Below are positions 1-64,000 of a stretch of DNA of 64,000 nucleotides, piece by piece. Numbering within the stretch: the stretch's first letter is position 1; each line of letters opens with the position of its first letter. This DNA is from Candidatus Adlerbacteria bacterium. GTDB lineage: Bacteria > Patescibacteriota > Minisyncoccia > Phycocordibacterales > SBAW01. The position numbers were made by a program, and so were the translations under genes. The stretch covers positions 34,353 to 98,352 of the forward strand of contig CAINNF010000017.1 in assembly GCA_903851045.1 (NCBI GenBank), written 5' to 3'. Under the pieces are notes generated by a model. It was not told the DNA's origin. It made no database searches and was given only the letters and a program-made list of their open reading frames with translations.

Positions 1-1212
1 ATGGTCCTCGCCATACTTCGCGCGTGCATAACGGATGACCTCGTCGCGCCGGTCGTCAGCGAAGTCCATGTCGATATCGGGGGCGGAGGGTCGCTCCGGG
101 TTGAGGAAGCGCTCGAAGGGAATCTTGTACTCCAGCGGATCGATCTTCGTAATTTGCAGAAGGTACGTCGTCATCGAACCGGCGACCGAACCTCGAATGT
201 TGGTGTAGATATTGTTCTCGCGCGCGAAGCGGATGAGGTCTTCTACCACAAGAAAATACATCGCGTAGCCTTTGAACTTGATGATGCCGAGCTCATACTC
301 GAGGCGTTCCATAACATCGGGCTTGCCTTCGAGCTCGCGCGCCTGCATGCCAGCCATGCACAACTCGCGCAGGACATCGTCGGCGCTCTTCCCAGGTGGG
401 AGCGGGAACTCGGGGAAGACGAACTTGCCGAGCACGAGGTCGACGGTACAGCGCTCCGCGATCTTATTGGAATTTTCCAATGCTGCGGGGAAGTCGGCGA
501 ACAGCTCCTCCATCTCGGCTGCGCCACGAAAAGCATAATCTTCTTCTAAACTATTTTCGTTGTCAGCATTCTCGATCTTACGCATCGTCTGCCACGCGAG
601 CCGGTCGTCGCGGTCGATGTAGTAGGTCTCTTGGCCGGCCACCAGCGGTACATCATATTTTTTAGCGAATGCGGTCAGCAGCGCGACCGTCGTCTCATGG
701 CCATCCAACTCTTCGTGCATCGACAGTTCGAGGAACAGATTATCTTTTCCAAAGATCGCCAGATATTCGTCGAGCGTTCGCTTCGCGCGCCCTTCGTCGT
801 TGGCGCGCAGCGCCGCTGGTATCTCGCCACGCAAGCAGGGAATCACCGCGATGAGTCCCGCCGAGTGCGCGCGCAAAGTCTCATGCGTCATCGTCGGCCG
901 CCCCGCATGCTCGGTCATATACGACTCGGTGACGAGCCGCAGGAGGTTGCGATACCCTGGGTCGTTTTCGGCATATAAAAGGAGTCGCGCATCGTCCGGC
1001 AGGTAGGCCTCGATCCCGATGATAGGCTTGATCTCCTTCTTGCGACAATCCATCACGAACTCGATAGCCCCATACAAATTGCCAAGGTCGGTCAGCGCGA
1101 GCGAGGTGCACCCCTGAGCCTTAGCCGCCTTCACCAAATCCGGCAACTTCGGCAGCGCCTGCAACAAAGAGTAATGAGAATGGATATGCAGCGGCGTAAA
1201 CGTGGCAGACAT
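1..1212 (-). CDS. dnaE: DNA polymerase III alpha subunit DnaE, N-terminal (PHP domain) portion; gene runs off the window start
   Basis: Minus-strand translation from ATG (complement of 1210-1212) reads MSATFTPLHIHSHYSLLQALPKLPDLVKAAKAQGCTSLALTDLGNLYGAIEFVMDCRKKEIKPIIGIEAYLPDD..., the typical Pol III alpha PHP start. No stop before position 1, so the track shows only antisense shadow ORFs here. Confidence 0.85.
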   Translation of the reverse strand, partial: MSATFTPLHIHSHYSLLQALPKLPDLVKAAKAQGCTSLALTDLGNLYGAIEFVMDCRKKEIKPIIGIEAYLPDDARLLLYAENDPGYRNLLRLVTESYMTEHAGRPTMTHETLRAHSAGLIAVIPCLRGEIPAALRANDEGRAKRTLDEYLAIFGKDNLFLELSMHEELDGHETTVALLTAFAKKYDVPLVAGQETYYIDRDDRLAWQTMRKIENADNENSLEEDYAFRGAAEMEELFADFPAALENSNKIAERCTVDLVLGKFVFPEFPLPPGKSADDVLRELCMAGMQARELEGKPDVMERLEYELGIIKFKGYAMYFLVVEDLIRFARENNIYTNIRGSVAGSMTTYLLQITKIDPLEYKIPFERFLNPERPSAPDIDMDFADDRRDEVIRYARAKYGEDH

Positions 1213-1298
1213 GGGAGTAGTATATCGTTTCGAGTGATACTGGGCGAGTTTTGGCTAGAATCATTGCCGCGTAGTCTCTAATTAGATACATTTATTGT

Positions 1299-1751
1299 AT
1301 GTGGACATATCTACAAAGATGGCAGGTTATAAATTGTCTCTATCATTTTCAAATGAGGCGCGGTGGAGTAAGGTGGGTGCAAGAACACGATTTAATTGCC
1401 TGGATAGGTGGGTCAGACTTACGTACCCAGCAGCATGATACTATCTTGTCTTCATTTCGGGCAAATCTTTCATACTTTTTCTTTGGCGTTAAAAATCATG
1501 ATGATTTATATACCAAAATAAGGAATGTAATTAATGAATGTGAGGATAAGGATGTAAACTGGATCGTCCGGGAAAAAGATAAGCATAGCATTTCTGACTA
1601 CCTGAATTTGACGACAAGAGGACGGGAGGTTTATACCTACTCACACCTATTAGGTTTATTGTTCGGAAATTCCTATATTAAATGGGGCGTTACTTCTTTA
1701 GTCGTATGGCTTCTCGCCACTCATTTCAACATAGTTATCCAACCAAAATAA
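1299..1751 (+). CDS. hypothetical protein (150 aa) in a visibly AT-rich patch
   Basis: ATG at 1299. ORF ends 3 nt before the pepE-like start. Composition is much AT-richer than flanks. No recognisable motif. Confidence 0.4.
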   Translation: MWTYLQRWQVINCLYHFQMRRGGVRWVQEHDLIAWIGGSDLRTQQHDTILSSFRANLSYFFFGVKNHDDLYTKIRNVINECEDKDVNWIVREKDKHSISDYLNLTTRGREVYTYSHLLGLLFGNSYIKWGVTSLVVWLLATHFNIVIQPK

Positions 1752-1754
1752 TTT

Positions 1755-2363
1755 ATGAAAAAACTCATCCTCGCCTCCAGTGTAAGCCCCACCATCTACA
1801 ACGCAGAGCATTTGTTTGGGAAGCCTTTTTCGCAGTTACGGATCGCGGTTGTGCCGACGGCAGCTAATGCGGAGACGGGAGACAAACAGTGGCTTGAGAA
1901 TGATTTAAAGGTTTTCCGCGACAAAGGGTGCACTTTGTTCGATGTGCAGCTGGAGGGCGAGAGTGAAGCGCAGTTGCGTACTGAGTGTGCAGGGGTGGAT
2001 GCTGTTTTTGTGACGGGTGGGAATACGTACTACTTGCTCTACCACATGCGCCAGAGCGGGTTTGACCGTGTGGTGACCGACTTGGTGAACAGTGGGGTGG
2101 TGTACATAGGCTCCAGCGCCGGCTCGGTCGTCGCGTGTCCCAACATCAACACAGCGAGTGGGGATGACGCGTCGGTCGTGCCGCTCACCGACTACACCGG
2201 GCTCGGCTTCGTCGACTACTGCATCATGCCGCATATGAATAAGGAGAAGTACGCGACCATCGCCCAGGAGTTGGTAAAGAAAGATGACACCCACCCCTAC
2301 ATTGGCCTCGCCGACTCCCAGATCCTCGTTGTGCAAGGGGCTTTCACCGAAATATTGGCGTAG
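1755..2363 (+). CDS. pepE: peptidase S51 family (dipeptidase E / cyanophycinase-like)
   Basis: Motifs VFVTGGNTYYLL and YIGSSAGSVVACP match the PepE GGGNTF / SAGA nucleophile-elbow region. Length is 202 aa. Confidence 0.8.
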   Translation: MKKLILASSVSPTIYNAEHLFGKPFSQLRIAVVPTAANAETGDKQWLENDLKVFRDKGCTLFDVQLEGESEAQLRTECAGVDAVFVTGGNTYYLLYHMRQSGFDRVVTDLVNSGVVYIGSSAGSVVACPNINTASGDDASVVPLTDYTGLGFVDYCIMPHMNKEKYATIAQELVKKDDTHPYIGLADSQILVVQGAFTEILA

Positions 2364-2386
2364 TAAGCGCGTGGTATCATTTGCTA

Positions 2387-2629
2387 ATGTCTATGGAGAA
2401 ACCACCCAGTGTTCGAGCGACGCAAGAAGCGAGCGCTGAGTATGTTCCAACGAGAGAAGAGATTTTCGCGCAAATTAATAAATTTTGTGAATGTGCAACA
2501 GCAGAGGTTGTACAAGAACTGAGCGACGAGAAGGGTATATATCGTCTAGAGGTGTGGGGACCGACTCATGATGACGGAACACGCACCATGTATGGATATC
2601 TTAGAACAGGTGGCCCGTTCGATATTTAA
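2387..2629 (+). CDS. hypothetical small protein (80 aa)
   Basis: The track ORF begins at TTG 2381. The first ATG is at 2387 (MSMEKPP...). No known motif. Confidence 0.4.
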   Translation: MSMEKPPSVRATQEASAEYVPTREEIFAQINKFCECATAEVVQELSDEKGIYRLEVWGPTHDDGTRTMYGYLRTGGPFDI

Positions 2630-2755
2630 ACGTCACCCACTACTCGTATCTATGCTATTGAATTTGATGGTGAAGATATTGTCGGTGGTCGCGATGTTGT
2701 AGAATATGATCCGCACACGAAGGGGTGGGAGGTAAAATAATACAGTTGCAAGTCT

Positions 2756-3001
2756 ATGAAAACCAAAAGTTGCGAAAGTTGTTTGATGCCGTTGAGTCAG
2801 GACCCGGGGAAGAGTGAGTCGGAGAGGTATTGTAGTTACTGCTTCAAGGATGGGAAGTTGTGCTACGAGGGGACTGATCTGAAAGAATTTCAAAAGCGGG
2901 CGTATGAAAGTATGCGAGCGAAGGGGATGAACAAGTTTCAGGCGAAGTTCTTCACCTGGCTCATCCGCTTTGCTCCGCGGTGGCGCACACAGACAAGGTA
3001 A
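2756..3001 (+). CDS. putative zinc-ribbon domain protein
   Basis: N-terminal CESCLMPL...YCSYCFKDG (CxxC...CxxC) followed by a basic helical tail. Resembles the small Zn-ribbon proteins of Pfam Zn_ribbon_2. Confidence 0.5.
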   Translation: MKTKSCESCLMPLSQDPGKSESERYCSYCFKDGKLCYEGTDLKEFQKRAYESMRAKGMNKFQAKFFTWLIRFAPRWRTQTR

Positions 3002-3072
3002 AGCTGTAGGCGCTCGACGGAGACGCATATGTACTGTATTTTCCTTGTAGTTCGGTACAAAGGAGATTTCGT

Positions 3073-3426
3073 ATGTCTGACGACGTGTTGCGCTATCTTG
3101 CGTCCGCCCTTGCGCAGGAGGAAGACGCACAACAACAACGACTCAAGGCGATCAGAGCTGCGAGGCGTACGTTTCAGCGGAGAAGGGGGGTGCCGACGCT
3201 ACGGTTTCGGATCGTGCTGTCCAGTCTGTGGAAAGCGGAAGGTGAGCGTGATGTCGAGATGGAGGGGACTGGTTCCCTGCAAATGATCATCGCTTGCGCG
3301 GTCAGTGAGTTCAAACAAAGGAATCATCGCGCTGACGTACAGGCGAACTGGCATATCCAGACGATACTGCCGAGTGGTTTAGTGATGGACCTGCCCAGCA
3401 AGTTGTGGGACCATCTCAGACCCTAA
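3073..3426 (+). CDS. hypothetical protein (117 aa)
   Basis: ATG-initiated ORF followed by a canonical intrinsic terminator. No motif recognised. Confidence 0.45.
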   Translation: MSDDVLRYLASALAQEEDAQQQRLKAIRAARRTFQRRRGVPTLRFRIVLSSLWKAEGERDVEMEGTGSLQMIIACAVSEFKQRNHRADVQANWHIQTILPSGLVMDLPSKLWDHLRP

Positions 3427-3446
3427 CCATGACACGTTCGCGTCAT

Positions 3447-3481
3447 AACCCACCAGGTACGTCCGGTGGGTTATTTTTTTG
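3447..3481 (+). terminator. rho-independent terminator
   Basis: aacccacc-loop-ggtgggtt stem followed by attttttt. Confidence 0.6.
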
Positions 3482-3542
3482 GAACTTTTGCCGCGAACTG
3501 GTGGTAGTATAGATACACTTTATCGGTTTATCGCTACACCAT

Positions 3543-4460
3543 ATGGCAAACATATATAAGCGCGCTTTTCTCAAACACAAGATCGTCTCTCTGGCGGACG
3601 CGAACCTGAGCGTCGCGAGCGCAGCAGTGTTGTATGGACTCAGCGTGTATACCGTATTCCCCGTATCGAAGACGAGCAAAGGACTCGTGGCATTCCGACT
3701 GCGCGACCATTACCAGCGCCTCGTGAACTCGGCTCGCATCATCGGGCTCGATACGTTCGAACCCGCGTGGAGCTTCGAAAAGTTCACCAAGGTGGTGAAG
3801 GAGCTTGTAGCGGCGAACAAGCCGACCAAGGATGTGTTCGTGCGCGCGACCGTACACGTGGACGAATTGGTGCCCGGCACGCGTTCGCGCGGACTCTCGA
3901 CCTCGCTCAGTATGTTCGTGTACGAAGCGAAGCCAATCCTGCCGCAGGATGGTGCGCGACTCAAGACGAGCGTGTGGCGGCGCATCCCAGACTACGCTAT
4001 CCCTTCGCGTGCGAAGGTGAACGGTGCGTACGTGAACTCGGTGCTCGCACGACAGGATGCGATAGACTGCGGCTATGACGACTGCATCTTCTTGGATGGA
4101 CATGGCCACGTGTGCGAGCTCTCCGCTGCCAACATCTTCATCGTTCGTGACGGCGTATTGATCACACCCGACACCATGAGCGACCTGCTCGAGGGGATCA
4201 ATCGTAAGACGGTGTTGGAACTCGCGCACGACCTAAAGATCCCCGTCGTCGAGCGCGGGGTCGACCTCACCGAACTTTACATAGCGGACGAGGTGTTCGC
4301 GTGCGGGACCTCGGCCTATATCGCGTCGGTCAAAGAAGTGGATGCTCGCATAATCGGTACCGGCAGTATCGGCCCCATCACGCAACGGATCCGCGACCGA
4401 CACGCCAAGCTTCTGCGTGGCAGCGACCCCACCTTCGCGAACCTTATCACCTATCTCTAA
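3543..4460 (+). CDS. ilvE: branched-chain amino acid aminotransferase (class IV PLP fold)
   Basis: KVNGAYVNSVLARQDA, CELSAANIFIV, INRKTVLELA and ADEVFACGTSAYIASV match the BCAT/D-aminotransferase fold-type IV signatures. 305 aa. Confidence 0.8.
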   Translation: MANIYKRAFLKHKIVSLADANLSVASAAVLYGLSVYTVFPVSKTSKGLVAFRLRDHYQRLVNSARIIGLDTFEPAWSFEKFTKVVKELVAANKPTKDVFVRATVHVDELVPGTRSRGLSTSLSMFVYEAKPILPQDGARLKTSVWRRIPDYAIPSRAKVNGAYVNSVLARQDAIDCGYDDCIFLDGHGHVCELSAANIFIVRDGVLITPDTMSDLLEGINRKTVLELAHDLKIPVVERGVDLTELYIADEVFACGTSAYIASVKEVDARIIGTGSIGPITQRIRDRHAKLLRGSDPTFANLITYL

Positions 4461-4489
4461 CATAAAAGGATTGGCCCTTATAAAGTAGT

Positions 4490-5098
4490 ATGCGGACACG
4501 GGCACAGTGGGTCATTGGTGTCGACGAAGCGGGGCGCGGACCCCTGGCCGGACCAGTCGCGGTCGGTGTCGTGCTCGCGCCCAAAGGATTCGATATCAAA
4601 AAGGCATTCCCCGGTGTTGCTGACTCCAAGAAGCTTTCTGAGAAAAAACGAGAAGCGATCTTTTCGATGCTCGAACGGTGGTCGGATGACGATGTTAGAT
4701 ATGCGGTCGTGTTCGCATCTGCGAAGACGATAGACGGTAAGGGGATCAGCGCTGCTATTCGCGAGTCGGTGGCTCAAGGGGTGCGCATGCTCGCGCCGAA
4801 CGCACGCGACGGGTGTGTGCTGCTCGACGGGTCGTTGCATGCACCTGCAGCGTATACGCAACGAACGATCATCAAAGGTGACGCGACCGAACCGATCATC
4901 TCGCTCGCGTCAATCGCGGCGAAAGTGACTCGCGATCGACGTATGAAAAAGCTCGCTCAAAAATATCCAGTCTATGGGTTCGAGCGGCATAAAGGCTATG
5001 GCACAAAGGCGCACTATGCGGCGCTGCAGCAGCATGGGTTATCCCCAGAACACCGCACCACCTACCTTACAAACGTTTTGCCTCGCATACAGAAGTGA
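4490..5098 (+). CDS. rnhB: ribonuclease HII
   Basis: GVDEAGRGPLAGPV N-terminal motif and overall RNase HII length/organisation. Confidence 0.9.
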   Translation: MRTRAQWVIGVDEAGRGPLAGPVAVGVVLAPKGFDIKKAFPGVADSKKLSEKKREAIFSMLERWSDDDVRYAVVFASAKTIDGKGISAAIRESVAQGVRMLAPNARDGCVLLDGSLHAPAAYTQRTIIKGDATEPIISLASIAAKVTRDRRMKKLAQKYPVYGFERHKGYGTKAHYAALQQHGLSPEHRTTYLTNVLPRIQK

Positions 5099-5193
5099 AG
5101 TATAGTGAAATTTGCGTTCGGGGGTGTCGTACAAAACGTAAAAGCTCTATCAAAAAGAGCTCTCGATAACACCACAAGATAAGGGAGTCCGCC

Positions 5194-5457
5194 GTGCCGC
5201 GAGCATTGTCTGCACTAGAACAAATCGAGCATTTTGTCGATCAAGATCTACTCCTAGAAGTGCTGGGGGGTCGGGGGATCATGAGGGCCTGCGTCGCATG
5301 TGTGCACCGGGGTGATTGTGGATCGGAGACTGACCAGCTCGGTCTGTGCGAATTCTACGATCTGGACCTGCGAGATCCGATCAAGACAGAACAGAGTATC
5401 GAAGCGGCGCTCGTTGCCCCTCGGTGTCCTGAGCCTGTGTTGGCGGTCGCCGCCTGA
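5194..5457 (+). CDS. short DUF177/YceD-like protein (87 aa)
   Basis: GTG start at 5194 with AGGGAG RBS 6 nt upstream. Cys pattern CVACV...C...LC...PRC plus acidic D/E-rich segment loosely matches the C-terminal half of YceD, which normally precedes rpmF. A strong terminator follows. Confidence 0.4.
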   Translation: MPRALSALEQIEHFVDQDLLLEVLGGRGIMRACVACVHRGDCGSETDQLGLCEFYDLDLRDPIKTEQSIEAALVAPRCPEPVLAVAA

Positions 5458-5512
5458 AGTGCAGTGTTCGTCAGAACGTGCCCAAACCATCTTCGCCTCT
5501 ATCGTCCCACGT

Positions 5513-5553
5513 AACCCCTTCCTGGTCTATCCACGGGAGGGGTTTCTTTTTTT
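5513..5553 (+). terminator. rho-independent terminator upstream of rpmF
   Basis: 10-bp stem aaccccttcc / gggaggggtt (one G-U) with a 12-nt loop, followed by tctttttttaa. Confidence 0.65.
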
Positions 5554-5577
5554 AATAGACTATGGTACATTCGGTCC

Positions 5578-5817
5578 ATGGTAGTCCGAATGAGACATAC
5601 GAGGGCGCACACTGCGAACCGACGTTCGCACCATGCGCTCAAGGCCCAAACGCTCGCCAAGTGCGAGTGTGGAGCGACGCGTGTGTCACATCGCGCCTGC
5701 CCAAGCTGTGGGCGTTACCGTGGGCGTGTGGTCGTCGACAAGGTCAAACAGGCCGAGTCGAAGGCGGCGAAGAAGAGTGCGAAAGGTGGGAGCAAGAGCG
5801 AGGCATCGAAGAAGTAG
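5578..5817 (+). CDS. rpmF: 50S ribosomal protein L32 with Lys-rich C-terminal extension
   Basis: RHTRAHTANRRSHHAL plus CxxC...CPSC zinc-ribbon spacing typical of bL32. Basic C-terminal tail KVKQAESKAAKKSAKGGSKSEASKK. Confidence 0.8.
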   Translation: MVVRMRHTRAHTANRRSHHALKAQTLAKCECGATRVSHRACPSCGRYRGRVVVDKVKQAESKAAKKSAKGGSKSEASKK

Positions 5818-5875
5818 ATCGATCTTGGCTTTTGGTTCTGGTTTTTTTACTGGTGCATAGTTGTTACTTTGAAAT

Positions 5876-6772
5876 ATGGCTAACAGGCACCTCTCACGGT
5901 CGATCGTCCTCCAAACACTCTTCGAGTGGGACTTTCGGAATTGTTCCCCTCAAGACACCGAGGAGGTACTGCTTCGCAACATCGAAGAGTTCGCACCCAA
6001 TGCATCCGACATCGCTTTCATGGAGGATCTGTTGAAGGGTACGGTCGCTCGAAAAGATGATCTTGATCTTGTCATAGAGAAGGCCGCTCCGGAGTGGCCC
6101 CTTTCGCGTATAGCGCCGGTCGACCGTAACGTGCTCCGGCTTGGGCTCTATGAGCTCCTGTTCGCCGATCGCGACAAGGTACCAGCGAAGGTTGCCATCA
6201 ACGAAGCTATCGAACTTGCGAAAAGTTTCGGTGGCGAGAACAGCGGCCGGTTCGTCAACGGTGTTCTTGGTGCGGTCTACAAAGAGCTCGGTGAACCCGG
6301 TAAGGACGAGACCTCGAAGAAGAAGAAAAGCGTGCCTTATGAAGAGATGCCACAGGAACGCCTCGTGGGAGCGGTGGTCTATTGTCGCAAGAGCGGGGAA
6401 CTGCAGCTCGCCCTTGTACACGACATCTTCGGACACTGGACGCTCTCGAAGGGGAAGCTCACTCCCGAAGAAACTCCCGAAGATGGAGTGGTGCGAAAGA
6501 TAAAAGAGGAGATAGGACTCGATGTGAAGCCGGTCGAGCGACTGGGCGAGAACGAGTATATCGCCTCCGACCCAGAGGTTGGCAAGAAGCGCAAGCACGT
6601 CATCTACTTCCTTGCCGAATCCGAACATACCCCGATCGAACTCGCGAAGAAAGGCGGACTCGATGATGCGAAATGGTTCCCCGTATCCCAAGCGACCGAA
6701 CTCAACTTCTATGACGACATGCTCCCGATAGTCACGAAAGCGATCCAGAAATTATTACCCGGTACCGACTAA
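5876..6772 (+). CDS. nusB: NusB (transcription antitermination) fused to a C-terminal NUDIX hydrolase domain
   Basis: Residues 1-140 match NusB (RSIVLQTLFEWDF, VLRLGLYELLF, VAINEAIELAKSFGGENSGRFVNGVLG). Residues ~160-298 carry a perfect Nudix box GKLTPEETPEDGVVRKIKEEIGL (Gx5Ex7REUxEExGU). Confidence 0.85.
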   Translation: MANRHLSRSIVLQTLFEWDFRNCSPQDTEEVLLRNIEEFAPNASDIAFMEDLLKGTVARKDDLDLVIEKAAPEWPLSRIAPVDRNVLRLGLYELLFADRDKVPAKVAINEAIELAKSFGGENSGRFVNGVLGAVYKELGEPGKDETSKKKKSVPYEEMPQERLVGAVVYCRKSGELQLALVHDIFGHWTLSKGKLTPEETPEDGVVRKIKEEIGLDVKPVERLGENEYIASDPEVGKKRKHVIYFLAESEHTPIELAKKGGLDDAKWFPVSQATELNFYDDMLPIVTKAIQKLLPGTD

Positions 6773-6844
6773 CAAACGACATGCGTCCGACGGATGAGCC
6801 GAATCTTAAAGGATGATTCGGCGCAATCCAGCAGGATTGCATGA

Positions 6845-7552
6845 TTGCAACTAACTCAAATGGCTAAAGACCTTAGTTCGTTCGAAGAGATAATCAACGT
6901 ACCATTTACCGATCAGCTACTGCTCCGTCAGGCATTCACGCACCGCTCGTATCTGAACGAACATCGTGGCGAGGTCGTCGGGCACAACGAACGTCTTGAG
7001 TTCTTGGGAGACGCGGTGCTCGAGCTTGTCTCGACGCATTTTTTATATGTACGATTCCCTGAGAAGGATGAGGGTGAGCTGACCGCCTATCGTGCGTCGC
7101 TCGTGAACGCAGTGACCTGCGCCGAGGTCGCGACGGACCTGGGTATGAACGACTACCTGTTGCTCTCCAAAGGAGAGGCGAAGGACCAGGGTCGTGCGCG
7201 CGGCGTGCTCCTCGCGAACGCCTTCGAGGCGCTCATCGGTGCTATCTATATAGACCAAGGCTACGAGACCGCACAGGCGTTCATCGCGCGCTACCTGCTC
7301 CCCAAGATTGACGACATCGTCCAGAAGCGCCTCTGGCAGGATGCGAAGTCGACCTTGCAGGAAAAGGTGCAAGAGCACGACGGCGTGACGCCGATTTATG
7401 CGGTGCTCAAAGAGACCGGCCCTGACCATGACAAACACTTCCTCGTCGGTGTCTTTGCGCGTGACACGAAGATCGCCGAAGGCGAAGGCAAGTCCAAACA
7501 AGAAGCCGAACAATCCGCAGCGAGAGCAGCGCTCGAACTACGGGGGTGGTAA
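6845..7552 (+). CDS. rnc: ribonuclease III
   Basis: ERLEFLGDAVLELV catalytic signature plus C-terminal dsRBD. Confidence 0.9.
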   Translation: MQLTQMAKDLSSFEEIINVPFTDQLLLRQAFTHRSYLNEHRGEVVGHNERLEFLGDAVLELVSTHFLYVRFPEKDEGELTAYRASLVNAVTCAEVATDLGMNDYLLLSKGEAKDQGRARGVLLANAFEALIGAIYIDQGYETAQAFIARYLLPKIDDIVQKRLWQDAKSTLQEKVQEHDGVTPIYAVLKETGPDHDKHFLVGVFARDTKIAEGEGKSKQEAEQSAARAALELRGW

Positions 7553-7606
7553 AAAGTATTTTGTGCCTTTATAGTACGAGCGTGTGTATGTTGAATGGAG
7601 GAGTAG

Positions 7607-7825
7607 ATGCCTAAACCACTGTTGTTCTTAGCGAGTTCCTTGATCCTGGGGCTGTGTGCCACTCTTGTGCTGTACTGCATGGGCGCGAGCGAACGATTGA
7701 TCTTTATCGTGTCGCTGTCTGGGCAGGTCGTGGGGGTAGGAGGAGTCATCGGTATGTACTTTCTTGAGAGACTGAGTGCTTCGTGGATCGGGCGCCTGTT
7801 CAATCAATGTTTCGGGAGGAAGTAA
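7607..7825 (+). CDS. small hydrophobic membrane protein (72 aa)
   Basis: Two predicted TM segments. Stop overlaps the next start (TAATG). Confidence 0.4.
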   Translation: MPKPLLFLASSLILGLCATLVLYCMGASERLIFIVSLSGQVVGVGGVIGMYFLERLSASWIGRLFNQCFGRK

Positions 7826-8400
7826 TGGACGTGCATCTGTATGCGAGTCATCATGACTTGCCGTATTGGGGAGGCGCTCACCCGTCGTGGGGACGATTCG
7901 TGCCGCACGACATGCGTGACTGGGCATTCAACACCGGAGAGTCTGCGGAACCCCTGCAAGATGCGCTTAAGGGGACCGTGTGGGTATTCTTGGAAGCCCT
8001 GCATCGGATGCCTCGTCCGCTACTTGAAGCACATGTTTCGGTCGGCGTACCAATTAGCGATGGCAACGAAGTTATGATTATGTGTCCACATCGCATGTGG
8101 GTGCAGATCATTGCTCCGTCAGCGGTACCTGTTCCTTCTCGCGAAGCGAGCAATGATGCGTTGGCGTGCGTGTGGGGGAGGGATAATCGTACCTATCGCT
8201 TTGGGAACCTTCTCTCTTCTCAAGAGTGGGTGGAATTTCAAACCCTCGGTACGGTCGAGGAGCGTATCGCCTTCGTCCAAGCGTTCTTCGAGCGTCAACT
8301 GCACCGGGTGCAGCAGCTCCGGATGGAAAGCATCCTCGATCTCTCGAGTGCAGCAGCTGCGCATGCGAAAGCTGTGCAAGCCATCTTGGCGACAGGTTGA
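7825..8400 (+). CDS. hypothetical protein (191 aa)
   Basis: Start re-placed at ATG 7825 (MDVHLYASHH...), overlapping the upstream stop. A terminator follows. Confidence 0.5.
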   Translation: MDVHLYASHHDLPYWGGAHPSWGRFVPHDMRDWAFNTGESAEPLQDALKGTVWVFLEALHRMPRPLLEAHVSVGVPISDGNEVMIMCPHRMWVQIIAPSAVPVPSREASNDALACVWGRDNRTYRFGNLLSSQEWVEFQTLGTVEERIAFVQAFFERQLHRVQQLRMESILDLSSAAAAHAKAVQAILATG

Positions 8401-8407
8401 TGGTCAT

Positions 8408-8445
8408 GGTCGCGAGCACCTAACAGGCGCTCGCGGCCTTTTTTC
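8408..8445 (+). terminator. rho-independent terminator
   Basis: ggtcgcgagc / gctcgcggcc stem followed by ttttttc. Confidence 0.6.
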
Positions 8446-8526
8446 TTGCTATCTGCAGCAAAAGTGGTATTTTCTGTCAAGATGTTTTTGGGGTGCACGC
8501 CCCGTTTTTCTTTGGAGGTAAAGACG

Positions 8527-8883
8527 ATGCGTAAGCACATCTCGGCAATGGTTATTGCTCTGGCTTCTCTGGCGGGAGCAGTTCCCTCAGTACAGGCTCA
8601 GCTGGGCGGGCTTGATGCGGGATACGTATCAATTGCAATTACGGCGATAGATTCGGCCCCGGAGTCTTCGCTTCTGTGTGCTGTTCGTGTCTGCTGGGTG
8701 GTGGATGGGTATCGCAAGGGTCGAGTCGTGGCACACGAACTGCGAACTCAAGCGAGAACAGTCGAGTTCTCTGCTAGGGATTGGGCTCTGGAGCAGGGAA
8801 CTACTCGTGTGTATCTGCCTACAAGTCCTGGTTGGTTCGAGGAGATGGGTCGAAATGCAGGGACTGGTGGGGCTCGTTTCTGA
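8527..8883 (+). CDS. small secreted protein (118 aa)
   Basis: Internal ATG 8527 gives MRKHISAMVIALASLAGAVPSVQAQ, a Sec signal peptide with AQA cleavage motif. The track N-terminal extension is probably spurious. Confidence 0.5.
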   Translation: MRKHISAMVIALASLAGAVPSVQAQLGGLDAGYVSIAITAIDSAPESSLLCAVRVCWVVDGYRKGRVVAHELRTQARTVEFSARDWALEQGTTRVYLPTSPGWFEEMGRNAGTGGARF

Positions 8884-9021
8884 GTGATGAGATACGGTAT
8901 TTGTAGTATAACCATGCTGTGTTCGATGTTCGAAGGAGGGTTGTGTGACCAGGTTTCTTTGGACCCACCTGGACTCGATGGGCTCGTGTCATGACGTTGT
9001 ATCGGGGTTAACAGCGATACG

Positions 9022-9054
9022 TGGCTCATTCCTCGGGATGAGCCATTTCTTTTG
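9022..9054 (+). terminator. rho-independent terminator
   Basis: tggctcat / atgagcca stem followed by tttcttttgg. Confidence 0.6.
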
Positions 9055-9068
9055 GTACAATAGGGAGG

Positions 9069-11339
9069 ATGCGACTGAAGTCGATAGAGTTGTCGGGATT
9101 TAAATCGTTCGCGCGCAAGACGGAATTGCAGTTTTCGTCGGCTATTACTTCGATCGTCGGACCCAACGGGTCGGGCAAGTCCAATATCGCGGAGTCCTTT
9201 CGGTTCGTGCTCGGTGAGCAGTCGATGAAGTCGATGCGCGGCAAGCGGGGCGAGGACATGATCTGGAATGGCTCCAACTCGACCCCACGCGGCTCGCGGG
9301 CGTCGGTCAAGCTCGTGTTCGACAATGCAGACCGAGCGTTGAACCTAGACTTCGACGAGGTTGCTATCGAGCGCGTAGTCTACCGCGACGGCGCGAACGA
9401 ATATCTGCTCAACGGCTCCCAGGTTCGGCTACGCGACATCAACGAACTGCTCGCACAAGCGAACATCGGCTCCTCTGGCCACCATATCATCTCGCAAGGT
9501 GAGGCGGATCGTGTGTTGTCGGCAACCGCTCGTGAGCGCCGCGAGATGATAGAGGACGCGCTCGGGCTCACGGCGTATCTATATAAACGAGAGGAGGCGG
9601 AACGTAAGCTCGTGAAGACGGCCGAGAACAGCGCCCAGGTCGAGGGGCTTCGTCGCGAGCTCGCACCGCATCTGAAGTTCTTGCAGTCACAGGTGCGCAA
9701 GATCGAGGAGTCGCAGAAGCTGCGCGACGATCTCGCGCTCAAATATGTGGAATATCTCAAACGCGAGAGCGTCTATCTTCATGTCACCCATGGACTCCTT
9801 ACCGCAGCATATGACGCACCCGAGCGCGAGCATACGGAGCTTAACCACAAGATCACCGAGCTTCGCATGGCGCTCGAGCGAAAGGGGAGTGACGCGGGAG
9901 CGTCCGAGTTGGTGCGGCTGGAGGAGGCGGGCAGGCGCGCGGCGCATAGGCGCGACATGCTGGGTCGTGAGCTCGGACGCATCGAAGGCGAGTTGGTCGC
10001 CGAAGAGCGGATCTTGAAGGTGGTCGAACGGGCGGTACCCGAAGCGCAAGCGCGCGAGTTCGCCAACCGTGTGGAGGCTGAGCTCGAAGAATCGATGCAG
10101 CTCTCGGAGGCAGAGATCAAACAGCGCATGGCCGCGCTCATTATTTTAGTAAAGGATTTCTTGCGTCGCATCACGCACGTCGAGCAGGTCCGCGAGGGTC
10201 GCTCGAAGGAAGAATTGCTGGAGCGCAAGCAGCAACTCGAACAGGAACTCCACACGACGGGGGAAGATGAGCGGCGCATAGCGGGGGCGGTCGCGCATCT
10301 GCGCATCAGCATCGAGAGCGAAAAGGACGCGTCGCGCGAAGCGGAGCGTGACCTGTTCGCGGCGATGGCACGCAGGAGCGAGCTGGAGACGAAGATCAAC
10401 AGTATCCGCTCGAAGGTAGAGATGCTCGAGCGCGAGACCGCGGCTTTTAGATCGGAGGTCGGCGAGGCGGGGGCGATACTGGGGCGCGCGGTCCAGTCGT
10501 ACGAGGACCACGTGGTGAGGAGCGCTTCGGGTGAGCTGGTGACGGACGCGGAGATGGTGGACGAGCCGCGCTCGCAGCAAGAAGATCGACGTAAAAAGAT
10601 CGAGCGGCTCAAGATCCGTCTCGAAGAGGCGGGCTTGGGTAATACGGCCGAGATCCTGCGCGAACACGAGGAGACCGTGGAGCGCGACCGATTCCTCGCG
10701 CGCGAGCTCCTCGACCTCGAGACGTCGGCCCAGTCGCTGCGCGAACTGATCGATGAGCTCACGAAGACGCTTTCGGCACGGTTTGCCGAAGGTATCACCA
10801 AGATAAATACCCAATTCGACGCGTTCTTTAAGCTGATGTTCGGTGGAGGAGACGCGGCGCTGTCGCTCGTTACCGAAGGGAAGGTACGGCCATACGCGGC
10901 GAAGCTTGCAGACGATGACCGCCCCAACGTCGCCCGCGGTGACGACGTGTCGGATGATGCAGAGTTAGATGCCGACGAAAAGGAAGAGGGGATAGAGATA
11001 ACGATTTCCCTGCCGCACAAGCGCATCAAAGGACTCCACATGCTTTCGGGCGGGGAGCGTGCGCTCACCTCGATAGCACTCATCTTCGCTATGTCACAGG
11101 TCAACCCGCCACCGTTCCTTATCCTCGACGAGACCGACGCCGCGCTCGACGAAGCCAACTCTCGCCGCTACGGCGACATGATCTCGACGCTGGGCAAGCG
11201 CTCGCAGCTCCTCCTCATCACCCACAACCGCGAAACCATGTCCCGAGCCGGCATCCTCTACGGCATCACCATGGGCTCCGACGGTGTCTCCAAGCTCCTC
11301 TCGGTCAAGTTCGAAGAGGCACTTGCGGTTGCTAAATAA
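9069..11339 (+). CDS. smc: SMC-family chromosome segregation ATPase, unusually short (756 aa) and apparently hinge-less
   Basis: N-terminal head IVGPNGSGKSNIAESFRFVLGEQS (Walker A). C-terminal LSGGERALTSIALIFAM signature plus LILDETDAALD Walker B. The middle ~400 aa is charged coiled-coil with no Gly-rich hinge motif. Confidence 0.8.
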   Translation: MRLKSIELSGFKSFARKTELQFSSAITSIVGPNGSGKSNIAESFRFVLGEQSMKSMRGKRGEDMIWNGSNSTPRGSRASVKLVFDNADRALNLDFDEVAIERVVYRDGANEYLLNGSQVRLRDINELLAQANIGSSGHHIISQGEADRVLSATARERREMIEDALGLTAYLYKREEAERKLVKTAENSAQVEGLRRELAPHLKFLQSQVRKIEESQKLRDDLALKYVEYLKRESVYLHVTHGLLTAAYDAPEREHTELNHKITELRMALERKGSDAGASELVRLEEAGRRAAHRRDMLGRELGRIEGELVAEERILKVVERAVPEAQAREFANRVEAELEESMQLSEAEIKQRMAALIILVKDFLRRITHVEQVREGRSKEELLERKQQLEQELHTTGEDERRIAGAVAHLRISIESEKDASREAERDLFAAMARRSELETKINSIRSKVEMLERETAAFRSEVGEAGAILGRAVQSYEDHVVRSASGELVTDAEMVDEPRSQQEDRRKKIERLKIRLEEAGLGNTAEILREHEETVERDRFLARELLDLETSAQSLRELIDELTKTLSARFAEGITKINTQFDAFFKLMFGGGDAALSLVTEGKVRPYAAKLADDDRPNVARGDDVSDDAELDADEKEEGIEITISLPHKRIKGLHMLSGGERALTSIALIFAMSQVNPPPFLILDETDAALDEANSRRYGDMISTLGKRSQLLLITHNRETMSRAGILYGITMGSDGVSKLLSVKFEEALAVAK

Positions 11340-11363
11340 CACTTTTTTGTGCGTGGCAACCTA

Positions 11364-11391
11364 TTGACAATATAACTAAGGTGTGTATAAT
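11364..11391 (+). promoter_or_regulatory. consensus sigma-70 promoter (TTGACA-16 nt-TATAAT)
   Basis: TTGACA at 11364-11369 and TATAAT at 11386-11391 with a 16-nt spacer, ~50 nt upstream of ATG 11444. Confidence 0.65.
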
Positions 11392-11443
11392 AGCAACTGG
11401 CTGTACTACATACATAACTAGAGAATACAGAGGGATAAACCCC

Positions 11444-12307
11444 ATGTCGGATGTTGTCTCAGTCTCCGCCCGAGAGGTGGAGATACAGCAGCAGTTCGGT
11501 GCACGTTTGCAACGAAGCCTGCTTTTCAGGCGTATCGTCGTCGGTGGTGCTGTGCTCATTTCGCTTGCACTCATTCTGCCGTTGGCGATCGCCGCCCTAC
11601 AGGCCGGCCTTGCGCTGCTCGCGCTTGCTGTCCTGTCCCTGCTCGCGCTGGGCTCCTGGAAGATGCTCCCCTGGTGGATCCTCTCCATCGAGAACCGGGT
11701 GCGGGAACGTATCCAAGTTGAGAAGAATCGCAGTCTCGCCGCCCTCAAGGCGGAGGCGCGAGCCAACCCGATCGAGCAGTTGCAGAACTATCTGCTCGGG
11801 GAGAAGCGAAAGCTGGATGGGTTCAAGCAGGCCCTCGCTCAGATCGGTGCGCAGGTCGAGACCATGTCCGACATGCTCCGGGAGCGGAAGAAGGCGAAGC
11901 CGAACTCGGACTACACCAACAAGGACCGGCATCTCGACTCGATGAGGCAGGTGTTCGCACAACTGCTCAAATCGGCGAAGGATGGTGACGAAGCGATTGC
12001 GGCACTGCGTGAGGCGATCGACGATAAGAAGTTCGACTGGCAGTTCGCGCAGGTCGGTCAGGCCGCTATGCAGCACTTCAAGGCTATGAACGGCCAAGAT
12101 CTGCTAAACGAGCTGCTTGCTGACGAGTCCTTCGCAGCAATTCGCGACAACTTCAACAGGGTGTTCGCGGATATCGAGGTCCAGATCGGAGGTATCAATT
12201 CCCAAAGAGCGTTGACCTTCGGCGAAGGCACTGACGCCTTCACTATCGACCTCTCGCAGATACGAGTTGGTACGCCGGAACTCGTTCCGGCTTCGGCAAC
12301 CAAGTGA
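11444..12307 (+). CDS. membrane-anchored coiled-coil protein (288 aa), function unknown
   Basis: ATG 11444 with GAGGG RBS. N-terminal TM hairpin (IVVGGAVLISLALILPLAIAALQAGLALLALAVLSLLALGSW) then a long charged helical region. The track start at 11381 is a longest-ORF artefact. Confidence 0.55.
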   Translation: MSDVVSVSAREVEIQQQFGARLQRSLLFRRIVVGGAVLISLALILPLAIAALQAGLALLALAVLSLLALGSWKMLPWWILSIENRVRERIQVEKNRSLAALKAEARANPIEQLQNYLLGEKRKLDGFKQALAQIGAQVETMSDMLRERKKAKPNSDYTNKDRHLDSMRQVFAQLLKSAKDGDEAIAALREAIDDKKFDWQFAQVGQAAMQHFKAMNGQDLLNELLADESFAAIRDNFNRVFADIEVQIGGINSQRALTFGEGTDAFTIDLSQIRVGTPELVPASATK

Positions 12308-12317
12308 AGGTGCTCAC

Positions 12318-12500
12318 ATGAGCGATCAACCGAAGGTAACGCTCGATAAGCCGCAGGGCTTCTCGAGATTGATCGGACGCGCCCTCGCGGTCGTGTTCCT
12401 GATCGTCGCGGGTGTCATAGTGTTCTTTCTCCTGAACGACGATTCCTCCACAACGGTACGTCCGAGTCTGGGATCGTCCTCCGGCATTCATCTCCGCTAA
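12318..12500 (+). CDS. small single-pass membrane protein (60 aa)
   Basis: ATG 12318 (MSDQPKVTLDKPQGFSRLIGRALAVVFLIVAGVIVFFLLNDD...). Sits between the coiled-coil protein and the TAXI gene. Confidence 0.4.
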   Translation: MSDQPKVTLDKPQGFSRLIGRALAVVFLIVAGVIVFFLLNDDSSTTVRPSLGSSSGIHLR

Positions 12501-12522
12501 ACCTGAAAGGAAGGATACTCGC

Positions 12523-13491
12523 ATGATTATGACACGTTTGCTCGCGTCGGCGCTCGTTTGGGCGTTCAGCGCGACACTGCCCGCGCTTGCGCAGCAGGCG
12601 CAGGCACCTGCGAAGATGCAGTTCATCGTCGCGGCAGCATCGTCGTCCGGTACCTACATGGAGATGCTCAAGCAGATCGGGGGGGTGTGCAACAGCGACG
12701 ACTTTACCATCGTTGAAGCTGATGTGAAGGGCGGTGCCACGGACAATCTGTCAGCACTGCTCGGCAACAAGGTCAGCGCGGCATTCCTGCATTCGGACGT
12801 GATCTACTTCTACGGCCAGACCGAACCGAAGTATCACGACTACAAGACCCTCGTCTCGCTCTACCCCGAAGACATCCACATCGTGGCGCTTCGGAATTCG
12901 GGTCTCAAGGCAGGTGGTTATGCGGGTACGGGCATCGGTGCCAAGCTTGTCGAGTTCACGACGATGACCGATCTCGCTGGCTACAAGGTCGGCGCGGCGG
13001 GTGGCGGCGTGATTACGGCGCGGATCCTTGCGGGCCAGGGCGATGGGCGCTTCGAAGTCGTCCAGTTTAACTCTGGTTCCGAGGTGCTTCCTGCGCTGGA
13101 GCGGGGCGAGATCCAGGCGGCAGTGTTTGTCGGCGGCGCGCCGCTGACGAATATCTCTGGGCTCTCGGCTGACAAGTTCAAGCTGCTTTCGATCAACGAG
13201 ACGGCCGCGAACAAGCTCTCCGGTGTCTACCGGCGTACGACAATCAACTATGTCAACCTGCGCAGTGACAACATCCCAACTCTTGCGCCCATGGCGGTGA
13301 TCGTGACGCGCAAGTATACAGTGGCGAAGTTCGTCGCGCCGCAGCGGCACTTCCGTGAGTGCTTCCTTGCAGGTCTGTCCGAGTTGCAGGAGACGCCGGG
13401 CAACCACCCCAAGTGGCAGTTGGTCGACTCCGCTGACCATGGGGTTTGGGAGTGGCTCGAGATTCCCGGTGCTGCTGCTCCGACGAAGTAG
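12523..13491 (+). CDS. TAXI-family (TRAP-associated) periplasmic solute-binding protein, orphan with no TRAP permease nearby
   Basis: Signal peptide plus blocks AAASSSGTYME, VKGGATDNLSALLGNKVSAAFLHSDVIYF, LVSLYPEDIHIVALRNSGLKA and DLAGYKVGAAGGGVITARIL, matching COG2358/TAXI conserved blocks. Confidence 0.7.
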   Translation: MIMTRLLASALVWAFSATLPALAQQAQAPAKMQFIVAAASSSGTYMEMLKQIGGVCNSDDFTIVEADVKGGATDNLSALLGNKVSAAFLHSDVIYFYGQTEPKYHDYKTLVSLYPEDIHIVALRNSGLKAGGYAGTGIGAKLVEFTTMTDLAGYKVGAAGGGVITARILAGQGDGRFEVVQFNSGSEVLPALERGEIQAAVFVGGAPLTNISGLSADKFKLLSINETAANKLSGVYRRTTINYVNLRSDNIPTLAPMAVIVTRKYTVAKFVAPQRHFRECFLAGLSELQETPGNHPKWQLVDSADHGVWEWLEIPGAAAPTK

Positions 13492-13506
13492 TATTTGTAC
13501 GAACCA

Positions 13507-13536
13507 CGGCCCACCCCTCAAAAGGTGGGCCGTTTT
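13507..13536 (+). terminator. rho-independent terminator
   Basis: cggcccacc / ggtgggccg stem followed by tttt. Confidence 0.65.
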
Positions 13537-13600
13537 CTATGATGGGGGAAGGGGATCGGGATATTTTTTTGGGACAGTAATAATCATGAAATACTGGTCG

Positions 13601-13637
13601 GTCAATATATTGACATTTTATTAATATAAGTTAAGAT
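13601..13637 (+). promoter_or_regulatory. sigma-70-like promoter whose -35 overlaps a perfect 14-bp palindrome GTCAATATATTGAC (candidate operator)
   Basis: Palindrome at 13601-13614. TTGACA at 13610-13615, 16-nt spacer, TAAGAT at 13632-13637. Lies in the AT-rich gap between a terminator and the 13714 operon. Confidence 0.5.
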
Positions 13638-13713
13638 GCCCAACGGACTCGGAAAGGTACTTTGATAATGATCTCTTTCCAGTCGACTCCCACCCATTCT
13701 TCAGGAGGATCGC

Positions 13714-15474
13714 TTGAATACGCCACGACGTATGTTGTCGGCGCTCTGTGCGCTGTTGTTGCTCGTCGGTATGACACCGAACTCGTTCGGTGCTTCGACA
13801 TACACATCTTCGACTCGAGCCGCGCCGTCGCCCGCCGCTCCCAGTACTTGGGGTCGGTCGCCGCCACCGCAGGTTACCAACAGTAGTGGCTTTGGTCGCC
13901 CTACGGCACCATCTTCGTCCGGCACAGTGCCGAACGCAGTAACGCCCTCAAGAGCTGCGCTGCCACAGGCGACGTCCAGCAACGGTTTCGGACGGTCGAC
14001 CGCTTCGACCACGCCGCAACCCGCAACGCTTGGCAAGCCTCAGCCTGCCGTCACGGCTGGCAGACCGCCACCGACGCGTACGACGCTCGATCGGGCAGTC
14101 GTAGCCAGTCAGTCTGCCGCCGCACTCGCTGAGATGCGGGCAAAGCAAGCTTCGTTCAGGGCGCCGCCACCGCGGGTGGAGACACCTGCGGCGACCAATG
14201 TGTGGATTAACACCGTGCGTCCGGCGAGCACGCCGCGACCTTCTGTCTCGGTGTACTACGTTGAGCGCAACCACTACTACGAGAACACCGGTTGGCATCC
14301 GTTGGCCTACATGGCGCTCGGTGCCGCTGCTTATGGTGTCTACGACTCCATGTTCGTCTGGCACAACATGGACACACACCCCGAATGGTTCTACCACCAT
14401 TATGACGACCCGGCGTATCGCGCCTGGCGCAGTGATGCGGACAGGATTGCTCAGTCTCCGGACAATGCCGATCTGCGTGCCAAGCTTGCGAAGCTGGACC
14501 AGGACGTCGCCGATCTGAAGGCGAAGAATGTTCCGGTTAATACGACCTACTTGCCGTCCGACATCAAACCTGACGTCGCGCTTGCGGCCGAGGTGGTGAC
14601 GGGTGTCACGGCGCCGGACCTTTCGTTCGCGAGCGGTCCAGACGGGACCACCTACAACTCGCTATGCGCGAGTGACGGCGGGTTTAAAGACTCCGCCAAT
14701 GACACGATGAACGTGACGTGCGTATCGACCGACGGTGCCTGGGACAACGTGATCGGTTATCTCGCCCACAAATACTCGGCCATCTTCGCGACGACCGACG
14801 TCATCGATGCCGCACTGCGCGCCAGGTCGACCAGCGGTGGGAAGACCACGCTTGGCCGGCAACAACTGAGCGCCTACAACGAACTGATGTTCCTGTTGGT
14901 GAACAAGGATTCACCAATCTGGAGCGTCACCGACCTGAAGCCTGGGCGAGACGTGCTCTATGTCGGGCCTTCGGGTTCCGGCACAGAGATCTCCTACCAG
15001 AACTTGGCGCATCACGCGACCACGAGTTCGTGGGGCGTCTTCTCGAACCACAACGCGCAGTACGAGGGCGTGGTCACAAAGAACGAATCCTACGACGAAG
15101 CGGTCCGCGAGGTCTCGACGAATCCGAACGCGGTGCTCCTCGTCATGATGCCCGGACATTCCAATTATGTGTCCGGTATCGAGACAAAATATGGTGATCG
15201 CGTACGACTTGTGCCGATGAATGGCGACGCGAGCTTCACCAACGTGCGTGACCAAGACGGCAATGACGTCTACCACGAGTGCGAACTCGCGAGTGGCTTG
15301 TATCCCAAGCTGCTCGGCGCGAAGACCGTCGAAACGCTCTGCGTACAGGCGGTGGTCGCAGTGTCGGACGACTGGGTGCGCAAGAGTCCAAACGGTGAGG
15401 ACCTGTTCCTCACTGCATGGGCGTACATGCTTCCCAAACTGCAGGGCATTAACGCGGGAGTCGAGCAACAATGA
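13714..15474 (+). CDS. secreted protein: signal peptide, ~170-aa Pro/Ser/Thr-rich linker, then a TAXI-like binding domain
   Basis: TTG start 13714 with AGGAGG 5 nt upstream. MNTPRRMLSALCALLLLVGMTPNSFGAST signal peptide. C-terminal blocks LMFLLVNKDSPIWSVTDLKPGRDVLYVGPSGSGTEISYQNL and LYPKLLGAKTVETLCVQAVVAVSDDW parallel TAXI conserved blocks. Stop overlaps the next ATG (ATGA). Confidence 0.65.
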   Translation: MNTPRRMLSALCALLLLVGMTPNSFGASTYTSSTRAAPSPAAPSTWGRSPPPQVTNSSGFGRPTAPSSSGTVPNAVTPSRAALPQATSSNGFGRSTASTTPQPATLGKPQPAVTAGRPPPTRTTLDRAVVASQSAAALAEMRAKQASFRAPPPRVETPAATNVWINTVRPASTPRPSVSVYYVERNHYYENTGWHPLAYMALGAAAYGVYDSMFVWHNMDTHPEWFYHHYDDPAYRAWRSDADRIAQSPDNADLRAKLAKLDQDVADLKAKNVPVNTTYLPSDIKPDVALAAEVVTGVTAPDLSFASGPDGTTYNSLCASDGGFKDSANDTMNVTCVSTDGAWDNVIGYLAHKYSAIFATTDVIDAALRARSTSGGKTTLGRQQLSAYNELMFLLVNKDSPIWSVTDLKPGRDVLYVGPSGSGTEISYQNLAHHATTSSWGVFSNHNAQYEGVVTKNESYDEAVREVSTNPNAVLLVMMPGHSNYVSGIETKYGDRVRLVPMNGDASFTNVRDQDGNDVYHECELASGLYPKLLGAKTVETLCVQAVVAVSDDWVRKSPNGEDLFLTAWAYMLPKLQGINAGVEQQ

Positions 15475-16334
15475 GCGGTTTCTACAGAGCGTACGCGCAG
15501 CTTCTCGCCGCGCGTACGACGGCGAAGGTGTCGGCACTGATGCGGGGATCCCGCACGGACCGCGACCTTCCGCTGAAGCTTCGGATTGGCGGGTCGATTC
15601 TCTTCAATGACCCGACGAAATCCATTCTCGCCGCAGGTGCTGGACACCTCGTCCGGTTCCCTGCGTCGGGAGTGGCCAAGATCGTCGCCTGGGGGAGCAT
15701 GCGCTACCTCGGGCGGCACACGATCAATCGCTTCTACCTCGACACCGGCGACGCGGCGGATGATCTCATCCTCCAAGTCGTCGTGGGTTCCGACGGACTC
15801 GTCTACAATGACGAGATCCGCCTTCTGCGGCTCGTGCGTGAGATCACGCCGTCGTCCGCGGACGAGTGGACTATCTGGCTCCCCGGCGCCAAAGGCTTCC
15901 GCGAACAACAACTGCGCGAGCTCGGATGGACCAAGGTGCAGATCCAGGCGCAGCTCGACCAAGAGTACCCGGATGGCCAGGATCGCTATCTCATCGGGCA
16001 GAGCGTCTTCGATGTTCCCGATGAGCATAATCCCTCGGCGCCCCTGACGCGGTACTACCGCATCTGGCCGAAGGAGGGTGCCGAGTTCGTCGAACCTATC
16101 GAATTCGACGAGTCACTTCACACCGACCCCTGGGCCCAGCCGATCAGCGTTACACATCGCGCGATGCTGTACGGCCGGACTCTGACTGCGCCGCAAGGCT
16201 CCGAAGGGATTACCTTTCCCGACGAGTGGATGTGGCTGCAGGCAAGTGAGGTTGGGGACGAGGCGAGAGTGCAGCTACTGGCTGGTCTCTCGCTCGCGAC
16301 GACGGACTTCGCGGTCGTGCCACCCAGCGCCTAG
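15471..16334 (+). CDS. hypothetical cytoplasmic protein (287 aa), translationally coupled to the upstream secreted protein
   Basis: ATGA start/stop overlap at 15471-15474. No signal peptide. Possibly related to PspA-associated DUF families (YjfK/DUF2491-like), but I cannot confirm this from memory. Confidence 0.55.
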   Translation: MSGFYRAYAQLLAARTTAKVSALMRGSRTDRDLPLKLRIGGSILFNDPTKSILAAGAGHLVRFPASGVAKIVAWGSMRYLGRHTINRFYLDTGDAADDLILQVVVGSDGLVYNDEIRLLRLVREITPSSADEWTIWLPGAKGFREQQLRELGWTKVQIQAQLDQEYPDGQDRYLIGQSVFDVPDEHNPSAPLTRYYRIWPKEGAEFVEPIEFDESLHTDPWAQPISVTHRAMLYGRTLTAPQGSEGITFPDEWMWLQASEVGDEARVQLLAGLSLATTDFAVVPPSA

Positions 16335-16430
16335 CGCTGGTTGACGCGTTCTCTAGGTCCTGTTACTTTGTCTATACGCTGCGCCTCAGAGCGGTTACAG
16401 CTGAGGTTTCTTTTCAGGAAGAAACACCAC

Positions 16431-17207
16431 ATGGCTTTCGCGTTCATCAAGAACCTCGCTGGCCTCAAGGCGAGCGGAGTCGTTCAGGCCGGTGTCGAAG
16501 CGTATGTACGGTGGGACCCCAAAGGTTCAACCGCAGCCGAGCTTTTGACCATGGAGCAGCACCTGGACGTGTTGAACCAGCAGGTTTCCGAAGCACGGCA
16601 AGCCTTCAATAAGGAGAGGCAGGAGGCGGTCGCAATCGTGGCGCTGCACAACCAGCGCCTGGCGGCGGCCGAATTGCTGCAGAAGCAGATAGATGCGGCG
16701 ACCGACCCGGCGGTGAAAGCCGAGCTTGAAAAGAGTCTGGGCACACAGCTCACTTTGATCGAGCGGATGGCCCCGGATGTCGAGCGCGAGCAGGCTGAGG
16801 CAGCCGACGCCAAGGATGTGCTTGAGACGCTCGATGCCTCCTTCCAGGAGGCTGGACAGAAGCTGCTCGAGGGTCGTGCGCAGCTCGAGCAGGCAGAGCG
16901 TGACATGAAGCGTGCCGTGACACAGCGCGAATCGGCTGAGCGGCAGGCAGAAGCCGCTCGCCGAGCAGCCGGTCTGACGCAAGTCACCAGCGGACTGACG
17001 GTGGCTTTGAAAGCGATGCAGGACGCGGCGGCTAAGGATCTCGTGTCGGCGGATGCCGCGGCAAACAAGGCAAAGCTGTTGCGGCAGACCAAGCCTGAGC
17101 AGGACGACCCGCATATCGCGGCCGCGATGGCTGCGGTGTCCGGAAAGCCGGTGGCGGCCACGTCGCTGGCGGGGCGCCTCGCTGCGTTGAAGGAGAGGGC
17201 GGCCTGA
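16431..17207 (+). CDS. PspA/IM30 (phage-shock protein A / Vipp1 / ESCRT-III-like) family protein
   Basis: ATG 16431 with AGGAAG RBS. N-terminal amphipathic MAFAFIKNLAGLKA, a WDPKG...ELLTMEQHLDVLNQQVSEAR block paralleling PspA EDPQK...LMIQEMEDTLVEVR, then ~200 aa of Ala/Glu/Gln/Arg coiled-coil. 258 aa. Confidence 0.55.
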   Translation: MAFAFIKNLAGLKASGVVQAGVEAYVRWDPKGSTAAELLTMEQHLDVLNQQVSEARQAFNKERQEAVAIVALHNQRLAAAELLQKQIDAATDPAVKAELEKSLGTQLTLIERMAPDVEREQAEAADAKDVLETLDASFQEAGQKLLEGRAQLEQAERDMKRAVTQRESAERQAEAARRAAGLTQVTSGLTVALKAMQDAAAKDLVSADAAANKAKLLRQTKPEQDDPHIAAAMAAVSGKPVAATSLAGRLAALKERAA

Positions 17208-17367
17208 CGGTCTCCTGATCGTGACTAGCTAGTTCTTTTTACAGGGGTTCGTATCTACTGGGCGTGCAGCATCCGTGCTGCACGCCTTTTCTATATCCAG
17301 AAGCACACATTGACATTTTCTACAGAAACTGTATGGTACTGTTGCCTGCAATCGCAAAGGATATCAA

Positions 17368-17650
17368 AATGCGTAAGATGACGTTGGGTCAGATCGTCGT
17401 GTGTGCCATGGTGGCACTGCTCATCCTTGTCCCGTTCTGGTACCCATTGTTGGTGGGAGTGTGGTGGTTGATTGTCCTCGCATGGTCGCTGGCCTGGGGG
17501 TTAGTGAAGATCGTTTTTGCCGTCCTGTTTTGGCTCCTGCTACAGGTCGTCAGCTCCATGATCAGCGCTGTGGCTGTAGTGCTGGTCATTGGCGGGGTGG
17601 CGTGCTTTGCCTACTATAAGTTGCGTGCTGCGCCGACGCGCGCGCAGTAG
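17368..17650 (+). CDS. small polytopic membrane protein (94 aa), likely PspA partner
   Basis: ATG 17368 with AAGGA RBS. Three or four Trp/Leu-rich TM helices. Followed by a strong terminator. Confidence 0.5.
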
Positions 17651-17660
17651 CGTTTCTATC

Positions 17661-17696
17661 GGCCCGCCCTTACAAAGGCGGGCCGACTTCTTTTTG
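17661..17696 (+). terminator. rho-independent terminator
   Basis: ggcccgcc / ggcgggcc stem followed by gacttctttttgt. Confidence 0.7.
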
Positions 17697-17725
17697 TATG
17701 GGTAAAACATTTTATATATGTAAAA

Positions 17726-17753
17726 CCGGCTGCCAGTAGAGACTGGCAGCCGG
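17726..17753 (-). terminator. hairpin terminator serving the minus-strand small ORF
   Basis: Perfect 12-bp stem ccggctgccagt / actggcagccgg with 4-nt loop. On the minus strand it is followed by TTTTACATAT. Confidence 0.5.
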
Positions 17754-17774
17754 GTAGAAAATGAGGCCCCGCAA

Positions 17775-17969
17775 TTATGCGTGGAGCCTATGCACTCTTT
17801 CTTCAGCACTCATAGCACGTGCAAGATAGCTAGGGGTAACCGGAAGGTCATGCTCGTTGAGACGACGCTCCCAAGCTTGACGTCGTTCGCGCAAGGCAGC
17901 GATTGCCTTGTCGTCGGTCGGCCAACCCTTCAAGGGGTCGAACGATGCTCCACCCGCAACTGCACCCAT
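17775..17969 (-). CDS. small hypothetical protein (64 aa)
   Basis: ATG (complement 17967-17969) is preceded by AGGAGA RBS at 8-nt spacing, and the ORF is followed immediately by the 17726-17753 hairpin. Protein-like composition (MGAVAGGASFDPLKGWPTDDKAIAALRERRQAWERRLNEHD...). Confidence 0.4.
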   Translation of the reverse strand: MGAVAGGASFDPLKGWPTDDKAIAALRERRQAWERRLNEHDLPVTPSYLARAMSAEERVHRLHA

Positions 17970-18147
17970 CTCTGGTATCTCCTACTGGCAGAGACCCACG
18001 TTTCTGCCACGGGCAGTATGTCATTTACTAAAAAAAGTGCAACTGGGTTGTGCACTTGCCGCTGTTCAATATCGTTCTGGCTTAATGTGAGAAAAAATGA
18101 TTAGATAGAAATATCCGCGCCATTAGCAGTGCATCAACGCGGAAGTA

Positions 18148-18342
18148 ATGAAAGGGCGTGCTCGTATGTGTGAGAATCCGGATCCAACCCCTGAACTGAA
18201 GGATTGGCAGCCCAATGGGCGTCTGATCGGCGACGAAACGGGTGCTCAAACCCACGGACCAAGGCGTCGCCGGATTGTGGAGTGGGACGGTGCCGCCATG
18301 GTATCGGTCCCTGTCGATGATGAGAGCATCGAGGGCATGTAG
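18148..18342 (+). CDS. possible small ORF (64 aa)
   Basis: ATG 18148 with a GGAAG-like RBS. Convergent with rnr. Weak support only. Confidence 0.2.
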   Translation: MKGRARMCENPDPTPELKDWQPNGRLIGDETGAQTHGPRRRRIVEWDGAAMVSVPVDDESIEGM

Positions 18343-18356
18343 TCGCCCAAAAGTGT

Positions 18357-20408
18357 CTAGGCTAGTTCGAAATCCAGCGTGCGAGCCGAGAGGTCGGCAG
18401 CGACCAACTTGACTCGCACCCTGTCTCCAAGCGTAAATCGCTTCTTCGTACGCTCTCCCACGAGAGCGTATTTTTTTTGGTCATGAGTGAAGAAGTCGCT
18501 CCCGAGCGAACGGACGCGCACCAAGCCCTCAGCCGAACTTTCTTCATCTTCGACATAGATACCCCAGTCGGTGACGCCCGAGATGATGCAGTCGAACTCA
18601 CGGCCTACTTTATCGAGCATATACTCGACCTGTTTGTAGCGGATGGAGTCGCGCTCGGCCTCGACCGCCTTGGCCTCTTGTGCACTGGCGTTGAGGCACA
18701 TGCGCTCCAGGCCGCCGAACTCGCGGCTGGTGAGCGGGTGACCGTCGAGGTGCGATGCGACGATGCGGTGCACGAGCAGGTCGGGGTAGCGGCGGATAGG
18801 GGAGGTGAAGTGGGTGTAATACTCGAACGCAAGCCCGAAGTGACCGATGTTCTTGGTCGAGTAGATCGCCTTCGCCATGGAGCGAAGGGTGGCGGTGCGG
18901 ATAAGATGCTCCTCGGGCTTACCCTCGATCTGCTTGAGCAAGCTCGCAATATCTCGAGCAGATATTTTTTTCTTTGGTGTGTGGGTCGCTCCGGAGTGGG
19001 ATGCGTCCCGCGGAGCTTTAGCGGAGTGGGAGAAGTCGTATCCGAGCGCACGGACGAACGTGCCGAGGTCGTCGATACGGTCTGCCTTGGGTTCGTCGTG
19101 GATGCGGTAGAGGAAGATGGGCGCCTCTTGTGCTTGGTTGGAAAGTTTTGAAATATATTTCGCGACCTCACGGTTGGCGAGCAACATGAACTCCTCGATA
19201 AGCGAGTTGGTCTCGATGCGCTCCTTGCGCACCACTTTGAGAGGCTTGCCCTCCTCGTCGAGCACGAAGCGGACCTCATTGTCGCCGAAGTCTATCGCGC
19301 CCTCTCGCTCGCGACCTTTCTTGAGGATGCGCGCGATGGTGCGCAGATGGTTGAGCTCGGTGAGGTATGGGCCATCCTGCTTGTCGAGGATCTCCTGCGC
19401 CTCTTCATAGACGAAGCGCTTGTTGGAGCGGATGATAGTACGCTCGAACTTTCGCTCCAGTACTTGGCCGGAGGAGGTGATATGAAAGATGGCTGAGAAG
19501 GCGAGTCGGTCCTCGTCCTGTTTGAGACTACAGACGTTGCCCGAGAGCTCGTGGGGGAGCATCGGGATGGTCGCGTCGACAAGATAGACGGAGGTGCCGC
19601 GCTTCACCGCCTCGTCGTCCAGCCGTGTGCCGGGGCGCACGAAGAAGCTCACGTCGGCTATGTGGATACCGATCTCGAAGATGTGGCCGCCAAGGTCGCG
19701 GATAGAGAGTGCATCGTCGTAGTCTTTGGCGTCCGCCGGGTCGATAGTGAAGGTGGTTCGGTCGCGGAAGTCACTTCGGTTCTTTGCCTCGCTTTCGATC
19801 GTGTGGGCATAGTTTCGCTCGATCTCCTTCGCCTCGCGTGCGACATCGTCGGGGAAGGAGGTCGCGAAGCCGTGCTCGAGCACGATGGCGTTCATCTCGG
19901 TACGATGGTCGCCGGCGGTGCCGATGATCTGTGTCACCGAGCCAGTCGGGTCAGCCTTGCCGTCGAACGCCTCTAACTTCACGAGCACCTTCATCCCGAC
20001 CTGCGCGTCGTCGGGGACCGAGAGGAGTTTGAAGGTGCGATACATGCGGGCATCGTCAGGAGTGGCGCTCCACACCGCGCCCTGTTTTTTGAGCACACAG
20101 ACGAACTCGCTGCGTGAGCGCTCCTCGACCTTCTTGACGACCCCTTTGGGGCGGGGGAAGAGACCGGTCAACTCGACCGACACGATGTCGCGGTTAAGCG
20201 CACCACCAAGATGCTCCGGCGCGACCTCTATATCTTGCAAAGCCGAGACGCCCTCCTTCGCCGAGGCTTCGAAGGGCAAGTACCCCACGCCTTTTCGCGT
20301 GACCGATATACTGCCTGTTACGAGCTTTTTCTGCGCCGGATTTCCCTGGTGCCGAGAAGCTCCTGTGCTGGGGCCGCGGCCCTTACCTGGAGTCATTGAT
20401 ACAGACAC
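18357..20408 (-). CDS. rnr: ribonuclease R (RNase II family 3-prime to 5-prime exoribonuclease)
   Basis: RNB-domain signatures HFGLAFEYYTHFTSPIRRYPDL and YLVDATIPMLPHELS. Cold-shock and S1-like flanks. 683 aa. Confidence 0.9.
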   Translation of the reverse strand: MSVSMTPGKGRGPSTGASRHQGNPAQKKLVTGSISVTRKGVGYLPFEASAKEGVSALQDIEVAPEHLGGALNRDIVSVELTGLFPRPKGVVKKVEERSRSEFVCVLKKQGAVWSATPDDARMYRTFKLLSVPDDAQVGMKVLVKLEAFDGKADPTGSVTQIIGTAGDHRTEMNAIVLEHGFATSFPDDVAREAKEIERNYAHTIESEAKNRSDFRDRTTFTIDPADAKDYDDALSIRDLGGHIFEIGIHIADVSFFVRPGTRLDDEAVKRGTSVYLVDATIPMLPHELSGNVCSLKQDEDRLAFSAIFHITSSGQVLERKFERTIIRSNKRFVYEEAQEILDKQDGPYLTELNHLRTIARILKKGREREGAIDFGDNEVRFVLDEEGKPLKVVRKERIETNSLIEEFMLLANREVAKYISKLSNQAQEAPIFLYRIHDEPKADRIDDLGTFVRALGYDFSHSAKAPRDASHSGATHTPKKKISARDIASLLKQIEGKPEEHLIRTATLRSMAKAIYSTKNIGHFGLAFEYYTHFTSPIRRYPDLLVHRIVASHLDGHPLTSREFGGLERMCLNASAQEAKAVEAERDSIRYKQVEYMLDKVGREFDCIISGVTDWGIYVEDEESSAEGLVRVRSLGSDFFTHDQKKYALVGERTKKRFTLGDRVRVKLVAADLSARTLDFELA

Positions 20409-20499
20409 TATACAGGATTTATTGACTTTGTACTAGAACCTGCTAAAGTCTCTATATCCCTACTCGGGTCCGCCGGTTGGCGGAATTTTAAGATAAACT

Positions 20500-20874
20500 A
20501 TGATAACCATCCGACTCCAGCGCCGCGGCCGAAAAAATGACCCGTCCTTTCGTGTAATCGTCGTTGACTCAAAGAAGAAGCCGAAGACCGGCAGCTACCT
20601 CGAAATGGTCGGTTCCTACGACCCACGCACCGATCGTGTCGAGCTAAAAGGTGATCGCATCAAGACATGGATCAGCAATGGCGCGACCGTCTCTGGCACA
20701 GTGCACAACCTCCTTATTTCGAACAAGATCATCGAAGGAAAGAAGGTGAACGTGTTGCCAAAGAAAACCCCTCCGAAGAAAGAGCCAGTAGCGGCTGCCG
20801 CCCCGGCAGCGCCAGTTGTAGCGACCCCAGCGCCTGTGGACGCCGCGGTTGCAACCCCCGCAAGTGCAGAGTAA
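20500..20874 (+). CDS. rpsP: 30S ribosomal protein S16 with Ala/Pro-rich C-terminal extension
   Basis: MITIRLQRRGRKNDPSFRVIVVDSKKKPKTGSYLEMVGSYDP matches the bS16 N-terminus. Tail KKTPPKKEPVAAAAPAAPVVATPAPVDAAVATPASAE. Confidence 0.9.
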   Translation: MITIRLQRRGRKNDPSFRVIVVDSKKKPKTGSYLEMVGSYDPRTDRVELKGDRIKTWISNGATVSGTVHNLLISNKIIEGKKVNVLPKKTPPKKEPVAAAAPAAPVVATPAPVDAAVATPASAE

Positions 20875-20912
20875 TCTTAATAGGATCACTTTAACAAACT
20901 AAATATACGGCC

Positions 20913-21278
20913 ATGGCAGAAAAAGATCAGGAGTTTTTGGAATTTGTGGTGAAAGGGTTGGTCGAGAATCCAGACGAGGTAAAGATCGGTCGGTCGGTAG
21001 ATGAGATGGGAGTCCTGTTGACGCTCGACCTCAATCCTGACGACATGGGTAAGGTCATCGGCCGCTCCGGCAATACCGCCAAAGCTATCCGTACGCTCCT
21101 GCGCGTCGTCGGCATGAAGCACAATGCCCGCGTCAATCTTAAGATCAACGAACCAGCGGGCGGCACTCGCGCAGCAAGTACCGGCAGCGCCGACACCGGC
21201 TGGGACGGTACCCACGAAGCCCCCGTCACCCCCGCGATGAAGTCGATAGACGAAGCGATGGGCTCGCTCGACCTCTAG
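20913..21278 (+). CDS. KH-domain RNA-binding protein (YlqC/UPF0109-like)
   Basis: GKVIGRSGNTAKAIRTLLRVVG KH core. Sits in the canonical position between rpsP and trmD. Confidence 0.75.
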   Translation: MAEKDQEFLEFVVKGLVENPDEVKIGRSVDEMGVLLTLDLNPDDMGKVIGRSGNTAKAIRTLLRVVGMKHNARVNLKINEPAGGTRAASTGSADTGWDGTHEAPVTPAMKSIDEAMGSLDL

Positions 21279-21335
21279 TTTTTCTTTCAAGACAAAAAAC
21301 AAGATCCGTGTTACTTTGGTGACACGGATTTTTGT

Positions 21336-22133
21336 ATGAATTTTCATGTCGTTACCTTATTCCCCGAAGTGGTGGACGCTTATGCACAGGCGTCTATTCT
21401 TGGTCGTGCTCAAGAAGAGAAGAAGTTGAGCGTGAAGACGTACCAGCTGCGGGATTTTGTAACGAACCACGTAAAACCGCTTCGCGGCCACGTGGCAGGT
21501 ACGTGGGGATACAAGAAGGTCGATGAGCGGCCGTATGGTGGTGGCCCAGGGATGGTACTGCAGGCCGAGCCTTTCATCCGCGCCATTGAGACAATCCAAA
21601 AAAAGATCAACAAAAATAAACGTAGTCAGACTGCGTTAGTTGGGAGTGGGCGGAAGGTGCGTGTGTTGGTGACTGCTGCGGGTGGTAAGACGCTTACCAA
21701 CGCGTATGCTAAGGCGCTCACGAAAGAGGAGAACGTCATCATTTTGTGCGGACGATACGAGGGGATCGATGAGCGGGTGAAGAAGGTTGCGACTGCTTTG
21801 GGTGCGAAGGTTGAGGAGGTTTCGGTTGGCCCCTACATCCTCACTGGGGGTGAGCTGCCCGCGCTCACTATCATCGATGCGGCTGCTCGCCAGATACCGG
21901 GAGTACTCGGTAAGTTCGAATCTCTGGAGGAGGGAAGGGTTGCCAGCCACGAGATCTACACCCGACCGGAGGTCTTAGAGTGGAAGGGGAGGGACGGCAA
22001 GGTAAAAAAGTATCGAGTCCCGAAGGTCCTTTTGTCCGGCAACCACGCCAAAATGGACGAATGGAAGGCCAAAAAGCGCTCAATGGGGGCAGATGTGGAC
22101 AAACAGGCCCCAAAAGGCTTGACTCGCCTCTAA
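21336..22133 (+). CDS. trmD: tRNA (guanine37-N1)-methyltransferase
   Basis: MNFHVVTLFPE start, YGGGPGMV and CGRYEGIDERV SPOUT-knot motifs. Confidence 0.9.
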   Translation: MNFHVVTLFPEVVDAYAQASILGRAQEEKKLSVKTYQLRDFVTNHVKPLRGHVAGTWGYKKVDERPYGGGPGMVLQAEPFIRAIETIQKKINKNKRSQTALVGSGRKVRVLVTAAGGKTLTNAYAKALTKEENVIILCGRYEGIDERVKKVATALGAKVEEVSVGPYILTGGELPALTIIDAAARQIPGVLGKFESLEEGRVASHEIYTRPEVLEWKGRDGKVKKYRVPKVLLSGNHAKMDEWKAKKRSMGADVDKQAPKGLTRL

Positions 22134-22458
22134 ATACCCTTATACTTGTAGATGAAACCAAAAGCGGGCAGTCCTAGGCGAAAGCTGAAGGGCGAAACGA
22201 GTGAGTAACGAGAGCGGGGTTTCTCACAAAAAACAGGGTGGCACGAAATAATTAAAGCTTCATAGAGGAAGCCGGGAGCATTGTATATGCGCCCCTTATT
22301 TGCGTGTTTGGGAGGTGTTGATATCTCCCTTGCTCCGTCTTCGACTTTGAGATACCTACAGGGATCTCACGTGTGGATAGCGAGCTTGCGTCGATAGTAG
22401 AAAAGGTGGTAGCGGGATTTTACTAACTTTATAAACGTTCGATAAGAGAAACACGTAT

Positions 22459-25400
22459 ATGCGAGAGAAAAAGTATTTCAGCCGGTTCCGTGCGCCGCGT
22501 GTCGAGACGCCGAATCTCGTCGAGGCACAGGTCGAGTCCTATAAGGAGCTTCTGAAGGGTGGCGTGAAGGATATCTTCAAGGAGTTCACTCCTATCAAGG
22601 ACTACTCCGGCAAGAAGTTCGACCTTGAGTTCGTGAAGATCGAGCTCGGTGAGCCGAAATTCGACGAGCACTACGCCAAGGAGCAGAAGATGACGTTGGA
22701 TATGCCGCTACGCGGTATCGTTCGGTTGCGCAACAAGACCACCGGCTCCGAGAAGGAGCAGGAGATCTTCCTTGCGGACTTCCCCGTGATGACCGACCAC
22801 GGTACCTTCATCATCAACGGTGTCGAGCGTGTCATCGTCCCCCAGCTGGCACGCTCCTACGGTGTCTTCTTTACCGCCGAAGAGGTGAAGGGTAAGCGTC
22901 ACTTCGGCGCGAAGCTTATCCCGGCCCGCGGCGCATGGATCGAACTCGAAGCTGAGTCTGACGGCGGTCTCGCTGTCCGTATCGACCGTAAGCGAAAGTT
23001 CCCCGCGCTCTCCCTCCTGCGCGTGTTTGGTGCGACCTCCGACGAAGATCTCAAGAAGCTCTTTGCCGACTCCGAGCACGGACTTCGCTGGATCGAAGAC
23101 GCGCTTTCCAAGGATGTGACCAAGTCCGTCGATGATGCGTACGTCGAGATCCACAAGCGTTTGCGTGATGGTGACTTGGCGACCGTTGCGAACGCTCGCG
23201 AATACATCAACTCCATCTTTAGTGAGGACCGCTACGACCTTTCCCGCGTCGGGCGCTTCCGCTTCAACCAACGCTTCGACCTCTCGCTCGAAGAGGCTGA
23301 CCTCGCACGCAAGACACTCTCGCTCGCTGACCTTGTCATCGTCTTCAAGCACATCCTTGAGCTCGAGAACGACCCTGATGCGGTCGAGGACAATATCGAC
23401 CACCTCGGCTCGCGCCGCGTCCGCTACGTCGGCGAGATGCTCCAGCAGCGCCTTCGTGTCGGCCTCACCCACATGAAGCGCAACATCCAGGACCGCATGT
23501 CGACGATCGACACCGATGCGTCCATGCCACAGCAGTTCGTTAACCCGCGACCACTGCAGGCCCGTATCAAAGAATTTTTTACCACCAACCAGCTCTCCCA
23601 GTTCATGCAGCAGGAGAACGCGCTCACCGAGCTCGAACACCTGCGAACGCTCTCGGCACTGGGTCCCGGAGGTCTCACGCGCGAGCGCGCGGGCTTCGAG
23701 GTTCGCGACGTCCACCCATCCCACTACGGACGCCTCTGCCCGATCCACACCCCTGAAGGCCCGAACATCGGCCTTATTCTGCGTCTCTCGACGTTCGCCC
23801 GCGTCAACGCGTTCGGCATGATCGAGACGCCGTACGTCAAGGTTGAGAATGGTCATATCACGAAAGAGATCGTCTATCTCAACGCTGCAGAAGAAGAGAA
23901 GCGTTCTATCGCACACGGTGCGGTCAAGGTCGTCAACGAGAAGTTCGTCGATGAGTTCGTCGATGCGCGTCTCAACAGCGTCCCGACACGCGTCGCCGCG
24001 AAGGATGTCGAACTGATGGATGTGACGCCGGAGCAACCGTTCTCGGTCGCAACCTCAATGATTCCGTTCCTTGAGCACGACGACGCGAACCGTTCGCTCA
24101 TGGGTTCGAACATGCAGAAGCAGGCGACCCCGTGCATCCTTCCTGAGGCGCCGCTCGTCGGCACCGGTATGGAGGAGCGTGCTGCAAAGGACACTGGCCG
24201 CCTCATCATCGCGAAAGAGGATGGTATGGTGGTCCAAGCAGACGGCAAGCACATCATCGTTCGCAACCAGAAGGGGAAGGACACCGAATATCCGCTCATC
24301 AACTTCGTCCGTACCAACGGCTTTACCGCGCTCCATCAGCGACCAAGTATCTCGGTCGGCACCGCGGTCAAGAAGGGTGACCTGCTCGGCGACACCTCGT
24401 CGACCGACGGCGGCCAGCTCGCACTCGGGCAGAACTGCCTCGTCGCCTTTATGTGTTGGTCGGGTGCGAACTACGAAGACGCCATCATCATCTCTGAGCG
24501 CATGGTCAAGGACAGCAAGTTCTCCTCTATCCACATCGAGGAGTTCGTCTGTAACGTGCGCGACACCAAGCTTGGCGCCGAAGAGACCACTCACGATATC
24601 CCGAACGTCTCCGAGACGAAGCTCCGCAACCTCGACGAGGACGGCGTGGTTCGTGTCGGTTCCGAAGTGCGCCCAGGCGACATCCTGGTCGGCAAGATCA
24701 CACCGAAAGGCGAGACACAGCTCACTCCTGAGGAGCGACTCCTTCGTTCGATCTTCGGTGACAAGGCGCGCGATGTGAAGGACTCGTCCCTTCGCATGGA
24801 GAATGGCAAGCGCGGTCGCATCATCGGCGTCAAAGTCTTCTCCCGCGAAGCGGGCCACCAGCTCGAAAGCGGCATCATCAAGCGCATCCACATCGAGGTC
24901 GCGCAGCTGCGCAAGGTCTCGGTCGGCGACAAGCTCGCAGGTCGTCACGGCAACAAGGGCGTTATTTCCCGCATCCTGCCCGAAGAGGATATGCCATACA
25001 CCGCGGACGGTCGTCCGGTCGACGTCATCCTGACACCGCTGGGCGTGCCGTCTCGTATGAACCTCGGACAAATTTTGGAGCTGCACCTCGGACTCGCTGC
25101 GAACACCCTTAACTACCAAGCTATCTGTCCGCCGTTCGCGGGAGCGACCGAAGTCGAGATCCGCGAGGAGTTGAAGAAGGCCGGCTTTAACGAAAGCGGC
25201 AAGATGCAGCTCTTCGACGGTCGTACCGGCGAGGCGTTCGAGCAGGACATCTCGGTCGGCTACATGTACATCTTGAAACTCCACCACATGGTCGAGGACA
25301 AGATCCACATGCGCTCGATCGGACCGTACTCTCTTATCACCCAGCAGCCACTGGGCGGTAAGGCACAAGGCGGCGGTCAGCGCTTCGGCGAAATGGAGGT

Positions 25401-28400
25401 GTGGGCACTGCTCGGCTACGGCGCGTCATATACGCTGCGCGAGATGCTCACGATCAAGTCCGACGACATCAGTGGTCGGTCCGCAGCCTTCGACTCTATC
25501 GTGCGCGGTGAGCGCATCAACCACCACTACGCGCCGGCATCCTTTAACGTGCTCCTCCACACCCTGCGCGGTCTCGCGCTCGACGTCGAGCTGATGCGCG
25601 GCGGCAGTGCGGTCACCAACGCGCGCAAGACGCCGGGTGCCGAGGCCTCCGACTTCGACTCGGTGCGCATCCGACCAGCATCCCCTGAACGCATCTTGGA
25701 ATGGTCGCACGGCGAGGTCACCAAGCCTGAAACCATCAACTACCGCACCCAACGTCCAGAGAAGAACTCGCTCTTCGACGAGAAGATCTTCGGTCCTGAG
25801 CGCGACTATGAATGTTACTGCGGTAAGTATCGCGGCATTCGCTACAAGGGTATCGTCTGCGAGAAGTGCGGTGTCGAGATCACTCGCTCAATAGTCCGTC
25901 GCGAGCGCATGGGTCACGTCGACCTGGCGGTCCCGGTCGCACACGTATGGTTCCTTCGCGCTATTCCGTCGCGTCTCGCCATGGTGCTCGGCATCTCTGG
26001 GGGCGATCTCGAGAAGGTCGTCTACTTCGCGGGCTACATCGTCAACCAGGTTCACCGTGAGGAAAAGGAGCGCATCATCGGCGAACTCGAAGCTGAGTAC
26101 AAGTCGAAGATGAAGAATCTCCAGGACGAGAAGTCGAAGGACAAGATGAAGGACCTCTTCCTCGATGCCAAGCGCGACATCGACTCTATCGTCATCGGTG
26201 CGGTACTCGACGAGCCACGCTACCACCGCTATGTCATCAAGTACGGCGCGATGTTCGAGGCCGGTATCGGTGCCGAAGCGCTCTACAACCTGTGCAAGAA
26301 CCTCGATGTGAAGCAGATGATCGCCGACACGGTCACGGCGCTCGAAAAGGCCGGTGCCGCAGAGCGCGAGAAGCTCGGCAAGCGACTCTCGATCCTGCGC
26401 GGTATGGCGAAGTCCAACATTCGCCCCGAGTGGATGTTCCTGACCCGCATCCCGATCATCCCGCCAGGCCTGCGACCGATGGTCGCGCTCGACGGCGGCC
26501 GTCATGCGACCTCCGACATCAACGACCTCTACCGACGCGTCATCAACCGCAACAATCGTCTCAAGAAGCTCATCGAGATCCATGCGCCGGACGTCATCCT
26601 CCGCAACGAGAAGCGCATTCTGCAGGAAGCGGTCGACACGCTCATCGACAACTCTATCCGCCATGGCGGCGCGGCGTTCTCTGCGACGACCCAGGCGCGC
26701 ACACGACCGCTCAAGTCGCTCTCCGACAACCTCAAAGGTAAGCACGGTCTCTTCCGTCAGAACCTGCTGGGTAAGCGCGTCGACTACTCGGGTCGCTCTG
26801 TCATCGTCGTCGGTCCAGAACTTCGGCTCAACCAGTGCGGTCTGCCGAAGCACATGGCACTGGAACTCTTCCGTCCGTTCGTCATCGGCAAGCTCCTCGA
26901 GAAGGAACTCGCCTATAACATCCGCGGCGCGGGTCGTCTTATCGACGAAGGCGTACCGGAGGTATGGGCGATCCTCGAAGATGTCATCCGCGACAAGTAC
27001 GTGCTGCTTAACCGCGCACCGACCCTCCACCGCTTGGGTATTCAGGCCTTCCAGCCGATCCTTATCGAAGGGAACGCTATCCAGCTGCACCCGCTCGTCT
27101 GTTCGGCGTTCAATGCGGACTTCGACGGCGACCAGATGGCCGTCCATGTGCCGCTCTCACCTGAGGCGCAGGCGGAGGCTCGCGAGATCATGTCCGCGAC
27201 CAAGAACATCCTCAAGCCGGGTAACGGCGAGCCGGTCATCGCATCCAAACTGCTCGACATTCTGCTCGGTACGTATTGGATGACCAAGGAAGTGAAGGGC
27301 GCAAAGGGCGAGGGTCTCGCATTCTCGAGTCCGAACGCCGCCATTCTCGCGTACGACCACGGTCGCGTCGGCTTCCAGGCGAAGATCCGTGTGATGCCGA
27401 GTGAGAAAGAGAAGTATGCCGCGTTCGGCAATCAGCTCTTCGAGACGACCGCAGGCCGACTCCTCTTCAACACCGTCTTCCCGAACGACTACCCATTCGT
27501 CAATACTGCGATCGACAAGAAGGGTCTCGCGAAACTCGTCGACAACCTTATCGACCGTTATGGACTCGAGAAGATCCCGGATACCATGGACAAGATCAAG
27601 AACTTCGGTTTCCGTTACGTCACCCAGTCCGGTATCACCTGGTCGCTCGACGACATACGTGTCCCGGCCGAGAAGGATGGCATCATCATCGAAGCACAGC
27701 GCAAGTCGCACGAAGTCGTCGAACACTGGGAGCAAGGCTTGCTCTCCGAGGAAGAGCGCTATCGCATGAACATCGAGATCTGGCACGACGCGAAGTCACA
27801 GGTCGAGAAGTGCATCCCAGCGACGCTCCCGATCGACGGTTCGGTCTCCGACATGATCAAGTCAGGCGCCCGCGGCTCTATCGGACAAGTGACGCAGATG
27901 GCCGGCATGAAGGGTCTCATCTCATCACCATCGGGTGATACGATCGAACTCCCGGTGACGAAGTCCATGAAGGAAGGTCTCTCGCCACTTGAGTACTTCC
28001 TCACGACGCACGGTTCGCGCTCGGGCCTCGCCTCAACGGCGCTCTCGACCGCGAAGGCCGGGTACCTCACGCGCCGACTCTTTGACGTCGCACAAGACAT
28101 CGTGGTCTCCAGCGACGAATGCGGCACGAAAGAGGGTCTCACGATCCACCGTGTCTCCGCATCCGGCATCGGTACCTTCCTTGCGAAGAACATCGAAGGT
28201 CGCTACTTGGCAGAGGATGTCATGCACGACGGTAAGCTCATCTATAAGAAGGGGCAATTCCTGCTCGGACCGGACGCTCGTCATATCGAAGAGCTCGGTG
28301 TGCAGTCGGTATACGTTCGCTCTCCTGTAGGTTGTAAGTCACACCGCGGCATCTGCGGGCACTGTTATGGTGCGGACCTCTCGACCGGCAAGCCTGTCGC

Positions 28401-29301
28401 GCTCGGTGAGGCGGTCGGTACGGTCGCCGCACAGGCTATCGGCGAGCCGGGTACCCAGCTCACGATGAACATCAAACACGCCGGCGGTGCGGCATCCGCA
28501 GCCGGTGACGTGACCCAGGGTCTCCCGCGCGTCGAAGAAATCTTCGAGCGCCGCTCTCCGCGCAACCCAGCGGTCGTTTCGACCATCTCGGGTGAGGTTG
28601 TCGAGATCCGCTCGACCGACAAGGAGAAGGTCATCTGCATCGCACCGGACCTAGAGCATCGTGGTAAAGGCAAGAAGGACGTCTTCGAGTTCGAATGCCA
28701 CCTGCGCCGCTTGCCGCTCGTGAAGGTGGGGGAGAAGGTCACGAAGGGTCAGATCATCACCGATGGTTCTGCCGACCTCGCCGACCTCTTCGCCTACGCC
28801 GGTAAGGAAACGACACAGGAATACATCATCACCGAGGTCCTCAAGATCTATGAGCTCCAGGGAGCAAGTATCTCCATCAAGCACCTCGAAACGATCATCC
28901 GCCAGATGTTCTCGCGCGTGAAGATCGTGAAGTCGGGCGACACGGAGTACTCCAAGGGTGATGTCGTCGCCGAGGCTGACATGACCTATGCCAACAATGC
29001 GGCAGAGGCTGCAGGCGGCGAGAAGGCGACCACCGAGCCGCTCGTCATGGGCATCCTCGATGTCTCACTCTCACGCCCGAGCTTCCTTTCGGCAGCATCC
29101 TTCCAGAACACGACACGCATGCTCATCCGTGCCTCGATGTACGGCTCGGTCGACAAGCTCGAAGGTCTCAAAGAGAACGTCATCATCGGCCGCCTCATCC
29201 CAGCCGGCACCGGCTTCAAGGGTTCACCAAAAGAAAAGTTGGTCAACCGCTACGCCCCCGTCGACCATGCGGACGTGGTGACGGAGAAGGAGACGGTCTA
29301 G
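22459..29301 (+). CDS. rpoBC: DNA-directed RNA polymerase beta and beta-prime subunits fused in one 2280-aa ORF
   Basis: The N-terminal ~1060 aa is RpoB ([77 protein letters not shown]). It continues without a stop through ...[49 protein letters not shown] into RpoC (zinc finger [22 protein letters not shown], catalytic [14 protein letters not shown]). Confidence 0.9.
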   Translation: [2280 protein letters not shown]

Positions 29302-29369
29302 TCGTTCGAAAAATTAGAACATAAAAAGTCAGCGGCCCGACAGGATGATTCCTGCCGGGCCGTTTGGCG

Positions 29370-29735
29370 TTAGTGTGAATCAGTGGGGTGGGGTAGCAAG
29401 AATATTTGTTCGACACGACCCGTTATTCTCCGTCTCCCATCTTCATTGTCCATTATGATTATTTTGCCAACTTGGACAAAATATATTTTCCAAATCCCTT
29501 GGTATCCTGCCGTCATGCCACCACTTGTTATGCATTGATACATCCGAGCCACGAATCCGTCTTTGGCGGCACCTATCACCTCAAAAAAGTACGCATTCCC
29601 CGACCTCGTGTGAATGCGCACCACTGTCTTGGGACTCAATGTCTCTAAGTTGAGGTCTTTGACGACCGCTGTGCCGTAGTGGCACAACAGTCGGAGCACT
29701 TCTTCGGTTCCGACTTGCGAAAGGTCTTTCTGCAA
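29370..29735 (-). CDS. hypothetical protein (121 aa), AT-richer than flanks
   Basis: ATG-initiated minus-strand ORF convergent with rpoBC. No motif recognised. Confidence 0.4.
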   Translation of the reverse strand: MQKDLSQVGTEEVLRLLCHYGTAVVKDLNLETLSPKTVVRIHTRSGNAYFFEVIGAAKDGFVARMYQCITSGGMTAGYQGIWKIYFVQVGKIIIMDNEDGRRRITGRVEQIFLLPHPTDSH

Positions 29736-29834
29736 AGTACTTCCTCCTGCCCCCTATGGGTGATTGTACTACTCGATGGATAGTCTAAACCCAAGTAGTA
29801 TATATTGTCAACACCCAAAGATACGATACTGGCT

Positions 29835-29876
29835 ACAAAAGAAAGTGGGCGCAGGTTCCGGCTGGAACCTGCGCCC
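29835..29876 (-). terminator. strong rho-independent terminator on the minus strand
   Basis: 13-bp stem gggcgcaggttcc / ggaacctgcgccc with 4-nt loop. On the minus strand it is followed by CTTTCTTTTGT. Confidence 0.65.
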
Positions 29877-29890
29877 TTGTACATACCATG

Positions 29891-30040
29891 CTACGGTGTG
29901 TAGGTGAAGTAGAGGAAGAAAAGCACACCGGCGATGATGAGCGACGCGCCGGGATTGCCGCCCATCGACGCGGAGATGCCTCCGACGACAAGCGCCCCGC
30001 TTCCGGCCATACCCAGGTGTCGTACTTCGATAAGTTTCAC
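29891..30040 (-). CDS. small glycine-rich hydrophobic peptide (49 aa)
   Basis: GTG start (complement 30038-30040) with GGGAGG RBS 4 nt upstream. Reads VKLIEVRHLGMAGSGALVVGGISASMGGNPGASLIIAGVLFFLYFTYTP, stop at 29891-29893, terminator 15 nt downstream. Not in the ORF track (under 60 aa). An Arg-rich 98-aa ORF in another frame is listed there instead. Confidence 0.4.
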   Translation of the reverse strand: MKLIEVRHLGMAGSGALVVGGISASMGGNPGASLIIAGVLFFLYFTYTP

Positions 30041-30060
30041 ACAACCCTCCCTTTGTTACA

Positions 30061-30144
30061 TCAGTCGCTACTGGATAGGGCGACATACCCCACCACCACG
30101 ACATAGACCAGTACCGGTACTGCGATTTGCCAGGGAATCGTCAT
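30061..30144 (-). CDS. tiny hydrophobic peptide (27 aa), loosely KdpF-like, first gene of the small-peptide pair
   Basis: ATG (complement 30142-30144) with AGGTGG RBS 6 nt upstream. Reads MTIPWQIAVPVLVYVVVVGYVALSSSD. Stop is 20 nt before the next small ORF, whose RBS lies in that gap. Confidence 0.3.
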   Translation of the reverse strand: MTIPWQIAVPVLVYVVVVGYVALSSSD

Positions 30145-30381
30145 TATAGGCCACCTGTTTCCTTAAAAGCGAAGCATCGAGACGATGTCTCGTGCATCTT
30201 CTTGAAGAATCGTAAAGTACTCCAGTCTGCTCAGTATGCCGAGAGCGAAACACGCTGCCGAAAGAGCAAGCAGTATATCCATTGCAGCCTCCAGTGATGC
30301 CGTCAACAATCTACTACTAAACGAGTATTGTGGCAACCCCTCTGCAAGGATGCCGAAACCGACTAGAATAGAGGGGCTGTT

Positions 30382-32016
30382 ATGAGCGACCAGATACAAG
30401 AAATTAAGGACCGGCTGAGCATCGTTGATGTGGTTGGGCAGTATGTACAGCTCAAGCGAGCGGGGAGGACGATGACGGCTCGGTGCCCCTTTCATAAAGA
30501 GCGGACGCCGTCGTTCCATGTGTCGCCTGAGCGGGGTACCTACATCTGTTTTGGGTGTGGCGAAAAGGGTGATATCTTCTCGTTCGTCGAGCGTATCGAA
30601 GGGGTGGATTTTAAGACGGCACTGGAGGAGTTGGCGGCGAAGGCGGGGATCAAACTGGAGCGTCGTCATGGTCAGGAGGCGGAGCATAAAGAGAAGGACG
30701 AGAAGCTGCGCGAAGTGTGTGAAGCGGCGACGCAGTACTACGAAGCACAGCTCGCGAAGCGGCCGGATGTGTTGGAGTATCTGAAGAAGCGTGCGGTCAC
30801 CGACGAGACCATCAAACACTGGCGCATCGGCTACGCGCCTGCGCACTGGCAAGACGTGAGCGATCATCTAGTATCGCTGAAGTTCTCCAAAGACGACATT
30901 GCGGACGCGGGACTCGCGGCGAAGTCAGAGCGCAAGCCGGGCGAGATATATGACCGCTTTCGCGGTCGTATCATGTTCCCGATCAGTGATGCGCAGGGGA
31001 GAGTTATCGCGTTCTCGGGGAGATTTTTTGAGGATGTGGTGAGCGAAGCCCGCAAAGCTCCTTCGGAGCCGCGGGCCGAGCCCGCGAAATATGTGAACAG
31101 TCCCGAGACGTTGCTTTTTAAAAAGTCGCGAGTCATGTACGGGTTCGACAAGGCGAAGAATGCGATCCGCAAAGCTGACTGCGTGCTGCTCGTCGAGGGT
31201 CAGTTCGACCTTATCATGTCTCACCAGTCAGGACTGCCGTTCGCGGTCGCAATTTCAGGCACGGCGCTGACCCCTGAACACCTGTCACTTTTGGGGCGAC
31301 TGACAAAACGCCTTATTTTGGCGCTCGATGCGGACGATGCGGGTGTGCGTTCGGGGCTCAGGAGCGCTCAGATGGCGCTCCAGGTTGGGTTCGATGTAAA
31401 GGTGCCAACCTTCCCACACGGTAAGGATCCGGCTGATGTCGCGAAAGAAGACCCCGAGGCGCTCAAACAAGCGATCCGGGCATCGAAGACTTCGGTCGAG
31501 TTCTTTCTCGAGGCACTGCGCTCGGGTATCAAAGATGAACGTGCGTACAAAAAGGTGGTCGAAGCGCAGATACTGCCGCTTATCGCCGCGATGCCGAGCA
31601 AGATCGAGCAAGAACACTTCATCCGTATCGTCGCAGGCAAGATCTCCGTCTCGGAACTTGCGGTGCGCGAAGAGGTAGCGAAACGAAAGGTGTTGCCGCT
31701 GGAGATGGAGGATGTTGGCACGGTATCTCCGGCCAAAGAGAGCGCACCGACCGAGCTCGACCCCATAGAGAAGAAGGCAGCCATGCTCCTCTTCACCTTT
31801 GCACCCGATTCTCCCCAGGCAGTTAAGTTGGTAACCTTGCTGGGTGAAGAAAAGATCAACACCTTACGCGATCGCCTCCAGGCCGAGGCCGAGGTGTGGC
31901 GATTCAAGTTCGAAGCGGAGCTCGCTGAACATTCACCTGATGTGATCGCAGAGGACATGCTCGCAGATATCGAACGGACCGTGACACGGCAGCGGTTGAA
32001 GATGCGGTTTCGATAA
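30382..32016 (+). CDS. dnaG: DNA primase
   Basis: Zinc finger CPFHKERTPSFHVSPERGTYICFGCGEKGD, TOPRIM motifs LLVEGQFDLI and ALDADDAGVRSG. 544 aa. Confidence 0.9.
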   Translation: MSDQIQEIKDRLSIVDVVGQYVQLKRAGRTMTARCPFHKERTPSFHVSPERGTYICFGCGEKGDIFSFVERIEGVDFKTALEELAAKAGIKLERRHGQEAEHKEKDEKLREVCEAATQYYEAQLAKRPDVLEYLKKRAVTDETIKHWRIGYAPAHWQDVSDHLVSLKFSKDDIADAGLAAKSERKPGEIYDRFRGRIMFPISDAQGRVIAFSGRFFEDVVSEARKAPSEPRAEPAKYVNSPETLLFKKSRVMYGFDKAKNAIRKADCVLLVEGQFDLIMSHQSGLPFAVAISGTALTPEHLSLLGRLTKRLILALDADDAGVRSGLRSAQMALQVGFDVKVPTFPHGKDPADVAKEDPEALKQAIRASKTSVEFFLEALRSGIKDERAYKKVVEAQILPLIAAMPSKIEQEHFIRIVAGKISVSELAVREEVAKRKVLPLEMEDVGTVSPAKESAPTELDPIEKKAAMLLFTFAPDSPQAVKLVTLLGEEKINTLRDRLQAEAEVWRFKFEAELAEHSPDVIAEDMLADIERTVTRQRLKMRFR

Positions 32017-32090
32017 CCGTCATCGGACAGATGTATTGTTCGACCACATCATTTTGCAAACGCGGTATGGACGAGAGATAATTGGGTAGC

Positions 32091-32708
32091 ATGAAGCATT
32101 TCCGCATACTGCCGTCCCGGTACTCTTTTCGTTTGGTCACGAAAAAAGATTTCCCACGTTCATCCACCGTTCAACCTCGTGCCGCGCCACTGTCCGAAGT
32201 GGTCGTCGAAGCAAACGGCACCGAGGTTGATGTAAGTAAACGAATGTTCCTTAAGCTCGCGGGTCTCGCGGGTCTTGGTGTCGTGGCATCGCAGATGCTC
32301 CCCGGCAAAGCGAGTGCGTATGTGATGGGTAGCACACCAACATCTCCAGTCGTCGGACTAAAGGATTCGACGAACACGAGGATAGACCCTGCGACCGCTG
32401 CGGGTCTTGGGGTGAGTAAGGTGTCGACGTCGCTCTCGTCGTCGGGAGTCGTATATACGCCCACATCCGGCAAAAAGATACACGTGTATGCGTGCCGTTT
32501 TTCGCTGACCGCCGATGCAACCTCGGTGTCGTTTCGATTCACCTCCGGTGGGACCGATTATGAGATGTATGTGTCACCGAAGGCGGGCGGTCTCTATGGA
32601 GCGAACAACCACCCGAACTATATTGAGGGTGGGGCGAACCAAGCGCTGTACTGTGTGATATCGGGGACGACTACGGTGCAAATTAACATTGACTACCTTG
32701 AGGCATAG
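32091..32708 (+). CDS. secreted protein with Tat-like (KR) signal peptide and beta-rich domain (205 aa)
   Basis: ATG 32091. SKRMFLKLAGLAGLGVVASQMLPGKASA resembles the twin-arginine motif S-R-R-x-F-L-K with KR substitution. First gene of the island. Confidence 0.5.
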   Translation: MKHFRILPSRYSFRLVTKKDFPRSSTVQPRAAPLSEVVVEANGTEVDVSKRMFLKLAGLAGLGVVASQMLPGKASAYVMGSTPTSPVVGLKDSTNTRIDPATAAGLGVSKVSTSLSSSGVVYTPTSGKKIHVYACRFSLTADATSVSFRFTSGGTDYEMYVSPKAGGLYGANNHPNYIEGGANQALYCVISGTTTVQINIDYLEA

Positions 32709-32736
32709 TCATGTATAATCAAAGATAATATCCATT

Positions 32737-35700
32737 ATGGCCAGACGAGTAGTAGAAGAAATATTTACCGGTGCGACGGTGCCGTACACATCGTATGACT
32801 CCACGAAGATAGTCACCGGGGATCTTATCGAGCAGTACATCGGCGCGAATCCGTCCGACAAATATATTGGTCCAACTCGTGTTGGGCGTGATTCGACGGG
32901 GACCATCTATGGCATGGGTCGTCCGTTCGAGGCGACCGCCGGTGTAGCGGGCGTATTTCCCCATGTTGTCCGTTGGGCGAATAAGTCTGGATACTATACG
33001 ACCGGTACGGTCGCTGTCTCTGGTACGAGCGTCACTGGTAGCAGCACGGCATGGCTCACCAATGGCGTGCCCATCGGTGCGACCATCGGCTTTGGCACCA
33101 CCGACCCGACGCAGGTGACCACCTGGTATACCATCAACGCTATTACGTCGGATACAGCGATTACGATAGGCACTTCGGCCGGTACTATCGCGGGCGGTAC
33201 ATCCTTCGTTATCAACAAGACCTTGCAGACCGACTGGGTATTTTTGGGAGACGGTTCTGCGGCTGCGGCAACCCGCAAGATACAGCTCTATGAGTTCAAC
33301 CGAAGCACCTCTGCTTTTACTGCAAAAGGATATGCGACACTTAACTACCCCTATGCCGGCACACAGGGCACCTATGTGCTGCACGGCCTTAAGGTGTCCT
33401 ATCAACCCTATACCACGGGTACTGTCCAATCCGGCGGCATGACGCCCAATGGTGCCTATTACAGCACTGGCACCGTTGCTGTCACGACTACGGCTGTGAC
33501 AGGCACTGGTACTACGTTCACTGCCGCTATGCAGGGTATGATGATCGGGTTTGGCTCGACCAACCCAGATTCCATCGCTACGTGGTACTACATCCAGACG
33601 TTTGGTTCGACCACAGCCCTCACACTTGCGACTTCAATTGGTGCAACTGCGATACCTGCAAGTACGCCCTATGTCATAGCGACCATATACAATGTCGGTA
33701 CCGTTGCGGTATCGGGTACGGGCGTCACGGGTACCGGCACCACCTTCTCCAACACCGGTATCTACAATGTGGCAGGTATGGCCATCGGCTTTGGCTCTGT
33801 GAACCCCGGCCAGATTACCACGTGGTATACCATCCAAACATGGGGCTCGAGCACGTCACTCACACTCTCAACATCAGCAGGGAGTCTCGGCTCTGGTCTC
33901 TCATATGTAATTGTTATCATGGCAGGTACGGCGTCGGTGTCGGGCAACGCGGTCACTGGTGTTGGTTCAAGCTTCTCGACCACGACCCAGGCGGGTATGC
34001 TCATTGGTTTTGGCTCGGTCAACCCCGCTTCGATAAGTAATTGGTATGTGATTAGTGCGGTCGGATCGACGACCGCGATGACTCTGGTGACCAGTCCGGG
34101 CACGGTCGGAGCCGGTCCATATGTCATCGTTATCGGTTCGATCGTTGGTTCGGGGACTTTGTGGTCCACGAGTAGAATCGCGGTCGGTTCGCGCATAGGC
34201 TTTGGTTCGACCGACCCAACACAGATATCCACCTGGTACTACGTCAACGCTATCGACAGCGATACTATCATGAATATCCAAGCGTCCGCGACAGCGACCG
34301 GTGTCGGAGGCGCCATGGTCGCGCTCTCGCTCGCCGCGAGTACGCCGTATGTGATAGAAGATCTTAAGATAGTCACCACTGCCACGAACGGCACCACTGC
34401 CACGAACGGTGGGCTATTCGTCGCCATGGGCCTTTCCTATGGCGATTTTGTGAACAGCGGCACCACTATCTCTGCCGCAACGATGATCGACAAGATAAAA
34501 GCGAACTACTGGCTCGGTGACGCAGCCACCTCGAACAACACCACCGCGTGCGCCTGTGTTATCGACGACTTCGTCTCGTGGACGACGCAGTACCGCTACG
34601 TCATCGACGGTGCCGGCGGTACCAGCGCAAGAGTCTACAAATATAATATTCGCAGCGGTCTATCCATACCCACCAGTGGTACCAACGGTAAGGACATCAC
34701 GGCGTTCATGTTCAGCACGTTGGCCCAAACGACGGCCAACAACCTACCTGCTATCGCTGCCAACAACAGTGTCGCATGCATCGCCACGCTCAACCATGGC
34801 CCTGGCGCAGGTGTGAAATGTCTCTATTTCATGAGTATTGCAAAGATACATCGTGCCAGAATTAGCGACATTACCACCAACGCATCGACCTGGTGGACAG
34901 ACTCCATGGTCGAAATACCGACTGGCGGTGCGGCAACCTACACCGCCTCGAGCGTGCTCAACCAAATTGCCGTGGACACCCAGATAGATCGCCTCGTCAT
35001 CACCACCAGCGGTGCCGCCACGTCGCCCGCCTCGAACCGCGCGTATGTCACCCAGTACAATGCGGTCAATAGTCCGATGGATCATATGTTCTTGGTCGAA
35101 TCCAGACAGCTCGACCAGTCATCCGAAGATGGCGCGGCTGCTCCGCACCCGAGCCTCATCGCCAGTACCTTCCTGTCGCTTTGGTCAGAAGGGGGGATAA
35201 CCTATATCGCTAAGACTGGCGCTGCTGCTACGATAAGTCAGATATATGCACTGCCTCTGGGTGCTGACTGGGCGTACGCGAACGGGACGGTCAACCAACG
35301 TCTGATAACCCCGGCGCTCGCCACCACGAATGCGGTCAAACTGGTGCGTGTGTATGTGAACAGTCAACCCTTTGCGGGGAGCGCGAACGTCTCGTCTCCA
35401 GGCAACCTGACGATTCCAAGCGAACCGTACCGACTACTCTATCGAACATCTGGTATCAGTGACAACTCGGGGACATGGACGGCGCTCACCGACTATACGG
35501 GGGATCTCTCGGGAGCGACCCCGGGGTCACAGATACAATTCGCGATCGAGTTTCGTACTATCGGCACGTTCTGTATTCCTAATAGAGTCTATAATCTCGC
35601 CTGTGTGTACGAAGATAATACGACCGACAGTCACTACCAACCGTCCGCTGGCCTCTCTTCGGTCACGACCAAGACGTTCGCATGGCGCTTTGCGACCGCG

Positions 35701-35955
35701 TGGGGCGGCACGGTGCCAACCTTGCGCGTGACACTTTTCGACGCGGTGAGCGGCGCACAGCTGTTCACCGACACGACCGCAGCATCACCCTTGCTCTGGC
35801 AAAAGACGACGAGCGGTGCCGGCGGATGGGGTGCGTATGACACGAACGATCTCACCGCATCTCCGGATGCGAAGTATAGCAATACATACATCAGCTACAC
35901 GCCGACGTCCCTTGGAGACAATATTAAGGTTCGCGCTCTGCTCACACAGGCATAA
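32737..35955 (+). CDS. 1072-aa Gly/Thr/Ser/Ala-rich repeat protein, no signal peptide
   Basis: Five or more ~75-aa repeats of the form TGTVAVSGTxVTGTGTTF...IGFGSxNPxxITTWYTIQTxGSxTxLTLxTS between ~33.0 and 34.3 kb. The remainder is beta-rich low-complexity. ATG 32737 is 29 nt after the upstream gene. Confidence 0.65.
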   Translation: MARRVVEEIFTGATVPYTSYDSTKIVTGDLIEQYIGANPSDKYIGPTRVGRDSTGTIYGMGRPFEATAGVAGVFPHVVRWANKSGYYTTGTVAVSGTSVTGSSTAWLTNGVPIGATIGFGTTDPTQVTTWYTINAITSDTAITIGTSAGTIAGGTSFVINKTLQTDWVFLGDGSAAAATRKIQLYEFNRSTSAFTAKGYATLNYPYAGTQGTYVLHGLKVSYQPYTTGTVQSGGMTPNGAYYSTGTVAVTTTAVTGTGTTFTAAMQGMMIGFGSTNPDSIATWYYIQTFGSTTALTLATSIGATAIPASTPYVIATIYNVGTVAVSGTGVTGTGTTFSNTGIYNVAGMAIGFGSVNPGQITTWYTIQTWGSSTSLTLSTSAGSLGSGLSYVIVIMAGTASVSGNAVTGVGSSFSTTTQAGMLIGFGSVNPASISNWYVISAVGSTTAMTLVTSPGTVGAGPYVIVIGSIVGSGTLWSTSRIAVGSRIGFGSTDPTQISTWYYVNAIDSDTIMNIQASATATGVGGAMVALSLAASTPYVIEDLKIVTTATNGTTATNGGLFVAMGLSYGDFVNSGTTISAATMIDKIKANYWLGDAATSNNTTACACVIDDFVSWTTQYRYVIDGAGGTSARVYKYNIRSGLSIPTSGTNGKDITAFMFSTLAQTTANNLPAIAANNSVACIATLNHGPGAGVKCLYFMSIAKIHRARISDITTNASTWWTDSMVEIPTGGAATYTASSVLNQIAVDTQIDRLVITTSGAATSPASNRAYVTQYNAVNSPMDHMFLVESRQLDQSSEDGAAAPHPSLIASTFLSLWSEGGITYIAKTGAAATISQIYALPLGADWAYANGTVNQRLITPALATTNAVKLVRVYVNSQPFAGSANVSSPGNLTIPSEPYRLLYRTSGISDNSGTWTALTDYTGDLSGATPGSQIQFAIEFRTIGTFCIPNRVYNLACVYEDNTTDSHYQPSAGLSSVTTKTFAWRFATAWGGTVPTLRVTLFDAVSGAQLFTDTTAASPLLWQKTTSGAGGWGAYDTNDLTASPDAKYSNTYISYTPTSLGDNIKVRALLTQA

Positions 35956-35963
35956 TCTCGCAT

Positions 35964-36626
35964 ATGAAAGTACGCATCTATCAAGACCAACCGGTACCTG
36001 ACAGCCCAGGCATCCTCGTGTTGTCACCGACGGGGGACTATGCCCCGTTCGATTTTATCGAGTGTTACCTTGCGGGTATGCCGGGGCAGTCGTACTGTGC
36101 GCATCAAGCGCAGTTCGTTAAGTTCGGTAGCATCGTATATCGAGAGGTAGAGTATATCAATCTGCTTAACCAGCTTGGGTTAGTGAACATCCAGCCAGAA
36201 ACGCTCCAGGATATGTTGTTGAAGGACCAATCGACCATCGTGATAGACAAGGATCCACAAGACATCGTCACACCGACGGCAGTATCGGCGGTCGTGGCGG
36301 ATGTGACGGTGACCGCACCTGCGAACCAATACTCCACCACGACGGACGAGATCATTCCTCCCACGACGACCACGACCGATACGGTTGCGAGCTCGACCCA
36401 AGCTGTTTCGCTGCCCATCGATACGAGTACCACTACTCCTGTGACTATTCCCGACGCCACCTCCACGCCACCTCTGGAAGGGTTTAGCACAACGACGGTG
36501 CCGATACTTGATGCAAGCACGACCACGTCAGCCGACCCGACTGCCGCGAGCACGACAGACACGACGGCGAGCACCTCGACCGCTGCGCAAGTTCCCGCAT
36601 CCGACTCACGATTAACCGCCTTCTGA
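35964..36626 (+). CDS. hypothetical protein with Thr/Ser/Pro-rich C-terminal half (220 aa)
   Basis: ATG 35964, 9 nt after the upstream stop. The C-terminus is TTTTTD...STTTP...ASTTD low complexity. Confidence 0.5.
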   Translation: MKVRIYQDQPVPDSPGILVLSPTGDYAPFDFIECYLAGMPGQSYCAHQAQFVKFGSIVYREVEYINLLNQLGLVNIQPETLQDMLLKDQSTIVIDKDPQDIVTPTAVSAVVADVTVTAPANQYSTTTDEIIPPTTTTTDTVASSTQAVSLPIDTSTTTPVTIPDATSTPPLEGFSTTTVPILDASTTTSADPTAASTTDTTASTSTAAQVPASDSRLTAF

Positions 36627-36634
36627 TTTTGCGT

Positions 36635-36820
36635 ATGGCTCTTACCGATATCGATTTTCAAAATGGTGAGGGTCAGGATTTTATCCTTGAGTTGCCGAGT
36701 GTGGTATATAGCGGCGTATTAACCGACATACTCATCGAGCCCAGCGGGAGTCAGTTTTTTGTGCTCGAGACGGCGAAGATAGTCAACTCGGGCAACAAGA
36801 TCTTTATCATGTCCGAATAA
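36635..36820 (+). CDS. small hypothetical protein (61 aa)
   Basis: ATG 36635 (the track uses TTG 36629). Ends 6 nt before the tatC ATG. Confidence 0.35.
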   Translation: MALTDIDFQNGEGQDFILELPSVVYSGVLTDILIEPSGSQFFVLETAKIVNSGNKIFIMSE

Positions 36821-36826
36821 GTGTGT

Positions 36827-37609
36827 ATGGACCGCCTGACCGCATACGTCGAGACCTACGGAGACTACTTAGAGGACGTTCGTCGTCGTTTGTACGTGGT
36901 CGTGATCATTTTCGTGTGCATCTTCGTCGCTGGATTCTTTGCGACACCCTATTTGGTCAAGCTCATGACGAGTTTCTTGAAGATCTCGAGCGTGTCTATT
37001 GTCGCGACCGCACCCTTTCAGCTTATCGATCTGGCGATGGATGTCGGGTTCTTTTTGGCTGTCGTGTTCACGAGTCCGGTGCTTTTGTATCACATCTATC
37101 AGTTCCTTCGTCCCGGACTCCTCTACGCTGAGCGCCGCATTTTCTTTTTTCTCATACCGGTCGGGGTGGTGCTTTTCATGCTCGGCTTTACGTACGGTTT
37201 CGCCATCATGTACTGTGCGCTCGGTGCGGTGGCGATTGTTAATCAGAGTGTCGGCATCGTGAATCTTTGGGACATCAGTCTGTTCATGTCGCAGATGTTG
37301 CTCACCTCGACGCTGCTCGGTTTGTTGTTCGAATTTCCCATCATCATCAGTTTTCTTATTCGTCTCGGGGTGGTGCAAGTCGACTTTCTGCGTGCGAAAC
37401 GTCGGCATGCGATCGTGATTATCTTTTTGTTCGTTGGACTGCTGCCACCAACGGATGGTTTGTCGCTTATCCTTATGTCCGCACCGCTCGTGGCGATCTA
37501 CGAGCTTACGATTATACTTAATGCACAGCGTGTGGGGGTGGCAACCACGCGGTGCTTATCGTGTTCTTGTTCGGTGCGAAGAAGATTCCAGAGCTCACGA
37601 GCGGTGTAG
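36827..37609 (+). CDS. tatC: Sec-independent (Tat) translocase subunit TatC
   Basis: Six-TM topology with TatC-like N-terminus MDRLTAYVETYGDYLEDVRRRLYVVVIIF and C-terminal PPTDGLSLILMSAPLVAIYELTIIL. The last ~25 codons (VGVATTRCLSCSCSVRRRFQSSRAV) are probably read-through into the degenerate tatA copy, so the true C-terminus is uncertain. Confidence 0.75.
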   Translation: MDRLTAYVETYGDYLEDVRRRLYVVVIIFVCIFVAGFFATPYLVKLMTSFLKISSVSIVATAPFQLIDLAMDVGFFLAVVFTSPVLLYHIYQFLRPGLLYAERRIFFFLIPVGVVLFMLGFTYGFAIMYCALGAVAIVNQSVGIVNLWDISLFMSQMLLTSTLLGLLFEFPIIISFLIRLGVVQVDFLRAKRRHAIVIIFLFVGLLPPTDGLSLILMSAPLVAIYELTIILNAQRVGVATTRCLSCSCSVRRRFQSSRAV

Positions 37610-37692
37610 CGGACGCCATCCGTCACTTGCGCGGCGCGTTCCGGGACGAGCCAGGTGCTGACACAGTGGTCGCCACTACTAGAAAAAAATAA
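37521..37692 (+). pseudogene. degenerate tatA paralog (frameshifted / N-terminally truncated)
   Basis: Frame 1 from 37552 encodes VLIVFLFGAKKIPELTSGVADAIRHLRGAFRDE, parallel to intact TatA LIVFLFGSKKIPEFGKMFADGIRTLRSGFKDE, and shares the 22-nt stretch cttatcgtgttcttgttcgg with it. The nearest upstream ATG (37521) is in a different frame. Copy 1 is 11 nt shorter than copy 2 between ATG and the shared block. Confidence 0.4.
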
Positions 37693-37705
37693 GAACGTAC
37701 ATCGT

Positions 37706-37876
37706 ATGCCATTCGACCTCGGTGCTAAAGAACTGTTAATTATAGCCGCGCTTATCGTGTTCTTGTTCGGATCGAAGAAGATTCCCGAATTCGGGAAAAT
37801 GTTCGCTGACGGTATCCGCACCCTGCGAAGCGGCTTCAAGGACGAGGTCGCGGTACAGGCGGTAGCAAAGAAATAG
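37706..37876 (+). CDS. tatA: Sec-independent (Tat) translocase subunit TatA/E
   Basis: MPFDLGAKELLIIAALIVFLFGSKKIPEFGKMFADGIRTLRSGFKDE: TM helix, FG hinge, amphipathic helix. 56 aa. Confidence 0.8.
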   Translation: MPFDLGAKELLIIAALIVFLFGSKKIPEFGKMFADGIRTLRSGFKDEVAVQAVAKK

Positions 37877-37918
37877 GAGCATCACCGCTCTCATGGGGGA
37901 GAGGTATTTCGTATATCT

Positions 37919-40900
37919 ATGAGGATAGAAAGATTTTTCGTATTGCACATCTTGCGGCCCGCGCCAGCGTTTTTTCTCTTTCTTCTACTTTTGTGCGTCC
38001 CCGCATTATCTTTAGCAGGTAGTTATCCACAGTATCCGGCGGGCTCCGTGGTCACGATTGGCGAGTTCGTCTACAACGACGACTACTCACCAACCACCGA
38101 CAACTGCGACGTGACAGTGTATGATCCGACCAACACGAAGGTGGTGTACGCTTCGACCACCGCACGGTCGGATGGATGGCACTCCTATACATTTACTCCA
38201 GCATCTGTCTTGGGTGTATGGTCGTCCAACATCTCCTGTGGTTCGAGCGCGGGGGGCACGCTGGTACGACAAGATGAATCGTTCGTGGTAGTGAGTCCTC
38301 CTGCATTGCAGTCTGATATCCAAACTGCCTCATCTTCGATCGCTGCGGTCGTGAACGCACATACTGATGCTGCGACCGGGAACGTCACCTCAGGTGTGAA
38401 TGCGCACACTGACGTTGCGTCGTCATCTATCGGCACGATGCTGTTGTCGATACCTTTGGCGGTATGGAATATCACTGCCAGCACCTTGACCACGGTCGGC
38501 TCGATCGGTAAGCAGCTTGCGACCAATGTAGACTCGGTACTTTCGGGAATTTCAAGTGGTATCGCACTGGCCGTCAACGGTCACACCGACACGGCGCTCA
38601 ACACCGCCTCATCCTCAATCGCTGCAGTCGTCAACGGCAACACCAACACTGCAACAGCTGGCATCACTTCAGGTGTGAACAGTCACACGGATTCGCAACT
38701 TGCGCTTGCAACCTCGTCGGTTAATGCACACACCGACTCCGCGACTGCGGGCATTACTTCAGGCGTCAATGGTCACACCGACACGGCGCTCAACACGGCC
38801 TCTTCTTCAATCGCTGCGGTCGTCAACGGCAACACGAACACTGCTACAGCTGGCATCACAACTGGCGTGAACGGTCACACGGATTCGCAACTTGCGACCG
38901 CAACCTCTTCGATTGTTGCTGTTGTGAACGGTCATACTGATTCGGCCGCTGCTGGCATTACCACAGCTGTTAATGGGCACACGGACATAGCATCTTCGTC
39001 GATCGCAGCCGTCGTCAATGGTAATACAAATACACAAACGAGTGGCATCGCGTCAGCAGTTAACACTAATACTAACAATATCGTCACTGCCGCATCCTCC
39101 TCGCTTGGTAGCACTCTCGGTTCGATCGCGTCCTCCATCCTCTCGGTGCCGGCGAACGTGTGGTCCTTCACTGGCCGCACGCTCGACTCCTTTGGCTCAA
39201 TCACCGGTGATGTTGCCACCGCCGTCTGGAGTGCAGCCACACGCACCCTCACGGGAGCTTCTCTCACAACGGGTTCGCTCGCGACTCAGTCTGATGTGAA
39301 CACCGCCTCATCCTCAGTCACGACCCTCGTGAACACACACACCGACTCCGCCACTGGCGGTATCGCATCGACAGTCAATGGTCACACCGACACTGCGCTT
39401 AACTCGGCATCCTCTTCAATAGCCGCTGTGGTGAATGGCAACACGAACACTGCGACCGCGGGTATCACGTCTGGCGTCAACGGGCACACCGATACTGCGC
39501 TCAATACCGCATCCTCGTCAATCGCCGCGGTCGTCAACGGCAATACGAACACTGCGACCGCGGGTGTAACTTCAGGGGTGAACTCCCACACGGACACACA
39601 ATTGGCGCTCGCTACGTCGTCGGTCAATTCTCACACCGATACGGCGACCGCGGGTATCACGAGCGCTGTTAATGCGAACACCACGAACATAGTTACTGCG
39701 GCATCATCCTCTCTCGGTTCCACCCTTGGTTCGATTGCATCCTCAATCCTCTCGGTGCCTGCGAACGTCTGGTCCTTCACTGGTCGTACACTCGACTCCT
39801 TTGGCTCGATTACAGGAGATGTGGCGACTGCGGTCTGGGGCGCAGCGACTCGAACACTCACTGGGGCAACTCTCACTACTGGCTCGCTTGCGACTCAGTC
39901 TGACGTAAACAATGCTTCTTCGTCAGTTGCGGCAGGTGTGAATGCACATACAGACTCAGCGACCGGTGGTATTGCGTCCACAGTCAATGGACACACAGAT
40001 ACCGCACTCAATACCGCCTCGTCTTCGATTGCCGCGGTCGTCAACGGCAACACGAACACTCAAACTGCGAGTATTACCTCGGGTGTGAACGGACACACCG
40101 ACTCGCAGCTCGCTACCGCAACCTCCTCGATCGCCGCTGTGGTCAACGGTCATACTGATTCGGCCACTGCTGGCATTACCACAGCTGTTAATGCGCACAC
40201 GGACATAGCCTCTTCCTCGATCGCGGCTGTAGTGAATGGTCACACCGACTCAGCGGCCGGTGGTATCGCTGCAGCGGTCAATACCAACACCACCAACGTC
40301 GTTACTGCCGCATCCTCTTCGCTGGGATTGACGCTCGGTTCTATTGCGTCTTCGATTCTCTCAGTACCTGCGAATGTGTGGGCATACTCGGGACGTACTC
40401 TGACCTCCTTCGGCACGATTACCGGCGACGTTGCGACCGCGGTCTGGGGCGCTGCCTCGCGAACACTCACGGGAGCTACCCTTACCACCGGCTCACTCGC
40501 AACTCAGACTGACGTGAACAATGCTTCGTCCTCGGTCGTGGCTGGAGTGAATGCGCATACGGACTCTGCAACCGGCGGCGTCGCATCAACGGTTAATGGA
40601 CACACAGACACCGCACTCAATGCTGCTTCGTCTTCGATCGCTGCGGTCGTCAACGGCAACACCAACACTGCGACTGCTGGCGTAACGACCGCAATCAACG
40701 CGCACACCGACTCCGCGACCGCAGGTGTCGCTTCGGCAGTCAACACCAACACCACTAACGTCGTCACCGCTGCATCGTCATCGCTCGGCTCGACGCTCGG
40801 TTCGATCGCGTCGGCTATCGTGTCGATGCCAGCGACGATAGTGTCGAGCGTGTGGAGCGCGACGTCTCGCACGCTCACCTCACTGAGTTTGTCATCCCAG

Positions 40901-41854
40901 AGTCCATGGGTGGTATCGCTTTCAAACTCGAGCACTGTTGCAGCGGGCAGTACGTACTATGCGACCGTTACCACAACCTACAATGGTACGTTGACCGACT
41001 CGGCGAATATCCCAACGATTACCATCTATGATCCAAGCAGGAACGTGATAGTCAACGCAGGCACCATGACGCGTACCGGTGTTGGTACCTACCAGTACAC
41101 CTACCTCACCAGCGGCAGCGCGCCGGGCGGCGTATGGGAGACCGATGTCACCGCGAATGTTGCGACCGGTCAGACGCTACCTGGTACGCAGTATTGGAAC
41201 CTCACGACATCTCCCGCGCAGGTCATAGTGAATAGTGTGAGCGCGGTCACCGTGCCTACCATCGGGGCGAACATTACGATCACCAACGAAGGTCTTGGCG
41301 GATATGAATATCACTATGCGTGGTGTGTCGTCGCCGATATCAGTACGCCCTGCGATGGAAGCAGTAACGACGTATTCTACGCGAACGCGGCGAAGTTCAT
41401 AAATCCGGGCGACAGCTTTAACACCACGCTCACTGCCACCGTGCCAACACCCGGTTCGTACTACTTTAAAGTCATCGCATACTTCGGAACCGAAAGTTCC
41501 GGTGCGTCACGTCAGTTTACCGCTACGGCGGGGAGCTCGAATAACGGCGGTTCCGGTGGCTCAGGTAGTTCCGGTGGCGGCAGCTCTGGGGGCGGCGGTT
41601 CGGGTGGTGGCGGAGCTGCTGTGGTGACCGCGGTACCATCGACACCAGCAGGGCAATGCAACGGGGCTGATCTGAATGGTGATCATGTGGTTAACTATAT
41701 CGACTTTTCAGTGCTGCTGTATTTCTGGCATACGCAGCCACCATTTAGGAATCCGTGCGTCGACATCAATCAAGACGGCAAGGTCGACGCACGAGACTTC
41801 TCCATCATGCTTTCCCAGTGGAAGACCGCAGGCACACCGTTTAAAAAGAGATGA
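37919..41854 (+). CDS. 1311-aa secreted fibrous protein with ~2.5 kb of hendecad-type tandem repeats, Gly/Ser linker and C-terminal dockerin domain
   Basis: Signal peptide MRIERFFVLHILRPAPAFFLFLLLLCVPALSLA. About 840 aa of VNGHTDTALNT / ASSSIAAVVNG / NTNTATAGITSG 11-residue units. Linker SSNNGGSGGSGSSGGGSSGGGGSGGGG. Duplicated dockerin segments DLNGDHVVNYIDFSVLLYFW and DINQDGKVDARDFSIMLSQW. Confidence 0.8.
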   Translation: MRIERFFVLHILRPAPAFFLFLLLLCVPALSLAGSYPQYPAGSVVTIGEFVYNDDYSPTTDNCDVTVYDPTNTKVVYASTTARSDGWHSYTFTPASVLGVWSSNISCGSSAGGTLVRQDESFVVVSPPALQSDIQTASSSIAAVVNAHTDAATGNVTSGVNAHTDVASSSIGTMLLSIPLAVWNITASTLTTVGSIGKQLATNVDSVLSGISSGIALAVNGHTDTALNTASSSIAAVVNGNTNTATAGITSGVNSHTDSQLALATSSVNAHTDSATAGITSGVNGHTDTALNTASSSIAAVVNGNTNTATAGITTGVNGHTDSQLATATSSIVAVVNGHTDSAAAGITTAVNGHTDIASSSIAAVVNGNTNTQTSGIASAVNTNTNNIVTAASSSLGSTLGSIASSILSVPANVWSFTGRTLDSFGSITGDVATAVWSAATRTLTGASLTTGSLATQSDVNTASSSVTTLVNTHTDSATGGIASTVNGHTDTALNSASSSIAAVVNGNTNTATAGITSGVNGHTDTALNTASSSIAAVVNGNTNTATAGVTSGVNSHTDTQLALATSSVNSHTDTATAGITSAVNANTTNIVTAASSSLGSTLGSIASSILSVPANVWSFTGRTLDSFGSITGDVATAVWGAATRTLTGATLTTGSLATQSDVNNASSSVAAGVNAHTDSATGGIASTVNGHTDTALNTASSSIAAVVNGNTNTQTASITSGVNGHTDSQLATATSSIAAVVNGHTDSATAGITTAVNAHTDIASSSIAAVVNGHTDSAAGGIAAAVNTNTTNVVTAASSSLGLTLGSIASSILSVPANVWAYSGRTLTSFGTITGDVATAVWGAASRTLTGATLTTGSLATQTDVNNASSSVVAGVNAHTDSATGGVASTVNGHTDTALNAASSSIAAVVNGNTNTATAGVTTAINAHTDSATAGVASAVNTNTTNVVTAASSSLGSTLGSIASAIVSMPATIVSSVWSATSRTLTSLSLSSQSPWVVSLSNSSTVAAGSTYYATVTTTYNGTLTDSANIPTITIYDPSRNVIVNAGTMTRTGVGTYQYTYLTSGSAPGGVWETDVTANVATGQTLPGTQYWNLTTSPAQVIVNSVSAVTVPTIGANITITNEGLGGYEYHYAWCVVADISTPCDGSSNDVFYANAAKFINPGDSFNTTLTATVPTPGSYYFKVIAYFGTESSGASRQFTATAGSSNNGGSGGSGSSGGGSSGGGGSGGGGAAVVTAVPSTPAGQCNGADLNGDHVVNYIDFSVLLYFWHTQPPFRNPCVDINQDGKVDARDFSIMLSQWKTAGTPFKKR
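38320..40870 (+). repeat. near-identical in-frame tandem repeats: 33-nt (11-codon) units nested in a ~600-nt higher-order repeat, 3 full copies plus one partial
   Basis: The motif block ASSSLGSTLGSIASSILSVPANVW...TGSLATQSDVN recurs at ~39.10, 39.70, 40.31 and (truncated) 40.78 kb. The intervening NxHTDxAxxG units are repeated dozens of times. Confidence 0.8.
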
Positions 41855-42744
41855 GACACTACCGAAACATATTTTGGATCATAGCCGTGCTCACCGTACT
41901 CCCAGGTTCGGCTCATGCCGCTACCGACGTATTGACGATAGAGCCACCGATTGGCGTTGTGTCGGTTGGAGATACGGTGCTGGTGCCTGTCTACCTTTCG
42001 ACCTTGCGGAATGTGAACGCGGTGGATGGGGAAGTGAGCGTCATCGGTCCAGTGACTGTCGTCTCGAATGACACGAGCGGCTCGGTGTTGACGCTCTGGC
42101 CACTGCCGCCGTCTCTGAGTGGTAGCGCGATATCCTTCACTGGTGGTGCGGTCACCAGCTTGACCGGGGCGCATCTAAAATTATTCTCTATCGCGGTGAA
42201 GATCACTGGTGCAGGACCCATCACGTTCAAAGTACAACATGGCACCGCCTATCTGGCGGATGGACAAGGGACTCCGCTTTCACTTACGGGTGTTGCGGCA
42301 GGGGTCACGGCGGGTACGGGTGCGTCAGCACGAAACGATCTTGCGATCGAGATACAACATGACACGACTCCACCCGAGCCGTTCACTATCGACTATGGGA
42401 GAGATCCACAGGTGTACGGTGGTAACTATTTCATTAGCTTTGGAGCGGTCGACACGCTGGGTGGCATAGACCACTACGATGTCACCGAAGGGACTCTCCC
42501 ATCGGTGCGCAGCGGTGATACATACGTGCTTCAGCGCCAGGGTCAGGACGAGACGATTACAGTCACCGCATATAACAAAGCCGGCCGTGCCCGCGTATCA
42601 ACCTACACCGTCTCGGTGTCTCGTCCAGCCGGAGGGGTGGAGTGGATGTGGCTCTTGATTATACCACTGCTGTTGTTCGCTGCTGTCTCATACGTACTCT
42701 ATTGTCGAAGTACGAGACGTCGTGTGAAAAAGAGGAAGAGATAA
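41851..42744 (+). CDS. membrane-anchored cohesin-domain protein (297 aa)
   Basis: ATGA overlap with the upstream stop. Signal peptide. Cohesin-like beta-sandwich blocks (VSVGDTVLVPVYLSTLRNVNAVDGEVSV...LTLWP...ISFTGG...ITFKV). C-terminal TM (WMWLLIIPLLLFAAVSYVLY) plus basic stop-transfer tail RRRVKKRKR. Confidence 0.6.
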   Translation: MRHYRNIFWIIAVLTVLPGSAHAATDVLTIEPPIGVVSVGDTVLVPVYLSTLRNVNAVDGEVSVIGPVTVVSNDTSGSVLTLWPLPPSLSGSAISFTGGAVTSLTGAHLKLFSIAVKITGAGPITFKVQHGTAYLADGQGTPLSLTGVAAGVTAGTGASARNDLAIEIQHDTTPPEPFTIDYGRDPQVYGGNYFISFGAVDTLGGIDHYDVTEGTLPSVRSGDTYVLQRQGQDETITVTAYNKAGRARVSTYTVSVSRPAGGVEWMWLLIIPLLLFAAVSYVLYCRSTRRRVKKRKR

Positions 42745-42748
42745 TACT

Positions 42749-44278
42749 ATGTTGTGCACGTCATCTGTCAAACAAGTCACGCGCCTCTCCGTTCGCATGT
42801 TCGTGGTGTCCGTGCTCATGATGCTACTGTGCGGTCCCCACGCAGCGCGCGCAGCCACGGTGTCGTTGACGCCGATGGTGTCGTCGATCTCAGCGGGGAA
42901 CATCGTTACGGTACACGTCATGGTGAACACGCAGGGAGTTGCTATCAACGACGGGAGCGCCACGATCCAGTTCCCGACCGATCTTCTTGAGGTGGTGTCG
43001 GTTTCGAAAAGTTCATCCATTTTCTCGCTCTGGGTCGAAGAGCCAACGTTCTCCAACAGCGCCGGTACGGTGACGTTCGATGGTGGGGTACCGACGCCGG
43101 GGTATCAGGGAGGTAGTGGAGACATGCTCGATATTACCTTTCGCGCAAAAAAGACAGGTGCCGCTTCGATACTGGTTACGAACGTGAACGTGCTCGCCAA
43201 CGATGGACAAGGGACGGACGTATTCAGCGGGTCGAGCAATGACACTATCACCATCACGCCGTCAGTACCAGCCGCGCCGATCCAGACACCTGCACCCATA
43301 GCAAAGCCTGCTGCGACACCGACCGTCATACAGACCACCCCGACCGACACGACGGTGCACATCACTTCCTCGACCCATCCATCACAGACTGCCTGGTATG
43401 CGCAGAACACGGCACAGCTGGGGTTCGACCTACCCCCGAAGACCGCCGCGATCAAATTCTTGGTGAGTCAGGACCAAACGACGGTTCCGACAAAGACATA
43501 CAAGCCTGCGATCACACAAAAGTCGACCGACGCGCTCACCGACGGCACATGGTACGTCCAAGTAAGTGCACTTGCGGGCGGGGTATGGGGTCCGGTGAGC
43601 ACCTATACGCTCAATATCGATACTATGCCGCCTCGGTTGAGTATTACATCGCTCGTCTATTCGTCGGACACCAAGACTGTCACGGTCACCGGCTCAGCAC
43701 AGGACGATACCTCTGGGTTTGGGTCACTGTCGCTGGTGGTCGATGGCGTCGATGCGCGAAGTGACGTGGCGGGACTGTTGACCCAGGGGACGGTCCAGGT
43801 ACCGCTTGATGCGTCTCCGGGGCAGCATGTCGTAAAAGTACGAGCGGTCGATCGAGCGGGGAATTATATGGATTCGCAAGACTTCTACGTCATGGTACCG
43901 GCCGAACCGTACGTGCCCAAGGGCGTAGTGGCGGTCACGACGTGGTATGTCGAGACGCACGGCTCGATGGTACTGGTCGTGTTAGCGCTCTGCATCTCGT
44001 TGTTGTCGTTGATCTTCAATGTCATACTTTGGAACAAACTCCGCATCTACCGAAAACGACCACACTCCGGGGTTGTGCACATGAGAGAGCAGACGAAAGA
44101 GCGGCTTATGGACCTCAAAAAAGATCTTCACAAACAGGCAAAGCTGTACGATAAGACGGGTACCCACAAGGCGACTACGAAGGAAGAGGCTGACTACGCG
44201 AAGAAGATGCAGGCCCATATAGCCGATGTCGAACAATATGTGGACCGCAAGATACAGGACATAACGAAGCGTCCCTGA
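42749..44278 (+). CDS. membrane-anchored cohesin-domain protein with Ig-like spacer and charged cytoplasmic tail (509 aa)
   Basis: Signal peptide. Cohesin-like blocks (ISAGNIVTVHVMVNTQGVAINDGSATIQFPTDLLEVVSVSKSSSIFSLWVEEPTFSNSAGTVTFDGG). Pro/Thr linker, beta-rich middle, TM MVLVVLALCISLLSLIFNVILW, ~90-aa helical cytoplasmic tail. Confidence 0.6.
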   Translation: MLCTSSVKQVTRLSVRMFVVSVLMMLLCGPHAARAATVSLTPMVSSISAGNIVTVHVMVNTQGVAINDGSATIQFPTDLLEVVSVSKSSSIFSLWVEEPTFSNSAGTVTFDGGVPTPGYQGGSGDMLDITFRAKKTGAASILVTNVNVLANDGQGTDVFSGSSNDTITITPSVPAAPIQTPAPIAKPAATPTVIQTTPTDTTVHITSSTHPSQTAWYAQNTAQLGFDLPPKTAAIKFLVSQDQTTVPTKTYKPAITQKSTDALTDGTWYVQVSALAGGVWGPVSTYTLNIDTMPPRLSITSLVYSSDTKTVTVTGSAQDDTSGFGSLSLVVDGVDARSDVAGLLTQGTVQVPLDASPGQHVVKVRAVDRAGNYMDSQDFYVMVPAEPYVPKGVVAVTTWYVETHGSMVLVVLALCISLLSLIFNVILWNKLRIYRKRPHSGVVHMREQTKERLMDLKKDLHKQAKLYDKTGTHKATTKEEADYAKKMQAHIADVEQYVDRKIQDITKRP

Positions 44279-44293
44279 TTGTGGACGCGAGGG

Positions 44294-44322
44294 TTGATTT
44301 TTCCCCAGTATTAGGATATACT
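44294..44322 (+). promoter_or_regulatory. sigma-70-like promoter for rpoD (TTGATT-17 nt-TATACT)
   Basis: TTGATT at 44294-44299 and TATACT at 44317-44322, 16 nt upstream of the rpoD ATG. Confidence 0.5.
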
Positions 44323-44338
44323 GCTTGCACTTACGCAA

Positions 44339-45622
44339 ATGCCAAAACCAAAAAAAGGAGTCAAAAAGGTGGTTTCCAAGACGGCCCGACCAGCACGGTC
44401 GGGCGGTGCTTCTCGTGCTGTTAAAAGTGTCGTAGCCAAGGCGAAGAAGTTTCGTGATGCGGCAGCGACTCGCCGAGTCAAACTGGCGCCTAAAAAGACG
44501 GTTGTGAAGGGTGCGAAAACCGCTACAAGTAAGGCGGCGGCTAAGGTCGCCAAGCCGACCAATGAACGCGACAAGAAGGCCGAGTCGCTCATGGCGCGTG
44601 GCCGACAGAGCGGGTTCATCACCTATGATGAAATTCTCAAAGTGTTCCCGACCATCGAGACGGACGTCAACTTCCTGGAAGAACTATACGAGAAGTTCGC
44701 CGCCGCCCATATCGACGTGCTCGAAGGCGGCGGCATGCTCGAGATCGTCGATGATGCTCCCGAGAAGGGGTACGCGCGTTCCGACTCGCAGTACGACTCG
44801 ATCCAAATGTACCTGCGCGAGATAGGGAAGTATCCACTGCTCAACGCACAATCCGAGCGCGACCTCGCGAAGCGTATCGTCGATGGTGACGAAGAGGCAC
44901 GCAACCTGCTTGCGCGCGCGAACCTGCGCCTCGTCGTCTCTATCGCCAAGAAGTATGTCGGTCGTAGCCCTGACCTGACACTGCTCGACCTCATCCAAGA
45001 GGGCAACCTTGGCCTCTTCAAGGCAGTCGACAAATTTGATTACACCAAGGGATACAAGTTCTCGACCTACGCGACGTGGTGGATCCGCCAAGCTATCACC
45101 CGTGCGCTCGCCGACCAGTCGCGCACCATCCGCATCCCTGTCCACATGGTGGAGACCATTGCGAAGTACAAGCAAGTCTCGCGTCGCCTCTCCCAAGACC
45201 TCGGCCGCGACCCACTTGCCGAGGAGATCGCGCTCGAAATGGGTGTCGATGTCGACAAGATATACCAGATCGAGAAGATCGACCAAGACACCGTGTCGCT
45301 CGAAAGCCCAGTGGGCGACGAGAGCGAAGATGGCAAGTCAGTCTTGGGCGACTTCATCAAAGACGATAAGATTCTCTCGCCCGACCAAGAGGTCTCCCGC
45401 CGTATCCTCGCCGACCAGCTCAAAGAGATCCTCGACGAACTCAGCCCGAAAGAGCGCGAGATCCTCAAACTCCGCCACGGGCTGGAGGACGGCATCTACC
45501 ACACGCTGGAAGAGGTTGGCAAAAAGTTCGGCGTCACCCGCGAACGCATCCGCCAAATCGAAGCCAAGGCTTTAGAGCGCATCCGCACCCACGACAAAGC
45601 AAAACGACTACGGAGCTATTAG
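44339..45622 (+). CDS. rpoD: RNA polymerase primary sigma factor (sigma-70) with ~80-aa Lys/Ala-rich N-terminal tail
   Basis: Regions 1.2-4 ([84 protein letters not shown]). N-terminus [23 protein letters not shown]...[41 protein letters not shown]. Confidence 0.9.
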
Positions 45623-45798
45623 GTTTAGAAGATTTTCCTATTTTCGGTTGAGTTTATATGCGTGCTACTTTCTATAGTTCTCCCTTATCTTGATTGTTAG
45701 GGGAAAAGTATTCTACTTGCCTTTTTGCAGGTTGGGTGTAGTATGAGTACATAAACGGCTTCGGCCTACCCCCCGCCCACAAGGCGGGGGGGCAACGT

Positions 45799-46203
45799 TT
45801 AGGGGTTCAAATCAGGAAAGCACACGCCTATGACGGCCTTTGTGAGCGCGCGAAAAACGTCCTTGTCCATAGTTGCAATTTTTACGGTCAATCGTTTGCG
45901 ATCCACGAATCGAATCTGTGATAAGACGGCTACCGCGTCTCTCCCGGATACTGCTCCTACGGAGAAGTAATATTTTCCTTCCTTTGGTCTGGCTGTCAGT
46001 GGAACAATAAGACAAGTGTCGAGATTGAATTTTGATAGTATGACGACAGGTCGAGTAAACAATTCACTTCCACCATCTTGTTCGTAGCCAACATTGGTGC
46101 CAAGTGTGCACCACCACACCTCTCGCTCATGAAAGAGGGCAGTTCCTTTTGTGTTGTTAATTTCCTCTTTCTTCGTATGCCATCGCCAAAAGTCTTTTTT
46201 CAT
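45799..46203 (-). CDS. MazF/PemK-family endoribonuclease toxin, no adjacent antitoxin found
   Basis: FHEREVWWCTLGTNVGYEQDGGSELFTRPVVILS and LDTCLIVPLTARPK parallel MazF GDLIWVDFDPTKGSEQAGHRPAVVLS...GMCLCVPCTTQSK. Start taken at ATG (complement 46201-46203). A GTG 18 nt upstream is also possible. AT-richer patch. Confidence 0.6.
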   Translation of the reverse strand: MKKDFWRWHTKKEEINNTKGTALFHEREVWWCTLGTNVGYEQDGGSELFTRPVVILSKFNLDTCLIVPLTARPKEGKYYFSVGAVSGRDAVAVLSQIRFVDRKRLTVKIATMDKDVFRALTKAVIGVCFPDLNP

Positions 46204-46255
46204 TTTGGGAGAGCTTACCACCAGTCAGAATTTTATCAACGGCCACCTATTTAGA

Positions 46256-46831
46256 ATGGATGCATGTGCTACAATGCCGGAAATGACCCCAAAAGACGCA
46301 GTATTTATTACGGGGAATCAGAAGAAGGCGGAGTATCTCTCTCGCTACTTGGGGCATTCGGTTGAGCACAGCAAGGTTGAGTTGGAGGAGATACAGTCGC
46401 TTGATCTACAGGAAGTTGTCCGGCACAAGGTACGCCAGGCGTATGCGCAGGTGGGGCGGCCGGTGTTGGTGGAGGATGTGTCGCTGGAGTTCGTGGCACT
46501 TGGGCGATTGCCGGGGACGTTCATTCGCTGGTTCCAAGAAGAGTTGTCGCCAGCGGAATTATGTAGGCTGCTTGATGGCAAGGACCGTTCTGCAATCGCC
46601 CGCTGCATGTTCGGCTACTATGATGGCATGGCAGAGCACTATTTCGAAGGTGAGTTGCGCGGGCGTGTTGCCGAAAAACCTGCTGGCACAGATGGCTTTG
46701 GTTGGGACTCCATTTTTATCCCCGAAGGGTACGATGTCACTCGAGCTGAACTGAGCGAAGATGATGATCGGTTAACCTACCTTACGCTCAAACCGTTCAC
46801 GCAGATACGAACTTTTCTCTTGGGGGAATAG
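46256..46831 (+). CDS. non-canonical purine NTP pyrophosphatase (Ham1/RdgB/ITPase family)
   Basis: AVFITGNQKKAEYL N-terminal signature and FGWDSIFIP C-terminal motif. True start may be ATG 46274 or 46283. Confidence 0.75.
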   Translation: MDACATMPEMTPKDAVFITGNQKKAEYLSRYLGHSVEHSKVELEEIQSLDLQEVVRHKVRQAYAQVGRPVLVEDVSLEFVALGRLPGTFIRWFQEELSPAELCRLLDGKDRSAIARCMFGYYDGMAEHYFEGELRGRVAEKPAGTDGFGWDSIFIPEGYDVTRAELSEDDDRLTYLTLKPFTQIRTFLLGE

Positions 46832-46847
46832 CTGGACCTTCCTGCTC

Positions 46848-47066
46848 TTGTGGTGCATACTCCTTCTTGTTCTTGGATATACAGCAAAGGTGTATAGGGG
46901 CATGGATCCTCTTACTGTATTGGGAGCTAGCATGGCTCTTATAGTCTGGGGCGTTGGGTATGGTCTTGGGTTGTCTTGGAAGTGGAGCCTTGGGCTCGCT
47001 TCTGTGGCACTGATCGCTTTGATGGGTGTCTGTGCGTACTTCGGCGCTATTGGCGAAGGTTTCTAA
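46848..47066 (+). CDS. small membrane protein (72 aa)
   Basis: Two predicted TM helices. Weak support. Confidence 0.3.
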   Translation: MWCILLLVLGYTAKVYRGMDPLTVLGASMALIVWGVGYGLGLSWKWSLGLASVALIALMGVCAYFGAIGEGF

Positions 47067-47175
47067 CCATACCATGGCACGCATGGACTCGCGGGTGCAT
47101 GTATGGTTAGATACCATTGGACTACAGAGGCACATCCGGGCAATAGTGCATCAACACCCTGAAAGGGAATAGGTC

Positions 47176-47859
47176 ATGGAAACCGGTTTTCTGGTAGCGA
47201 ACCCACTGTCGGTGGGCATACCCTCGGTCTTGTTCTTCTTGCTGTTCGTGGGGGCAAGTCTGCTCCCGCTGGCTGTCGCGGGGTTGGCGGGATATTTCGA
47301 CGCTTGGGGGGCGCACCCTCCTCGGACGTGGGCGCAGGAGGTTGCAGAGTGGGTAAGTCCTTCGTTGACGACCGTGTTCCTGTGCCTGCCAGCGCTCTTG
47401 TGGCGTCTGCAGTGCGACTGGACGCGCACGCCCGTGTCGCCTGAGTGGCAAGCAGCATGGTTCCTCGTGCTGTTCGTGGCAGCAACCGGTGTACTCGCGG
47501 TCGCGAGATTGATTCGCAAGCGTAATGGAACAGAGGGTGTGATGGATACGATTGCTGATATAGACTTTCAGCTTGATGGTGTGCCGTCAGACTTGGCGGC
47601 ACTGGTGCGGACCAAGAAGAGTCTGCGCACTGCTCTTATCGAGATGGGAGCGGCCGGGGTCCGGCTGGTAGAGCTTAAGGCTGGGTGGAGCAACCCCGAC
47701 CTTGAGATCCGCAAGGCGCAAGCGTTCGAGGTGCAGGTGCTGGGTCGACCACTTACCAGCGACACGACATTCGGCCCGTTCGGCAAGTGTTTCGTGCAAT
47801 TGGGCAAAGGCGAGTGGGCGCTCATGAACGCACACAGTCCAGGCTTCGAAACCGCGTAA
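47176..47859 (+). CDS. membrane protein with 4 TM helices and a C-terminal soluble domain (227 aa)
   Basis: ATG 47176. Followed by an intrinsic terminator. No motif recognised. Confidence 0.5.
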   Translation: METGFLVANPLSVGIPSVLFFLLFVGASLLPLAVAGLAGYFDAWGAHPPRTWAQEVAEWVSPSLTTVFLCLPALLWRLQCDWTRTPVSPEWQAAWFLVLFVAATGVLAVARLIRKRNGTEGVMDTIADIDFQLDGVPSDLAALVRTKKSLRTALIEMGAAGVRLVELKAGWSNPDLEIRKAQAFEVQVLGRPLTSDTTFGPFGKCFVQLGKGEWALMNAHSPGFETA

Positions 47860-47874
47860 TATATAACCGACACA

Positions 47875-47905
47875 GACGATCACCCTCCAGTGGTCGTCTT
47901 TTCTT
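47875..47905 (+). terminator. rho-independent terminator
   Basis: gacgatcac / gtggtcgtc stem (one mismatch) followed by ttttctt. Confidence 0.5.
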
Positions 47906-47933
47906 GTCTTAGTGAAAGGACCGGTCCTTTCTG

Positions 47934-49505
47934 TTACATATCCCCGCCGGTGTAGGAGAGACTAAAGCTTTTGTTGATGAGCGGGAAGTCGGGCACCACG
48001 TTGCCTTTTCCAGCGTAGCCGACGCACGGCCAGTTAAGGAGCGACGGGTCGCGCATATCGACGCGTGAGATTGAGCCGGTCGAGTCGGTGGCGACGAGAC
48101 ACACCATGTCACCACGCCAGCCTTCGGTGATCGAAACGGCGAAGGCGTTCTTCGGTAGTACGGGTGGCTGTAGTTTCGCGATACTATCGCTGGGGAGCGC
48201 TTCGAGCGCCTGGAGGATCAGGTCGATGGACGTATAGACCTCTTCGATGCGTACCGTGAAGCGGGCTTCGACATCGCCTTCTTGTGCGCCCGCCATGGTG
48301 AAGCGAAGCGACTCGTACGCTGCGTACGGGTACTGCGCGCGTGCGTCGTTCTGTATGCCTACGGCTCGACCGGCCACACCGGTACACCCATGGTCTCGCG
48401 CGATCTTCGGGTCGAGGATGCCGGTATCCTTCAGACGATTGATGAGCGAGCTGGAGTCCGCGGCTATCGCCATAACTTCGGCGAAGTCGGTGCGCAGCTC
48501 CACAAGCTCTTCGCTCAACGTGTGTGCAGCCTCTTTCGAAAGATCCTTGGTGACACCGCCGATCGTGTTCACGCCCCGGAGGAACCGACTACCGGTCAGG
48601 CGGTCACAGATACGCATGACACGCTCGCGCAAGCGTGCGCCTTGCGCACCTCCGAAGTTGAACCCGGTGTCGGTCATGATTGCCCCGATGTCACTGAAGT
48701 GATTCGCCAATCGTTCGAGCTCGGAGTAGACGACGCGTAGGTGTTTTGCTCGGGCGGGTACGACGATGTTCATGAGCGTCTCGACCGCCTGGCAGAATGC
48801 GAGCGAATAGGTAAAGGACGAATCGCCGGCGATGCGCTCGGAGAGCTGCACCTTCTTCTCCAAAGGCAGCGTCTCGAACAATTTTTCGGTCCCTTTGTGC
48901 GAGTAACCGAGTCTTGGTTCGAGGTTCAGTATCTCTTCGCCCGCAAGGTGGAAGCGGAAGTGCCCTGGCTCGATGATACCCGCGTGGACCGGTCCTACAG
49001 GCAGTTCGTAGATACCTTCTTCTCCGCCGATATGTGCGAATGAGAATGGTGTATCGGTGTCGGTCATCGGTGGGCGCTCGTTCCAAAGGAACTTCTTTCT
49101 TAGTGGGTATGTTCCCTTTGGCCAGTTGTCATGCAGGATGATCGAGCGCGGGTGCGGGTGTCCCGTTGGCGAGAGACCGAAGAGCGAGTTGATCTTTCGC
49201 TCATACAAGCTCGCCTCGTGGATGGAAGGTGTAAGCGAGGGGAACTCGCTCACGGTCTGGAGCGATAAGGTGATGAACTTGTGCGCCTGGGGGATACCGA
49301 ACACATACAGTATGCGATAGAGGCCGCCGTCCCGTGTCTCGTCGAGCGCGGTGATCATCTTCAGCGGCAATCGGTGTGCACGATACAGACCGTTCGCCAA
49401 GGCCACGAGGTCCGCAGCTTTGACCGGGACGATGATGCAGTTGCCCGAGATGCTGACCTCGGTATGCTCTGGCAGATATTTTTGTATAAGATGTTTGGTG
49501 TCCAT
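47934..49505 (-). CDS. fused NuoC-NuoD-like subunit (HycE/EhrL-like) lacking NiFe-binding cysteines
   Basis: VGPVHAGIIEPGHFRF and GYSHKGTEKL NuoD/large-subunit signatures. The ~140-aa N-terminus resembles the NuoC/30-kDa fold. No RxCGxC or DPCxxC NiFe ligands. Confidence 0.75.
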   Translation of the reverse strand: MDTKHLIQKYLPEHTEVSISGNCIIVPVKAADLVALANGLYRAHRLPLKMITALDETRDGGLYRILYVFGIPQAHKFITLSLQTVSEFPSLTPSIHEASLYERKINSLFGLSPTGHPHPRSIILHDNWPKGTYPLRKKFLWNERPPMTDTDTPFSFAHIGGEEGIYELPVGPVHAGIIEPGHFRFHLAGEEILNLEPRLGYSHKGTEKLFETLPLEKKVQLSERIAGDSSFTYSLAFCQAVETLMNIVVPARAKHLRVVYSELERLANHFSDIGAIMTDTGFNFGGAQGARLRERVMRICDRLTGSRFLRGVNTIGGVTKDLSKEAAHTLSEELVELRTDFAEVMAIAADSSSLINRLKDTGILDPKIARDHGCTGVAGRAVGIQNDARAQYPYAAYESLRFTMAGAQEGDVEARFTVRIEEVYTSIDLILQALEALPSDSIAKLQPPVLPKNAFAVSITEGWRGDMVCLVATDSTGSISRVDMRDPSLLNWPCVGYAGKGNVVPDFPLINKSFSLSYTGGDM

Positions 49506-49511
49506 AGTTTT

Positions 49512-50954
49512 TTATATCGAGCTTGCTGCTGCGTGTAGTAACGTACGTATCTCTTCCGGCACGTACAATCCGAGGAGGATAAGGATGATGAGCAGGGTGA
49601 GCGACGGCACGACCGTGAGATAGTTCGATTCTCCTGGCGCCACTTCCGACGGTGCATCACCGTATGCGAGTCCGGTCACGTGTCGCAGGAAGCCGACGAA
49701 CACCAGTGCTAACCCGAACACGGCCGCAGCGGCGACGTATGGATGTAGAGCGAACCCGGCGATTATGATATACAGCTCGGTCATAAAGATACCGAACGGC
49801 GGTAACCCGACAACCGCGAGAAACGCAGTAAAGAACAGTATCGTTGTGGTCGGGAGCGTGGTAAGCAGCCCGCGCACGTTCTCTATCTTGGTCGAGCTGT
49901 ATTTGAGGAAGATATTGCCGGCACAAAAGAAGAGCGACGACTTCGCGAGCGAGTGGTAGATCATGTGCAGGAGTGCAGCGAAAGTCCCGACCCCACCGAA
50001 GCCGAACCCCAGCACCATAATACCCGCATGTTCGATACTGGAGTATGCCAGGAGGCGCTTGTAGTTCCATTGCGTAAAGATGATGAGGCCCGCGACGAGG
50101 ATGGTGAAGAGTCCGAAGCCTATGAGAAGGTACTGAGTGAAGTTCGAGTGGAGCGCGAGATCGGTCACTCCCTTAAAGCGCAGGAGCGCCAAGAGCGCGA
50201 CGTTGAGCAGTGCACCCGAGAATAGGGCGACGACCGGTGTCGGTGCCTTACTGTACGCGTCCGGTTTCCAGGTGTGCATGGGAGCTAGCCCGATCTTGGT
50301 GCCGTAGCCGATCAGCACCATAACGAACCCGATCTTTGCCACGAGCGGGTCTATGGCGCCTGCACTCGCTCGGAGCATGTCCCAGGTAACGAACTCGGCA
50401 CCGCCTGCGTCACGAAACGCGGTGAAGTAGAGAAGCGTGCCCAAGAACCCAAGCAGCAGCCCGACCGAGTTGATGATGAGATACTTCCATGCGGCCTCCA
50501 TCGCTGAGCGTTTGTTATAGAAGCTGACCAAGAAGGCGGTCGCGAGCGTCGTCGCTTCGACCGCGATCCACAACAAAATAGGTGCGGTCGTCACGACCGC
50601 GAAGAACATCGCGAATAGGAAAAGATGCACAAGCACGAAGTATTCGCGCACGCGGCGGAAGCCGATGATACCCTTCGACACCTCCTCCCGCAGGTATCCG
50701 ACCGAATAGAGCGCGGTGAAGAACCCGATGATAGCGACCGTACAGATGACAATCGCGCCGAACGCGTCGATCGAGAACGCGCCATTGTACGTTTGTGTCG
50801 CGATCGATGCACGCTGTGCGAGCACCAGGGCCGCGCCCAGTTCGAGTCCTGTCGTGAGGATCGCAACTATGTCGAGCACCAACGACTTCCGCGCGATGAC
50901 GGACAATAGTGCGGCGAGTAATGGGGTCGAAAGAAGGATAAGTAGTGTGGTCAT
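49512..50954 (-). CDS. NuoN/NuoM/MrpD-like proton-pumping antiporter subunit
   Basis: 14-TM protein with WKPDAY...IEHAGIM-type blocks (KIGLAPMHTWKPDAYSKAPTPVVALFSGALL, LLAYSSIEHAGIMVLGFG). Confidence 0.8.
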   Translation of the reverse strand: MTTLLILLSTPLLAALLSVIARKSLVLDIVAILTTGLELGAALVLAQRASIATQTYNGAFSIDAFGAIVICTVAIIGFFTALYSVGYLREEVSKGIIGFRRVREYFVLVHLFLFAMFFAVVTTAPILLWIAVEATTLATAFLVSFYNKRSAMEAAWKYLIINSVGLLLGFLGTLLYFTAFRDAGGAEFVTWDMLRASAGAIDPLVAKIGFVMVLIGYGTKIGLAPMHTWKPDAYSKAPTPVVALFSGALLNVALLALLRFKGVTDLALHSNFTQYLLIGFGLFTILVAGLIIFTQWNYKRLLAYSSIEHAGIMVLGFGFGGVGTFAALLHMIYHSLAKSSLFFCAGNIFLKYSSTKIENVRGLLTTLPTTTILFFTAFLAVVGLPPFGIFMTELYIIIAGFALHPYVAAAAVFGLALVFVGFLRHVTGLAYGDAPSEVAPGESNYLTVVPSLTLLIILILLGLYVPEEIRTLLHAAASSI

Positions 50955-51610
50955 AGTGTTGTATCAGAAAGATTTTTCATCAAGGTGACGTCGAGCGAGC
51001 CGAACTGTCGATACAGCATCGAGATGAAGACGGTCGCGATAGCGACCCATACCAGGATGTCGAAGGTGATACCGAGCTCTAGTGCCGGACTTTGTTCGAG
51101 TCCGGTGAAGAGTGCGAACGCGACGATGCTGTTCTCGACCGAGAGGATGCCGAGCATCTGCGAGAGTGCGCCTTTCTTGTTGACGAGCAGGAAGAGCGAG
51201 ATGAAGAATGATGCTAGTGAAAGGAGCACGAGCGTCGGACTTTCGGGACTAAGGTTCGCGAGCGGCGCGAAGTAGTGGCTAAAGCTCAGTGCCACGATGA
51301 GCGCGAGCACCAGCAAGGTTTCGGGGCTACTCAGGTAGGTGGTGCTCGAGAAACGGAGCTGATTGCGGCGCACAAGACGCGCGAGGAAGTATGGCGCTAG
51401 GATGACCTTCACCGCAGCGGTGACCACGATGGCGATGATCGCGATCGTGGAGAAATCGCCGGCACCGGTAAGCAGTATCGCGATGGCGCCCGACTGGAGC
51501 GCATACAGCGAAATGGCGGTCCGATTCTTCTTCACGAGGTGTTGTAATACGCTCGACATGAACACGATGACGCCGAGGATGAGGATCAGTTGTGGTGCGA
51601 TGAGTGACAT
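50951..51610 (-). CDS. HyfE/EhrC-like small membrane subunit
   Basis: Start re-placed at ATG (complement 51608-51610), MSLIAPQLILILGVIVF. About 220 aa with 6-7 TM helices. The track N-terminal extension overlaps the upstream gene and is spurious. Confidence 0.55.
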   Translation of the reverse strand: MSLIAPQLILILGVIVFMSSVLQHLVKKNRTAISLYALQSGAIAILLTGAGDFSTIAIIAIVVTAAVKVILAPYFLARLVRRNQLRFSSTTYLSSPETLLVLALIVALSFSHYFAPLANLSPESPTLVLLSLASFFISLFLLVNKKGALSQMLGILSVENSIVAFALFTGLEQSPALELGITFDILVWVAIATVFISMLYRQFGSLDVTLMKNLSDTTL

Positions 51611-51615
51611 ACGGT

Positions 51616-52542
51616 TTAGATGATGAGTCCGATAGCGATGATCCCGAGCAGGCAGGAGGTAAAGAGGAGGTCGGGCAATCGGAAGATGCGTAGTTTCGAG
51701 ATGCTCGACTCGAGCGTTGCGATACACAGACACAGAAGCGACACCTTCGCGACGAGGATGATAAGACCGACGACTATGGCACCGAGCGACAAGGTGTGGG
51801 CGAGTCCCCAAGGGAAGAATAAGGTGGCACCGAGCGTAAGGAAGAGCAGATACTTGTTCGCCGCGGACCACTCCATGAGTGCGAGACGCTTGCCGGAGTA
51901 TTCGAGGATCATCGCTTCGTGGACCATCGTGAGTTCAAGGTGGGTCGCCGGGTTGTCGAACGGATATCGGGCGGTCTCGGACAAGAGCGCGATAGCGAAC
52001 GCGAGCAAAGCTATCGCCACTGGGGCGATGCTCGAGAAGGGAAGCGACCGCATGGTCGTGGCGACGCTTGAAAGGTCGGTGGTGCCGCTGAGCAACACCA
52101 AGGTGAGGAGCGAAAGGATGAGCCCACCTTCGGTAAAGGCGGCGAGCATCATCTCGCGGCTGGAACCGAACCCGCCGAAGGCACTGCCAGTGTCGAGCCC
52201 TGCGAGCGCAAGCCAAAAGGTGCCGAGTGCGAAGAGGTAGATGACGACCAAAAAGTCGCCCACCGGTGATGCCGATAGTGCACTGGAGACGATGGGAATG
52301 CATGCGCCGATGGCGAGCGTCACACCAAAGGTCACGAACGGTGCCATACGGAAGATCCACGATGCATCCTCGCTGATGACCTCGTCCTTGTGGAACAGTT
52401 TATAGAGGTCGCGGTACGGCTGGAAGATGCTCGCTCCTTTGCGGTTCTGGAACTCAGCCTTGATCTTGCGGGTCAGACCGATGAACACCGGCGAGAGGAC
52501 CGGGATGAACAGCAGTTGTAGTATCCAAAGGGTGATGGTCAT
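51616..52542 (-). CDS. NuoH/HycD-like membrane subunit
   Basis: MTITLWILQLLFIPVLSPVFIGLTRKIKAEFQNRKGASIFQPYRDLYKLF is the hallmark NuoH N-terminus. 308 aa. Confidence 0.8.
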   Translation of the reverse strand: MTITLWILQLLFIPVLSPVFIGLTRKIKAEFQNRKGASIFQPYRDLYKLFHKDEVISEDASWIFRMAPFVTFGVTLAIGACIPIVSSALSASPVGDFLVVIYLFALGTFWLALAGLDTGSAFGGFGSSREMMLAAFTEGGLILSLLTLVLLSGTTDLSSVATTMRSLPFSSIAPVAIALLAFAIALLSETARYPFDNPATHLELTMVHEAMILEYSGKRLALMEWSAANKYLLFLTLGATLFFPWGLAHTLSLGAIVVGLIILVAKVSLLCLCIATLESSISKLRIFRLPDLLFTSCLLGIIAIGLII

Positions 52543-52545
52543 ACG

Positions 52546-54585
52546 TTATAGCGATATAAGCACTAACAGCGCCACGAGCGCAAGCAATATATAGAGGATG
52601 TACGCATTGATGTTACCATTTTGCATGAGTCGCACCTCTCGTGAGAGCCAGGACAGTCCGCCCGACATGCGCACGTAAAAGTTGGTGTAGATGTCCGGTA
52701 CGCCAAAGTGGACCTTGCTCGATTTGGGGAAGTATCGTAGCGCTGCGTCATGATACTCGACCTCGGTCTGGCGGGTCGGTCGCAGAACCCCGCGCATGAC
52801 GATAATGATCGAGTGCGAGAACCCGGTCGCCGTTATCTCCATGCGGCGGGTGAGCGCGGTGCCGCAGTCCCAGGTGAGGTCGATGACGCTCTTTTGTTTG
52901 CGCGAAGCGACTTCGGTCAGTGCCCATGCGGCCACGAGTCCAAGCACCACGATACTCAGCAGTAGTGGCATCGAAAGAACGGCGAACCCGTCACGCACGG
53001 AGGCGGCGGGTAGCGAGAAGGTCCCCATCGCTCGTACTCCTTCGAAACGGGCCGTCGTACCGGCGATCGTGGCGAGTACGTTCGAGATCGCACCAGCGCC
53101 AAAGCCGACCACGACCGTCAAGAGCGCCAGTGTCGCCATGCTTGCTTTCATCAGCAGCGAGTCTTCGCGTGCGTACACGACCGCGTCGGAGCGTGGGCGT
53201 GCGAGGAAGGCGGCACCGAACGCTTTGACGAAACAAGCAGCCGCAAGACCGCTGGTGAACGCGAGCGACACGATTGACAGCACGAACAAGAACTTCATCG
53301 GTGAGGCGAGAGACACACCCGCGAACATTCCCTGGAAGGTGAGCCACTCGCTGAAGAATCCGTTGAACGGCGGTAGCCCCGATATCGCCATGGAGCCGAT
53401 CAGGAAACAAGCGGCCGTCACCGGCATGTAGCGGATCAATCCGCCGTATTTTTCGATATTGCGAGTATGCATCTGTGACACGGTCGCACCTGCGGAAAGG
53501 AAGAGAAGCGCTTTGAATATCGCATGGTTGAGCGTGTGAAAGAGCGCCGCCATGAGTCCGAGCATCGCGAGTTCGGGCTGGTGGTAGGAGGTGAAGATGA
53601 GCGCGCTGCCCATGCCGAGGAGGATGATGCCGATGTTCTCGATCGAGTGGTACGCGAGCAGTCGCTTGAAGTCATGCTCCGTGAGCGCGTAGAGCACGCC
53701 CAAGAGCGAGGAGGTCGCGCCGAGCGCGAGGATCATGACGCCCCACCACACCGGCCCCGGTGGCAGAATGTCGAAGTACATACGCATCAGCATGTAGATG
53801 CCAGTCTTGATCATGACGCCCGACATGAGCGCCGAAACCTGGCTCGGTGCCGCAGGGTGCGCGCTTGGCAGCCAGATATGCAGCGGCACGATACCCGCCT
53901 TGATGCCAAACCCGATGAGCGATGTGAGAAAGATGATGCTCGCGAGCGTCGGCGAGATCGCGGCACTCCCAAGGTGCATGTTAGTGAAGTCCTGCGCCCC
54001 GGTCGCCTGGTAGAGGAGTAGGAACGAGAGCAGAATGAACGCCGTACCCGTGTGCGTCATGATGAAATAGAGGAACCCTGCGCGGATGTTCTCCTTGTTC
54101 CTGTGTTCGAACGAGACGAGGAAATAGGAGGTGAGCGCCATGATCTCCCATACGATAAGGAAGAGCGTGATCGTGTGGGCGGTCACCACCGCCAGGGTCC
54201 CAAGCACGAAGAAGTTATAGAAAAAGCCGAGCAGACCGATGTTGTAGTGGCCGAAGAGGTGTCGGACGTATCCTATGGCGTAGAGGGAACACAGGAACGC
54301 GATAAGCGAAACGACGGCCATAAAGAACGCCGACAAAAAATCGAGATGGAACGAGAGCTGCAAGAGTGGGAACGAGGTCGGGATCGTGTATGTCGGTGTC
54401 GAGCCCGACATGAGTACCGTCGTCGCGCACAGAAAGGCAACCAACGATCCGAGCGCCGCAAAGCTATTGCCCCACCAGTTCGCCACCACGTCGTCGTGCA
54501 TCCATGCAAGCGAGCCGAAAGCTCCTACCATGAAGAGGATGCACATACTGAAGAAACCGGATTGTGAGAGTAGGAAGGTTGCCAT
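52546..54585 (-). CDS. NuoL/HyfB/MrpA-like antiporter subunit
   Basis: 679 aa, ~16 TM helices, with LLAYHSIENIGIILLGMG and GIVPLHIWLPSAHPAAPSQVSALMSG blocks. Confidence 0.8.
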   Translation of the reverse strand: MATFLLSQSGFFSMCILFMVGAFGSLAWMHDDVVANWWGNSFAALGSLVAFLCATTVLMSGSTPTYTIPTSFPLLQLSFHLDFLSAFFMAVVSLIAFLCSLYAIGYVRHLFGHYNIGLLGFFYNFFVLGTLAVVTAHTITLFLIVWEIMALTSYFLVSFEHRNKENIRAGFLYFIMTHTGTAFILLSFLLLYQATGAQDFTNMHLGSAAISPTLASIIFLTSLIGFGIKAGIVPLHIWLPSAHPAAPSQVSALMSGVMIKTGIYMLMRMYFDILPPGPVWWGVMILALGATSSLLGVLYALTEHDFKRLLAYHSIENIGIILLGMGSALIFTSYHQPELAMLGLMAALFHTLNHAIFKALLFLSAGATVSQMHTRNIEKYGGLIRYMPVTAACFLIGSMAISGLPPFNGFFSEWLTFQGMFAGVSLASPMKFLFVLSIVSLAFTSGLAAACFVKAFGAAFLARPRSDAVVYAREDSLLMKASMATLALLTVVVGFGAGAISNVLATIAGTTARFEGVRAMGTFSLPAASVRDGFAVLSMPLLLSIVVLGLVAAWALTEVASRKQKSVIDLTWDCGTALTRRMEITATGFSHSIIIVMRGVLRPTRQTEVEYHDAALRYFPKSSKVHFGVPDIYTNFYVRMSGGLSWLSREVRLMQNGNINAYILYILLALVALLVLISL

Positions 54586-54588
54586 ACG

Positions 54589-55140
54589 TTATGCGTGTTC
54601 GCGCAAGCGCGGTAAGCCGTTTCGTTCGATATCGGAAAGTATGCCGAGCAGCGATGAAAGGATCACCTCCGGTGTCGGCGGGTCGCCGGGGATGGTGTAG
54701 TCGACCGGGATGACCCCCGACGCGCCGTCGCACACCGCGTACGAACCTTTGAATATACCGCCGTCGATGGCGTCATCGCCGAGCGCGACCACGATCTTGG
54801 GGTCAGGGGTCGCGTTGTAGGACTTTTTGAGCGCTTCGGCCATGTTGCGGCTGACAGGACCGGTCACGATGAGCATGTCTGCATGCCGAGGCGAGGCGAC
54901 GATATGGACACCGAAACGTTCGACGTCATAGTACGCGTTGCCGAGCGCGATCAGCTCTTGTTCGCAGGCGTTGGTGGAACCGGCGGTCACCACCCGGATA
55001 GCCAGCGAGCCGCTAAAAAGGGAGCCGACCTTCTCTCGCAATGCCTCGCCGACCGCAAAAAACTCAGCGTTCTGGGGCTGAGGTGCGAGAAGTGACACGG
55101 ATTGCTGAGCAGATACTATCTTTGAGAAAAGCCTAAGCAT
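54589..55140 (-). CDS. NuoB-like (small-subunit-like) protein with Fe-S ligand cysteines lost
   Basis: YDVERFGVHIVASPRHADMLIVTGPVS and VIPVDYTIPGDPPTPE match the NuoB core, but the GCC, SC and PGC cysteines are replaced (STNAC, DDAIDGG, PGDPP). Confidence 0.75.
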   Translation of the reverse strand: MLRLFSKIVSAQQSVSLLAPQPQNAEFFAVGEALREKVGSLFSGSLAIRVVTAGSTNACEQELIALGNAYYDVERFGVHIVASPRHADMLIVTGPVSRNMAEALKKSYNATPDPKIVVALGDDAIDGGIFKGSYAVCDGASGVIPVDYTIPGDPPTPEVILSSLLGILSDIERNGLPRLREHA

Positions 55141-55343
55141 ACGGGTGTATACGGGCGTCCTATCAGAAATTCATTATGAAATGGATTGGTGAAATCGGCG
55201 TCCTGTGTGTCGCAACTGATGAAGGATACTACAAGCCACGAGCTCAGGCAAGGCGTACTATGAACAGCCTTTCTGGGTAAAAAAAGTCCTACCGAGGGTG
55301 AGTCGGTAGGACCGTAGGGCCGAGCCATTGTTACAGGCGACAG

Positions 55344-55952
55344 TTAGGCGGCGAGTTCTCCGTACAACTCGGGAAGTCGCTCGGGGTGGTGTCTTTGCAT
55401 CCAGGCAAAGAATTTTTGTCGGTTTAGAAAATAGCTTGCGAAGCGTCTTTTGGTCCGATGCCCAAGATAGTCGATGTGTACGAGGCAGCGCGCGTCGCAG
55501 TGGGGTATCTCTTCCCGGAGCCGCTCCTTCGCCTGTACGTGCAGAATAAGAACATCCAACACGCTCAGGTTGTGTTCGTTCGCAATCGCACAAGGGAAGT
55601 GCGCAAAACTCAAGACGTGTGGGGTTTGTTTGAAACCCAGCGCGTTTTCGATGTCCTGCAGGAGTGTTAGGTCGTGATGCAGAGCCACCCCCTTCCGGTG
55701 TGTCCTTGCGAACGGTGAGTCGCGGGCGAGAACCAGTGCGCCACCATGTTTGGTTAATGGATGCACGTTCCTCCCACAGGCACAGGTCGCATGCTCGTAT
55801 CCGTCGCCGAACCGATGCCCGTCTGCGCACAGTACTGCGACTACGATGTCTTGCTTGATCTCGCCGATATCGACATGTTCGAAGACGCCCTCCTCATGAA
55901 GCGACCGAAGCAACTGGTAGTCAGCTCCGGTAATAGTGCTTGGCCCCTGCAT
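55344..55952 (-). CDS. hypothetical His/Cys-rich protein (202 aa) upstream of the complex-I-like cluster
   Basis: Longest ORF in the interval. LCADGHRFGDGYEHATCACGRNVHPL cluster suggests metal binding. No confident family. Confidence 0.35.
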   Translation of the reverse strand: MQGPSTITGADYQLLRSLHEEGVFEHVDIGEIKQDIVVAVLCADGHRFGDGYEHATCACGRNVHPLTKHGGALVLARDSPFARTHRKGVALHHDLTLLQDIENALGFKQTPHVLSFAHFPCAIANEHNLSVLDVLILHVQAKERLREEIPHCDARCLVHIDYLGHRTKRRFASYFLNRQKFFAWMQRHHPERLPELYGELAA

Positions 55953-56063
55953 TCGTTAGCTCCCGCAAGTGAAGTTCCGAAGAACGTATAAACCTAGACC
56001 ACAGTACCACCAAGACTACGCTTGTCAAAAAAGAAAAGTGCACAACTTTGATATACTTCTGGC

Positions 56064-56924
56064 ATGCGGTCTCCTACGGTACCGAAATCTCGACGAAGTA
56101 TCAAGAACGCCTCTGTGCCTATCAAGTACTGGAGTCATTCGTCATTGATGGCGTTTTTGCGCAATCCTTTAGCGTGGTACAAGCGCTACGTCGAGGAGAT
56201 ATACGATACCCCGTCATCTCCTTCGGGTATCGTCGGTCGCGCGGCGCATACGGCACTCCAGCACTATTACGGCGGCATAGACAAGGTGGGCGCAGTCGCT
56301 TTAGGACTCGAATATCTGCGCGGTGTTCCTGATTTCGAGATCAATTTCGGCAAGGCGCGTACGCGTGCGGCGAAGAAGGAGAAACGACTCTCGATGGAGC
56401 GGGAGTATCTGCAAGCGGTCGGTTTTTATCTTGAGCGACCTCCGAAACATGATGTGGTCGGGGTCGAAGTGAAAGGGATGGCGACGGTCAAAGGACTTCC
56501 ACTCCCGCTCAAGGCGGTCTCCGACCTCGTCGTGAAGTCTCGGGTAGAGAAGGGGGCGCTGGATATCGTCGACCACAAGTTCGTCGACACGTTCAGCAAG
56601 AGCGGGGCGGGGAAGTCGCTCTTCGTCATCCAAGCGCTCTTCAACTATTACACCGTGCGCGAAAAGTACGAGAAACCCGTGCGGCGATTCATCGTGATCG
56701 AGTGCAAGAAGTCGAAGAATGCCGACGGGAAGCGCCAGCTGCGTCGGTATACCATCGACTTCAAGGATCATACCGAGGAGTTCGCGCTGTTCCACCGACT
56801 TATCAAAGATGCGACGGCCGAGATAGCTCGTCGTCGCATCTATTTGCCGAACCCATCCGACATGTTCGAAGGGGAGGATTCGTTTGCCGTGTATCGGCTT
56901 CAGTTGGTCGAGACTAATTCGTAG
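56064..56924 (+). CDS. PD-(D/E)xK nuclease superfamily protein
   Basis: N-terminal WSHSSLMAFLRNPLAWYKRYV (SxSxLxxYxxCP-like) and LDIVDHKF ... IECKKS core. 286 aa. Confidence 0.5.
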   Translation: MRSPTVPKSRRSIKNASVPIKYWSHSSLMAFLRNPLAWYKRYVEEIYDTPSSPSGIVGRAAHTALQHYYGGIDKVGAVALGLEYLRGVPDFEINFGKARTRAAKKEKRLSMEREYLQAVGFYLERPPKHDVVGVEVKGMATVKGLPLPLKAVSDLVVKSRVEKGALDIVDHKFVDTFSKSGAGKSLFVIQALFNYYTVREKYEKPVRRFIVIECKKSKNADGKRQLRRYTIDFKDHTEEFALFHRLIKDATAEIARRRIYLPNPSDMFEGEDSFAVYRLQLVETNS

Positions 56925-57663
56925 GCGTAGTGGTCGCTTGCCCTGAGCCTGTCGAAGGGGAGACCGTACCCGCACCGCCTGGAAGCTGGGCGAGTACCGC
57001 GTCTATTGCAGCGCGCATAGAGTCGTATGGTTGGTTACCTTCAAGTGTGACCGCGTCTTTGCCGACCATGATGAGGATGTGCGGTGTCCCTTGGGCACCC
57101 AAAGCAATCGCTTCGTTATAGCTCGCGGTGATCTTCGAGGTGTACTTGCCGCTGCTGAGGCACTGGTTGAACGTATCGACATTGAGTCCGATGTTCTTGG
57201 CGATGACGGGGAGCTGTGCAAGGTCGAGGTTGTTCTCTCCTGGCGTGATCAGGTAGACCTGGTCAAGATATTTGTAGAACGAAGCGTCGCCCCCCTGGTC
57301 AGCCGCGCACTCGGCCGCCTCTGCCTCTTTTGGTGCCTTGGAATGGATCTGGGTGAGCGGGAACGGTCGGTAGACCCAGGCGACCTTGCCCGATGGCCCG
57401 TAGTAGTCCATGACCTGATGCATGGTGGTGTTGAAGGTCTTACAAAACGGACATTCGAGATCGGCATACTCGATGACCTTGACCGGTGCGCTCGGGTCGC
57501 CAAGGATATGGTCGACCGTTGGCTGATACTCGCGTGCAGCGGTCGTTTTTTGCGTTCCGCCCGCAGCACCCGGGTTGTTCGATTTACCGACCAAAAACAC
57601 CGCACCCGCAATAAGTGCACCGGCGACCACTATGGTTATGGGAAGAAGATATTCGCTTTTCAT
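56914..57663 (-). CDS. membrane-anchored DsbA-like thiol:disulfide oxidoreductase
   Basis: N-terminal TM anchor. Thioredoxin-fold active site CPFC. GTPHILI cis-Pro loop region. Confidence 0.75.
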   Translation of the reverse strand: MKSEYLLPITIVVAGALIAGAVFLVGKSNNPGAAGGTQKTTAAREYQPTVDHILGDPSAPVKVIEYADLECPFCKTFNTTMHQVMDYYGPSGKVAWVYRPFPLTQIHSKAPKEAEAAECAADQGGDASFYKYLDQVYLITPGENNLDLAQLPVIAKNIGLNVDTFNQCLSSGKYTSKITASYNEAIALGAQGTPHILIMVGKDAVTLEGNQPYDSMRAAIDAVLAQLPGGAGTVSPSTGSGQATTTPTN

Positions 57664-57872
57664 ATGAGACTATAAAGTTAGTATGCGGATATTGTAGCAT
57701 AGGCGCCACGAGAGCTCTATTGTTGGAAGGATGCATGTCCGTAGCGGTGCTGGTCAAGCCGACGAGTGCAGGGTATTAACAACATGCTTATTGTTGTATT
57801 AGATTTATATCGGAGCCCTGTACGTTGTAAGCGCCTTTACATCCCACCGCTACATATGTGGGTGGAGGTATC

Positions 57873-58451
57873 GTGCACAACCAGGTATCGCTCCACAACC
57901 AACGAAAGGATACTGACGTGACTCAGGATACAGCGAAAGGTACTCAAGCGATTTCCCCCTCCGAGGAGGTTTTCGCCAAGATTTTGGTTGCGGTGATCTT
58001 GGGTAAAGTTCGACCCAATGCCCATCGTGGCGAGCCACCGTTCCTGCAGAAGTTTCGAAGTCTTGCGCTCCAGCTGCGTCGAGAGACCAGTACCGAAGCG
58101 CTCAATGCTTTTTTTGAAGATTGGAGGCCCGCACTCCATGTCTACCTGGACGCGCTTTTCGACGCTCTGACGGGATTTGCCGAGAGTGAAGCGACGGTGG
58201 CAAAACTGTCAGGACTTCCGATACCGCAACGGCTCGTCATCGAACGACTCGTTGCGACTCAGACCGGAAGGGGTGATCGTCATGGTCGTTGGGCTGATGA
58301 GCTCTGGGAGCTCAAAAACTGGCTGATTGCCACGACCGACAGCTCTCCCAGCGGACTGACCCTGGAGCAGGTTCGAGTCGGTTTCGATAGTATTGCACAC
58401 CGCGCGCTTAATCTGTTGCTCGACAATCGCCAGCTGTTGATGGGCTCGTAA
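57873..58451 (+). CDS. hypothetical protein (192 aa)
   Basis: GTG 57873 with GGAGG RBS 4 nt upstream. The track start 57858 lies inside the RBS. A terminator follows. Confidence 0.45.
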   Translation: MHNQVSLHNQRKDTDVTQDTAKGTQAISPSEEVFAKILVAVILGKVRPNAHRGEPPFLQKFRSLALQLRRETSTEALNAFFEDWRPALHVYLDALFDALTGFAESEATVAKLSGLPIPQRLVIERLVATQTGRGDRHGRWADELWELKNWLIATTDSSPSGLTLEQVRVGFDSIAHRALNLLLDNRQLLMGS

Positions 58452-58482
58452 GGGATCATACCTCGCAGCTCTGTGCTGCAAA

Positions 58483-58514
58483 GGCTTCACGACTCGTTCG
58501 TGGAGCCTTTTTTT
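58483..58514 (+). terminator. rho-independent terminator between convergent genes
   Basis: ggcttcacga / tcgtggagcc stem followed by ttttttt. Confidence 0.6.
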
Positions 58515-58521
58515 CTACATT

Positions 58522-59097
58522 CTAGAACGGCAGTGTGTGGGTTATTGCTGGGGCGTCTTCGATGACCTCCCACTTCGACGGATTGAGTTTCACTTCGCGG
58601 ATGCCGTCGAAGTCTTTGTACTTGAGGGATTTATTTTTCTTGGCGTATTCGTAGATGTCTTTGGTGATGCGGACGTCCTCCTCGCAGTACTCGCGTAGTT
58701 TGTCGAGCTCGCCATTTTTGAACCATTCGACCGCTTCGAGGCCGTGACCGATCTTGTTTCGCCCTAGTGTCGCCTCGGCGATGTTGTCGAGCTTGAGTCG
58801 GCGGCCGAGCACGTTCTTGACCTCCTTCAGCAGGTCGACACTTTTTATCTTGGTGAGGTCGCCCGAGTAATATTTGTTGAGGATAGGGATGTCGAAGTGG
58901 TCGGAGTTGTAGCCGATGAGGAGGTCGGCACGCTCCAGGATGCTCCAGAGTTTTGGGAGTTCATCGCGAAAGTAACTCGAGAATTTGCCGGTCTTGGAGT
59001 CGTGGATACTGACGATCGTCAGTTCTTGCGCGTTGAAGTCGAAGCTACCGTTCGCAGATTCGCCCGTCGTCTCTATGTCGAAAACGATACGTCGCAT
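58522..59097 (-). CDS. DEDDy-type 3-prime to 5-prime exonuclease (DnaQ-like fold)
   Basis: Exo I FDIETTG, Exo II YNSDHFDIPIL, Exo III YCEEDV. Stop/start adjacent to hisS (same strand). Confidence 0.7.
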   Translation of the reverse strand: MRRIVFDIETTGESANGSFDFNAQELTIVSIHDSKTGKFSSYFRDELPKLWSILERADLLIGYNSDHFDIPILNKYYSGDLTKIKSVDLLKEVKNVLGRRLKLDNIAEATLGRNKIGHGLEAVEWFKNGELDKLREYCEEDVRITKDIYEYAKKNKSLKYKDFDGIREVKLNPSKWEVIEDAPAITHTLPF

Positions 59098-59099
59098 AG

Positions 59100-60347
59100 C
59101 TAGCGTGTGGTGAAGTACCCTACTAATTCGTCCCGTCGTAGCGACACCTCTTTACCGGTGTCGAGCGAACGCACTTTGAACTCGCCCGAACGCTGTTCAT
59201 CCTCGCCAACGACGATGACGAACGGGATCTTGTGTTTGGTGGCGGCCTTGATCTGGTCGCCGAGCTTCCTGTCGGCAAAGTCCACGGCGGTATTCACTCG
59301 ACCCGTGCGTAGTTCGTGCGCGATCCCGAGTGCAAAGGGGACAAGCTCTGCGTCGGTGACGACGAGATAGACCTTGGTCGGCGGGATGTAGGGCGGCAGG
59401 AGGTCGCGCACAGCGAGGAAGTCGCGAATGGTCACGTCGCCCATGCCGAAGCCAACACCCGAGATGGACTCGTCATCGAAGAGTGCGGTGAGGTTGTCAT
59501 AGCGCCCACCACCAAAAAGCGCACGGTTGTTCTCGGGGTGGGTGTCGTACACCTCGAACACGAGTCCCGTGTAGTAGTTGAAACCGCGCACAATCGACGG
59601 GTCGAAGTGTGCGTTCCCGACACCGACGTCTTCGAGAAGCTGCAACACCTGGGTGACCTCTTCAGGTTCTTCGTTGCCCGAGATACTGCTTAGCGGCACA
59701 CCCAAGACTTCGAGCTTCACTTCGAACTCTTCGGCCGGCATCTTGCCGCGTCGGTCAAGGAGCGCAACAAGTGCGCGCGAACTTTCGGGAGAGAGCCCAT
59801 GTCTGAGCGCGAGCTCATCGAGGAACGCACGGCTGCCGATCTTGATAACGAAGTCGGACGACTTCGCGCCGAACGCGAACATAAGATCGTGCGCGACCAT
59901 CATCAGTTCGGCGTCCGAGGCGAGCGACTTCGACCCAAACAGGTCGACGTTGAGCTGCCAGTGCTCGCGGAGTCGCCCACGCTGGGGGCGCTCATAGCGA
60001 AAGACGTTCGGGATAGAGAACAGTCGTAGTGGGAAGCCGAGTTCGCGGCGACGGCCGGACACCATGCGCGCCACGGTTGGCGTCATCTCGGGGCGCAGCG
60101 TCACCTCTCTGCCACCACGGTCGATGAAGGTGTAGGTCTGTTCGTTGACCATCTCTTCGTTCTCGGCACCTTTGGCTTTGTAGAGCTCCGCTGGCTCCAG
60201 CACCGAGGCATGGTACTCGACATAGCCGAAGCGTTGCACCGCATCGCGGCAGGTCGCCACGAGATAGTTGAAGAACGCTTGGTCCTCTGGATAAAAGTCA
60301 CGGACGCCCTTGTAGGCCTCGGTCGATAGCTTCTCTTTTTTGCTCAT
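59100..60347 (-). CDS. hisS: histidine--tRNA ligase
   Basis: Start re-placed at ATG (complement 60345-60347), MSKKEKLSTEAYKGVRDFYPED. Class II motifs FRYERPQRGRLREHWQ and GGGRYDNL. The track N-terminal extension is spurious. Confidence 0.9.
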   Translation of the reverse strand: MSKKEKLSTEAYKGVRDFYPEDQAFFNYLVATCRDAVQRFGYVEYHASVLEPAELYKAKGAENEEMVNEQTYTFIDRGGREVTLRPEMTPTVARMVSGRRRELGFPLRLFSIPNVFRYERPQRGRLREHWQLNVDLFGSKSLASDAELMMVAHDLMFAFGAKSSDFVIKIGSRAFLDELALRHGLSPESSRALVALLDRRGKMPAEEFEVKLEVLGVPLSSISGNEEPEEVTQVLQLLEDVGVGNAHFDPSIVRGFNYYTGLVFEVYDTHPENNRALFGGGRYDNLTALFDDESISGVGFGMGDVTIRDFLAVRDLLPPYIPPTKVYLVVTDAELVPFALGIAHELRTGRVNTAVDFADRKLGDQIKAATKHKIPFVIVVGEDEQRSGEFKVRSLDTGKEVSLRRDELVGYFTTR

Positions 60348-60384
60348 ATCGCTGTTACAGAGTATTCTAGCAGAAAACAGCTCT

Positions 60385-61191
60385 ATGGACGATATCGAAC
60401 ATGACACACTAACCACACCAAAACGAGCGGGCGACAGAGTGCTCAATTTGTACAAGAACTTGTGCGAGACTCCACGCGAGCGCCTGGAACGTCTGCGCCG
60501 TGAGAAGCCGGAGTACGCGCACGAAGTGCTCTCGTATGCAGGAAGGCTCGACCCGATGGCCGAGGGCGTGCTTTTGGCGCTGGTCGGCTCGGCCAACACC
60601 AATCGTGCCGCGTATCTCGACATGAGCAAAGAGTACGTGCTCGATGTCTTGTTCGGCTTCTCGACCGATACCTACGACATCCTTGGGCGTGTCATGGAGA
60701 CCGGTGACGCGACGCGCATCACGAAGGGTGTGATAGAGAAGAGTCTGAACGAGTTTCGCGGGACGCGGTCGCAGGAGTATCCGCCATACTCGTCCAAGAC
60801 GGTCGACGGCAAGTCGCTTTTCGACTGGGCGCGCTCCAGCATGTTGTCGTCGATCACCATCCCAAGCAAGACGGTGACCGTCTATGATATCGAACTGACG
60901 TCGGTCTATAAGTTGAGCGAGAAGACCTTGTTGAACTATATAGAGAAGAGTGTGGGAGGCGTGCAAGGAGACTTCCGTCAGGACGAGATACTCCAGACCT
61001 GGGCGCGCACGCTTCGCAAGGATGGCGGTCGTGACTTTCCCTGTGCGACCATCAAGTTCTCCTGCTCCTCGGGCGTCTACGCGCGCTCGATAGCGCACGG
61101 CATGGGCCAAGACCTCGGCGTCCCCGCGCTCGCGCTCCACATCCTGCGCACCAAGGTGGGGGAGTACACAGTGGAGAAGAGTTTGAAGTAG
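60385..61191 (+). CDS. truB: tRNA pseudouridine synthase, TruB family
   Basis: GRLDPMAEGVLLALVG catalytic Asp motif and FGFSTDTYDILGRV block. ATG 60385, divergent from hisS. Confidence 0.7.
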   Translation: MDDIEHDTLTTPKRAGDRVLNLYKNLCETPRERLERLRREKPEYAHEVLSYAGRLDPMAEGVLLALVGSANTNRAAYLDMSKEYVLDVLFGFSTDTYDILGRVMETGDATRITKGVIEKSLNEFRGTRSQEYPPYSSKTVDGKSLFDWARSSMLSSITIPSKTVTVYDIELTSVYKLSEKTLLNYIEKSVGGVQGDFRQDEILQTWARTLRKDGGRDFPCATIKFSCSSGVYARSIAHGMGQDLGVPALALHILRTKVGEYTVEKSLK

Positions 61192-61223
61192 ACGAATCTG
61201 TCGGGTCGTTGTACCTTTTCACC

Positions 61224-61754
61224 ATGGCCACTCCGCTGCAGCGACCCAAAGAGGACCAAAATATATGGAACTTTGTGCTATCGCTGTTCTTTGTGCTCGT
61301 GCTTGTGCTCGCCCTGTGGGAGGTCTTCGGCGAACAGCATGCCTTCCCGCACACGGTCCCTGTGTTCGACGCGGTGCTCATGGCGCTCGCGACCTTTCGG
61401 GTGACGCGGCTTATCGTGTATGACAAGATCACGCGCTGGTTCCGTGAACTGTTCGTACACAAGCGAGAGACCAAAAAGGACGACGGCGTGTGGGTCGAGC
61501 TGATACCGTACCGCAGCGGCTTCCTCGCCACCGTCCACGACCTCCTCGGGTGCCCCTGGTGCATCAGCTTCTGGTCGGCGCTCATCATCGCCTTCATCTA
61601 CTTCATATTTCCCTGGGCATGGTTCGTCATTTTCCTCCTTGCGCTCGCTGGTGCCGGCTCGTTCGTCCAACTCGCTGCCAACCTCGTCGGCTGGCAAGCC
61701 GAAAACCTCAAACAAGACTCTCACGAAAAGGAATCCCGCGCCGCGGGAAAATAA
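61224..61754 (+). CDS. membrane protein with CPWC motif (DUF1360-like)
   Basis: ATG 61224. Four TM helices with LLGCPWCISFWSALIIAF. Assignment to DUF1360 is from memory only. Confidence 0.45.
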   Translation: MATPLQRPKEDQNIWNFVLSLFFVLVLVLALWEVFGEQHAFPHTVPVFDAVLMALATFRVTRLIVYDKITRWFRELFVHKRETKKDDGVWVELIPYRSGFLATVHDLLGCPWCISFWSALIIAFIYFIFPWAWFVIFLLALAGAGSFVQLAANLVGWQAENLKQDSHEKESRAAGK

Positions 61755-61818
61755 AAGGTATGGTTTTCTTAAAAAATTGACCCGAGGTACTCGTTGACGT
61801 TCTTTACTTGTATGTGGT

Positions 61819-62403
61819 ATGGTTCTTTCAGTCGTGATGGAGGTTTGTGCTGTGGGAAATGTTGCTGTGTCAGGTCCTATGTGGCGCGAGGAGGACGGTA
61901 TTATCTATCTTTCGGTCACCTCAGATGGGACAACGGGTCCCGACTGGATTGATCGTCTTGAACGCGACGAAAGGTTTGGGCAAAAAGGTTTCGGTCTTTG
62001 TTCCGATGCTGAGAAGCTGATCGGTACTATGGAGTTCGTATCGACGACTGGTGTGGAGATGGAGATTGCAATCCTGAAAGGTTCGCGCCTTGTGCACGGC
62101 AATCGCACCCTGCGGCAGGTCTATGAAGAATCATTTGCTCGGCAGTATGCATCGTTGACCGTTGAAGCCGCCTGCCTTGTTCGTGTTGCGGTTACGGACG
62201 AAGATATTGCGGCCATGGGGTTGCAGGCGGTCGTCGTGATGCACGAGCCAGCCTACGACCAAGACCATCAGTTTCGGTATGTGATCGAAGTGCCACGTGA
62301 GAAAGATGACTTCATCTTGGATGTGTACCCCCACTACCTCGATGAAGAAGTGTCAGAGGATACAGGGTTCGCTTTCTTGGTGCCAAAGGCCCGGTCTGCA
62401 TAA
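61819..62403 (+). CDS. hypothetical protein (194 aa)
   Basis: ATG ORF followed by a terminator. No motif recognised. Confidence 0.45.
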   Translation: MVLSVVMEVCAVGNVAVSGPMWREEDGIIYLSVTSDGTTGPDWIDRLERDERFGQKGFGLCSDAEKLIGTMEFVSTTGVEMEIAILKGSRLVHGNRTLRQVYEESFARQYASLTVEAACLVRVAVTDEDIAAMGLQAVVVMHEPAYDQDHQFRYVIEVPREKDDFILDVYPHYLDEEVSEDTGFAFLVPKARSA

Positions 62404-62431
62404 TCGATCGAAATCTAATGCCGTTGCGTGG

Positions 62432-62464
62432 CCCCGCTCCTCACCGAGCGGGGTTTATCTTTTG
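62432..62464 (+). terminator. rho-independent terminator
   Basis: ccccgctc / gagcgggg stem followed by tttatcttttg. Confidence 0.65.
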
Positions 62465-62589
62465 TAGGACAGGGGCAAGGCACCGTGTTTTTTCTCGCTT
62501 GCGTCCAAGCTATTGAACCATTACGCACCTATGGACAATGTCGCATGTTTGTTATACGGTATTTCAAGATCCCATAGTGAGCACAGGAG

Positions 62590-63159
62590 ATGATCGTGAA
62601 TATCGCGCAGTGGCTACAAGAAGAGCCCCGTGGAGTACGACAGACTCTACGGACGGGTGTGTTCGTATGGCTGAGCATGGTAGTGTTCACTGTTTGTGTG
62701 GCGGGATCGATAAGTGTGATCGCTGTACTGCTTGGCGTCGACACGACGGATGCACTGCGGCACTTCGGTATGTTCCTGGACCCAACCGAAGAACTTCAGT
62801 ATTTCAAGATAACGCCCTCGCTCGACTCGATCGTGCATCTGTCGATCGCTGCGCCACTCGAAGAGCTGCTGTTTCGTGCGCTACCACTGCTGCTCGTGAT
62901 AGTGTTGGTCACCAAGCGCTTGAGCGGTGTCATCACGGTCGCAGTGCTGTCTTCGGGAGTGTTCGGCTGGCTTCACGGAGGATGGGGGTATGTGCCGTTC
63001 TACGGCATGATCGGACTCATACTGTCCGCACTCTTTCTGAAGTGTGGAGGAATGCGAGGTGCCTTCGAGAAGCCTTATCTCGTCGCATCACTAACCCATC
63101 TCGCTATCAACCTGACAAACTTGGCGTATGACGCGCTGCTTCTGATGTTGGTGCGGTGA
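62590..63159 (+). CDS. CPBP-family (CAAX / Abi) intramembrane metalloprotease
   Basis: EELLFRALPL, FGWLHG and HLAINL conserved motifs. The GTG at 62596 has better RBS spacing than ATG 62590. Confidence 0.7.
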   Translation: MIVNIAQWLQEEPRGVRQTLRTGVFVWLSMVVFTVCVAGSISVIAVLLGVDTTDALRHFGMFLDPTEELQYFKITPSLDSIVHLSIAAPLEELLFRALPLLLVIVLVTKRLSGVITVAVLSSGVFGWLHGGWGYVPFYGMIGLILSALFLKCGGMRGAFEKPYLVASLTHLAINLTNLAYDALLLMLVR

Positions 63160-63243
63160 TCGTTATCTCATATACAAGAGGGGACTCGCGACAACAGGGC
63201 GGCGATCAGTAGATGGCCGCCTTTTTCTATATACAAAACATCA

Positions 63244-63693
63244 TTAAAACCGTACTGGTATCTCGATTCGCTTGTCTTTGGTGGGGTCGCCGGAAGGGTT
63301 GTCGTTTTTGAGGATAAGGGTGCCGGTCGTGGTTGTTGGTGTAGTGAAGGTGAGCGTAACGGTAAAGGGTACGAAGTCGGTGGTCGTCCATTCGCCTTGG
63401 GCGGTGATATGGCCGGACGCTACGACGGTGCCGCTCGCATCCAACAAGAAGATAGGCGCTGAACCCTCGAAGTACCATGGGCCGCGCGCTTTGCCGGATA
63501 TGACGAGCGGGGAGCGAACGGTGGTACCTGGGAGTGGCGAGTTGACAACGACCAGGTCTGGCCGTGTCGCGGGTTCTACCGAGGTCGTCTGTTGGTTGGT
63601 CGGAGCTCGAAGCTCGCTTGGTATGCCGACACTAATGAACGCAATGACAATCGCGAAGAGTAGTATGACAAAAGCGATGATTCTTTTGCTCAT
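63244..63693 (-). CDS. secreted Gmad2-type immunoglobulin-like domain protein
   Basis: N-terminal signal anchor. LVISGKARGPWYFEGSAPIFLLDASGTVVASGHITAQGEWTTTDFVPFTVTLTF matches the Gmad2 (GerM-associated Ig-like) domain. Confidence 0.6.
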   Translation of the reverse strand: MSKRIIAFVILLFAIVIAFISVGIPSELRAPTNQQTTSVEPATRPDLVVVNSPLPGTTVRSPLVISGKARGPWYFEGSAPIFLLDASGTVVASGHITAQGEWTTTDFVPFTVTLTFTTPTTTTGTLILKNDNPSGDPTKDKRIEIPVRF

Positions 63694-63717
63694 ATGTGCA
63701 TGGGCGAAGTGACGGTG

Positions 63718-64000
63718 TTAGTGGATCTTGTTCGTGAGAGTTTCGATGAAGGCTTCTGTCTCGTGCGGGCCAAAGACCGCGTGGGTCGGTATGCCGGTCT
63801 CGAGGACGACCGAATCGTTGCCGCCCTCGTCGAGCGCGTCGCCGACATACAGCATCTCGGTGATCGGCACCTTCGTCAGTTCGGAGAGTCGTACGACGCC
63901 ATATGCTTTGGTGATACCTTTGCGAGTAATGTCGATGGTGGTCATGCCGCCCATGGCGACCGCGAAGTCTGGTAGGGTCTTGATAAGGATGCTGTAGAGA
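63718..64000 (-). CDS. HAD-superfamily (Cof-like, subfamily IIB) hydrolase, C-terminal part; gene continues beyond the window end
   Basis: Minus-strand frame open to position 64000 reads ...LPDFAVAMGGMTTIDITRKGITKAYGV...EMLYVGDALDEGGNDSVV (HAD motif GDxxND). Confidence 0.7.
   Translation of the reverse strand, partial: LYSILIKTLPDFAVAMGGMTTIDITRKGITKAYGVVRLSELTKVPITEMLYVGDALDEGGNDSVVLETGIPTHAVFGPHETEAFIETLTNKIH

Follow-up and report, generated by a model that had tools for sequence, protein, structure and literature searches.

NusB is ordinarily fused to a Nudix domain in a large Parcubacteria/Paceibacteria lineage, and the fusion has repeatedly lost Nudix-box residues

Results

A single reading frame encodes NusB and a Nudix domain

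The 64-kb stretch of DNA that was analysed (the window) carries a gene in which NusB is joined, through a flexible charged linker, to a Nudix-fold domain (Table 1). The gene lies in a run of genes on one strand, in the order RNase HII, L32 (rpmF), the fusion, RNase III (rnc) and a short SMC-like ATPase. No second NusB gene and no second Nudix gene was found in the window, which holds one of each.

Table 1 Features of the NusB-Nudix locus, in coordinates of the window
Feature	Position	Strand	Details
rnhB (RNase HII)	4490-5098	+	PF01351; in 70/80 loci
rpmF (L32), upstream neighbour	5578-5817	+	PF01783; upstream in 77/80 loci
NusB-Nudix fusion CDS	5876-6772	+	298 aa plus stop; single ORF without stop or frameshift
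NusB domain, residues 7-136	5894-6283	+	seven helices; PF01029, TIGR01951
Flexible charged linker, residues 139-159, GEPGKDETSKKKKSVPYEEMP	6290-6352	+	pLDDT <50 at 141-151
Nudix-fold domain, residues 164-280	6365-6715	+	ApnA-hydrolase / aq_158-like; PF00293, Foldseek
Nudix box, residues 193-215, GKLTPEETPEDGVVRKIKEEIGL	6452-6520	+	canonical except motif position 16
Lys208 codon AAG	6497-6499	+	at the 'RE' glutamate; RppH E53 equivalent
rnc (RNase III), downstream neighbour	6845-7552	+	PF14622, PF00636, dsrm; immediately downstream in 79/80 loci
Short SMC_N-family ATPase, 756 aa	9069-11339	+	after RNase III in most related loci

Both domains score well above the curated thresholds of their profiles. 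The Pfam NusB family (PF01029) matched residues 7-136 with 123.9 bits against a cutoff of 23.1, the NCBIfam nusB equivalog model (TIGR01951) gave 127.4 bits against a cutoff of 88.35, and the Pfam NUDIX family (PF00293) matched residues 164-280 with 62.4 bits against a cutoff of 21.1. The first 138 residues match the two NusB models and align over their full length, and the NusB domain aligns end to end with the NusB chains of T. maritima, Aquifex and E. coli, including the 6tqn/6tqo sequence. Canonical NusB is a single domain of ~140 aa, whereas the fusion adds a further domain of ~140 aa on a flexible linker. An AlphaFold2 model of the fusion, built with 59 homologues (mean pLDDT 86), contains two confident domains, an N-terminal one of seven helices (H4-21 to H121-138; block-mean pLDDT mostly 85-96) and a C-terminal alpha/beta one, separated by a linker of low confidence (residues 141-151). 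The pTM of 0.50 for the whole model indicates that no fixed packing of the NusB and Nudix halves is predicted.

A preliminary description of this DNA had proposed a complete NusB followed by a Lys-rich linker of ~20 aa and a complete NUDIX domain, and the profile scores and the seven-helix model bear out both domains. Its account of the linker holds for the window protein, which has a KKKK run, and does not extend to the family: among 33 diverse fusions the linker measures 7-41 aa and varies in charge and composition. A conserved Lys-rich RNA-binding linker was ruled out on this ground. Neither a stop codon nor a frameshift, which the same description had named as grounds for rejecting the fusion, separates the two domains, and the reading frame is intact in 353 full-length orthologues from independent contigs, which rules out a chimera or a frameshift introduced by sequencing. 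The same protein (P0001, 100% identity) occurs on 8 public contigs. The NusB-Nudix fusion is real.

The Nudix half resembles ApnA hydrolases and RNA 5'-pyrophosphatases

In fold similarity (Foldseek), the Nudix half matched Aquifex aq_158 (3I7U) best, with a TM score of 0.89, an rmsd of 1.7 A and 26% identity, and the other top matches were M. tuberculosis Rv2985 and M. smegmatis MutT1, Thermus Ndx1, Chlamydia CT771 and human NUDT2. A phmmer search of the PDB returned the same set, again with aq_158 as the best match and with the C. elegans and human Ap4A hydrolases among the closest sequences. Dcp2 and RppH were more distant than the ApnA hydrolases in both sequence and fold. RppH, NUDT2, MutT1/Rv2985, Ndx1 and CT771 belong to the same Nudix subgroup as the window domain by fold and sequence, and the domain is, as judged from these similarities, of the diadenosine-polyphosphate-hydrolase / RNA-5'-pyrophosphatase type. 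The substrates of RppH and of the Nudix ApnA hydrolases are polyphosphate-linked nucleotides and RNA 5' ends. By the NCBIfam PRK00714 models, the best of which gave 22.2 bits against a cutoff of 139, the window protein is not an RppH orthologue.

The nearest relative, aq_158 ('Omnivore RNA pyrophosphatase'; 3I7U/3I7V), removes 5' triphosphates, diphosphates and m7G, NAD, FAD and Np4 caps from RNA (2026; PMC13145063). It shares with the window protein several Tyr/Trp positions and the W-x3-K-G segment; it differs in being a stand-alone enzyme of 134 aa and not part of a NusB fusion, and in its canonical box, which reads REVWEE as against RKIKEE in the window protein. The aq_158 mutant E51A, in which a glutamate of the Nudix motif is replaced, is inactive (PMC13145063), and E51 corresponds to E212 of the fusion in the phmmer alignment. 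In ApnA hydrolases the adenine is contacted by a conserved Tyr (Y87 in human NUDT2); Y228, Y244 and Y279 are conserved in the fusions and align with Tyr residues of aq_158 in the phmmer alignment. RppH, which decaps Np4-RNA, is counted with MutT1 among the Nudix Ap4A hydrolases (PMC7705103).

Proteins that keep the Nudix fold for binding and not for hydrolysis (NUDT21/CFIm25, NrtR and DBC1) offer a second likeness to the fusion family, and the Nudix domain of NrtR was among the top Foldseek matches. That some Nudix proteins are not enzymes is well recognised (PMC5389931); NUDT21, which binds Ap4A and for which no substrate has been found, provides a precedent in RNA processing (PMC7705103). 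These proteins show no specific sequence kinship to the fusion, and the window protein, unlike many of its orthologues, keeps most of its box residues.

The coupling of antitermination to RNA 5'-end metabolism that had been suggested on first inspection of the sequence gains support from the identity of the nearest relative, an RNA 5' pyrophosphatase and decapping enzyme. Its premise of an attached hydrolase is weakened by a lysine in the Nudix box and by loss of the box in the family, both described below, and no evidence was found that points to the (p)ppGpp-type turnover offered as an alternative.

The Nudix box of the window protein carries a lysine at motif position 16

Eight of the nine specified positions of the Nudix box consensus (Gx5Ex7REUxEExGU) are intact in the window protein, which has G193, E199, R207, E211, E212 and G214. 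The ninth, motif position 16, is Lys208 instead of Glu, and the exact match claimed in the preliminary description is wrong at this codon. The Nudix motif of E. coli RppH spans residues 38-60, which places E53 at motif position 16, and E53A is the standard catalytically dead mutant of that enzyme (PMC6061791). The 'RE' glutamate is thus essential in RppH, whereas the window protein has Lys at the same position. Since Lys208 occupies the position of the inactivating RppH mutation, canonical catalysis is probably impaired in the window protein by the RE-to-RK change. Only one catalytic glutamate is lost, and residual or altered catalysis may be possible because E199, R207, E211, E212, G193 and G214 are retained.

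The lysine is common among close relatives. Residue 208 was K in 87, E in 32 and G in 1 of the best 120 relatives, among which G193, E199, E211 and E212 were invariant and R207 and G214 were each present in 119/120. Across 348 fusions the same position was E in 171, K in 114, V in 19, A in 17 and R in 10. Comparison of K-type with E-type sequences yielded no convincing compensating residue for K208, the sole acidic gain being at residue 198, and the differences between the two types look like clade signatures.

The fusion is widespread in Patescibacteria

A single-sequence search returned at least 8000 candidates, of which the best 120 (73-100% identity) were examined; all 120 contained both Pfam domains, at ~300 aa each. 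A profile built from 34 divergent fusions listed a further 120 relatives, again all fusions. Thus 240/240 relatives listed, a sample biased toward the kin of the query, are fusions of ~300 aa, and the annotation is always plain "NusB". Their source names are Adlerbacteria, Nomurabacteria, Paceibacterota, Parcubacteria, Minisyncoccia or 'Patescibacteria group', the taxon labels being those of record titles and source names, and the groups with the fusion comprise Adler-, Kaiser- and Nomurabacteria and Paceibacterota. Among species-representative genomes, a relative was encoded in at least 569, among 600 pattern matches listed. The best 80 matches in species-level (GTDB) genomes all cover residues 1 to ~294 and are all from Patescibacteria. 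On this survey, NusB normally takes the form of the fusion in a large Parcubacteria/Paceibacteria lineage of ultra-small bacteria.

Many metagenome-assembled genomes with CA* prefixes (loci L001, L002, L006 and others) are titled 'uncultured Candidatus Saccharibacteria bacterium'. Their fusions are 63-84% identical to Adler-/Kaiserbacteria proteins, for which reason the title is probably an unreliable placeholder taxonomy.

When the Nudix half alone was searched against 1.84 billion representatives, 148 clusters were obtained at E <= 1e-10. Both domains were present in 55 of the best 150 matches, with Nudix identity down to ~30%; the remainder were mostly fragments, together with ~25 complete stand-alone Nudix proteins of ~140 aa.

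Box residues are lost repeatedly while the Nudix domain is retained

Stand-alone relatives and fusions differ in their Nudix boxes. A canonical box was found in 24/29 stand-alone relatives vs 5/33 diverse full-length fusions (Fisher p = 1e-7), and E199, E211 and E212 were all Glu in 27/29 vs 14/33 (Fisher p = 3e-5). In the stand-alone proteins the box residues are the most conserved positions of the domain (0.86-1.00), whereas in the fusions most fall to 0.27-0.79, with E212 at 0.88. The positions conserved at 0.85-1.00 in the fusions are instead D183, F185, W188, T189, K192, Y228, Y244, W267, F268, L276 and Y279. A partly overlapping set (F185, T189, P233, G236, Y244, G261, F268, L276 and D281) is conserved specifically in the fusions and is weaker in the stand-alone relatives.

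The five box residues read E-R-E-E-E in 154 of 348 unique full-length fusions (44%) and E-R-K-E-E, as in the window protein, in 104; in 68 (20%) a ligand Glu or the Arg has been lost, in many different ways. By parsimony on a tree of the NusB half only, the losses require at least 42 changes, a count that may be inflated by the use of UPGMA. Lineages with a broken box nevertheless keep W188, K192, W267 and Y279 at 0.99-1.00, and Y228 is also conserved in them. The ratio of Nudix to NusB divergence outside the box was 1.15-1.18 in broken-box vs 1.24-1.25 in canonical lineages, and mean identity across the fusions was 58% for the Nudix half vs 66% for NusB. One very divergent orthologue (P0187), which lies in the conserved synteny, has no NUDIX entry in the precomputed Pfam list.

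As judged from these conservation patterns, the Nudix domain is under steady purifying selection irrespective of hydrolytic ability. Hydrolysis would then not be the property that selection maintains, because the box has been lost repeatedly under unchanged constraint on the domain. The 44% of fusions with a canonical box are more than neutral decay would leave, which suggests continuing selection for catalysis in some lineages. A protein-protein surface or the core of the fold could account for the conserved residues just as well.

The gene order around the fusion is conserved

Among 80 related loci, the order from RNase HII to the SMC-like ATPase recurs in practically all those whose length allows it to be seen. 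Divergent members keep it: RNase III lies immediately downstream in the divergent fusion locus L086, and the neighbourhood is the same for the very divergent fusion P0187; for another very divergent fusion, P0249, the upstream neighbours are conserved and the fusion sits at the contig end. A scan for promoter- or terminator-like sites between rpmF, the fusion and rnc found none, the counts being at or below the shuffled expectation and hence uninformative.

Spacing within the run varies. The 480-bp gap between RNase HII and rpmF in the window (5099-5577), which contains an 87-aa ORF (5194-5457) with no Pfam or Rfam match, ranges from ~30 to ~1,600 bp among related loci. A second spacer of ~1.5 kb (7553-9068), with a 205-aa ORF (7783-8400) that has no Pfam match, lies between rnc and the SMC-like gene. 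Many related loci have these genes almost side by side, which makes the spacer look like an insertion particular to this lineage. The SMC-like protein of the window (756 aa) is much shorter than a typical bacterial SMC.

Two of the stand-alone Nudix relatives whose loci were inspected, P0184 and P0174, genuinely stand alone and have unrelated neighbourhoods. A third candidate, P0136, was rejected as a contig-edge truncation followed by RNase III. In none of these three loci did a stand-alone Nudix relative adjoin a separate nusB gene. P0174 (locus L085, 6001-6453), which has a canonical box, lies amid phage-like genes (an integrase, a DNA methylase and a faint Rep_O match), which suggests that this Nudix subgroup is also carried on mobile elements.

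Discussion

NusB/NusE recognises boxA in rRNA leaders. The reading of the fusion that we favour, with a probability of about 0.4, is a NusB-tethered module that binds a nucleotide or RNA 5' end, in which hydrolysis would be ancestral and dispensable, and is probably impaired in the window protein. Within the antitermination complex, NusB would bring the tethered Nudix module to the 5' region of the nascent rRNA leader. The property under selection would be the ligand-binding pocket and not hydrolysis, and the most plausible ligand would be either the transcript's 5' end, as a polyphosphate or with a cap, or a related nucleotide. Hydrolysis may persist in the ~44% of fusions with a canonical box and would have been lost many times elsewhere. 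The tethered grip on the 5' end could keep the rRNA leader at the polymerase while its pairing partner is being transcribed, and RNase III, the product of the next gene, would then cut the paired leader. The domain identities, fold neighbours, distribution, synteny and the pattern in which residues are lost or kept are observed, whereas we infer what the ligand is, that the module is delivered to rRNA leaders and that RNase III is involved; delivery is argued from homology only, because the window contains no rRNA operon or boxA (an Rfam scan of all 64 kb gave 0 matches).

A precedent for such an arrangement comes from the E. coli rRNA antitermination complex (rrnTAC), into which NusB/E is stably integrated only with SuhB, a protein of the inositol-monophosphatase fold (PMC6614801). 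The complex boosts co-transcriptional RNase III cleavage, and a bridge between the rRNA 5' and 3' ends has been proposed (bioRxiv 10.64898/2026.03.17.712431). SuhB, which has a small-molecule phosphatase fold, is recruited to NusB/E-boxA, stabilises it and promotes RNase III processing, and the proposed grip on the 5' end would be functionally analogous to its stabilising role. The likeness is one of function: SuhB has an unrelated fold and is a separate polypeptide, whereas the Nudix domain of the fusion is tethered. In its most specific form the proposal is that the NusB of Paceibacteria captured an RNA-5'-end pyrophosphatase and repeatedly turned it into a non-hydrolysing clamp on the 5' end of nascent pre-rRNA, which would replace SuhB-type stabilisation and prepare leader-trailer pairing for RNase III. 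This fuller version is speculative, and we regard it as doubtful. If true, a 5'-end clamp would add both a new component and a new principle to the bacterial complexes that carry out rRNA antitermination and processing.

An alternative is that the Nudix domain is a working RNA 5'-pyrophosphohydrolase or decapping enzyme which NusB takes to boxA transcripts, where conversion of a triphosphate or cap to a 5' monophosphate would license processing or decay. In favour of such an enzyme, the nearest relative, aq_158, strips ppp, pp, m7G, NAD, FAD and Np4 from RNA, and the Nudix Ap4A hydrolases include, with MutT1, the Np4-RNA-decapping RppH. The intact 8/9 box positions, conserved in the close clade, the 154/348 fully canonical fusions and the adjacent RNase III gene also agree with it. 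Against these stand K208 at the position of the inactivating RppH E53A mutation, the low scores of the NCBIfam RppH models (22 vs 139 bits) and, in syntenic orthologues, the repeated loss of catalytic residues while the remainder of the domain stays as constrained as before, and we hold a tethered active enzyme to be unlikely, if still a serious possibility.

Somewhat less probable is a role as a pure protein scaffold, in which the Nudix fold would bind no nucleotide and would dock NusA, RNA polymerase, S10 or RNase III, doing a job like that of SuhB. That an enzyme-fold protein can be needed for stable NusB/E integration is shown by SuhB itself, protein-protein interaction is a known non-enzymatic role of Nudix proteins, and the positions conserved specifically in the fusions are weaker in the stand-alone relatives. 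The strictest residues (W188, K192, W267, Y279 and L246), however, are common to catalytic stand-alone proteins and fit a ligand pocket or fold core better than a new surface, and no fixed contact with NusB is predicted (pTM 0.50).

The domain might instead act on, or sense, free nucleotides such as Ap4A, Ap5A or 8-oxo-GTP near the polymerase, and so couple rRNA transcription to stress nucleotides without involvement of an RNA 5' end. Its nearest relatives entered the literature as ApnA hydrolases or 8-oxo-(d)GTP phosphatases, a signalling function has been proposed for Ap4A (PMC7705103), and NUDT21 binds Ap4A. An enzyme with a soluble substrate would gain little from a NusB tether, yet the fusion and its synteny are kept lineage-wide, and the loss of catalytic residues speaks against a sanitising role; we therefore hold this explanation to be improbable. 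An accidental join of a housekeeping Nudix, with the halves independent or the Nudix being lost, would accord with the predicted structural independence of the domains, the eroding catalytic residues and the one orthologue lacking a listed NUDIX domain, but is very improbable, since the domain is full length in 353/353 orthologues examined, diverges little more than NusB (58% vs 66% identity) at a rate unchanged after box loss, and holds a specific residue set at 0.94-1.00, an unchanged constraint that amounts to purifying selection.

As the preliminary description had supposed, no characterised NusB-Nudix fusion was found in the literature: papers containing both words have neither in the title or abstract, and a survey of the Nudix clan makes no mention of NusB. 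With two familiar domains and plentiful database sequences, the fusion is an uncharacterised variant of a known factor; thousands of entries annotated plain 'NusB' conceal the second domain. What makes it worth pursuing is that catalytic residues have been lost again and again with no change in constraint, together with the fixed pairing with RNase III, an enzyme that processes rRNA precursors. NusB is universal in bacteria, and nearly all that has been established about its partners comes from E. coli. In this case a very large uncultured lineage has welded onto it an enzyme-derived domain whose nearest characterised relative acts on RNA 5' ends. The loss of the box with retention of the domain is a natural experiment that points to a useful property other than hydrolysis, and active-looking and inactive-looking orthologues provide a matched set for biochemistry, with which hypotheses on the coupling of rRNA transcription and processing in minimal-genome bacteria become testable.

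Other genes in the window

The window is rich in genes for RNA processing and information transfer: besides RNase III, RNase HII and L32, it encodes an RNase R/II with an RNB domain (18357-20408, - strand), TrmD (21336-22133, + strand) and DnaG primase (30382-32016, + strand). Two further ORFs on the + strand, of 1,072 aa (32737-35955) and 288 aa (16341-17207), have no Pfam match at E <= 0.001. The rpoB and rpoC genes are also fused, as one ORF of 2,280 aa (22459-29301, + strand) in which Rpb2 domains 1-7 (residues 19-1046) are followed directly by Rpb1 domains 1-5 (residues 1065-2165).

Follow-up and report, generated by a model that had tools for sequence, protein, structure and literature searches.

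In the E. coli yjfIJKLMC operon, the PspA-family protein YjfJ adjoins a DUF2491 protein (YjfK) and a DUF350 protein (YjfL), a linkage described by Ravi et al. 2024 (PMC11237479), whose 'third group' comprises the CesT/Tir-like YjfI, the PspA paralogue YjfJ, YjfK, YjfL, the DUF1190 protein YjfM and the ATP-grasp protein YjfC. The genes yjfIJKL behave as a single unit under common regulation, and their expression is raised in heat-evolved strains (PMC12492005). An enzymatic activity was predicted for DUF2491 (Ravi et al. 2024, PMC11237479), which others have modelled as a small beta-barrel. The same survey reports that unrelated DUF4247/DUF2617 or band-7-SHOCT proteins take the place of the PspA dyad in certain DUF2491/DUF350 operons, and PspA is therefore replaceable in such a context. 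As far as a count of 0 for 'TRAP' shows, no solute-binding module is paired with a Psp protein in this Psp survey, and the view of the first-pass annotation that a solute-binding module paired with a PspA-type protein would be an undescribed architecture agrees with it.

Within the window, i.e., the whole 64-kb stretch of DNA analysed here, we identified a three-gene cassette (Table 1) that looks, by analogy, like PspA membrane-stress operons, though its helical protein is only a candidate PspA. In our preferred explanation, genes 1 to 3 form a single transcription unit (13610–17287) and the cassette is a rare rearranged form (type B) of an alphaproteobacterial cassette (type A), and we give this explanation as a whole a probability of roughly 55%.

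Table 1. Features of the cassette and its flanks (positions in the window; aa, residues of the gene 1 protein)
Feature	Position	Strand	Details
Orphan TAXI-like protein, 322 aa	12523–13491	+	NMT1_3 43.5 bits (cut-off 27); TIGR02122 E=7.6e-17
Terminator-like hairpin (intrinsic)	13506–13533	+	10-bp stem, 8 G-C pairs, T-tract; -22.2 kcal/mol, z = -2.6
Perfect 14-bp palindrome GTCAATATATTGAC	13601–13614		overlaps the -35 hexamer
Promoter-like site, sigma-70-type	13610–13637	+	TTGACA-16-TAAGAT; 10/12 consensus positions
Gene 1, 586 aa	13714–15474	+	TTG start; AGGAGG 7 nt upstream of start
Gene 1 signal peptide	aa 1–26		
Gene 1 disordered linker	aa 27–179		Pro/Ser/Thr/Gly-rich
Gene 1 Nmod	aa 180–270; 14251–14523	+	helical module
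Gene 1 TAXI-type binding domain	aa 300–586; 14611–15471	+	
Gene 2, DUF2491, 287 aa	15471–16334	+	PF10679 41.6 bits (cut-off 25)
Gene 3, CC family, 258 aa	16431–17207	+	all-helical hairpin
Terminator-like hairpin (intrinsic), strong	17260–17287	+	12-bp stem, 8 G-C pairs, T-tract; -23.7 kcal/mol, z = -6.4
Separate unit outside the cassette	17310–17686	+	promoter-like site, gene 4, terminator
Promoter-like site ahead of gene 4	17310–17337	+	TTGACA-16-TATGGT
Gene 4, polytopic membrane protein, 93 aa	17369–17650	+	
Terminator-like hairpin	17659–17686	+	3′ of gene 4

The first-pass annotation had drawn one four-gene unit bracketed by terminators at 13507–13536 and 17661–17696. Indeed, all four open reading frames exist where they were claimed and hairpins are found at both ends, but a further terminator-like hairpin intervenes directly 3′ of gene 3, followed by a second promoter-like site, so that genes 1 to 3 stay together and gene 4 falls outside. 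This intervening hairpin is the strongest of the region (0 of 200 shuffles fold as well) and is likely the 3′ end of the three-gene unit. On the 5′ side, the unit is limited by the hairpin that ends the upstream orphan TAXI gene, which was first proposed to lie in its own operon; the encoded protein is distant from the gene 1 TAXI domain (BLASTP E=7e-4), has no counterpart beside the cassette in the relatives L094–L097, and does not belong to the conserved cassette. The promoter proposed ahead of gene 1 was recovered as a promoter-like site that precedes the TTG start by 76 nt, with the palindrome GTCAATATATTGAC lying over its -35 hexamer as a possible operator, judging from the sequence. No second exact copy of it occurs in the window, which holds nine perfect 14-bp palindromes including this one; it is therefore not statistically striking alone. 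It was not found upstream of the cassette in relatives, where different inverted repeats occur.

That gene 1 encodes a secreted protein in which a long linker precedes a TAXI-type domain, as first described, was supported by its signal peptide, its disordered linker and its structural matches. The only hydrophobic segment is the N-terminal one, and AlphaFold2 predicts residues 1–179 as disordered, the module that we name Nmod as helical and the TAXI domain with high pLDDT. Each of the seven best Foldseek matches in the PDB was a TAXI-TRAP binding protein (E 4e-12 to 2e-9), and the predicted structure confirms a TAXI fold in the C-terminal 287 residues. At the profile level, TIGR02122 (E=1.7e-10) and NMT1_3 (E=4e-5) were both matched, but below their cut-offs. 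Signal peptide, linker and Nmod are common to the long homologues of gene 1, and Nmod has its homologue in the extracytoplasmic region of the long DUF2491 proteins from Alphaproteobacteria (BLASTP E=3e-9; L007 residues 140–213). The stop codon of gene 1 and the start codon of gene 2 overlap in an ATGA (15471–15474, read directly) preceded by GGGAG 10 nt upstream, by which gene 2 is, as far as its sequence indicates, translationally coupled to gene 1. The gene 2 product, which had been called cytoplasmic, showed no signal peptide, transmembrane helix or hydrophobic segment, scored above the DUF2491 cut-off, and aligned with the cytoplasmic C-terminal domain of L007 (residues 269–464, E=9e-10).

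Comparison with relatives places these genes in a wider family of cassettes. Type A, for which no description was found in the literature searched, is widespread in Rhodospirillales, Acetobacteraceae and Azospirillum, and displays the order DUF2491-DUF350-CC in 77 of the 78 informative alphaproteobacterial genome loci. It encodes (i) a protein that crosses the membrane once, with a signal peptide, a low-complexity region and Nmod on the outer side of its transmembrane helix and DUF2491 on the inner side, (ii) a DUF350 membrane protein of four helices, whose gene lies between the other two, and (iii) a coiled-coil protein of the CC family (~256 aa), with which the gene 3 protein shares 60–65% identity. 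Type B was found in all four relatives examined (L094–L097), where a short DUF2491 gene comes after the TAXI fusion and no transmembrane helix lies between Nmod and DUF2491; the CC gene is seen in three of them, while the fourth contig stops short of its position. The trio of genes 1 to 3 is kept where flanking genes differ, so the linkage claimed for the window extends to relatives. Neither DUF350, a canonical PspA, a YjfI-like chaperone nor a polyamine gene was found in the window or related loci.

Since Nmod and DUF2491 of the window match distinct parts of L007, we suggest that the first gene of type A was split in the lineage of the window: in the outside half, a TAXI solute-binding domain would have been acquired and the membrane helix lost, giving the secreted gene 1 protein, the inside half would have become the separate soluble DUF2491 protein of gene 2, and the DUF350 gene would have been lost while the CC gene was kept as gene 3. 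In such a cassette, CC may be the membrane-acting component, assembling on the cytoplasmic face through its N-terminal helix and helical hairpin and presumably remodelling the membrane, and DUF2491 may interact with CC as its cytoplasmic partner or regulator, much as YjfK of E. coli yjfIJKL is presumed to do for YjfJ. An envelope-side or small-molecule input would then come from the extracytoplasmic Nmod/TAXI protein, the TAXI domain perhaps signalling a ligand that could be a carboxylate or an amino acid, and we hypothesize that this ligand sensing feeds into membrane repair. Note that no protein of type B spans the membrane, so it is not evident how a signal from the TAXI domain would reach the cytoplasmic proteins.

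The PspA/IM30 label first given to gene 3 failed the profile test, since PF04012 (PspA_IM30) was absent from the families reported at E<=1 for the gene 3 protein and 52 diverse relatives. The CC family (~575 clusters) has no Pfam or NCBIfam model; an NCBIfam search gave no match, and a PDB sequence/profile search gave no PspA or Vipp1 match. The expected hairpin fared better, the predicted fold being an ESCRT-III/PspA-like hairpin plus three helices, but structure searches returned mostly generic hairpins. With hhalign, CC showed weak similarity to the N-terminus of PspA/Vipp1/YjfJ (64%, E 6.7e-5, with a 3-sequence template), the local alignment placing its N-terminus in register with PspA residue 1; a larger but redundant 16-sequence PspA template gave a probability of 10%, and global mode aligned 215 columns with 90% probability. 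Reversed-template controls scored 16 and 4 versus 40 for the true template. The N-terminal helix of the gene 3 protein is weakly amphipathic (hydrophobic moment 0.33 versus 0.49 for PspA). One CC family member, P0289, carries an N-terminal transmembrane extension, which fits an action of CC at the membrane.

In addition, the order and lengths of the CC helices mirror those of PspA when set against its published helix boundaries. This likeness, together with an in-register N-terminal match clearly above the reversed controls, argues against a CC unrelated to PspA/ESCRT-III, i.e., a lineage-specific coiled-coil scaffold or regulator of a DUF2491/DUF350 membrane module in which the activity resides in DUF2491, and for which the likeness to Psp operons would mean a common partner pair only. 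We hold this alternative to be doubtful, even if the missing PF04012, NCBIfam and PDB sequence matches, the generic hairpins, and the replacement of the PspA dyad in some DUF2491/DUF350 operons (Ravi et al. 2024, PMC11237479) all speak for it. The link to PspA is kept indirectly, by the weak in-register hhalign match and by the operons of the CC family, which nearly always include DUF2491 and DUF350, the two partners that YjfJ has in E. coli. Altogether, gene 3 is a candidate for a very divergent PspA/ESCRT-III-like protein, and we consider CC most likely to be either a PspA/Vipp1/ESCRT-III relative that has diverged very far or a protein functionally analogous to them.

It is rather improbable that gene 1 serves mainly in transport, its TAXI domain feeding a TRAP-TAXI permease from another locus, with DUF2491 and CC as unrelated fellow travellers. 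Its fold does match glutamate-binding TAXI proteins best, and a second TAXI-like protein lies directly upstream; however, no TRAP permease match or likeness was found among the ORFs of at least 250 aa in the window (ten large ORFs were compared with Pfam, the others judged by prior gene calls or length), nor a TRAP permease in the neighbourhoods of the four type B relatives. Moreover, the fusion partner of TAXI, Nmod, shares a polypeptide with DUF2491 in type A, and the translational coupling and the linkage to DUF2491 and CC are kept across lineages with differing flanks. A four-gene operon, in which gene 4 (polytopic as claimed, with 93 rather than 94 aa) would be the DUF350/YjfL equivalent, is very improbable in spite of the shared strand, the close spacing and the membrane protein present in type A cassettes: gene 4 is preceded by a strong terminator and a promoter-like site of its own, has no DUF350 or other Pfam match (true DUF350 proteins score E ~1e-30) and lacks a homologue 3′ of the cassette in L094–L096, and in type A, DUF350 is encoded between DUF2491 and CC and not 3′ of CC, so that gene 4 was rejected both as a DUF350 protein and as part of the cassette.

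Compared with known systems, the last 287 residues encoded by gene 1 share the fold of TAXI-TRAP substrate-binding proteins (VcGluP 9ibo/8s4j, Thermus GluBP 1us4/8u79), but their sequence scores under the family cut-offs, they are preceded by a ~150-residue disordered linker and the ~90-residue helical Nmod, and their gene has no nearby TRAP permease, its linked partners being DUF2491 and CC and not a transporter. CC resembles PspA, Vipp1 (IM30) and LiaH in its predicted N-terminal helix, long alpha1-alpha2 hairpin and three more helices, in a conserved Asp-Pro, in a C-terminal 'L-A-A-L-K'-like motif close to the 'ELAALKA' of Vipp1, and, weakly but in register, in its N-terminal profile, whereas it has no significant sequence-profile match, is ~35 residues longer, and in gene 3 has a less amphipathic N-terminal helix. 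As in E. coli yjfIJKLMC, compact same-strand operons place DUF2491 (window and type A) and DUF350 (type A relatives) beside an all-helical hairpin protein of ~230–260 aa; in contrast to yjfIJKLMC, this helical protein is not matched by PF04012, the cassettes have no YjfI-like chaperone, DUF1190 or polyamine ligase, the window has no DUF350, and DUF2491 is joined in type A to the extracytoplasmic Nmod through a transmembrane helix, and encoded in the window as a protein of its own next to the secreted Nmod-TAXI protein. Relative to type A, [Nmod-TM-DUF2491]-DUF350-CC, the window has a split first gene, TAXI instead of the transmembrane helix and a lost DUF350 gene, but its Nmod, DUF2491 and CC are all homologous to those of type A.

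All four open reading frames of the first-pass annotation are present on the forward strand (see the table), the start of gene 2 overlaps the stop of gene 1 in an ATGA compatible with the proposed translational coupling, and terminator-like hairpins indeed bracket the region. Public gene calls give gene 1 a start leading to a protein of 446 aa, yet the 586-aa start is better supported because conserved columns lie 5′ of the shorter start and the long homologues carry signal peptides. The claim of a single four-gene unit failed. The region's best hairpin (−23.7 kcal/mol, z = −6.4, with 0 of 200 shuffles folding as well) is internal and lies at neither end of that unit, and together with a promoter-like site it separates gene 4 from the genes upstream. 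Moreover, the gene 4 protein, for which a DUF350 identity had been put up for checking, has no Pfam match, DUF350 (PF03994) included, with both possible starts scanned; that scan does recognise true DUF350 proteins (those of relatives and YjfL of Escherichia coli), at E-values between 1e-30 and 1e-34. Since, in addition, no counterpart of gene 4 was found downstream of the cassette in the relatives' loci, gene 4 is placed outside the unit, and the transcription unit is formed by three genes, not four. Regarding the promoter, GTCAATATATTGAC is found in a single copy in the window, yet the 64 kb hold nine perfect palindromes of 14 bp, this one included, and the upstream regions of relatives carry other inverted repeats; it is a possible operator, and we regard it as a candidate and nothing more. 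The 96-nt spacer 5′ of gene 3 is no more structured than shuffles (z = −0.8), and the idea that it holds an attenuator or a promoter was rejected.

Features of the cassette region and of the rest of the window
Feature	Position	Strand	Details
Gene 1	13714-15474	+	586 aa (helical module and TAXI domain); TTG start, AGGAGG 7 nt upstream
Gene 2	15471-16334	+	287 aa, DUF2491
Gene 3 (CC)	16431-17207	+	258 aa
Gene 4	17369-17650	+	93 aa, small membrane protein
ATGA stop/start overlap, genes 1/2	15471-15474		GGGAG 10 nt upstream
Terminator-like hairpin	13506-13533
Terminator-like hairpin	17659-17686
Palindrome GTCAATATATTGAC	13601-13614		perfect, 14 bp; overlaps the −35 hexamer
Promoter-like site	13610-13637		TTGACA-16-TAAGAT
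Hairpin followed by a T-tract	17260-17287		12-bp stem; 53 nt past the gene 3 stop
Promoter-like site	17310-17337		TTGACA-16-TATGGT; between the 17260-17287 hairpin and gene 4
NusB-NUDIX fusion	5876-6772	+	298 aa; upstream of the SMC homologue
SMC homologue	9069-11339	+	756 aa
Consensus promoter	11364-11391		TTGACA-16-TATAAT, perfect (12/12)
12/12 promoter and the protein after it	11364-12307	+	287/308 aa; N-terminal TM helices, long helical C-terminal part
RNase R	18357-20408	−
Fused beta/beta′ RNA polymerase	22459-29301	+	single 2280-aa ORF with RpoB and RpoC domain sets
Large ORF	32737-35955	+	1072 aa
Large ORF	37919-41854	+	1311 aa
Large ORF	42749-44278	+	509 aa
NuoC/NuoD-like fusion and two Mrp/NuoL-type antiporter-like subunits	47934-54585	−	523 aa; 480 and 679 aa

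The sole hydrophobic segment of the gene 1 protein is its N-terminal signal peptide. Its AlphaFold2 model comprises a disordered region rich in Pro/Ser/Thr/Gly (residues 1–179), a helical module (residues 180–270, pLDDT 56–88; hereafter Nmod) and a confident, high-pLDDT alpha/beta domain (residues 300–586). When this model was compared with the PDB using Foldseek, the top seven matches were all TAXI-TRAP binding proteins (E-values of 4e-12 to 2e-9), namely VcGluP, Thermus GluBP, the Ehrlichia 4ddd protein and VCA0144; other binding-protein families appeared only from ~3e-7, and the TAXI matches lead other binding proteins by 3–5 orders of magnitude. By its predicted structure, gene 1 thus carries a TAXI-type periplasmic binding fold, and the signal peptide, the disordered region and the Foldseek matches bear out the first-pass description of a secreted protein with a Pro/Ser/Thr linker and a TAXI-type domain. 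Sequence profiles gave significant yet sub-threshold scores, both for TIGR02122 (E = 1.7e-10; 40.2 bits, where the cut-off is 84.35) and for PF16868 (23.8 bits against 27, E = 4e-5), and a precomputed PF16868 match exists in 18/18 homologues. The Nmod-TAXI fusion is rare, with 18 clusters among 5.8 billion proteins. No TRAP membrane (QM) component was found among the window ORFs of at least 250 aa (Pfam scans covered ten large ORFs, and the others were assessed by earlier gene calls or length), nor in the neighbourhoods of four relatives carrying the fusion (L094–L097). A recent duplication of the window's two TAXI-like proteins was discarded, their mutual BLASTP E-value being only 7e-4. The gene 2 protein matches PF10679 (DUF2491) above the gathering score (41.6 bits against 25, E = 1e-10), with the C-terminal part of the model covered, and has neither a signal peptide nor a transmembrane helix, in line with the cytoplasmic protein expected. 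Note that YjfK, the DUF2491 protein of E. coli, has been modelled as a small beta-barrel (PMC12492005).

Scanning species-representative genomes returned 80 loci, most of them from Rhodospirillales, Acetobacteraceae (Roseomonas, Craurococcus), Azospirillum, Skermanella and related MAGs. The gene order is a 420–700-aa DUF2491 protein, DUF350 and the gene 3 homologue (CC) in 77 of the 78 informative loci, with one locus (L021) as the single exception. The long protein of this arrangement (type A) displays a signal peptide, a Gly/Ser/Pro-rich region, a conserved helical module, one transmembrane helix and DUF2491. Residues 195–266 of gene 1 align to its extracytoplasmic module (E = 3e-9) and gene 2 aligns to its cytoplasmic domain (E = 9e-10), and therefore genes 1 and 2 are the two halves of the type A long protein, with a TAXI domain in the former place of the membrane helix. 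The split arrangement (type B) was observed in 4/4 relatives examined, each with different flanks: L094, L095 and L096 possess all three cassette genes, and L097 possesses genes 1 and 2 on a contig ending before the position of the third. Linkage is thus conserved in relatives (split pair in 4/4, trio in 3/4). No canonical PspA, YjfI-like chaperone, DUF1190 or polyamine ligase was found in any locus, and phmmer queries with YjfI, YjfM and YjfC gave 0 matches in the 97 loci or the window. The 64-kb window has DUF2491 and, anywhere along it, no DUF350 gene.

The gene histories within the window cassette disagree when loci of both types (L007 and L015 for type A, L094–L096 for type B) are compared. 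As an example, identity to L094 and L095 reaches 50–56% for the TAXI fusion and 35–44% for DUF2491, but only 25–27% for CC, against 62–64% between the window CC and those of alphaproteobacterial type A loci. These identities suggest that the CC gene may have been displaced, or that the rates of change may have been very uneven. The GC3 of the cassette genes (0.72–0.77) is the same as that of housekeeping genes; hence, any transfer was not recent, and a recent horizontal transfer of the cassette was rejected on the same ground. Downstream of CC in L096, which among the type B relatives is the most distant, comes (4317–5435 of that locus) a ligand-gated K+ channel of GluR0-like type (SBP_bac_3, Lig_chan and Ion_trans_2); a ligand-sensing K+ channel was also noted in YjfJ/DUF2491 operons (Ravi et al. 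2024, PMC11237479).

At least 1122 homologues of gene 3 were identified at E ≤ 1e-3 in a search that scored up to 8000 candidates, the nearest showing 60–65% identity and ~256 aa, none with a Pfam domain, and an exhaustive profile search delineated a family of 575 clusters at 50% identity that no Pfam or NCBIfam model matches. PspA_IM30 (PF04012) gave no match to the gene 3 protein at E ≤ 0.1 and, at E ≤ 1 for 53 diverse members (the window protein and 52 relatives), was absent among the 25 families listed with the most matches and did not match the window protein; NCBIfam returned nothing for gene 3, and profile searches of PDB sequences yielded generic coiled coils only, with no PspA, Vipp1 or LiaH. 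At the profile level, the ‘PspA/IM30-like’ label of the first-pass annotation is therefore not upheld, and by its sequence the protein falls outside PF04012 as currently defined. Direct assignments through Pfam, NCBIfam, PADLOC, PHROGs and the PDB were dismissed as coiled-coil noise (SMC, JetC, DndD, occludin, GpsB), the JGI label ‘chromosome segregation ATPase’ being an artefact of the same kind, and an anti-phage defence system was set aside as PADLOC gave no match.

The AlphaFold2 model of the gene 3 protein (pLDDT 76) is all-helical, with a short N-terminal helix (15–27), a long hairpin formed by helices 35–89 and 93–183 with a turn between them, and three more helices; an Asp-Pro at positions 29–30 is nearly invariant in the family. 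Aligned locally (hhalign) to a template of three sequences (PspA, YjfJ and Vipp1), CC scored 40.3 (63.6% probability, E = 6.7e-5), the match covering the first 63 columns in register from PspA residue 1 onward, and in global mode 215 columns aligned with a probability of 90% (score 40.1). The reversed template scored 16 (local) and 4 (global), with a probability of at most 0.2%; reversal was chosen as the control because circular shifting, in which the match merely tracks the shifted N-terminal segment, is an invalid null for local alignment. The local probability fell to 10% with a larger but redundant 16-sequence template, and single-sequence templates (PspA or YjfJ of E. coli) gave ≤2%, too little to be informative. 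A homologue search seeded with PspA, YjfJ and Vipp1 recovered hardly anything but enterobacterial PspA and gave no better template. In addition, the C-terminal CC motif S-L-x-D-R-L-A-A-L-K resembles V-E-D-E-L-A-A-L-K-A of Vipp1. We regard a remote homology of CC to PspA/ESCRT-III as plausible, with odds slightly better than even, though not established. Among family members, P0289 bears a ~50-aa N-terminal transmembrane extension, a fusion consistent with a membrane-proximal role, and P0255 has an extra C-terminal domain of ~80 aa. Overall, the first-pass observation is confirmed in part (the linked genes and the secreted TAXI-domain protein stand; the four-gene unit and the profile label do not), and its interpretation is supported in part.

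The window displays several further features. Near-identical RpoB-RpoC fusions of 2254–2288 aa occur on other contigs. The SMC homologue is short compared with a typical SMC (~1180 aa). Housekeeping proteins of the window (RpoD, DnaG, SMC and RpoBC among them) belong to clusters that are small at 90% identity. The 287/308-aa protein matches no family and shows no linkage to the cassette in relatives. The cluster of NuoC/NuoD- and antiporter-like subunits is reminiscent of an Mrp-type complex or a group-4 hydrogenase. Of the three large ORFs, only the 1311-aa one gave a family match, to a dockerin-like repeat at its C-terminus. No tRNA genes or Rfam families at gathering score were detected in the 64 kb.

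Bacteria are known to patch and reshape their cytoplasmic membrane mainly through systems of the Psp and ESCRT-III type; outside E. coli, little is understood of how these systems sense damage or the state of the envelope. The gene structure, domain identities, type A/B homology, conserved linkage and predicted topology documented here frame a mechanism in which CC would act on the membrane from its cytoplasmic side, much as PspA/ESCRT-III proteins do, DUF2491 would be its partner or regulator, and Nmod, with or without TAXI, would report envelope state or a ligand. Note that the predicted topologies leave the window's variant with no membrane-spanning part and hence no evident route between the TAXI side and the cytoplasm; the coupling may depend on a membrane partner from another locus. 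We consider the complete reading unlikely, with a probability of roughly 0.2: that CC is an unrecognised PspA/ESCRT-III branch, that with Nmod, DUF2491 and DUF350 it forms an envelope-sensing membrane repair system, and that the TAXI swap couples an external cue to remodelling. If true, Nmod, DUF2491, DUF350 and CC would constitute a self-contained system, and the window lineage would have exchanged the membrane link of the sensor for a secreted TAXI ligand-binding domain, thus connecting a small-molecule cue outside to ESCRT-III-like membrane remodelling inside. The locus draws attention to a compact cassette with conservation across Rhodospirillales, Acetobacteraceae and Azospirillum; current domain databases fail to recognise its helical component. 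The locus also provides a natural ‘domain-swap experiment’, in which Nmod is joined either to DUF2491, by a connection across the membrane, or to a TAXI ligand-binding domain, by fusion. This gives handles on the roles of DUF2491 and DUF350, which accompany YjfJ in E. coli and are uncharacterised: type A hosts that can be cultured, a TAXI domain that is soluble and lends itself to ligand screens, and a 258-aa protein amenable to EM. If CC is not PspA-like, the locus would be one more case of the DUF2491/DUF350 module taking interchangeable partners.

Comparison with known systems points to the yjfIJKLMC operon of E. coli, where DUF2491 (YjfK) and DUF350 (YjfL) come after the PspA paralogue YjfJ. 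This linkage was described by Ravi et al. (2024, PMC11237479), together with variants that have DUF4247/DUF2617 or band-7-SHOCT proteins in place of the PspA dyad, and yjfIJKL form one co-regulated unit, upregulated in heat-evolved E. coli (PMC12492005). The text of Ravi et al. names no TRAP component (‘TRAP’ occurs 0 times; PMC11237479), which agrees with the first-pass statement that the pairing is not a described Psp architecture, and no published description of the cassette was found in the literature searched. RNase R is encoded near the cassette in the window and near yjfIJKLMC in E. coli (L012), a shared proximity that is probably a coincidence. The CC family shares with the yjfJKL-type PSP operon the co-occurrence of DUF2491 and DUF350 (77/78 loci), but its loci differ in that the CesT/Tir-like partner YjfI (DUF2170) was not found with CC. 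From the comparison with the yjf operon and with Ravi et al., the cassette is therefore a variant of the DUF2491/DUF350-centred, Psp-associated neighbourhoods, in which the CC protein holds the place that PspA has in the E. coli operon.

What the first reader, a model, noticed from the sequence alone, without database searches (positions are those of the whole stretch)
22459..29301. rpoB and rpoC fused into a single 2280-aa ORF
The reading frame is continuous from the RpoB start through the RpoB C-terminus (…LRGLALDVELMRGG) into the RpoC N-terminus (SDFDSVRIRPASPERILEWSHGEV… with the CYCGKYRG…CEKCG zinc finger).

Natural beta/beta-prime fusions are rare. Helicobacter and Wolbachia are the known examples. 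A fusion is phylogenetically informative, and it removes the usual rpoB-rpoC intergenic regulation.

The gene follows trmD after a 325-nt leader, not rplL.
Basis: seen in the sequence. Interest (0 to 1): 0.6.

Follow-up and report, generated by a model that had tools for sequence, protein, structure and literature searches.

The report
Fused RNA polymerase beta–beta' gene
The two largest subunits of bacterial RNA polymerase are encoded here as one 2,280-residue protein, and this fusion is fixed in a whole clade of ultra-small Patescibacteria, so it is a further natural example of an arrangement already known from Helicobacter and Wolbachia rather than a new kind of enzyme.

Summary
Window 22459-29301 (+) is one uninterrupted 2280-codon ORF holding a complete RpoB (aa 1-1045) and a complete RpoC (aa ~1065-2280), joined by 19 residues.

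It is not an assembly error. 83 cluster representatives of 2198-2299 aa (74-100% identity) from NCBI, ENA, JGI and Logan assemblies carry the same junction, and six loci checked as DNA are in frame.

The organism is a Paceibacteria-type (Parcubacteria) bacterium. Relatives carry inconsistent NCBI labels such as Adlerbacteria and Kaiserbacteria.

The junction adds no domain. It is the beta C-terminus joined directly to the ancestral beta' N-terminal head, whose K-x-P-x-E motif also occurs in unfused Zambryskibacteria beta'.

A tree places unfused lineages between this clade and two other fused Paceibacteria lineages, so the fusion arose at least three times in this class. At least 17 further fused clusters exist elsewhere, including Mycoplasma wenyonii and Desantisbacteria.

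The trmD...rpoB...dnaG-rpoD context predates the fusion.

The 325-nt upstream region holds a consensus promoter and a clade-specific, conserved ~160-nt leader with a terminator-like hairpin.

Verdict: real, a new member of a known kind, of moderate interest.

The parts
22119..22146 (+). Sigma-70-type promoter-like site, TTGACT-16 nt-TATACT, overlapping the end of trmD
   Evidence: It matches 10 of 12 consensus positions. The -35 and -10 hexamers align in all relatives of the fused clade.
22154..22313 (+). Conserved ~160-nt leader core of rpoBC, specific to the fused clade F1
   Evidence: Covariance model R1 hits once per F1 locus in 16 of 16 loci, at E = 1e-14 to 1e-29, always just upstream of rpoBC. 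Three of these loci were not in the training set. There are no hits in non-F1 loci or elsewhere in 419 kb. The minimum free energy z-score is negative in 14 of 14 leaders, with a mean of -2.17. Rfam has no match.
22199..22206 (+). GAGTGAGT, an instance of the GA[ATG]TG[ATC]GT box
   Evidence: The box is present in 45 of 54 Paceibacteria rpoB upstream regions, fused or unfused, where about 0.05 per region is expected by chance. In non-F1 loci it mostly starts 14-18 nt after the -10 hexamer.
22201..22227 (+). Leader helix H2 region (in the window the GUGAG/CUCAC variant)
   Evidence: The helix has 6 pairs. Two of them show both-sided changes (UA<->AU and UA<->CG) in 6 of 16 sequences, and 92.7% of cells are paired.
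22274..22309 (+). Terminator-like hairpin (GGGAGCAU...AUGCGCCC, with a conserved A/G mismatch) followed by a U-rich tract, about 150 nt upstream of the start codon. Candidate attenuator.
   Evidence: The hairpin appears in the minimum free energy fold. It is conserved with a T-run in all F1 leaders, and 92% of its cells are paired. It does not meet the strict terminator scan because of the mismatch.
22459..29301 (+). rpoBC: a single ORF of 2280 codons plus a TAG stop
22459..25593 (+). Beta (RpoB) module, aa 1-1045, ending ...LRGLALDVEL
   Evidence: Pfam Rpb2 domains 1, 2, 3, 45, 6 and 7 are present, and NF001616 is covered at 3-1095 of 1096. The end corresponds to the natural beta C-terminus of unfused relatives, which read ...DVEL followed by a 9-16 aa tail.
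25594..25650 (+). Junction, aa 1046-1064: MRGGSAVTNARKTPGAEAS. It is a remnant of the beta tail and/or the ancestral beta' N-terminal head, including the conserved K-T-P-G-A-E.
   Evidence: Alignment of 126 fused proteins. The K-x-P-x-E head occurs at the N-terminus of unfused Zambryskibacteria beta', for example MNNNYKNPGVE. Synonymous codon changes across relatives keep the frame. AlphaFold2 shows pLDDT below 50 and no secondary structure at aa ~1054-1063, in a poor model.
25651..29298 (+). Beta' (RpoC) module, aa 1065-2280, starting DFDSVRIRPASPE
   Evidence: Pfam Rpb1 domains 1-5 are present, TIGR02386 is covered at 2-1144 of 1147, and NADFDGD is present.
25813..25869 (+). Beta' zinc-binding cysteine cluster, C-Y-C-...-C-E-K-C
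   Evidence: Read directly from the sequence.
29333..29362 (.). A 13-bp G+C-rich inverted repeat 32 nt after the stop codon, flanked by an A-run and a TTTGGCGTT tract. Probably a bidirectional terminator shared with the convergent ORF at 29370-29735.

Best explanation
This is a genuine, evolutionarily fixed rpoB-rpoC gene fusion in a clade of Paceibacteria (Patescibacteria/CPR), here called F1.

Shown:
- One ORF encodes a complete beta followed by a complete beta'.
- The same in-frame junction is kept across a clade whose fusion proteins have diverged to 74% identity.
- The junction adds no foreign sequence. It is the beta C-terminus (...LALDVEL) followed by at most a few tail residues and then the ancestral beta' N-terminal head.

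Inferred:
- The fusion arose by an in-frame loss of the rpoB stop codon, most of the lysine-rich beta tail and the 9-72 nt spacer. A recent, still polymorphic Zambryskibacteria fusion (P0088) shows exactly this kind of deletion.
- The product is made as one polypeptide in which a flexible ~19-residue tether joins two termini that lie side by side in assembled RNA polymerase. The enzyme would then work like ordinary alpha2-beta-beta' core, with beta and beta' in obligate 1:1 stoichiometry and assembling within one molecule. This is what was shown for Helicobacter pylori and for an engineered E. coli beta-beta' fusion.
- The fusion is probably near-neutral and hard to reverse, because splitting it again would need a new stop codon, ribosome-binding site and start codon together. 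That would explain why it is fixed once it occurs and why it recurs in lineages with tightly packed rpoB-rpoC genes.

The gene appears to be a transcription unit of its own. It has a consensus promoter at 22119-22146, a conserved ~310-nt 5' leader containing a terminator-like hairpin (candidate attenuator), and a hairpin after the stop codon.
For: ORF and domains.

Conservation: 83 cluster representatives (clustered at 90% identity) of 2198-2299 aa at 74-100% identity, from NCBI, ENA, JGI and Logan. Their junctions align without frame breaks and share ...DVEL-M-x9-10-K-T-P-G-A-E-x2-DFD.

DNA-level continuity with synonymous variation in the window, L083, L086 and L087, and in L130 and L131.

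Origin of the junction: unfused Zambryskibacteria beta' proteins start M-x2-3-(Y/F)-K-N-x-P-x-E-x2-3-FD. Unfused beta proteins end ...DVELKK plus a 9-16 aa tail and a stop. P0088 reads ...DVELKKKK|MNSNYKNPGAE..., and unfused versions sit in the same 90%-identity cluster.

Phylogeny: NJ tree of 64 taxa and 2145 columns with 100 bootstraps. F1 is monophyletic (100%) inside Patescibacteria (100%), sister (85%) to a group of unfused L003, unfused L001 and fused P0088, and far from Helicobacter and the other fused lineages.

Tether: aa ~1054-1063 have pLDDT below 50 and no secondary structure.

Functional precedent: Helicobacter/Wolinella make a single ~2900-aa polypeptide (PMC1557499; PMC9696931). 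A fused E. coli beta-beta' assembles into active polymerase (PMC1750930 citing Severinov et al. 1997).

Own promoter, leader and terminator.
Against: There is no protein-level evidence (proteomics or purified enzyme) for any member of this clade.

Most F1 members keep a Met right at the joint (DVEL-M), and NCBI's pipeline annotates beta' as starting there. Internal initiation therefore cannot be excluded.

The AlphaFold2 model of the excised fragment is poor (mean pLDDT 63), so the 'disordered tether' reading is weak.

The proximity of the beta C-terminus to the beta' N-terminus was taken from established structural knowledge and not measured here. No fused chain was among the best 60 PDB matches.

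The tree is a distance tree with few unfused Paceibacteria. Those loci were retrieved with a bias towards rpoB and rpoC lying in the same frame.

The neutral-ratchet interpretation is an inference.
Confidence: 0.88

Rival explanations
1. The ORF is fused, but the cell still makes a separate beta'. This could happen by internal translation initiation at the conserved Met1046 (or the V/M at aa 1052), or by proteolytic cleavage in the linker. The functional enzyme would then contain free beta' and/or free beta.
For: Met follows DVEL in most F1 junctions. NCBI annotation starts beta' exactly there in at least 7 genomes. The linker is predicted to be unstructured and therefore accessible to proteases.
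Against: The Met is replaced by L, Q, T, A or V in several F1 members (P0003, P0016, P0042, P0046, P0049, P0077-P0082).

No Shine-Dalgarno-like sequence beyond a GAG lies upstream of it (GACGTCGAGCTGATG).

Beta has no stop codon, so internal initiation would only add surplus beta'.

In the NCBI records the beta region is simply left without a protein, although it is an intact 1052-1065-codon in-frame continuation. That is an annotation artefact, not evidence.

In Helicobacter the fused protein is a single polypeptide.
Confidence: 0.1
2. The fusion is an artefact: a sequencing or assembly error removed a stop codon or frameshift between two ordinary genes.
For: The window is a single metagenomic assembly, and raw reads were not available.
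Against: The identical protein occurs on at least 5 contigs from NCBI and ENA.

83 diverged cluster representatives from four independent sources keep the same frame and junction motif.

Codon-level alignment shows many synonymous differences and no frame disruption.
Confidence: 0.01
3. The fused gene shares ancestry with a previously known fused lineage (Helicobacter/Wolinella, Wolbachia, Mycoplasma wenyonii), either by descent or by horizontal transfer.
For: It has the same overall architecture. It gives high partial scores to the NCBIfam fused models NF007172 and NF011417.
Against: The scores are far below the cut-offs for those equivalog families (2080 against 5372, and 1956 against 4632).

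The tree places F1 inside Patescibacteria next to unfused Zambryskibacteria, at distance 0.93 or more from Helicobacter and the other fused lineages.

The junction sequences are unrelated.

The protein is ~600 aa shorter and lacks the proteobacterial insertions.
Confidence: 0.01

Closest known systems
Helicobacter/Wolinella RpoBC (NCBIfam NF007172, ~2890 aa; Zakharova et al. 1998/1999, cited in PMC1557499 and PMC9696931)
   Same: Natural in-frame rpoB-rpoC fusion giving one beta-beta' polypeptide. It is fixed in a clade and usable as a rare genomic change. The junction is made of the natural termini plus a short linker. L079 (H. muridarum) served as the positive control and was scored 'FUSED' by the same test.
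   Different: Independent origin (tree). The junction sequence is unrelated. The Helicobacter protein is about 600 aa longer. The window protein scores 2080 bits against a family cut-off of 5372. The organism here is an ultra-small CPR bacterium, and the gene is not downstream of rplL.
Wolbachia-type RpoBC (NCBIfam NF011417, ~2839 aa)
   Same: Fused beta/beta' in a bacterium with a reduced genome.
   Different: The window protein scores 1956 bits against a cut-off of 4632. The phylum is different. I did not retrieve a named Wolbachia sequence, so the comparison rests on the NCBIfam model only.
Engineered E. coli beta-beta' tether (Severinov, Mooney, Darst & Landick 1997, cited in PMC1750930)
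   Same: It shows that covalently joining the beta C-terminus to the beta' N-terminus is compatible with assembly and activity. This is the mechanistic precedent for how the window protein should work.
   Different: It is artificial and is not fixed in any lineage. The same source notes a presumed in vivo advantage of keeping the chains separate.
Other fused RpoBC proteins sitting unremarked in databases: Mycoplasma wenyonii WP_014849752 (2648 aa), Candidatus Desantisbacteria OIN97496 (2534 aa, named 'Multifunctional fusion protein' by UniRef), and the second Paceibacteria clade F2 (2209-2300 aa)
   Same: Same architecture. F2 is also Paceibacteria and of similar size.
   Different: They have separate origins. 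F2 has a shorter junction with no Met (...EPVYDSPLARKDDF...), a different gene context (ftsW-mltG-rpoBC-rpsF-ssb-rpsR) and only 50-54% identity.
E. coli rplL-rpoB attenuator (for the leader only)
   Same: A terminator-like element in the transcribed region just upstream of rpoB, a plausible means of feedback control of RNA polymerase synthesis (for E. coli; here).
   Different: No sequence or Rfam relationship. Here the leader follows its own promoter rather than ribosomal protein genes. Function is untested.

Membership tests
Bacterial RNA polymerase beta subunit (RpoB; NF001616 / TIGR02013) | Full-length match above the curated cut-off | tested here: met
   NF001616 scores 1427.8 bits against a cut-off of 896, covering model positions 3-1095 of 1096 at aa 4-1046. 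TIGR02013 scores 1415.7 bits against 801. All six Pfam Rpb2 domains are present.
Bacterial RNA polymerase beta' subunit (RpoC; TIGR02386) | Full-length match above the cut-off, the catalytic NADFDGD motif and the N-terminal zinc-binding cysteines | tested here: met
   TIGR02386 scores 1463.2 bits against a cut-off of 963.5, covering model positions 2-1144 of 1147 at aa 1069-2255. NADFDGDQMAVH and CYCGKYRG...CEKCG are present.
Natural beta-beta' fusion (architecture class) | rpoB and rpoC in one reading frame with no stop, frameshift or start requirement between them | tested here: met
   The same holds in five other loci of the clade.
Natural beta-beta' fusion (architecture class) | The fusion is conserved in relatives, so it is not a one-off error | tested here: met
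   83 full-length fused cluster representatives at 74-100% identity with a conserved junction.
Natural beta-beta' fusion (architecture class) | A single polypeptide exists in the cell and is incorporated into active RNA polymerase | not testable with these tools
   This needs proteomics or purification. The precedent exists only in Helicobacter and in engineered E. coli.
Helicobacter-type RpoBC equivalog (NF007172) | Score at or above the curated cut-off (5372 bits) | tested here: not met
   2080.1 bits, spread over 5 stretches.
Wolbachia-type RpoBC equivalog (NF011417) | Score at or above the curated cut-off (4632 bits) | tested here: not met
   1956 bits, spread over 6 stretches.
Common descent with a previously known fused lineage | Groups with that lineage in a beta+beta' phylogeny and shares its junction sequence | tested here: not met
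   The NJ tree puts F1 inside Patescibacteria (100% bootstrap) next to unfused lineages. The junctions are unrelated.
Intrinsic-terminator attenuator (leader, 22274-22309) | G+C-rich hairpin immediately followed by a U-tract, conserved, lying between the promoter and the start codon | tested here: inconclusive
   The hairpin and T-run are conserved in 16 of 16 F1 leaders, with 92% of cells paired. The stem carries a conserved A/G mismatch and fails the strict scan. Across all Paceibacteria the strict scan found 18 of 54 on the + strand against 15 of 54 on the - strand. Termination was not measured.
Any described RNA family (Rfam 15) for the leader | Match at the gathering score or at a convincing E-value | tested here: not met
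   No match at gathering threshold anywhere in the window. The only hit was a chance-level E = 0.22 match to a eukaryotic lncRNA, on the opposite strand.

The most novel reading that the evidence does not exclude
Paceibacteria are a hotspot where rpoB-rpoC fusion has happened repeatedly. There are at least three events: one ancient and fixed in a large clade, and one caught in progress, with fused and unfused alleles above 90% identity in groundwater Zambryskibacteria. This offers a natural experiment on why beta and beta' are usually separate.

In the large clade the fused gene is also governed by a previously undescribed, clade-specific ~160-nt structured leader ending in a terminator-like hairpin. 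That leader could be an autoregulatory attenuator for RNA polymerase synthesis. It is built around a GAWTGAGT box conserved at the 5' end of rpoB leaders throughout Paceibacteria.
Probability: 0.3. Interest if true: 0.55.

Novelty: new member of a known kind. Interest (0 to 1): 0.38.

Why it matters
(1) The fusion gives a clean rare-genomic-change marker for a large, poorly named clade of Paceibacteria, whose members carry inconsistent NCBI labels (Adlerbacteria, Kaiserbacteria, Nomurabacteria, Pacebacteria, even Acetobacteraceae). The marker is homoplastic at class level.

(2) Beta-beta' fusion is much more widespread than the textbook pair of examples. It recurs where rpoB and rpoC are tightly packed, which fits a near-neutral, hard-to-reverse event rather than a special adaptation.

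(3) There is a practical annotation problem. NCBI records for these genomes list only a beta' protein starting at the junction Met and no RpoB protein, although the DNA encodes an intact 2283-2289-aa ORF. This can distort marker-gene completeness estimates and rpoB-based phylogenies.

(4) The compact single-chain ~255-kDa beta-beta' (E. coli beta plus beta' total 2749 aa, from my own knowledge) would be an attractive minimal RNA polymerase for structural work.

(5) The conserved leader is a candidate new cis-regulatory element for RNA polymerase expression in CPR bacteria.

Tried and rejected
- **Genome-collection scan.** It returned mostly distant phyla, all with rpoB and rpoC in the same frame, which is a retrieval bias. 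It gave only 8 unfused Patescibacteria and no close relative, so a fine GTDB placement was not obtained.

- **Absences in the search for homologous proteins lists.** I first treated these as evidence that no unfused F1 member exists, then rejected that. P0088 is missing from its own search, and unfused beta' hits were missing. A beta'-only query then turned up apparent 'unfused' F1 beta' proteins. Checking the DNA showed they are internal-Met annotations of intact fused ORFs.

- **Structure modelling.** AlphaFold2 on aa 900-1500 with 30 aligned sequences gave a poor model (pLDDT 63). It is usable only for the statement that the linker is not confidently structured. I did not run a fold search on it.

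- **PDB.** No fused chain was among the best 60 matches, so there is no structural template for a natural fusion.

- **Leader.**
  - A generic test for a helix formed by the 12 nt after the GAWTGAGT box, across all Paceibacteria leaders, was not significant (mean z -0.23).
  - A strict terminator scan was not strand-specific (18 against 15 of 54).
  - RNAalifold on MAFFT and CM alignments recovered only two helices, because the other hairpins differ in length and register.
  - Possible long-range pairings (5' GAAACC with GGUUUC; the box with a UUACUAA element near the start codon) were seen by eye but are not supported by covariation.

- **Literature.** Seven full-text searches found no report of an rpoBC fusion in Patescibacteria/CPR. 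The library lacks most subscription-journal papers, and Zakharova 1999 could not be opened.
Full report
**1. Observation**

The ORF list shows one ORF at 22459..29301 on the + strand, 2280 aa, starting with ATG. Its translation has no internal stop. The DNA at the proposed joint reads through in frame.

Pfam places RpoB domains 1, 2, 3, 45, 6 and 7 at aa 19-1046 and RpoC domains 1-5 at aa 1065-2165. NCBIfam covers the RpoB model NF001616 almost end to end (positions 3-1095 of 1096, aa 4-1046). It covers the RpoC model TIGR02386 likewise (positions 2-1144 of 1147, aa 1069-2255). Both scores are far above their cut-offs. The catalytic NADFDGD motif and the beta' zinc-binding cysteines are present.

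trmD ends at 22133, so the gap to the ORF is 325 nt as stated. The upstream genes are RNase R (- strand), rpsP, a KH-domain gene and trmD. dnaG lies downstream.

**2. Not an artefact**

A search of 5.8 billion clustered proteins returned the identical protein on at least 5 contigs. It also returned 83 cluster representatives of 2198-2299 aa at 74-100% identity, from NCBI, ENA, JGI and Logan assemblies. I call this clade F1.

An alignment of 126 fused proteins around the joint shows the F1 pattern ...LRGLALDVEL-M-(9-10 variable residues)-K-T-P-G-A-E-x-x-DFDAVRIRPASPE, with essentially fixed length.

At DNA level the window and three relatives (L083, L086, L087) differ by many synonymous substitutions across the joint while keeping the frame.

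A beta'-only query later returned NCBI 'beta-prime' proteins of 1235-1246 aa at 78-84% identity that begin exactly at the junction Met. In the two I fetched (GCA_026397405.1 'Ca. Adlerbacteria'; GCA_009691465.1 'Ca. Kaiserbacteria') the frame stays open for 1052-1065 codons upstream, and the real ORFs are 2283 and 2289 aa. No protein is called over the beta region. These are therefore annotation artefacts, and they hide the fusion in public records.

**3. Who carries it**

Source names for relatives are Patescibacteria group, Ca. Paceibacterota, and (inconsistently) Adlerbacteria, Kaiserbacteria, Nomurabacteria or Pacebacteria. The window has 52-61% G+C.

I could not obtain a GTDB placement, because the single genome-collection scan saturated on universal peptides.

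**4. Anatomy and origin of the junction**

Unfused Patescibacteria relatives end beta with ...(D/N)V(E/Q)(L/I/V) plus a 9-16-residue, mostly lysine/glutamate-rich tail. They then have 9-72 nt before the beta' ATG.

The 120 closest homologues of the beta' half of P0088 are all unfused Zambryskibacteria proteins of 1208-1245 aa. They start M-x2-3-(Y/F)-K-N-x-P-x-E-x2-3-FD-x-ISIKLASPE, for example MNNNYKNPGVEPDQFD. The conserved K-T-P-G-A-E of the F1 'linker' is therefore the ancestral N-terminal head of beta', not new sequence.

The F1 joint equals the beta C-terminus, with its tail deleted or cut to about 6 residues, followed directly by the whole beta'. The ancestral initiator corresponds either to Met1046 or to the V/M column at aa 1052.

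P0088 shows the process. It reads ...DVELKKKK|MNSNYKNPGAE... on five contigs from Hainich groundwater. Members of the same 90%-identity cluster have a separate beta ending ...DVELKKDAESKEKKIASDKNI* and a separate 1234-aa beta'.

An AlphaFold2 model of aa 900-1500 was poor overall (pLDDT 63). It gave pLDDT below 50 and no secondary structure for aa ~1054-1063, which is compatible with a flexible tether.

**5. Phylogeny and number of origins**

I built a neighbour-joining tree of concatenated or fused beta+beta' with 64 taxa, 2145 columns and 100 bootstraps. It gives:
- Patescibacteria monophyletic (100%).
- F1 monophyletic (100%).
- F1 sister (85%) to a group of unfused L003, unfused L001 (Zambryskibacteria) and fused P0088, with P0088 and L001 paired at 100%.
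- Unfused L002 and L004 branching outside that.
- A second fused clade F2 (P0090-P0106, P0152, L009; 100%), sister to unfused L005 (72%).

F2 has a different, shorter joint (...EPVYDSPLARKDDF...) and a different neighbourhood (ftsW-mltG-rpoBC-rpsF-ssb-rpsR).

A single origin would require repeated re-splitting in many lineages. Three independent fusions (F1, F2, P0088) is far more parsimonious.

Caveats: this is a distance method, few unfused taxa were sampled, and retrieval was biased towards same-frame gene pairs.

**6. How rare is the fusion?**

I scanned 1.84 billion representatives (clustered at 50% identity) with a 601-aa junction-spanning query. It returned about 22 proteins longer than 2000 aa matched across the joint. 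17 proteins in the returned list (14 of them longer than 2000 aa) carry the beta GEMEVWA motif upstream of the beta' NADFDGD motif in one chain.

Named examples are:
- Mycoplasma wenyonii (WP_014849752, 2648 aa).
- Ca. Desantisbacteria (2534 aa, called 'Multifunctional fusion protein' by UniRef).
- A 'Deltaproteobacteria' MAG (2846 aa).
- JGI entries explicitly named 'subunit beta-beta''.

Unnamed examples are:
- A 3132-aa protein on 3.5-4.7 Mb chromosomes that groups with Terriglobia.
- 3004-3135-aa proteins grouping with an alphaproteobacterium.

The window protein is not a member of the two curated fused families (NF007172: 2080 bits against 5372; NF011417: 1956 bits against 4632).

**7. 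How it most likely works**

From the literature, Helicobacter and Wolinella make one ~2900-aa beta-beta' polypeptide (PMC1557499; PMC9696931). A fused E. coli beta-beta' assembles into functional polymerase (PMC1750930 citing Severinov et al. 1997).

From established structural knowledge (not measured here), the beta C-terminus and the beta' N-terminus lie next to each other in the clamp. A ~19-residue tether should therefore suffice.

The inferred consequences are obligate 1:1 synthesis and intramolecular assembly. I regard the fusion as probably near-neutral and hard to reverse.

The main open rival is additional production of free beta' from the junction Met. Against it, the Met is not universal in F1, no convincing ribosome-binding site precedes it, and beta has no stop codon of its own.

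**8. Context**

The order (rpsP)-KH-trmD-[0-2 variable genes]-rpoBC-dnaG-rpoD recurs in F1, in P0088 and in the unfused L002. The separation from rplL therefore predates the fusion.

The E. coli attenuator lies upstream of rpoB.

**9. The 325-nt upstream region**

A TTGACT-16-TATACT promoter-like site (10 of 12 matches) sits at 22119-22146. Its hexamers align in all F1 relatives.

About 7 nt after the -10 hexamer a conserved ~160-nt leader begins (22154-22313). In order it contains:
- GAAACCAA...GCGGGGC.
- An optional hairpin.
- The box GA(T/A/G)TGAGT.
- A helix with compensatory changes (GUAUCGA/UCGAUAC against GUUUUGA/UCAAAAC).
- Two variable hairpins.
- A G+C-rich hairpin with a conserved A/G mismatch, followed by a T-run (22274-22309).

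Evidence for the leader:
- A covariance model built on 13 leaders hits once per F1 locus, in 16 of 16 loci. Three of these were not used for training. It hits nowhere else in 419 kb.
- The two alignable helices are 92.5% paired, against 84.3% in shuffles (0 of 500 shuffles reach the observed value) and 32-55% when the partners are slid.
- All 14 leader cores fold more stably than dinucleotide shuffles, with a mean z of -2.17.
- Rfam has nothing comparable.

The 8-nt box alone occurs in 45 of 54 Paceibacteria rpoB upstream regions, fused or not. Where a promoter was recognised in non-F1 loci it mostly starts 14-18 nt after the -10 hexamer. About 0.05 per region is expected by chance.

Broader structural tests were not significant.

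I read this as a candidate attenuator-type leader for RNA polymerase expression. Its function is untested.

After the stop codon a 13-bp G+C-rich hairpin (29333-29362) probably ends the unit.

**10. Verdict**

This is a real, conserved rpoB-rpoC fusion. It is a new member of a known kind, unreported for Patescibacteria in the searchable literature.

Interest is moderate. A specialist would not be surprised that such a fusion works. The recurrent origins, the polymorphic Zambryskibacteria case, the annotation problem and the conserved leader add value.

Noticed in passing
window 22119-22313; also L083, L086-L094, L124, L125, L127, L130, L131 just upstream of rpoBC: A conserved promoter followed by a ~160-nt leader, specific to the fused clade, with hairpins and a terminator-like stem plus T-run. 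A covariance model detects it once per locus in 16 of 16 loci. It is not in Rfam. It is a candidate attenuator for RNA polymerase expression.
   Followed up: partly
window 22199-22206; upstream of rpoB in 45 of 54 Paceibacteria loci (L001-L004, L083-L129): An 8-nt box GA[ATG]TG[ATC]GT. In non-F1 loci it mostly starts 14-18 nt downstream of the -10 hexamer, at the very 5' end of the rpoB transcript. It is present in fused and unfused lineages and absent from more distant Patescibacteria (L006-L008, L084, L128). Its role is unknown. A simple helix hypothesis was not supported.
   Followed up: partly
L130 (GCA_026397405.1) 1366-8217 and L131 (GCA_009691465.1); proteins P0472, P0474-P0478, P0480-P0482: NCBI records of this clade annotate only a ~1240-aa beta' starting at the junction Met and call no protein over the intact beta part of the same ORF. 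The genomes therefore appear to lack RpoB and the fusion is hidden.
   Followed up: yes
L085 1302-8150 (P0088) and cluster members P0429, P0432, P0435-P0442: A recent rpoB-rpoC fusion inside Zambryskibacteria from Hainich groundwater. Fused (2282/2296 aa) and unfused (1083 + 1234 aa) versions sit in one 90%-identity cluster. The fused allele looks like a deletion of the beta tail, stop codon and spacer. In this locus the rpoBC end also overlaps the dnaG start by 37 nt.
   Followed up: partly
window 47934-55140 (- strand): A complex-I / group-4-hydrogenase-like membrane module. It comprises a fused NuoC+NuoD-like protein (522 aa), two Proton_antipo_M proteins (479 and 678 aa), a NuoH-like protein (307 aa) and a NuoB-like protein (182 aa). 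This is unusual for a Patescibacteria genome. In the relative L083 rpoD is followed closely by the PD-(D/E)XK and DsbA-like genes, which lie beyond this module in the window, so the module looks like an insertion.
   Followed up: no
window 32082-44278: About 12 kb lie between dnaG and rpoD, which are adjacent in every relative examined. The region holds large ORFs without Pfam matches (208, 1072, 220, 297 and 509 aa), a 1311-aa protein with a C-terminal dockerin domain, and TatC. It looks like a lineage-specific insertion of secreted or surface proteins.
   Followed up: no
window 5876-6772: A single 298-aa ORF combining a NusB domain (aa 7-136) with a NUDIX hydrolase domain (aa 164-280). This is another fusion involving a transcription factor.
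   Followed up: no
window 25666-25689 (aa 1070-1077, RIRPASPE): Most of the fused clade has Pro in the near-universal beta' N-terminal motif (I/L)-x-L-A-S-P-(E/D), reading RIRPASPE instead of xIxLASPE. The deepest F1 members (P0077-P0082) and all other lineages keep Leu.
   Followed up: no
P0111/L082 (3132 aa, 3.5-4.7 Mb chromosomes), P0112/P0113 (3004-3135 aa), P0107, P0110, P0185/P0443, P0165: Fused beta-beta' proteins in lineages that are not genome-reduced. They group with Terriglobia/Acidobacteriota, Alphaproteobacteria and Verrucomicrobia in the tree. The fusion is therefore not confined to host-associated or reduced genomes. P0111 is also not preceded by rplL.
   Followed up: partly
window 29333-29362: A 13-bp G+C-rich inverted repeat between the rpoBC stop codon and the convergent ORF 29370-29735, with an A-run on one side and a T-rich tract on the other. 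It is probably a bidirectional terminator. A second, similar 13-bp hairpin lies at 29847-29876.
   Followed up: no
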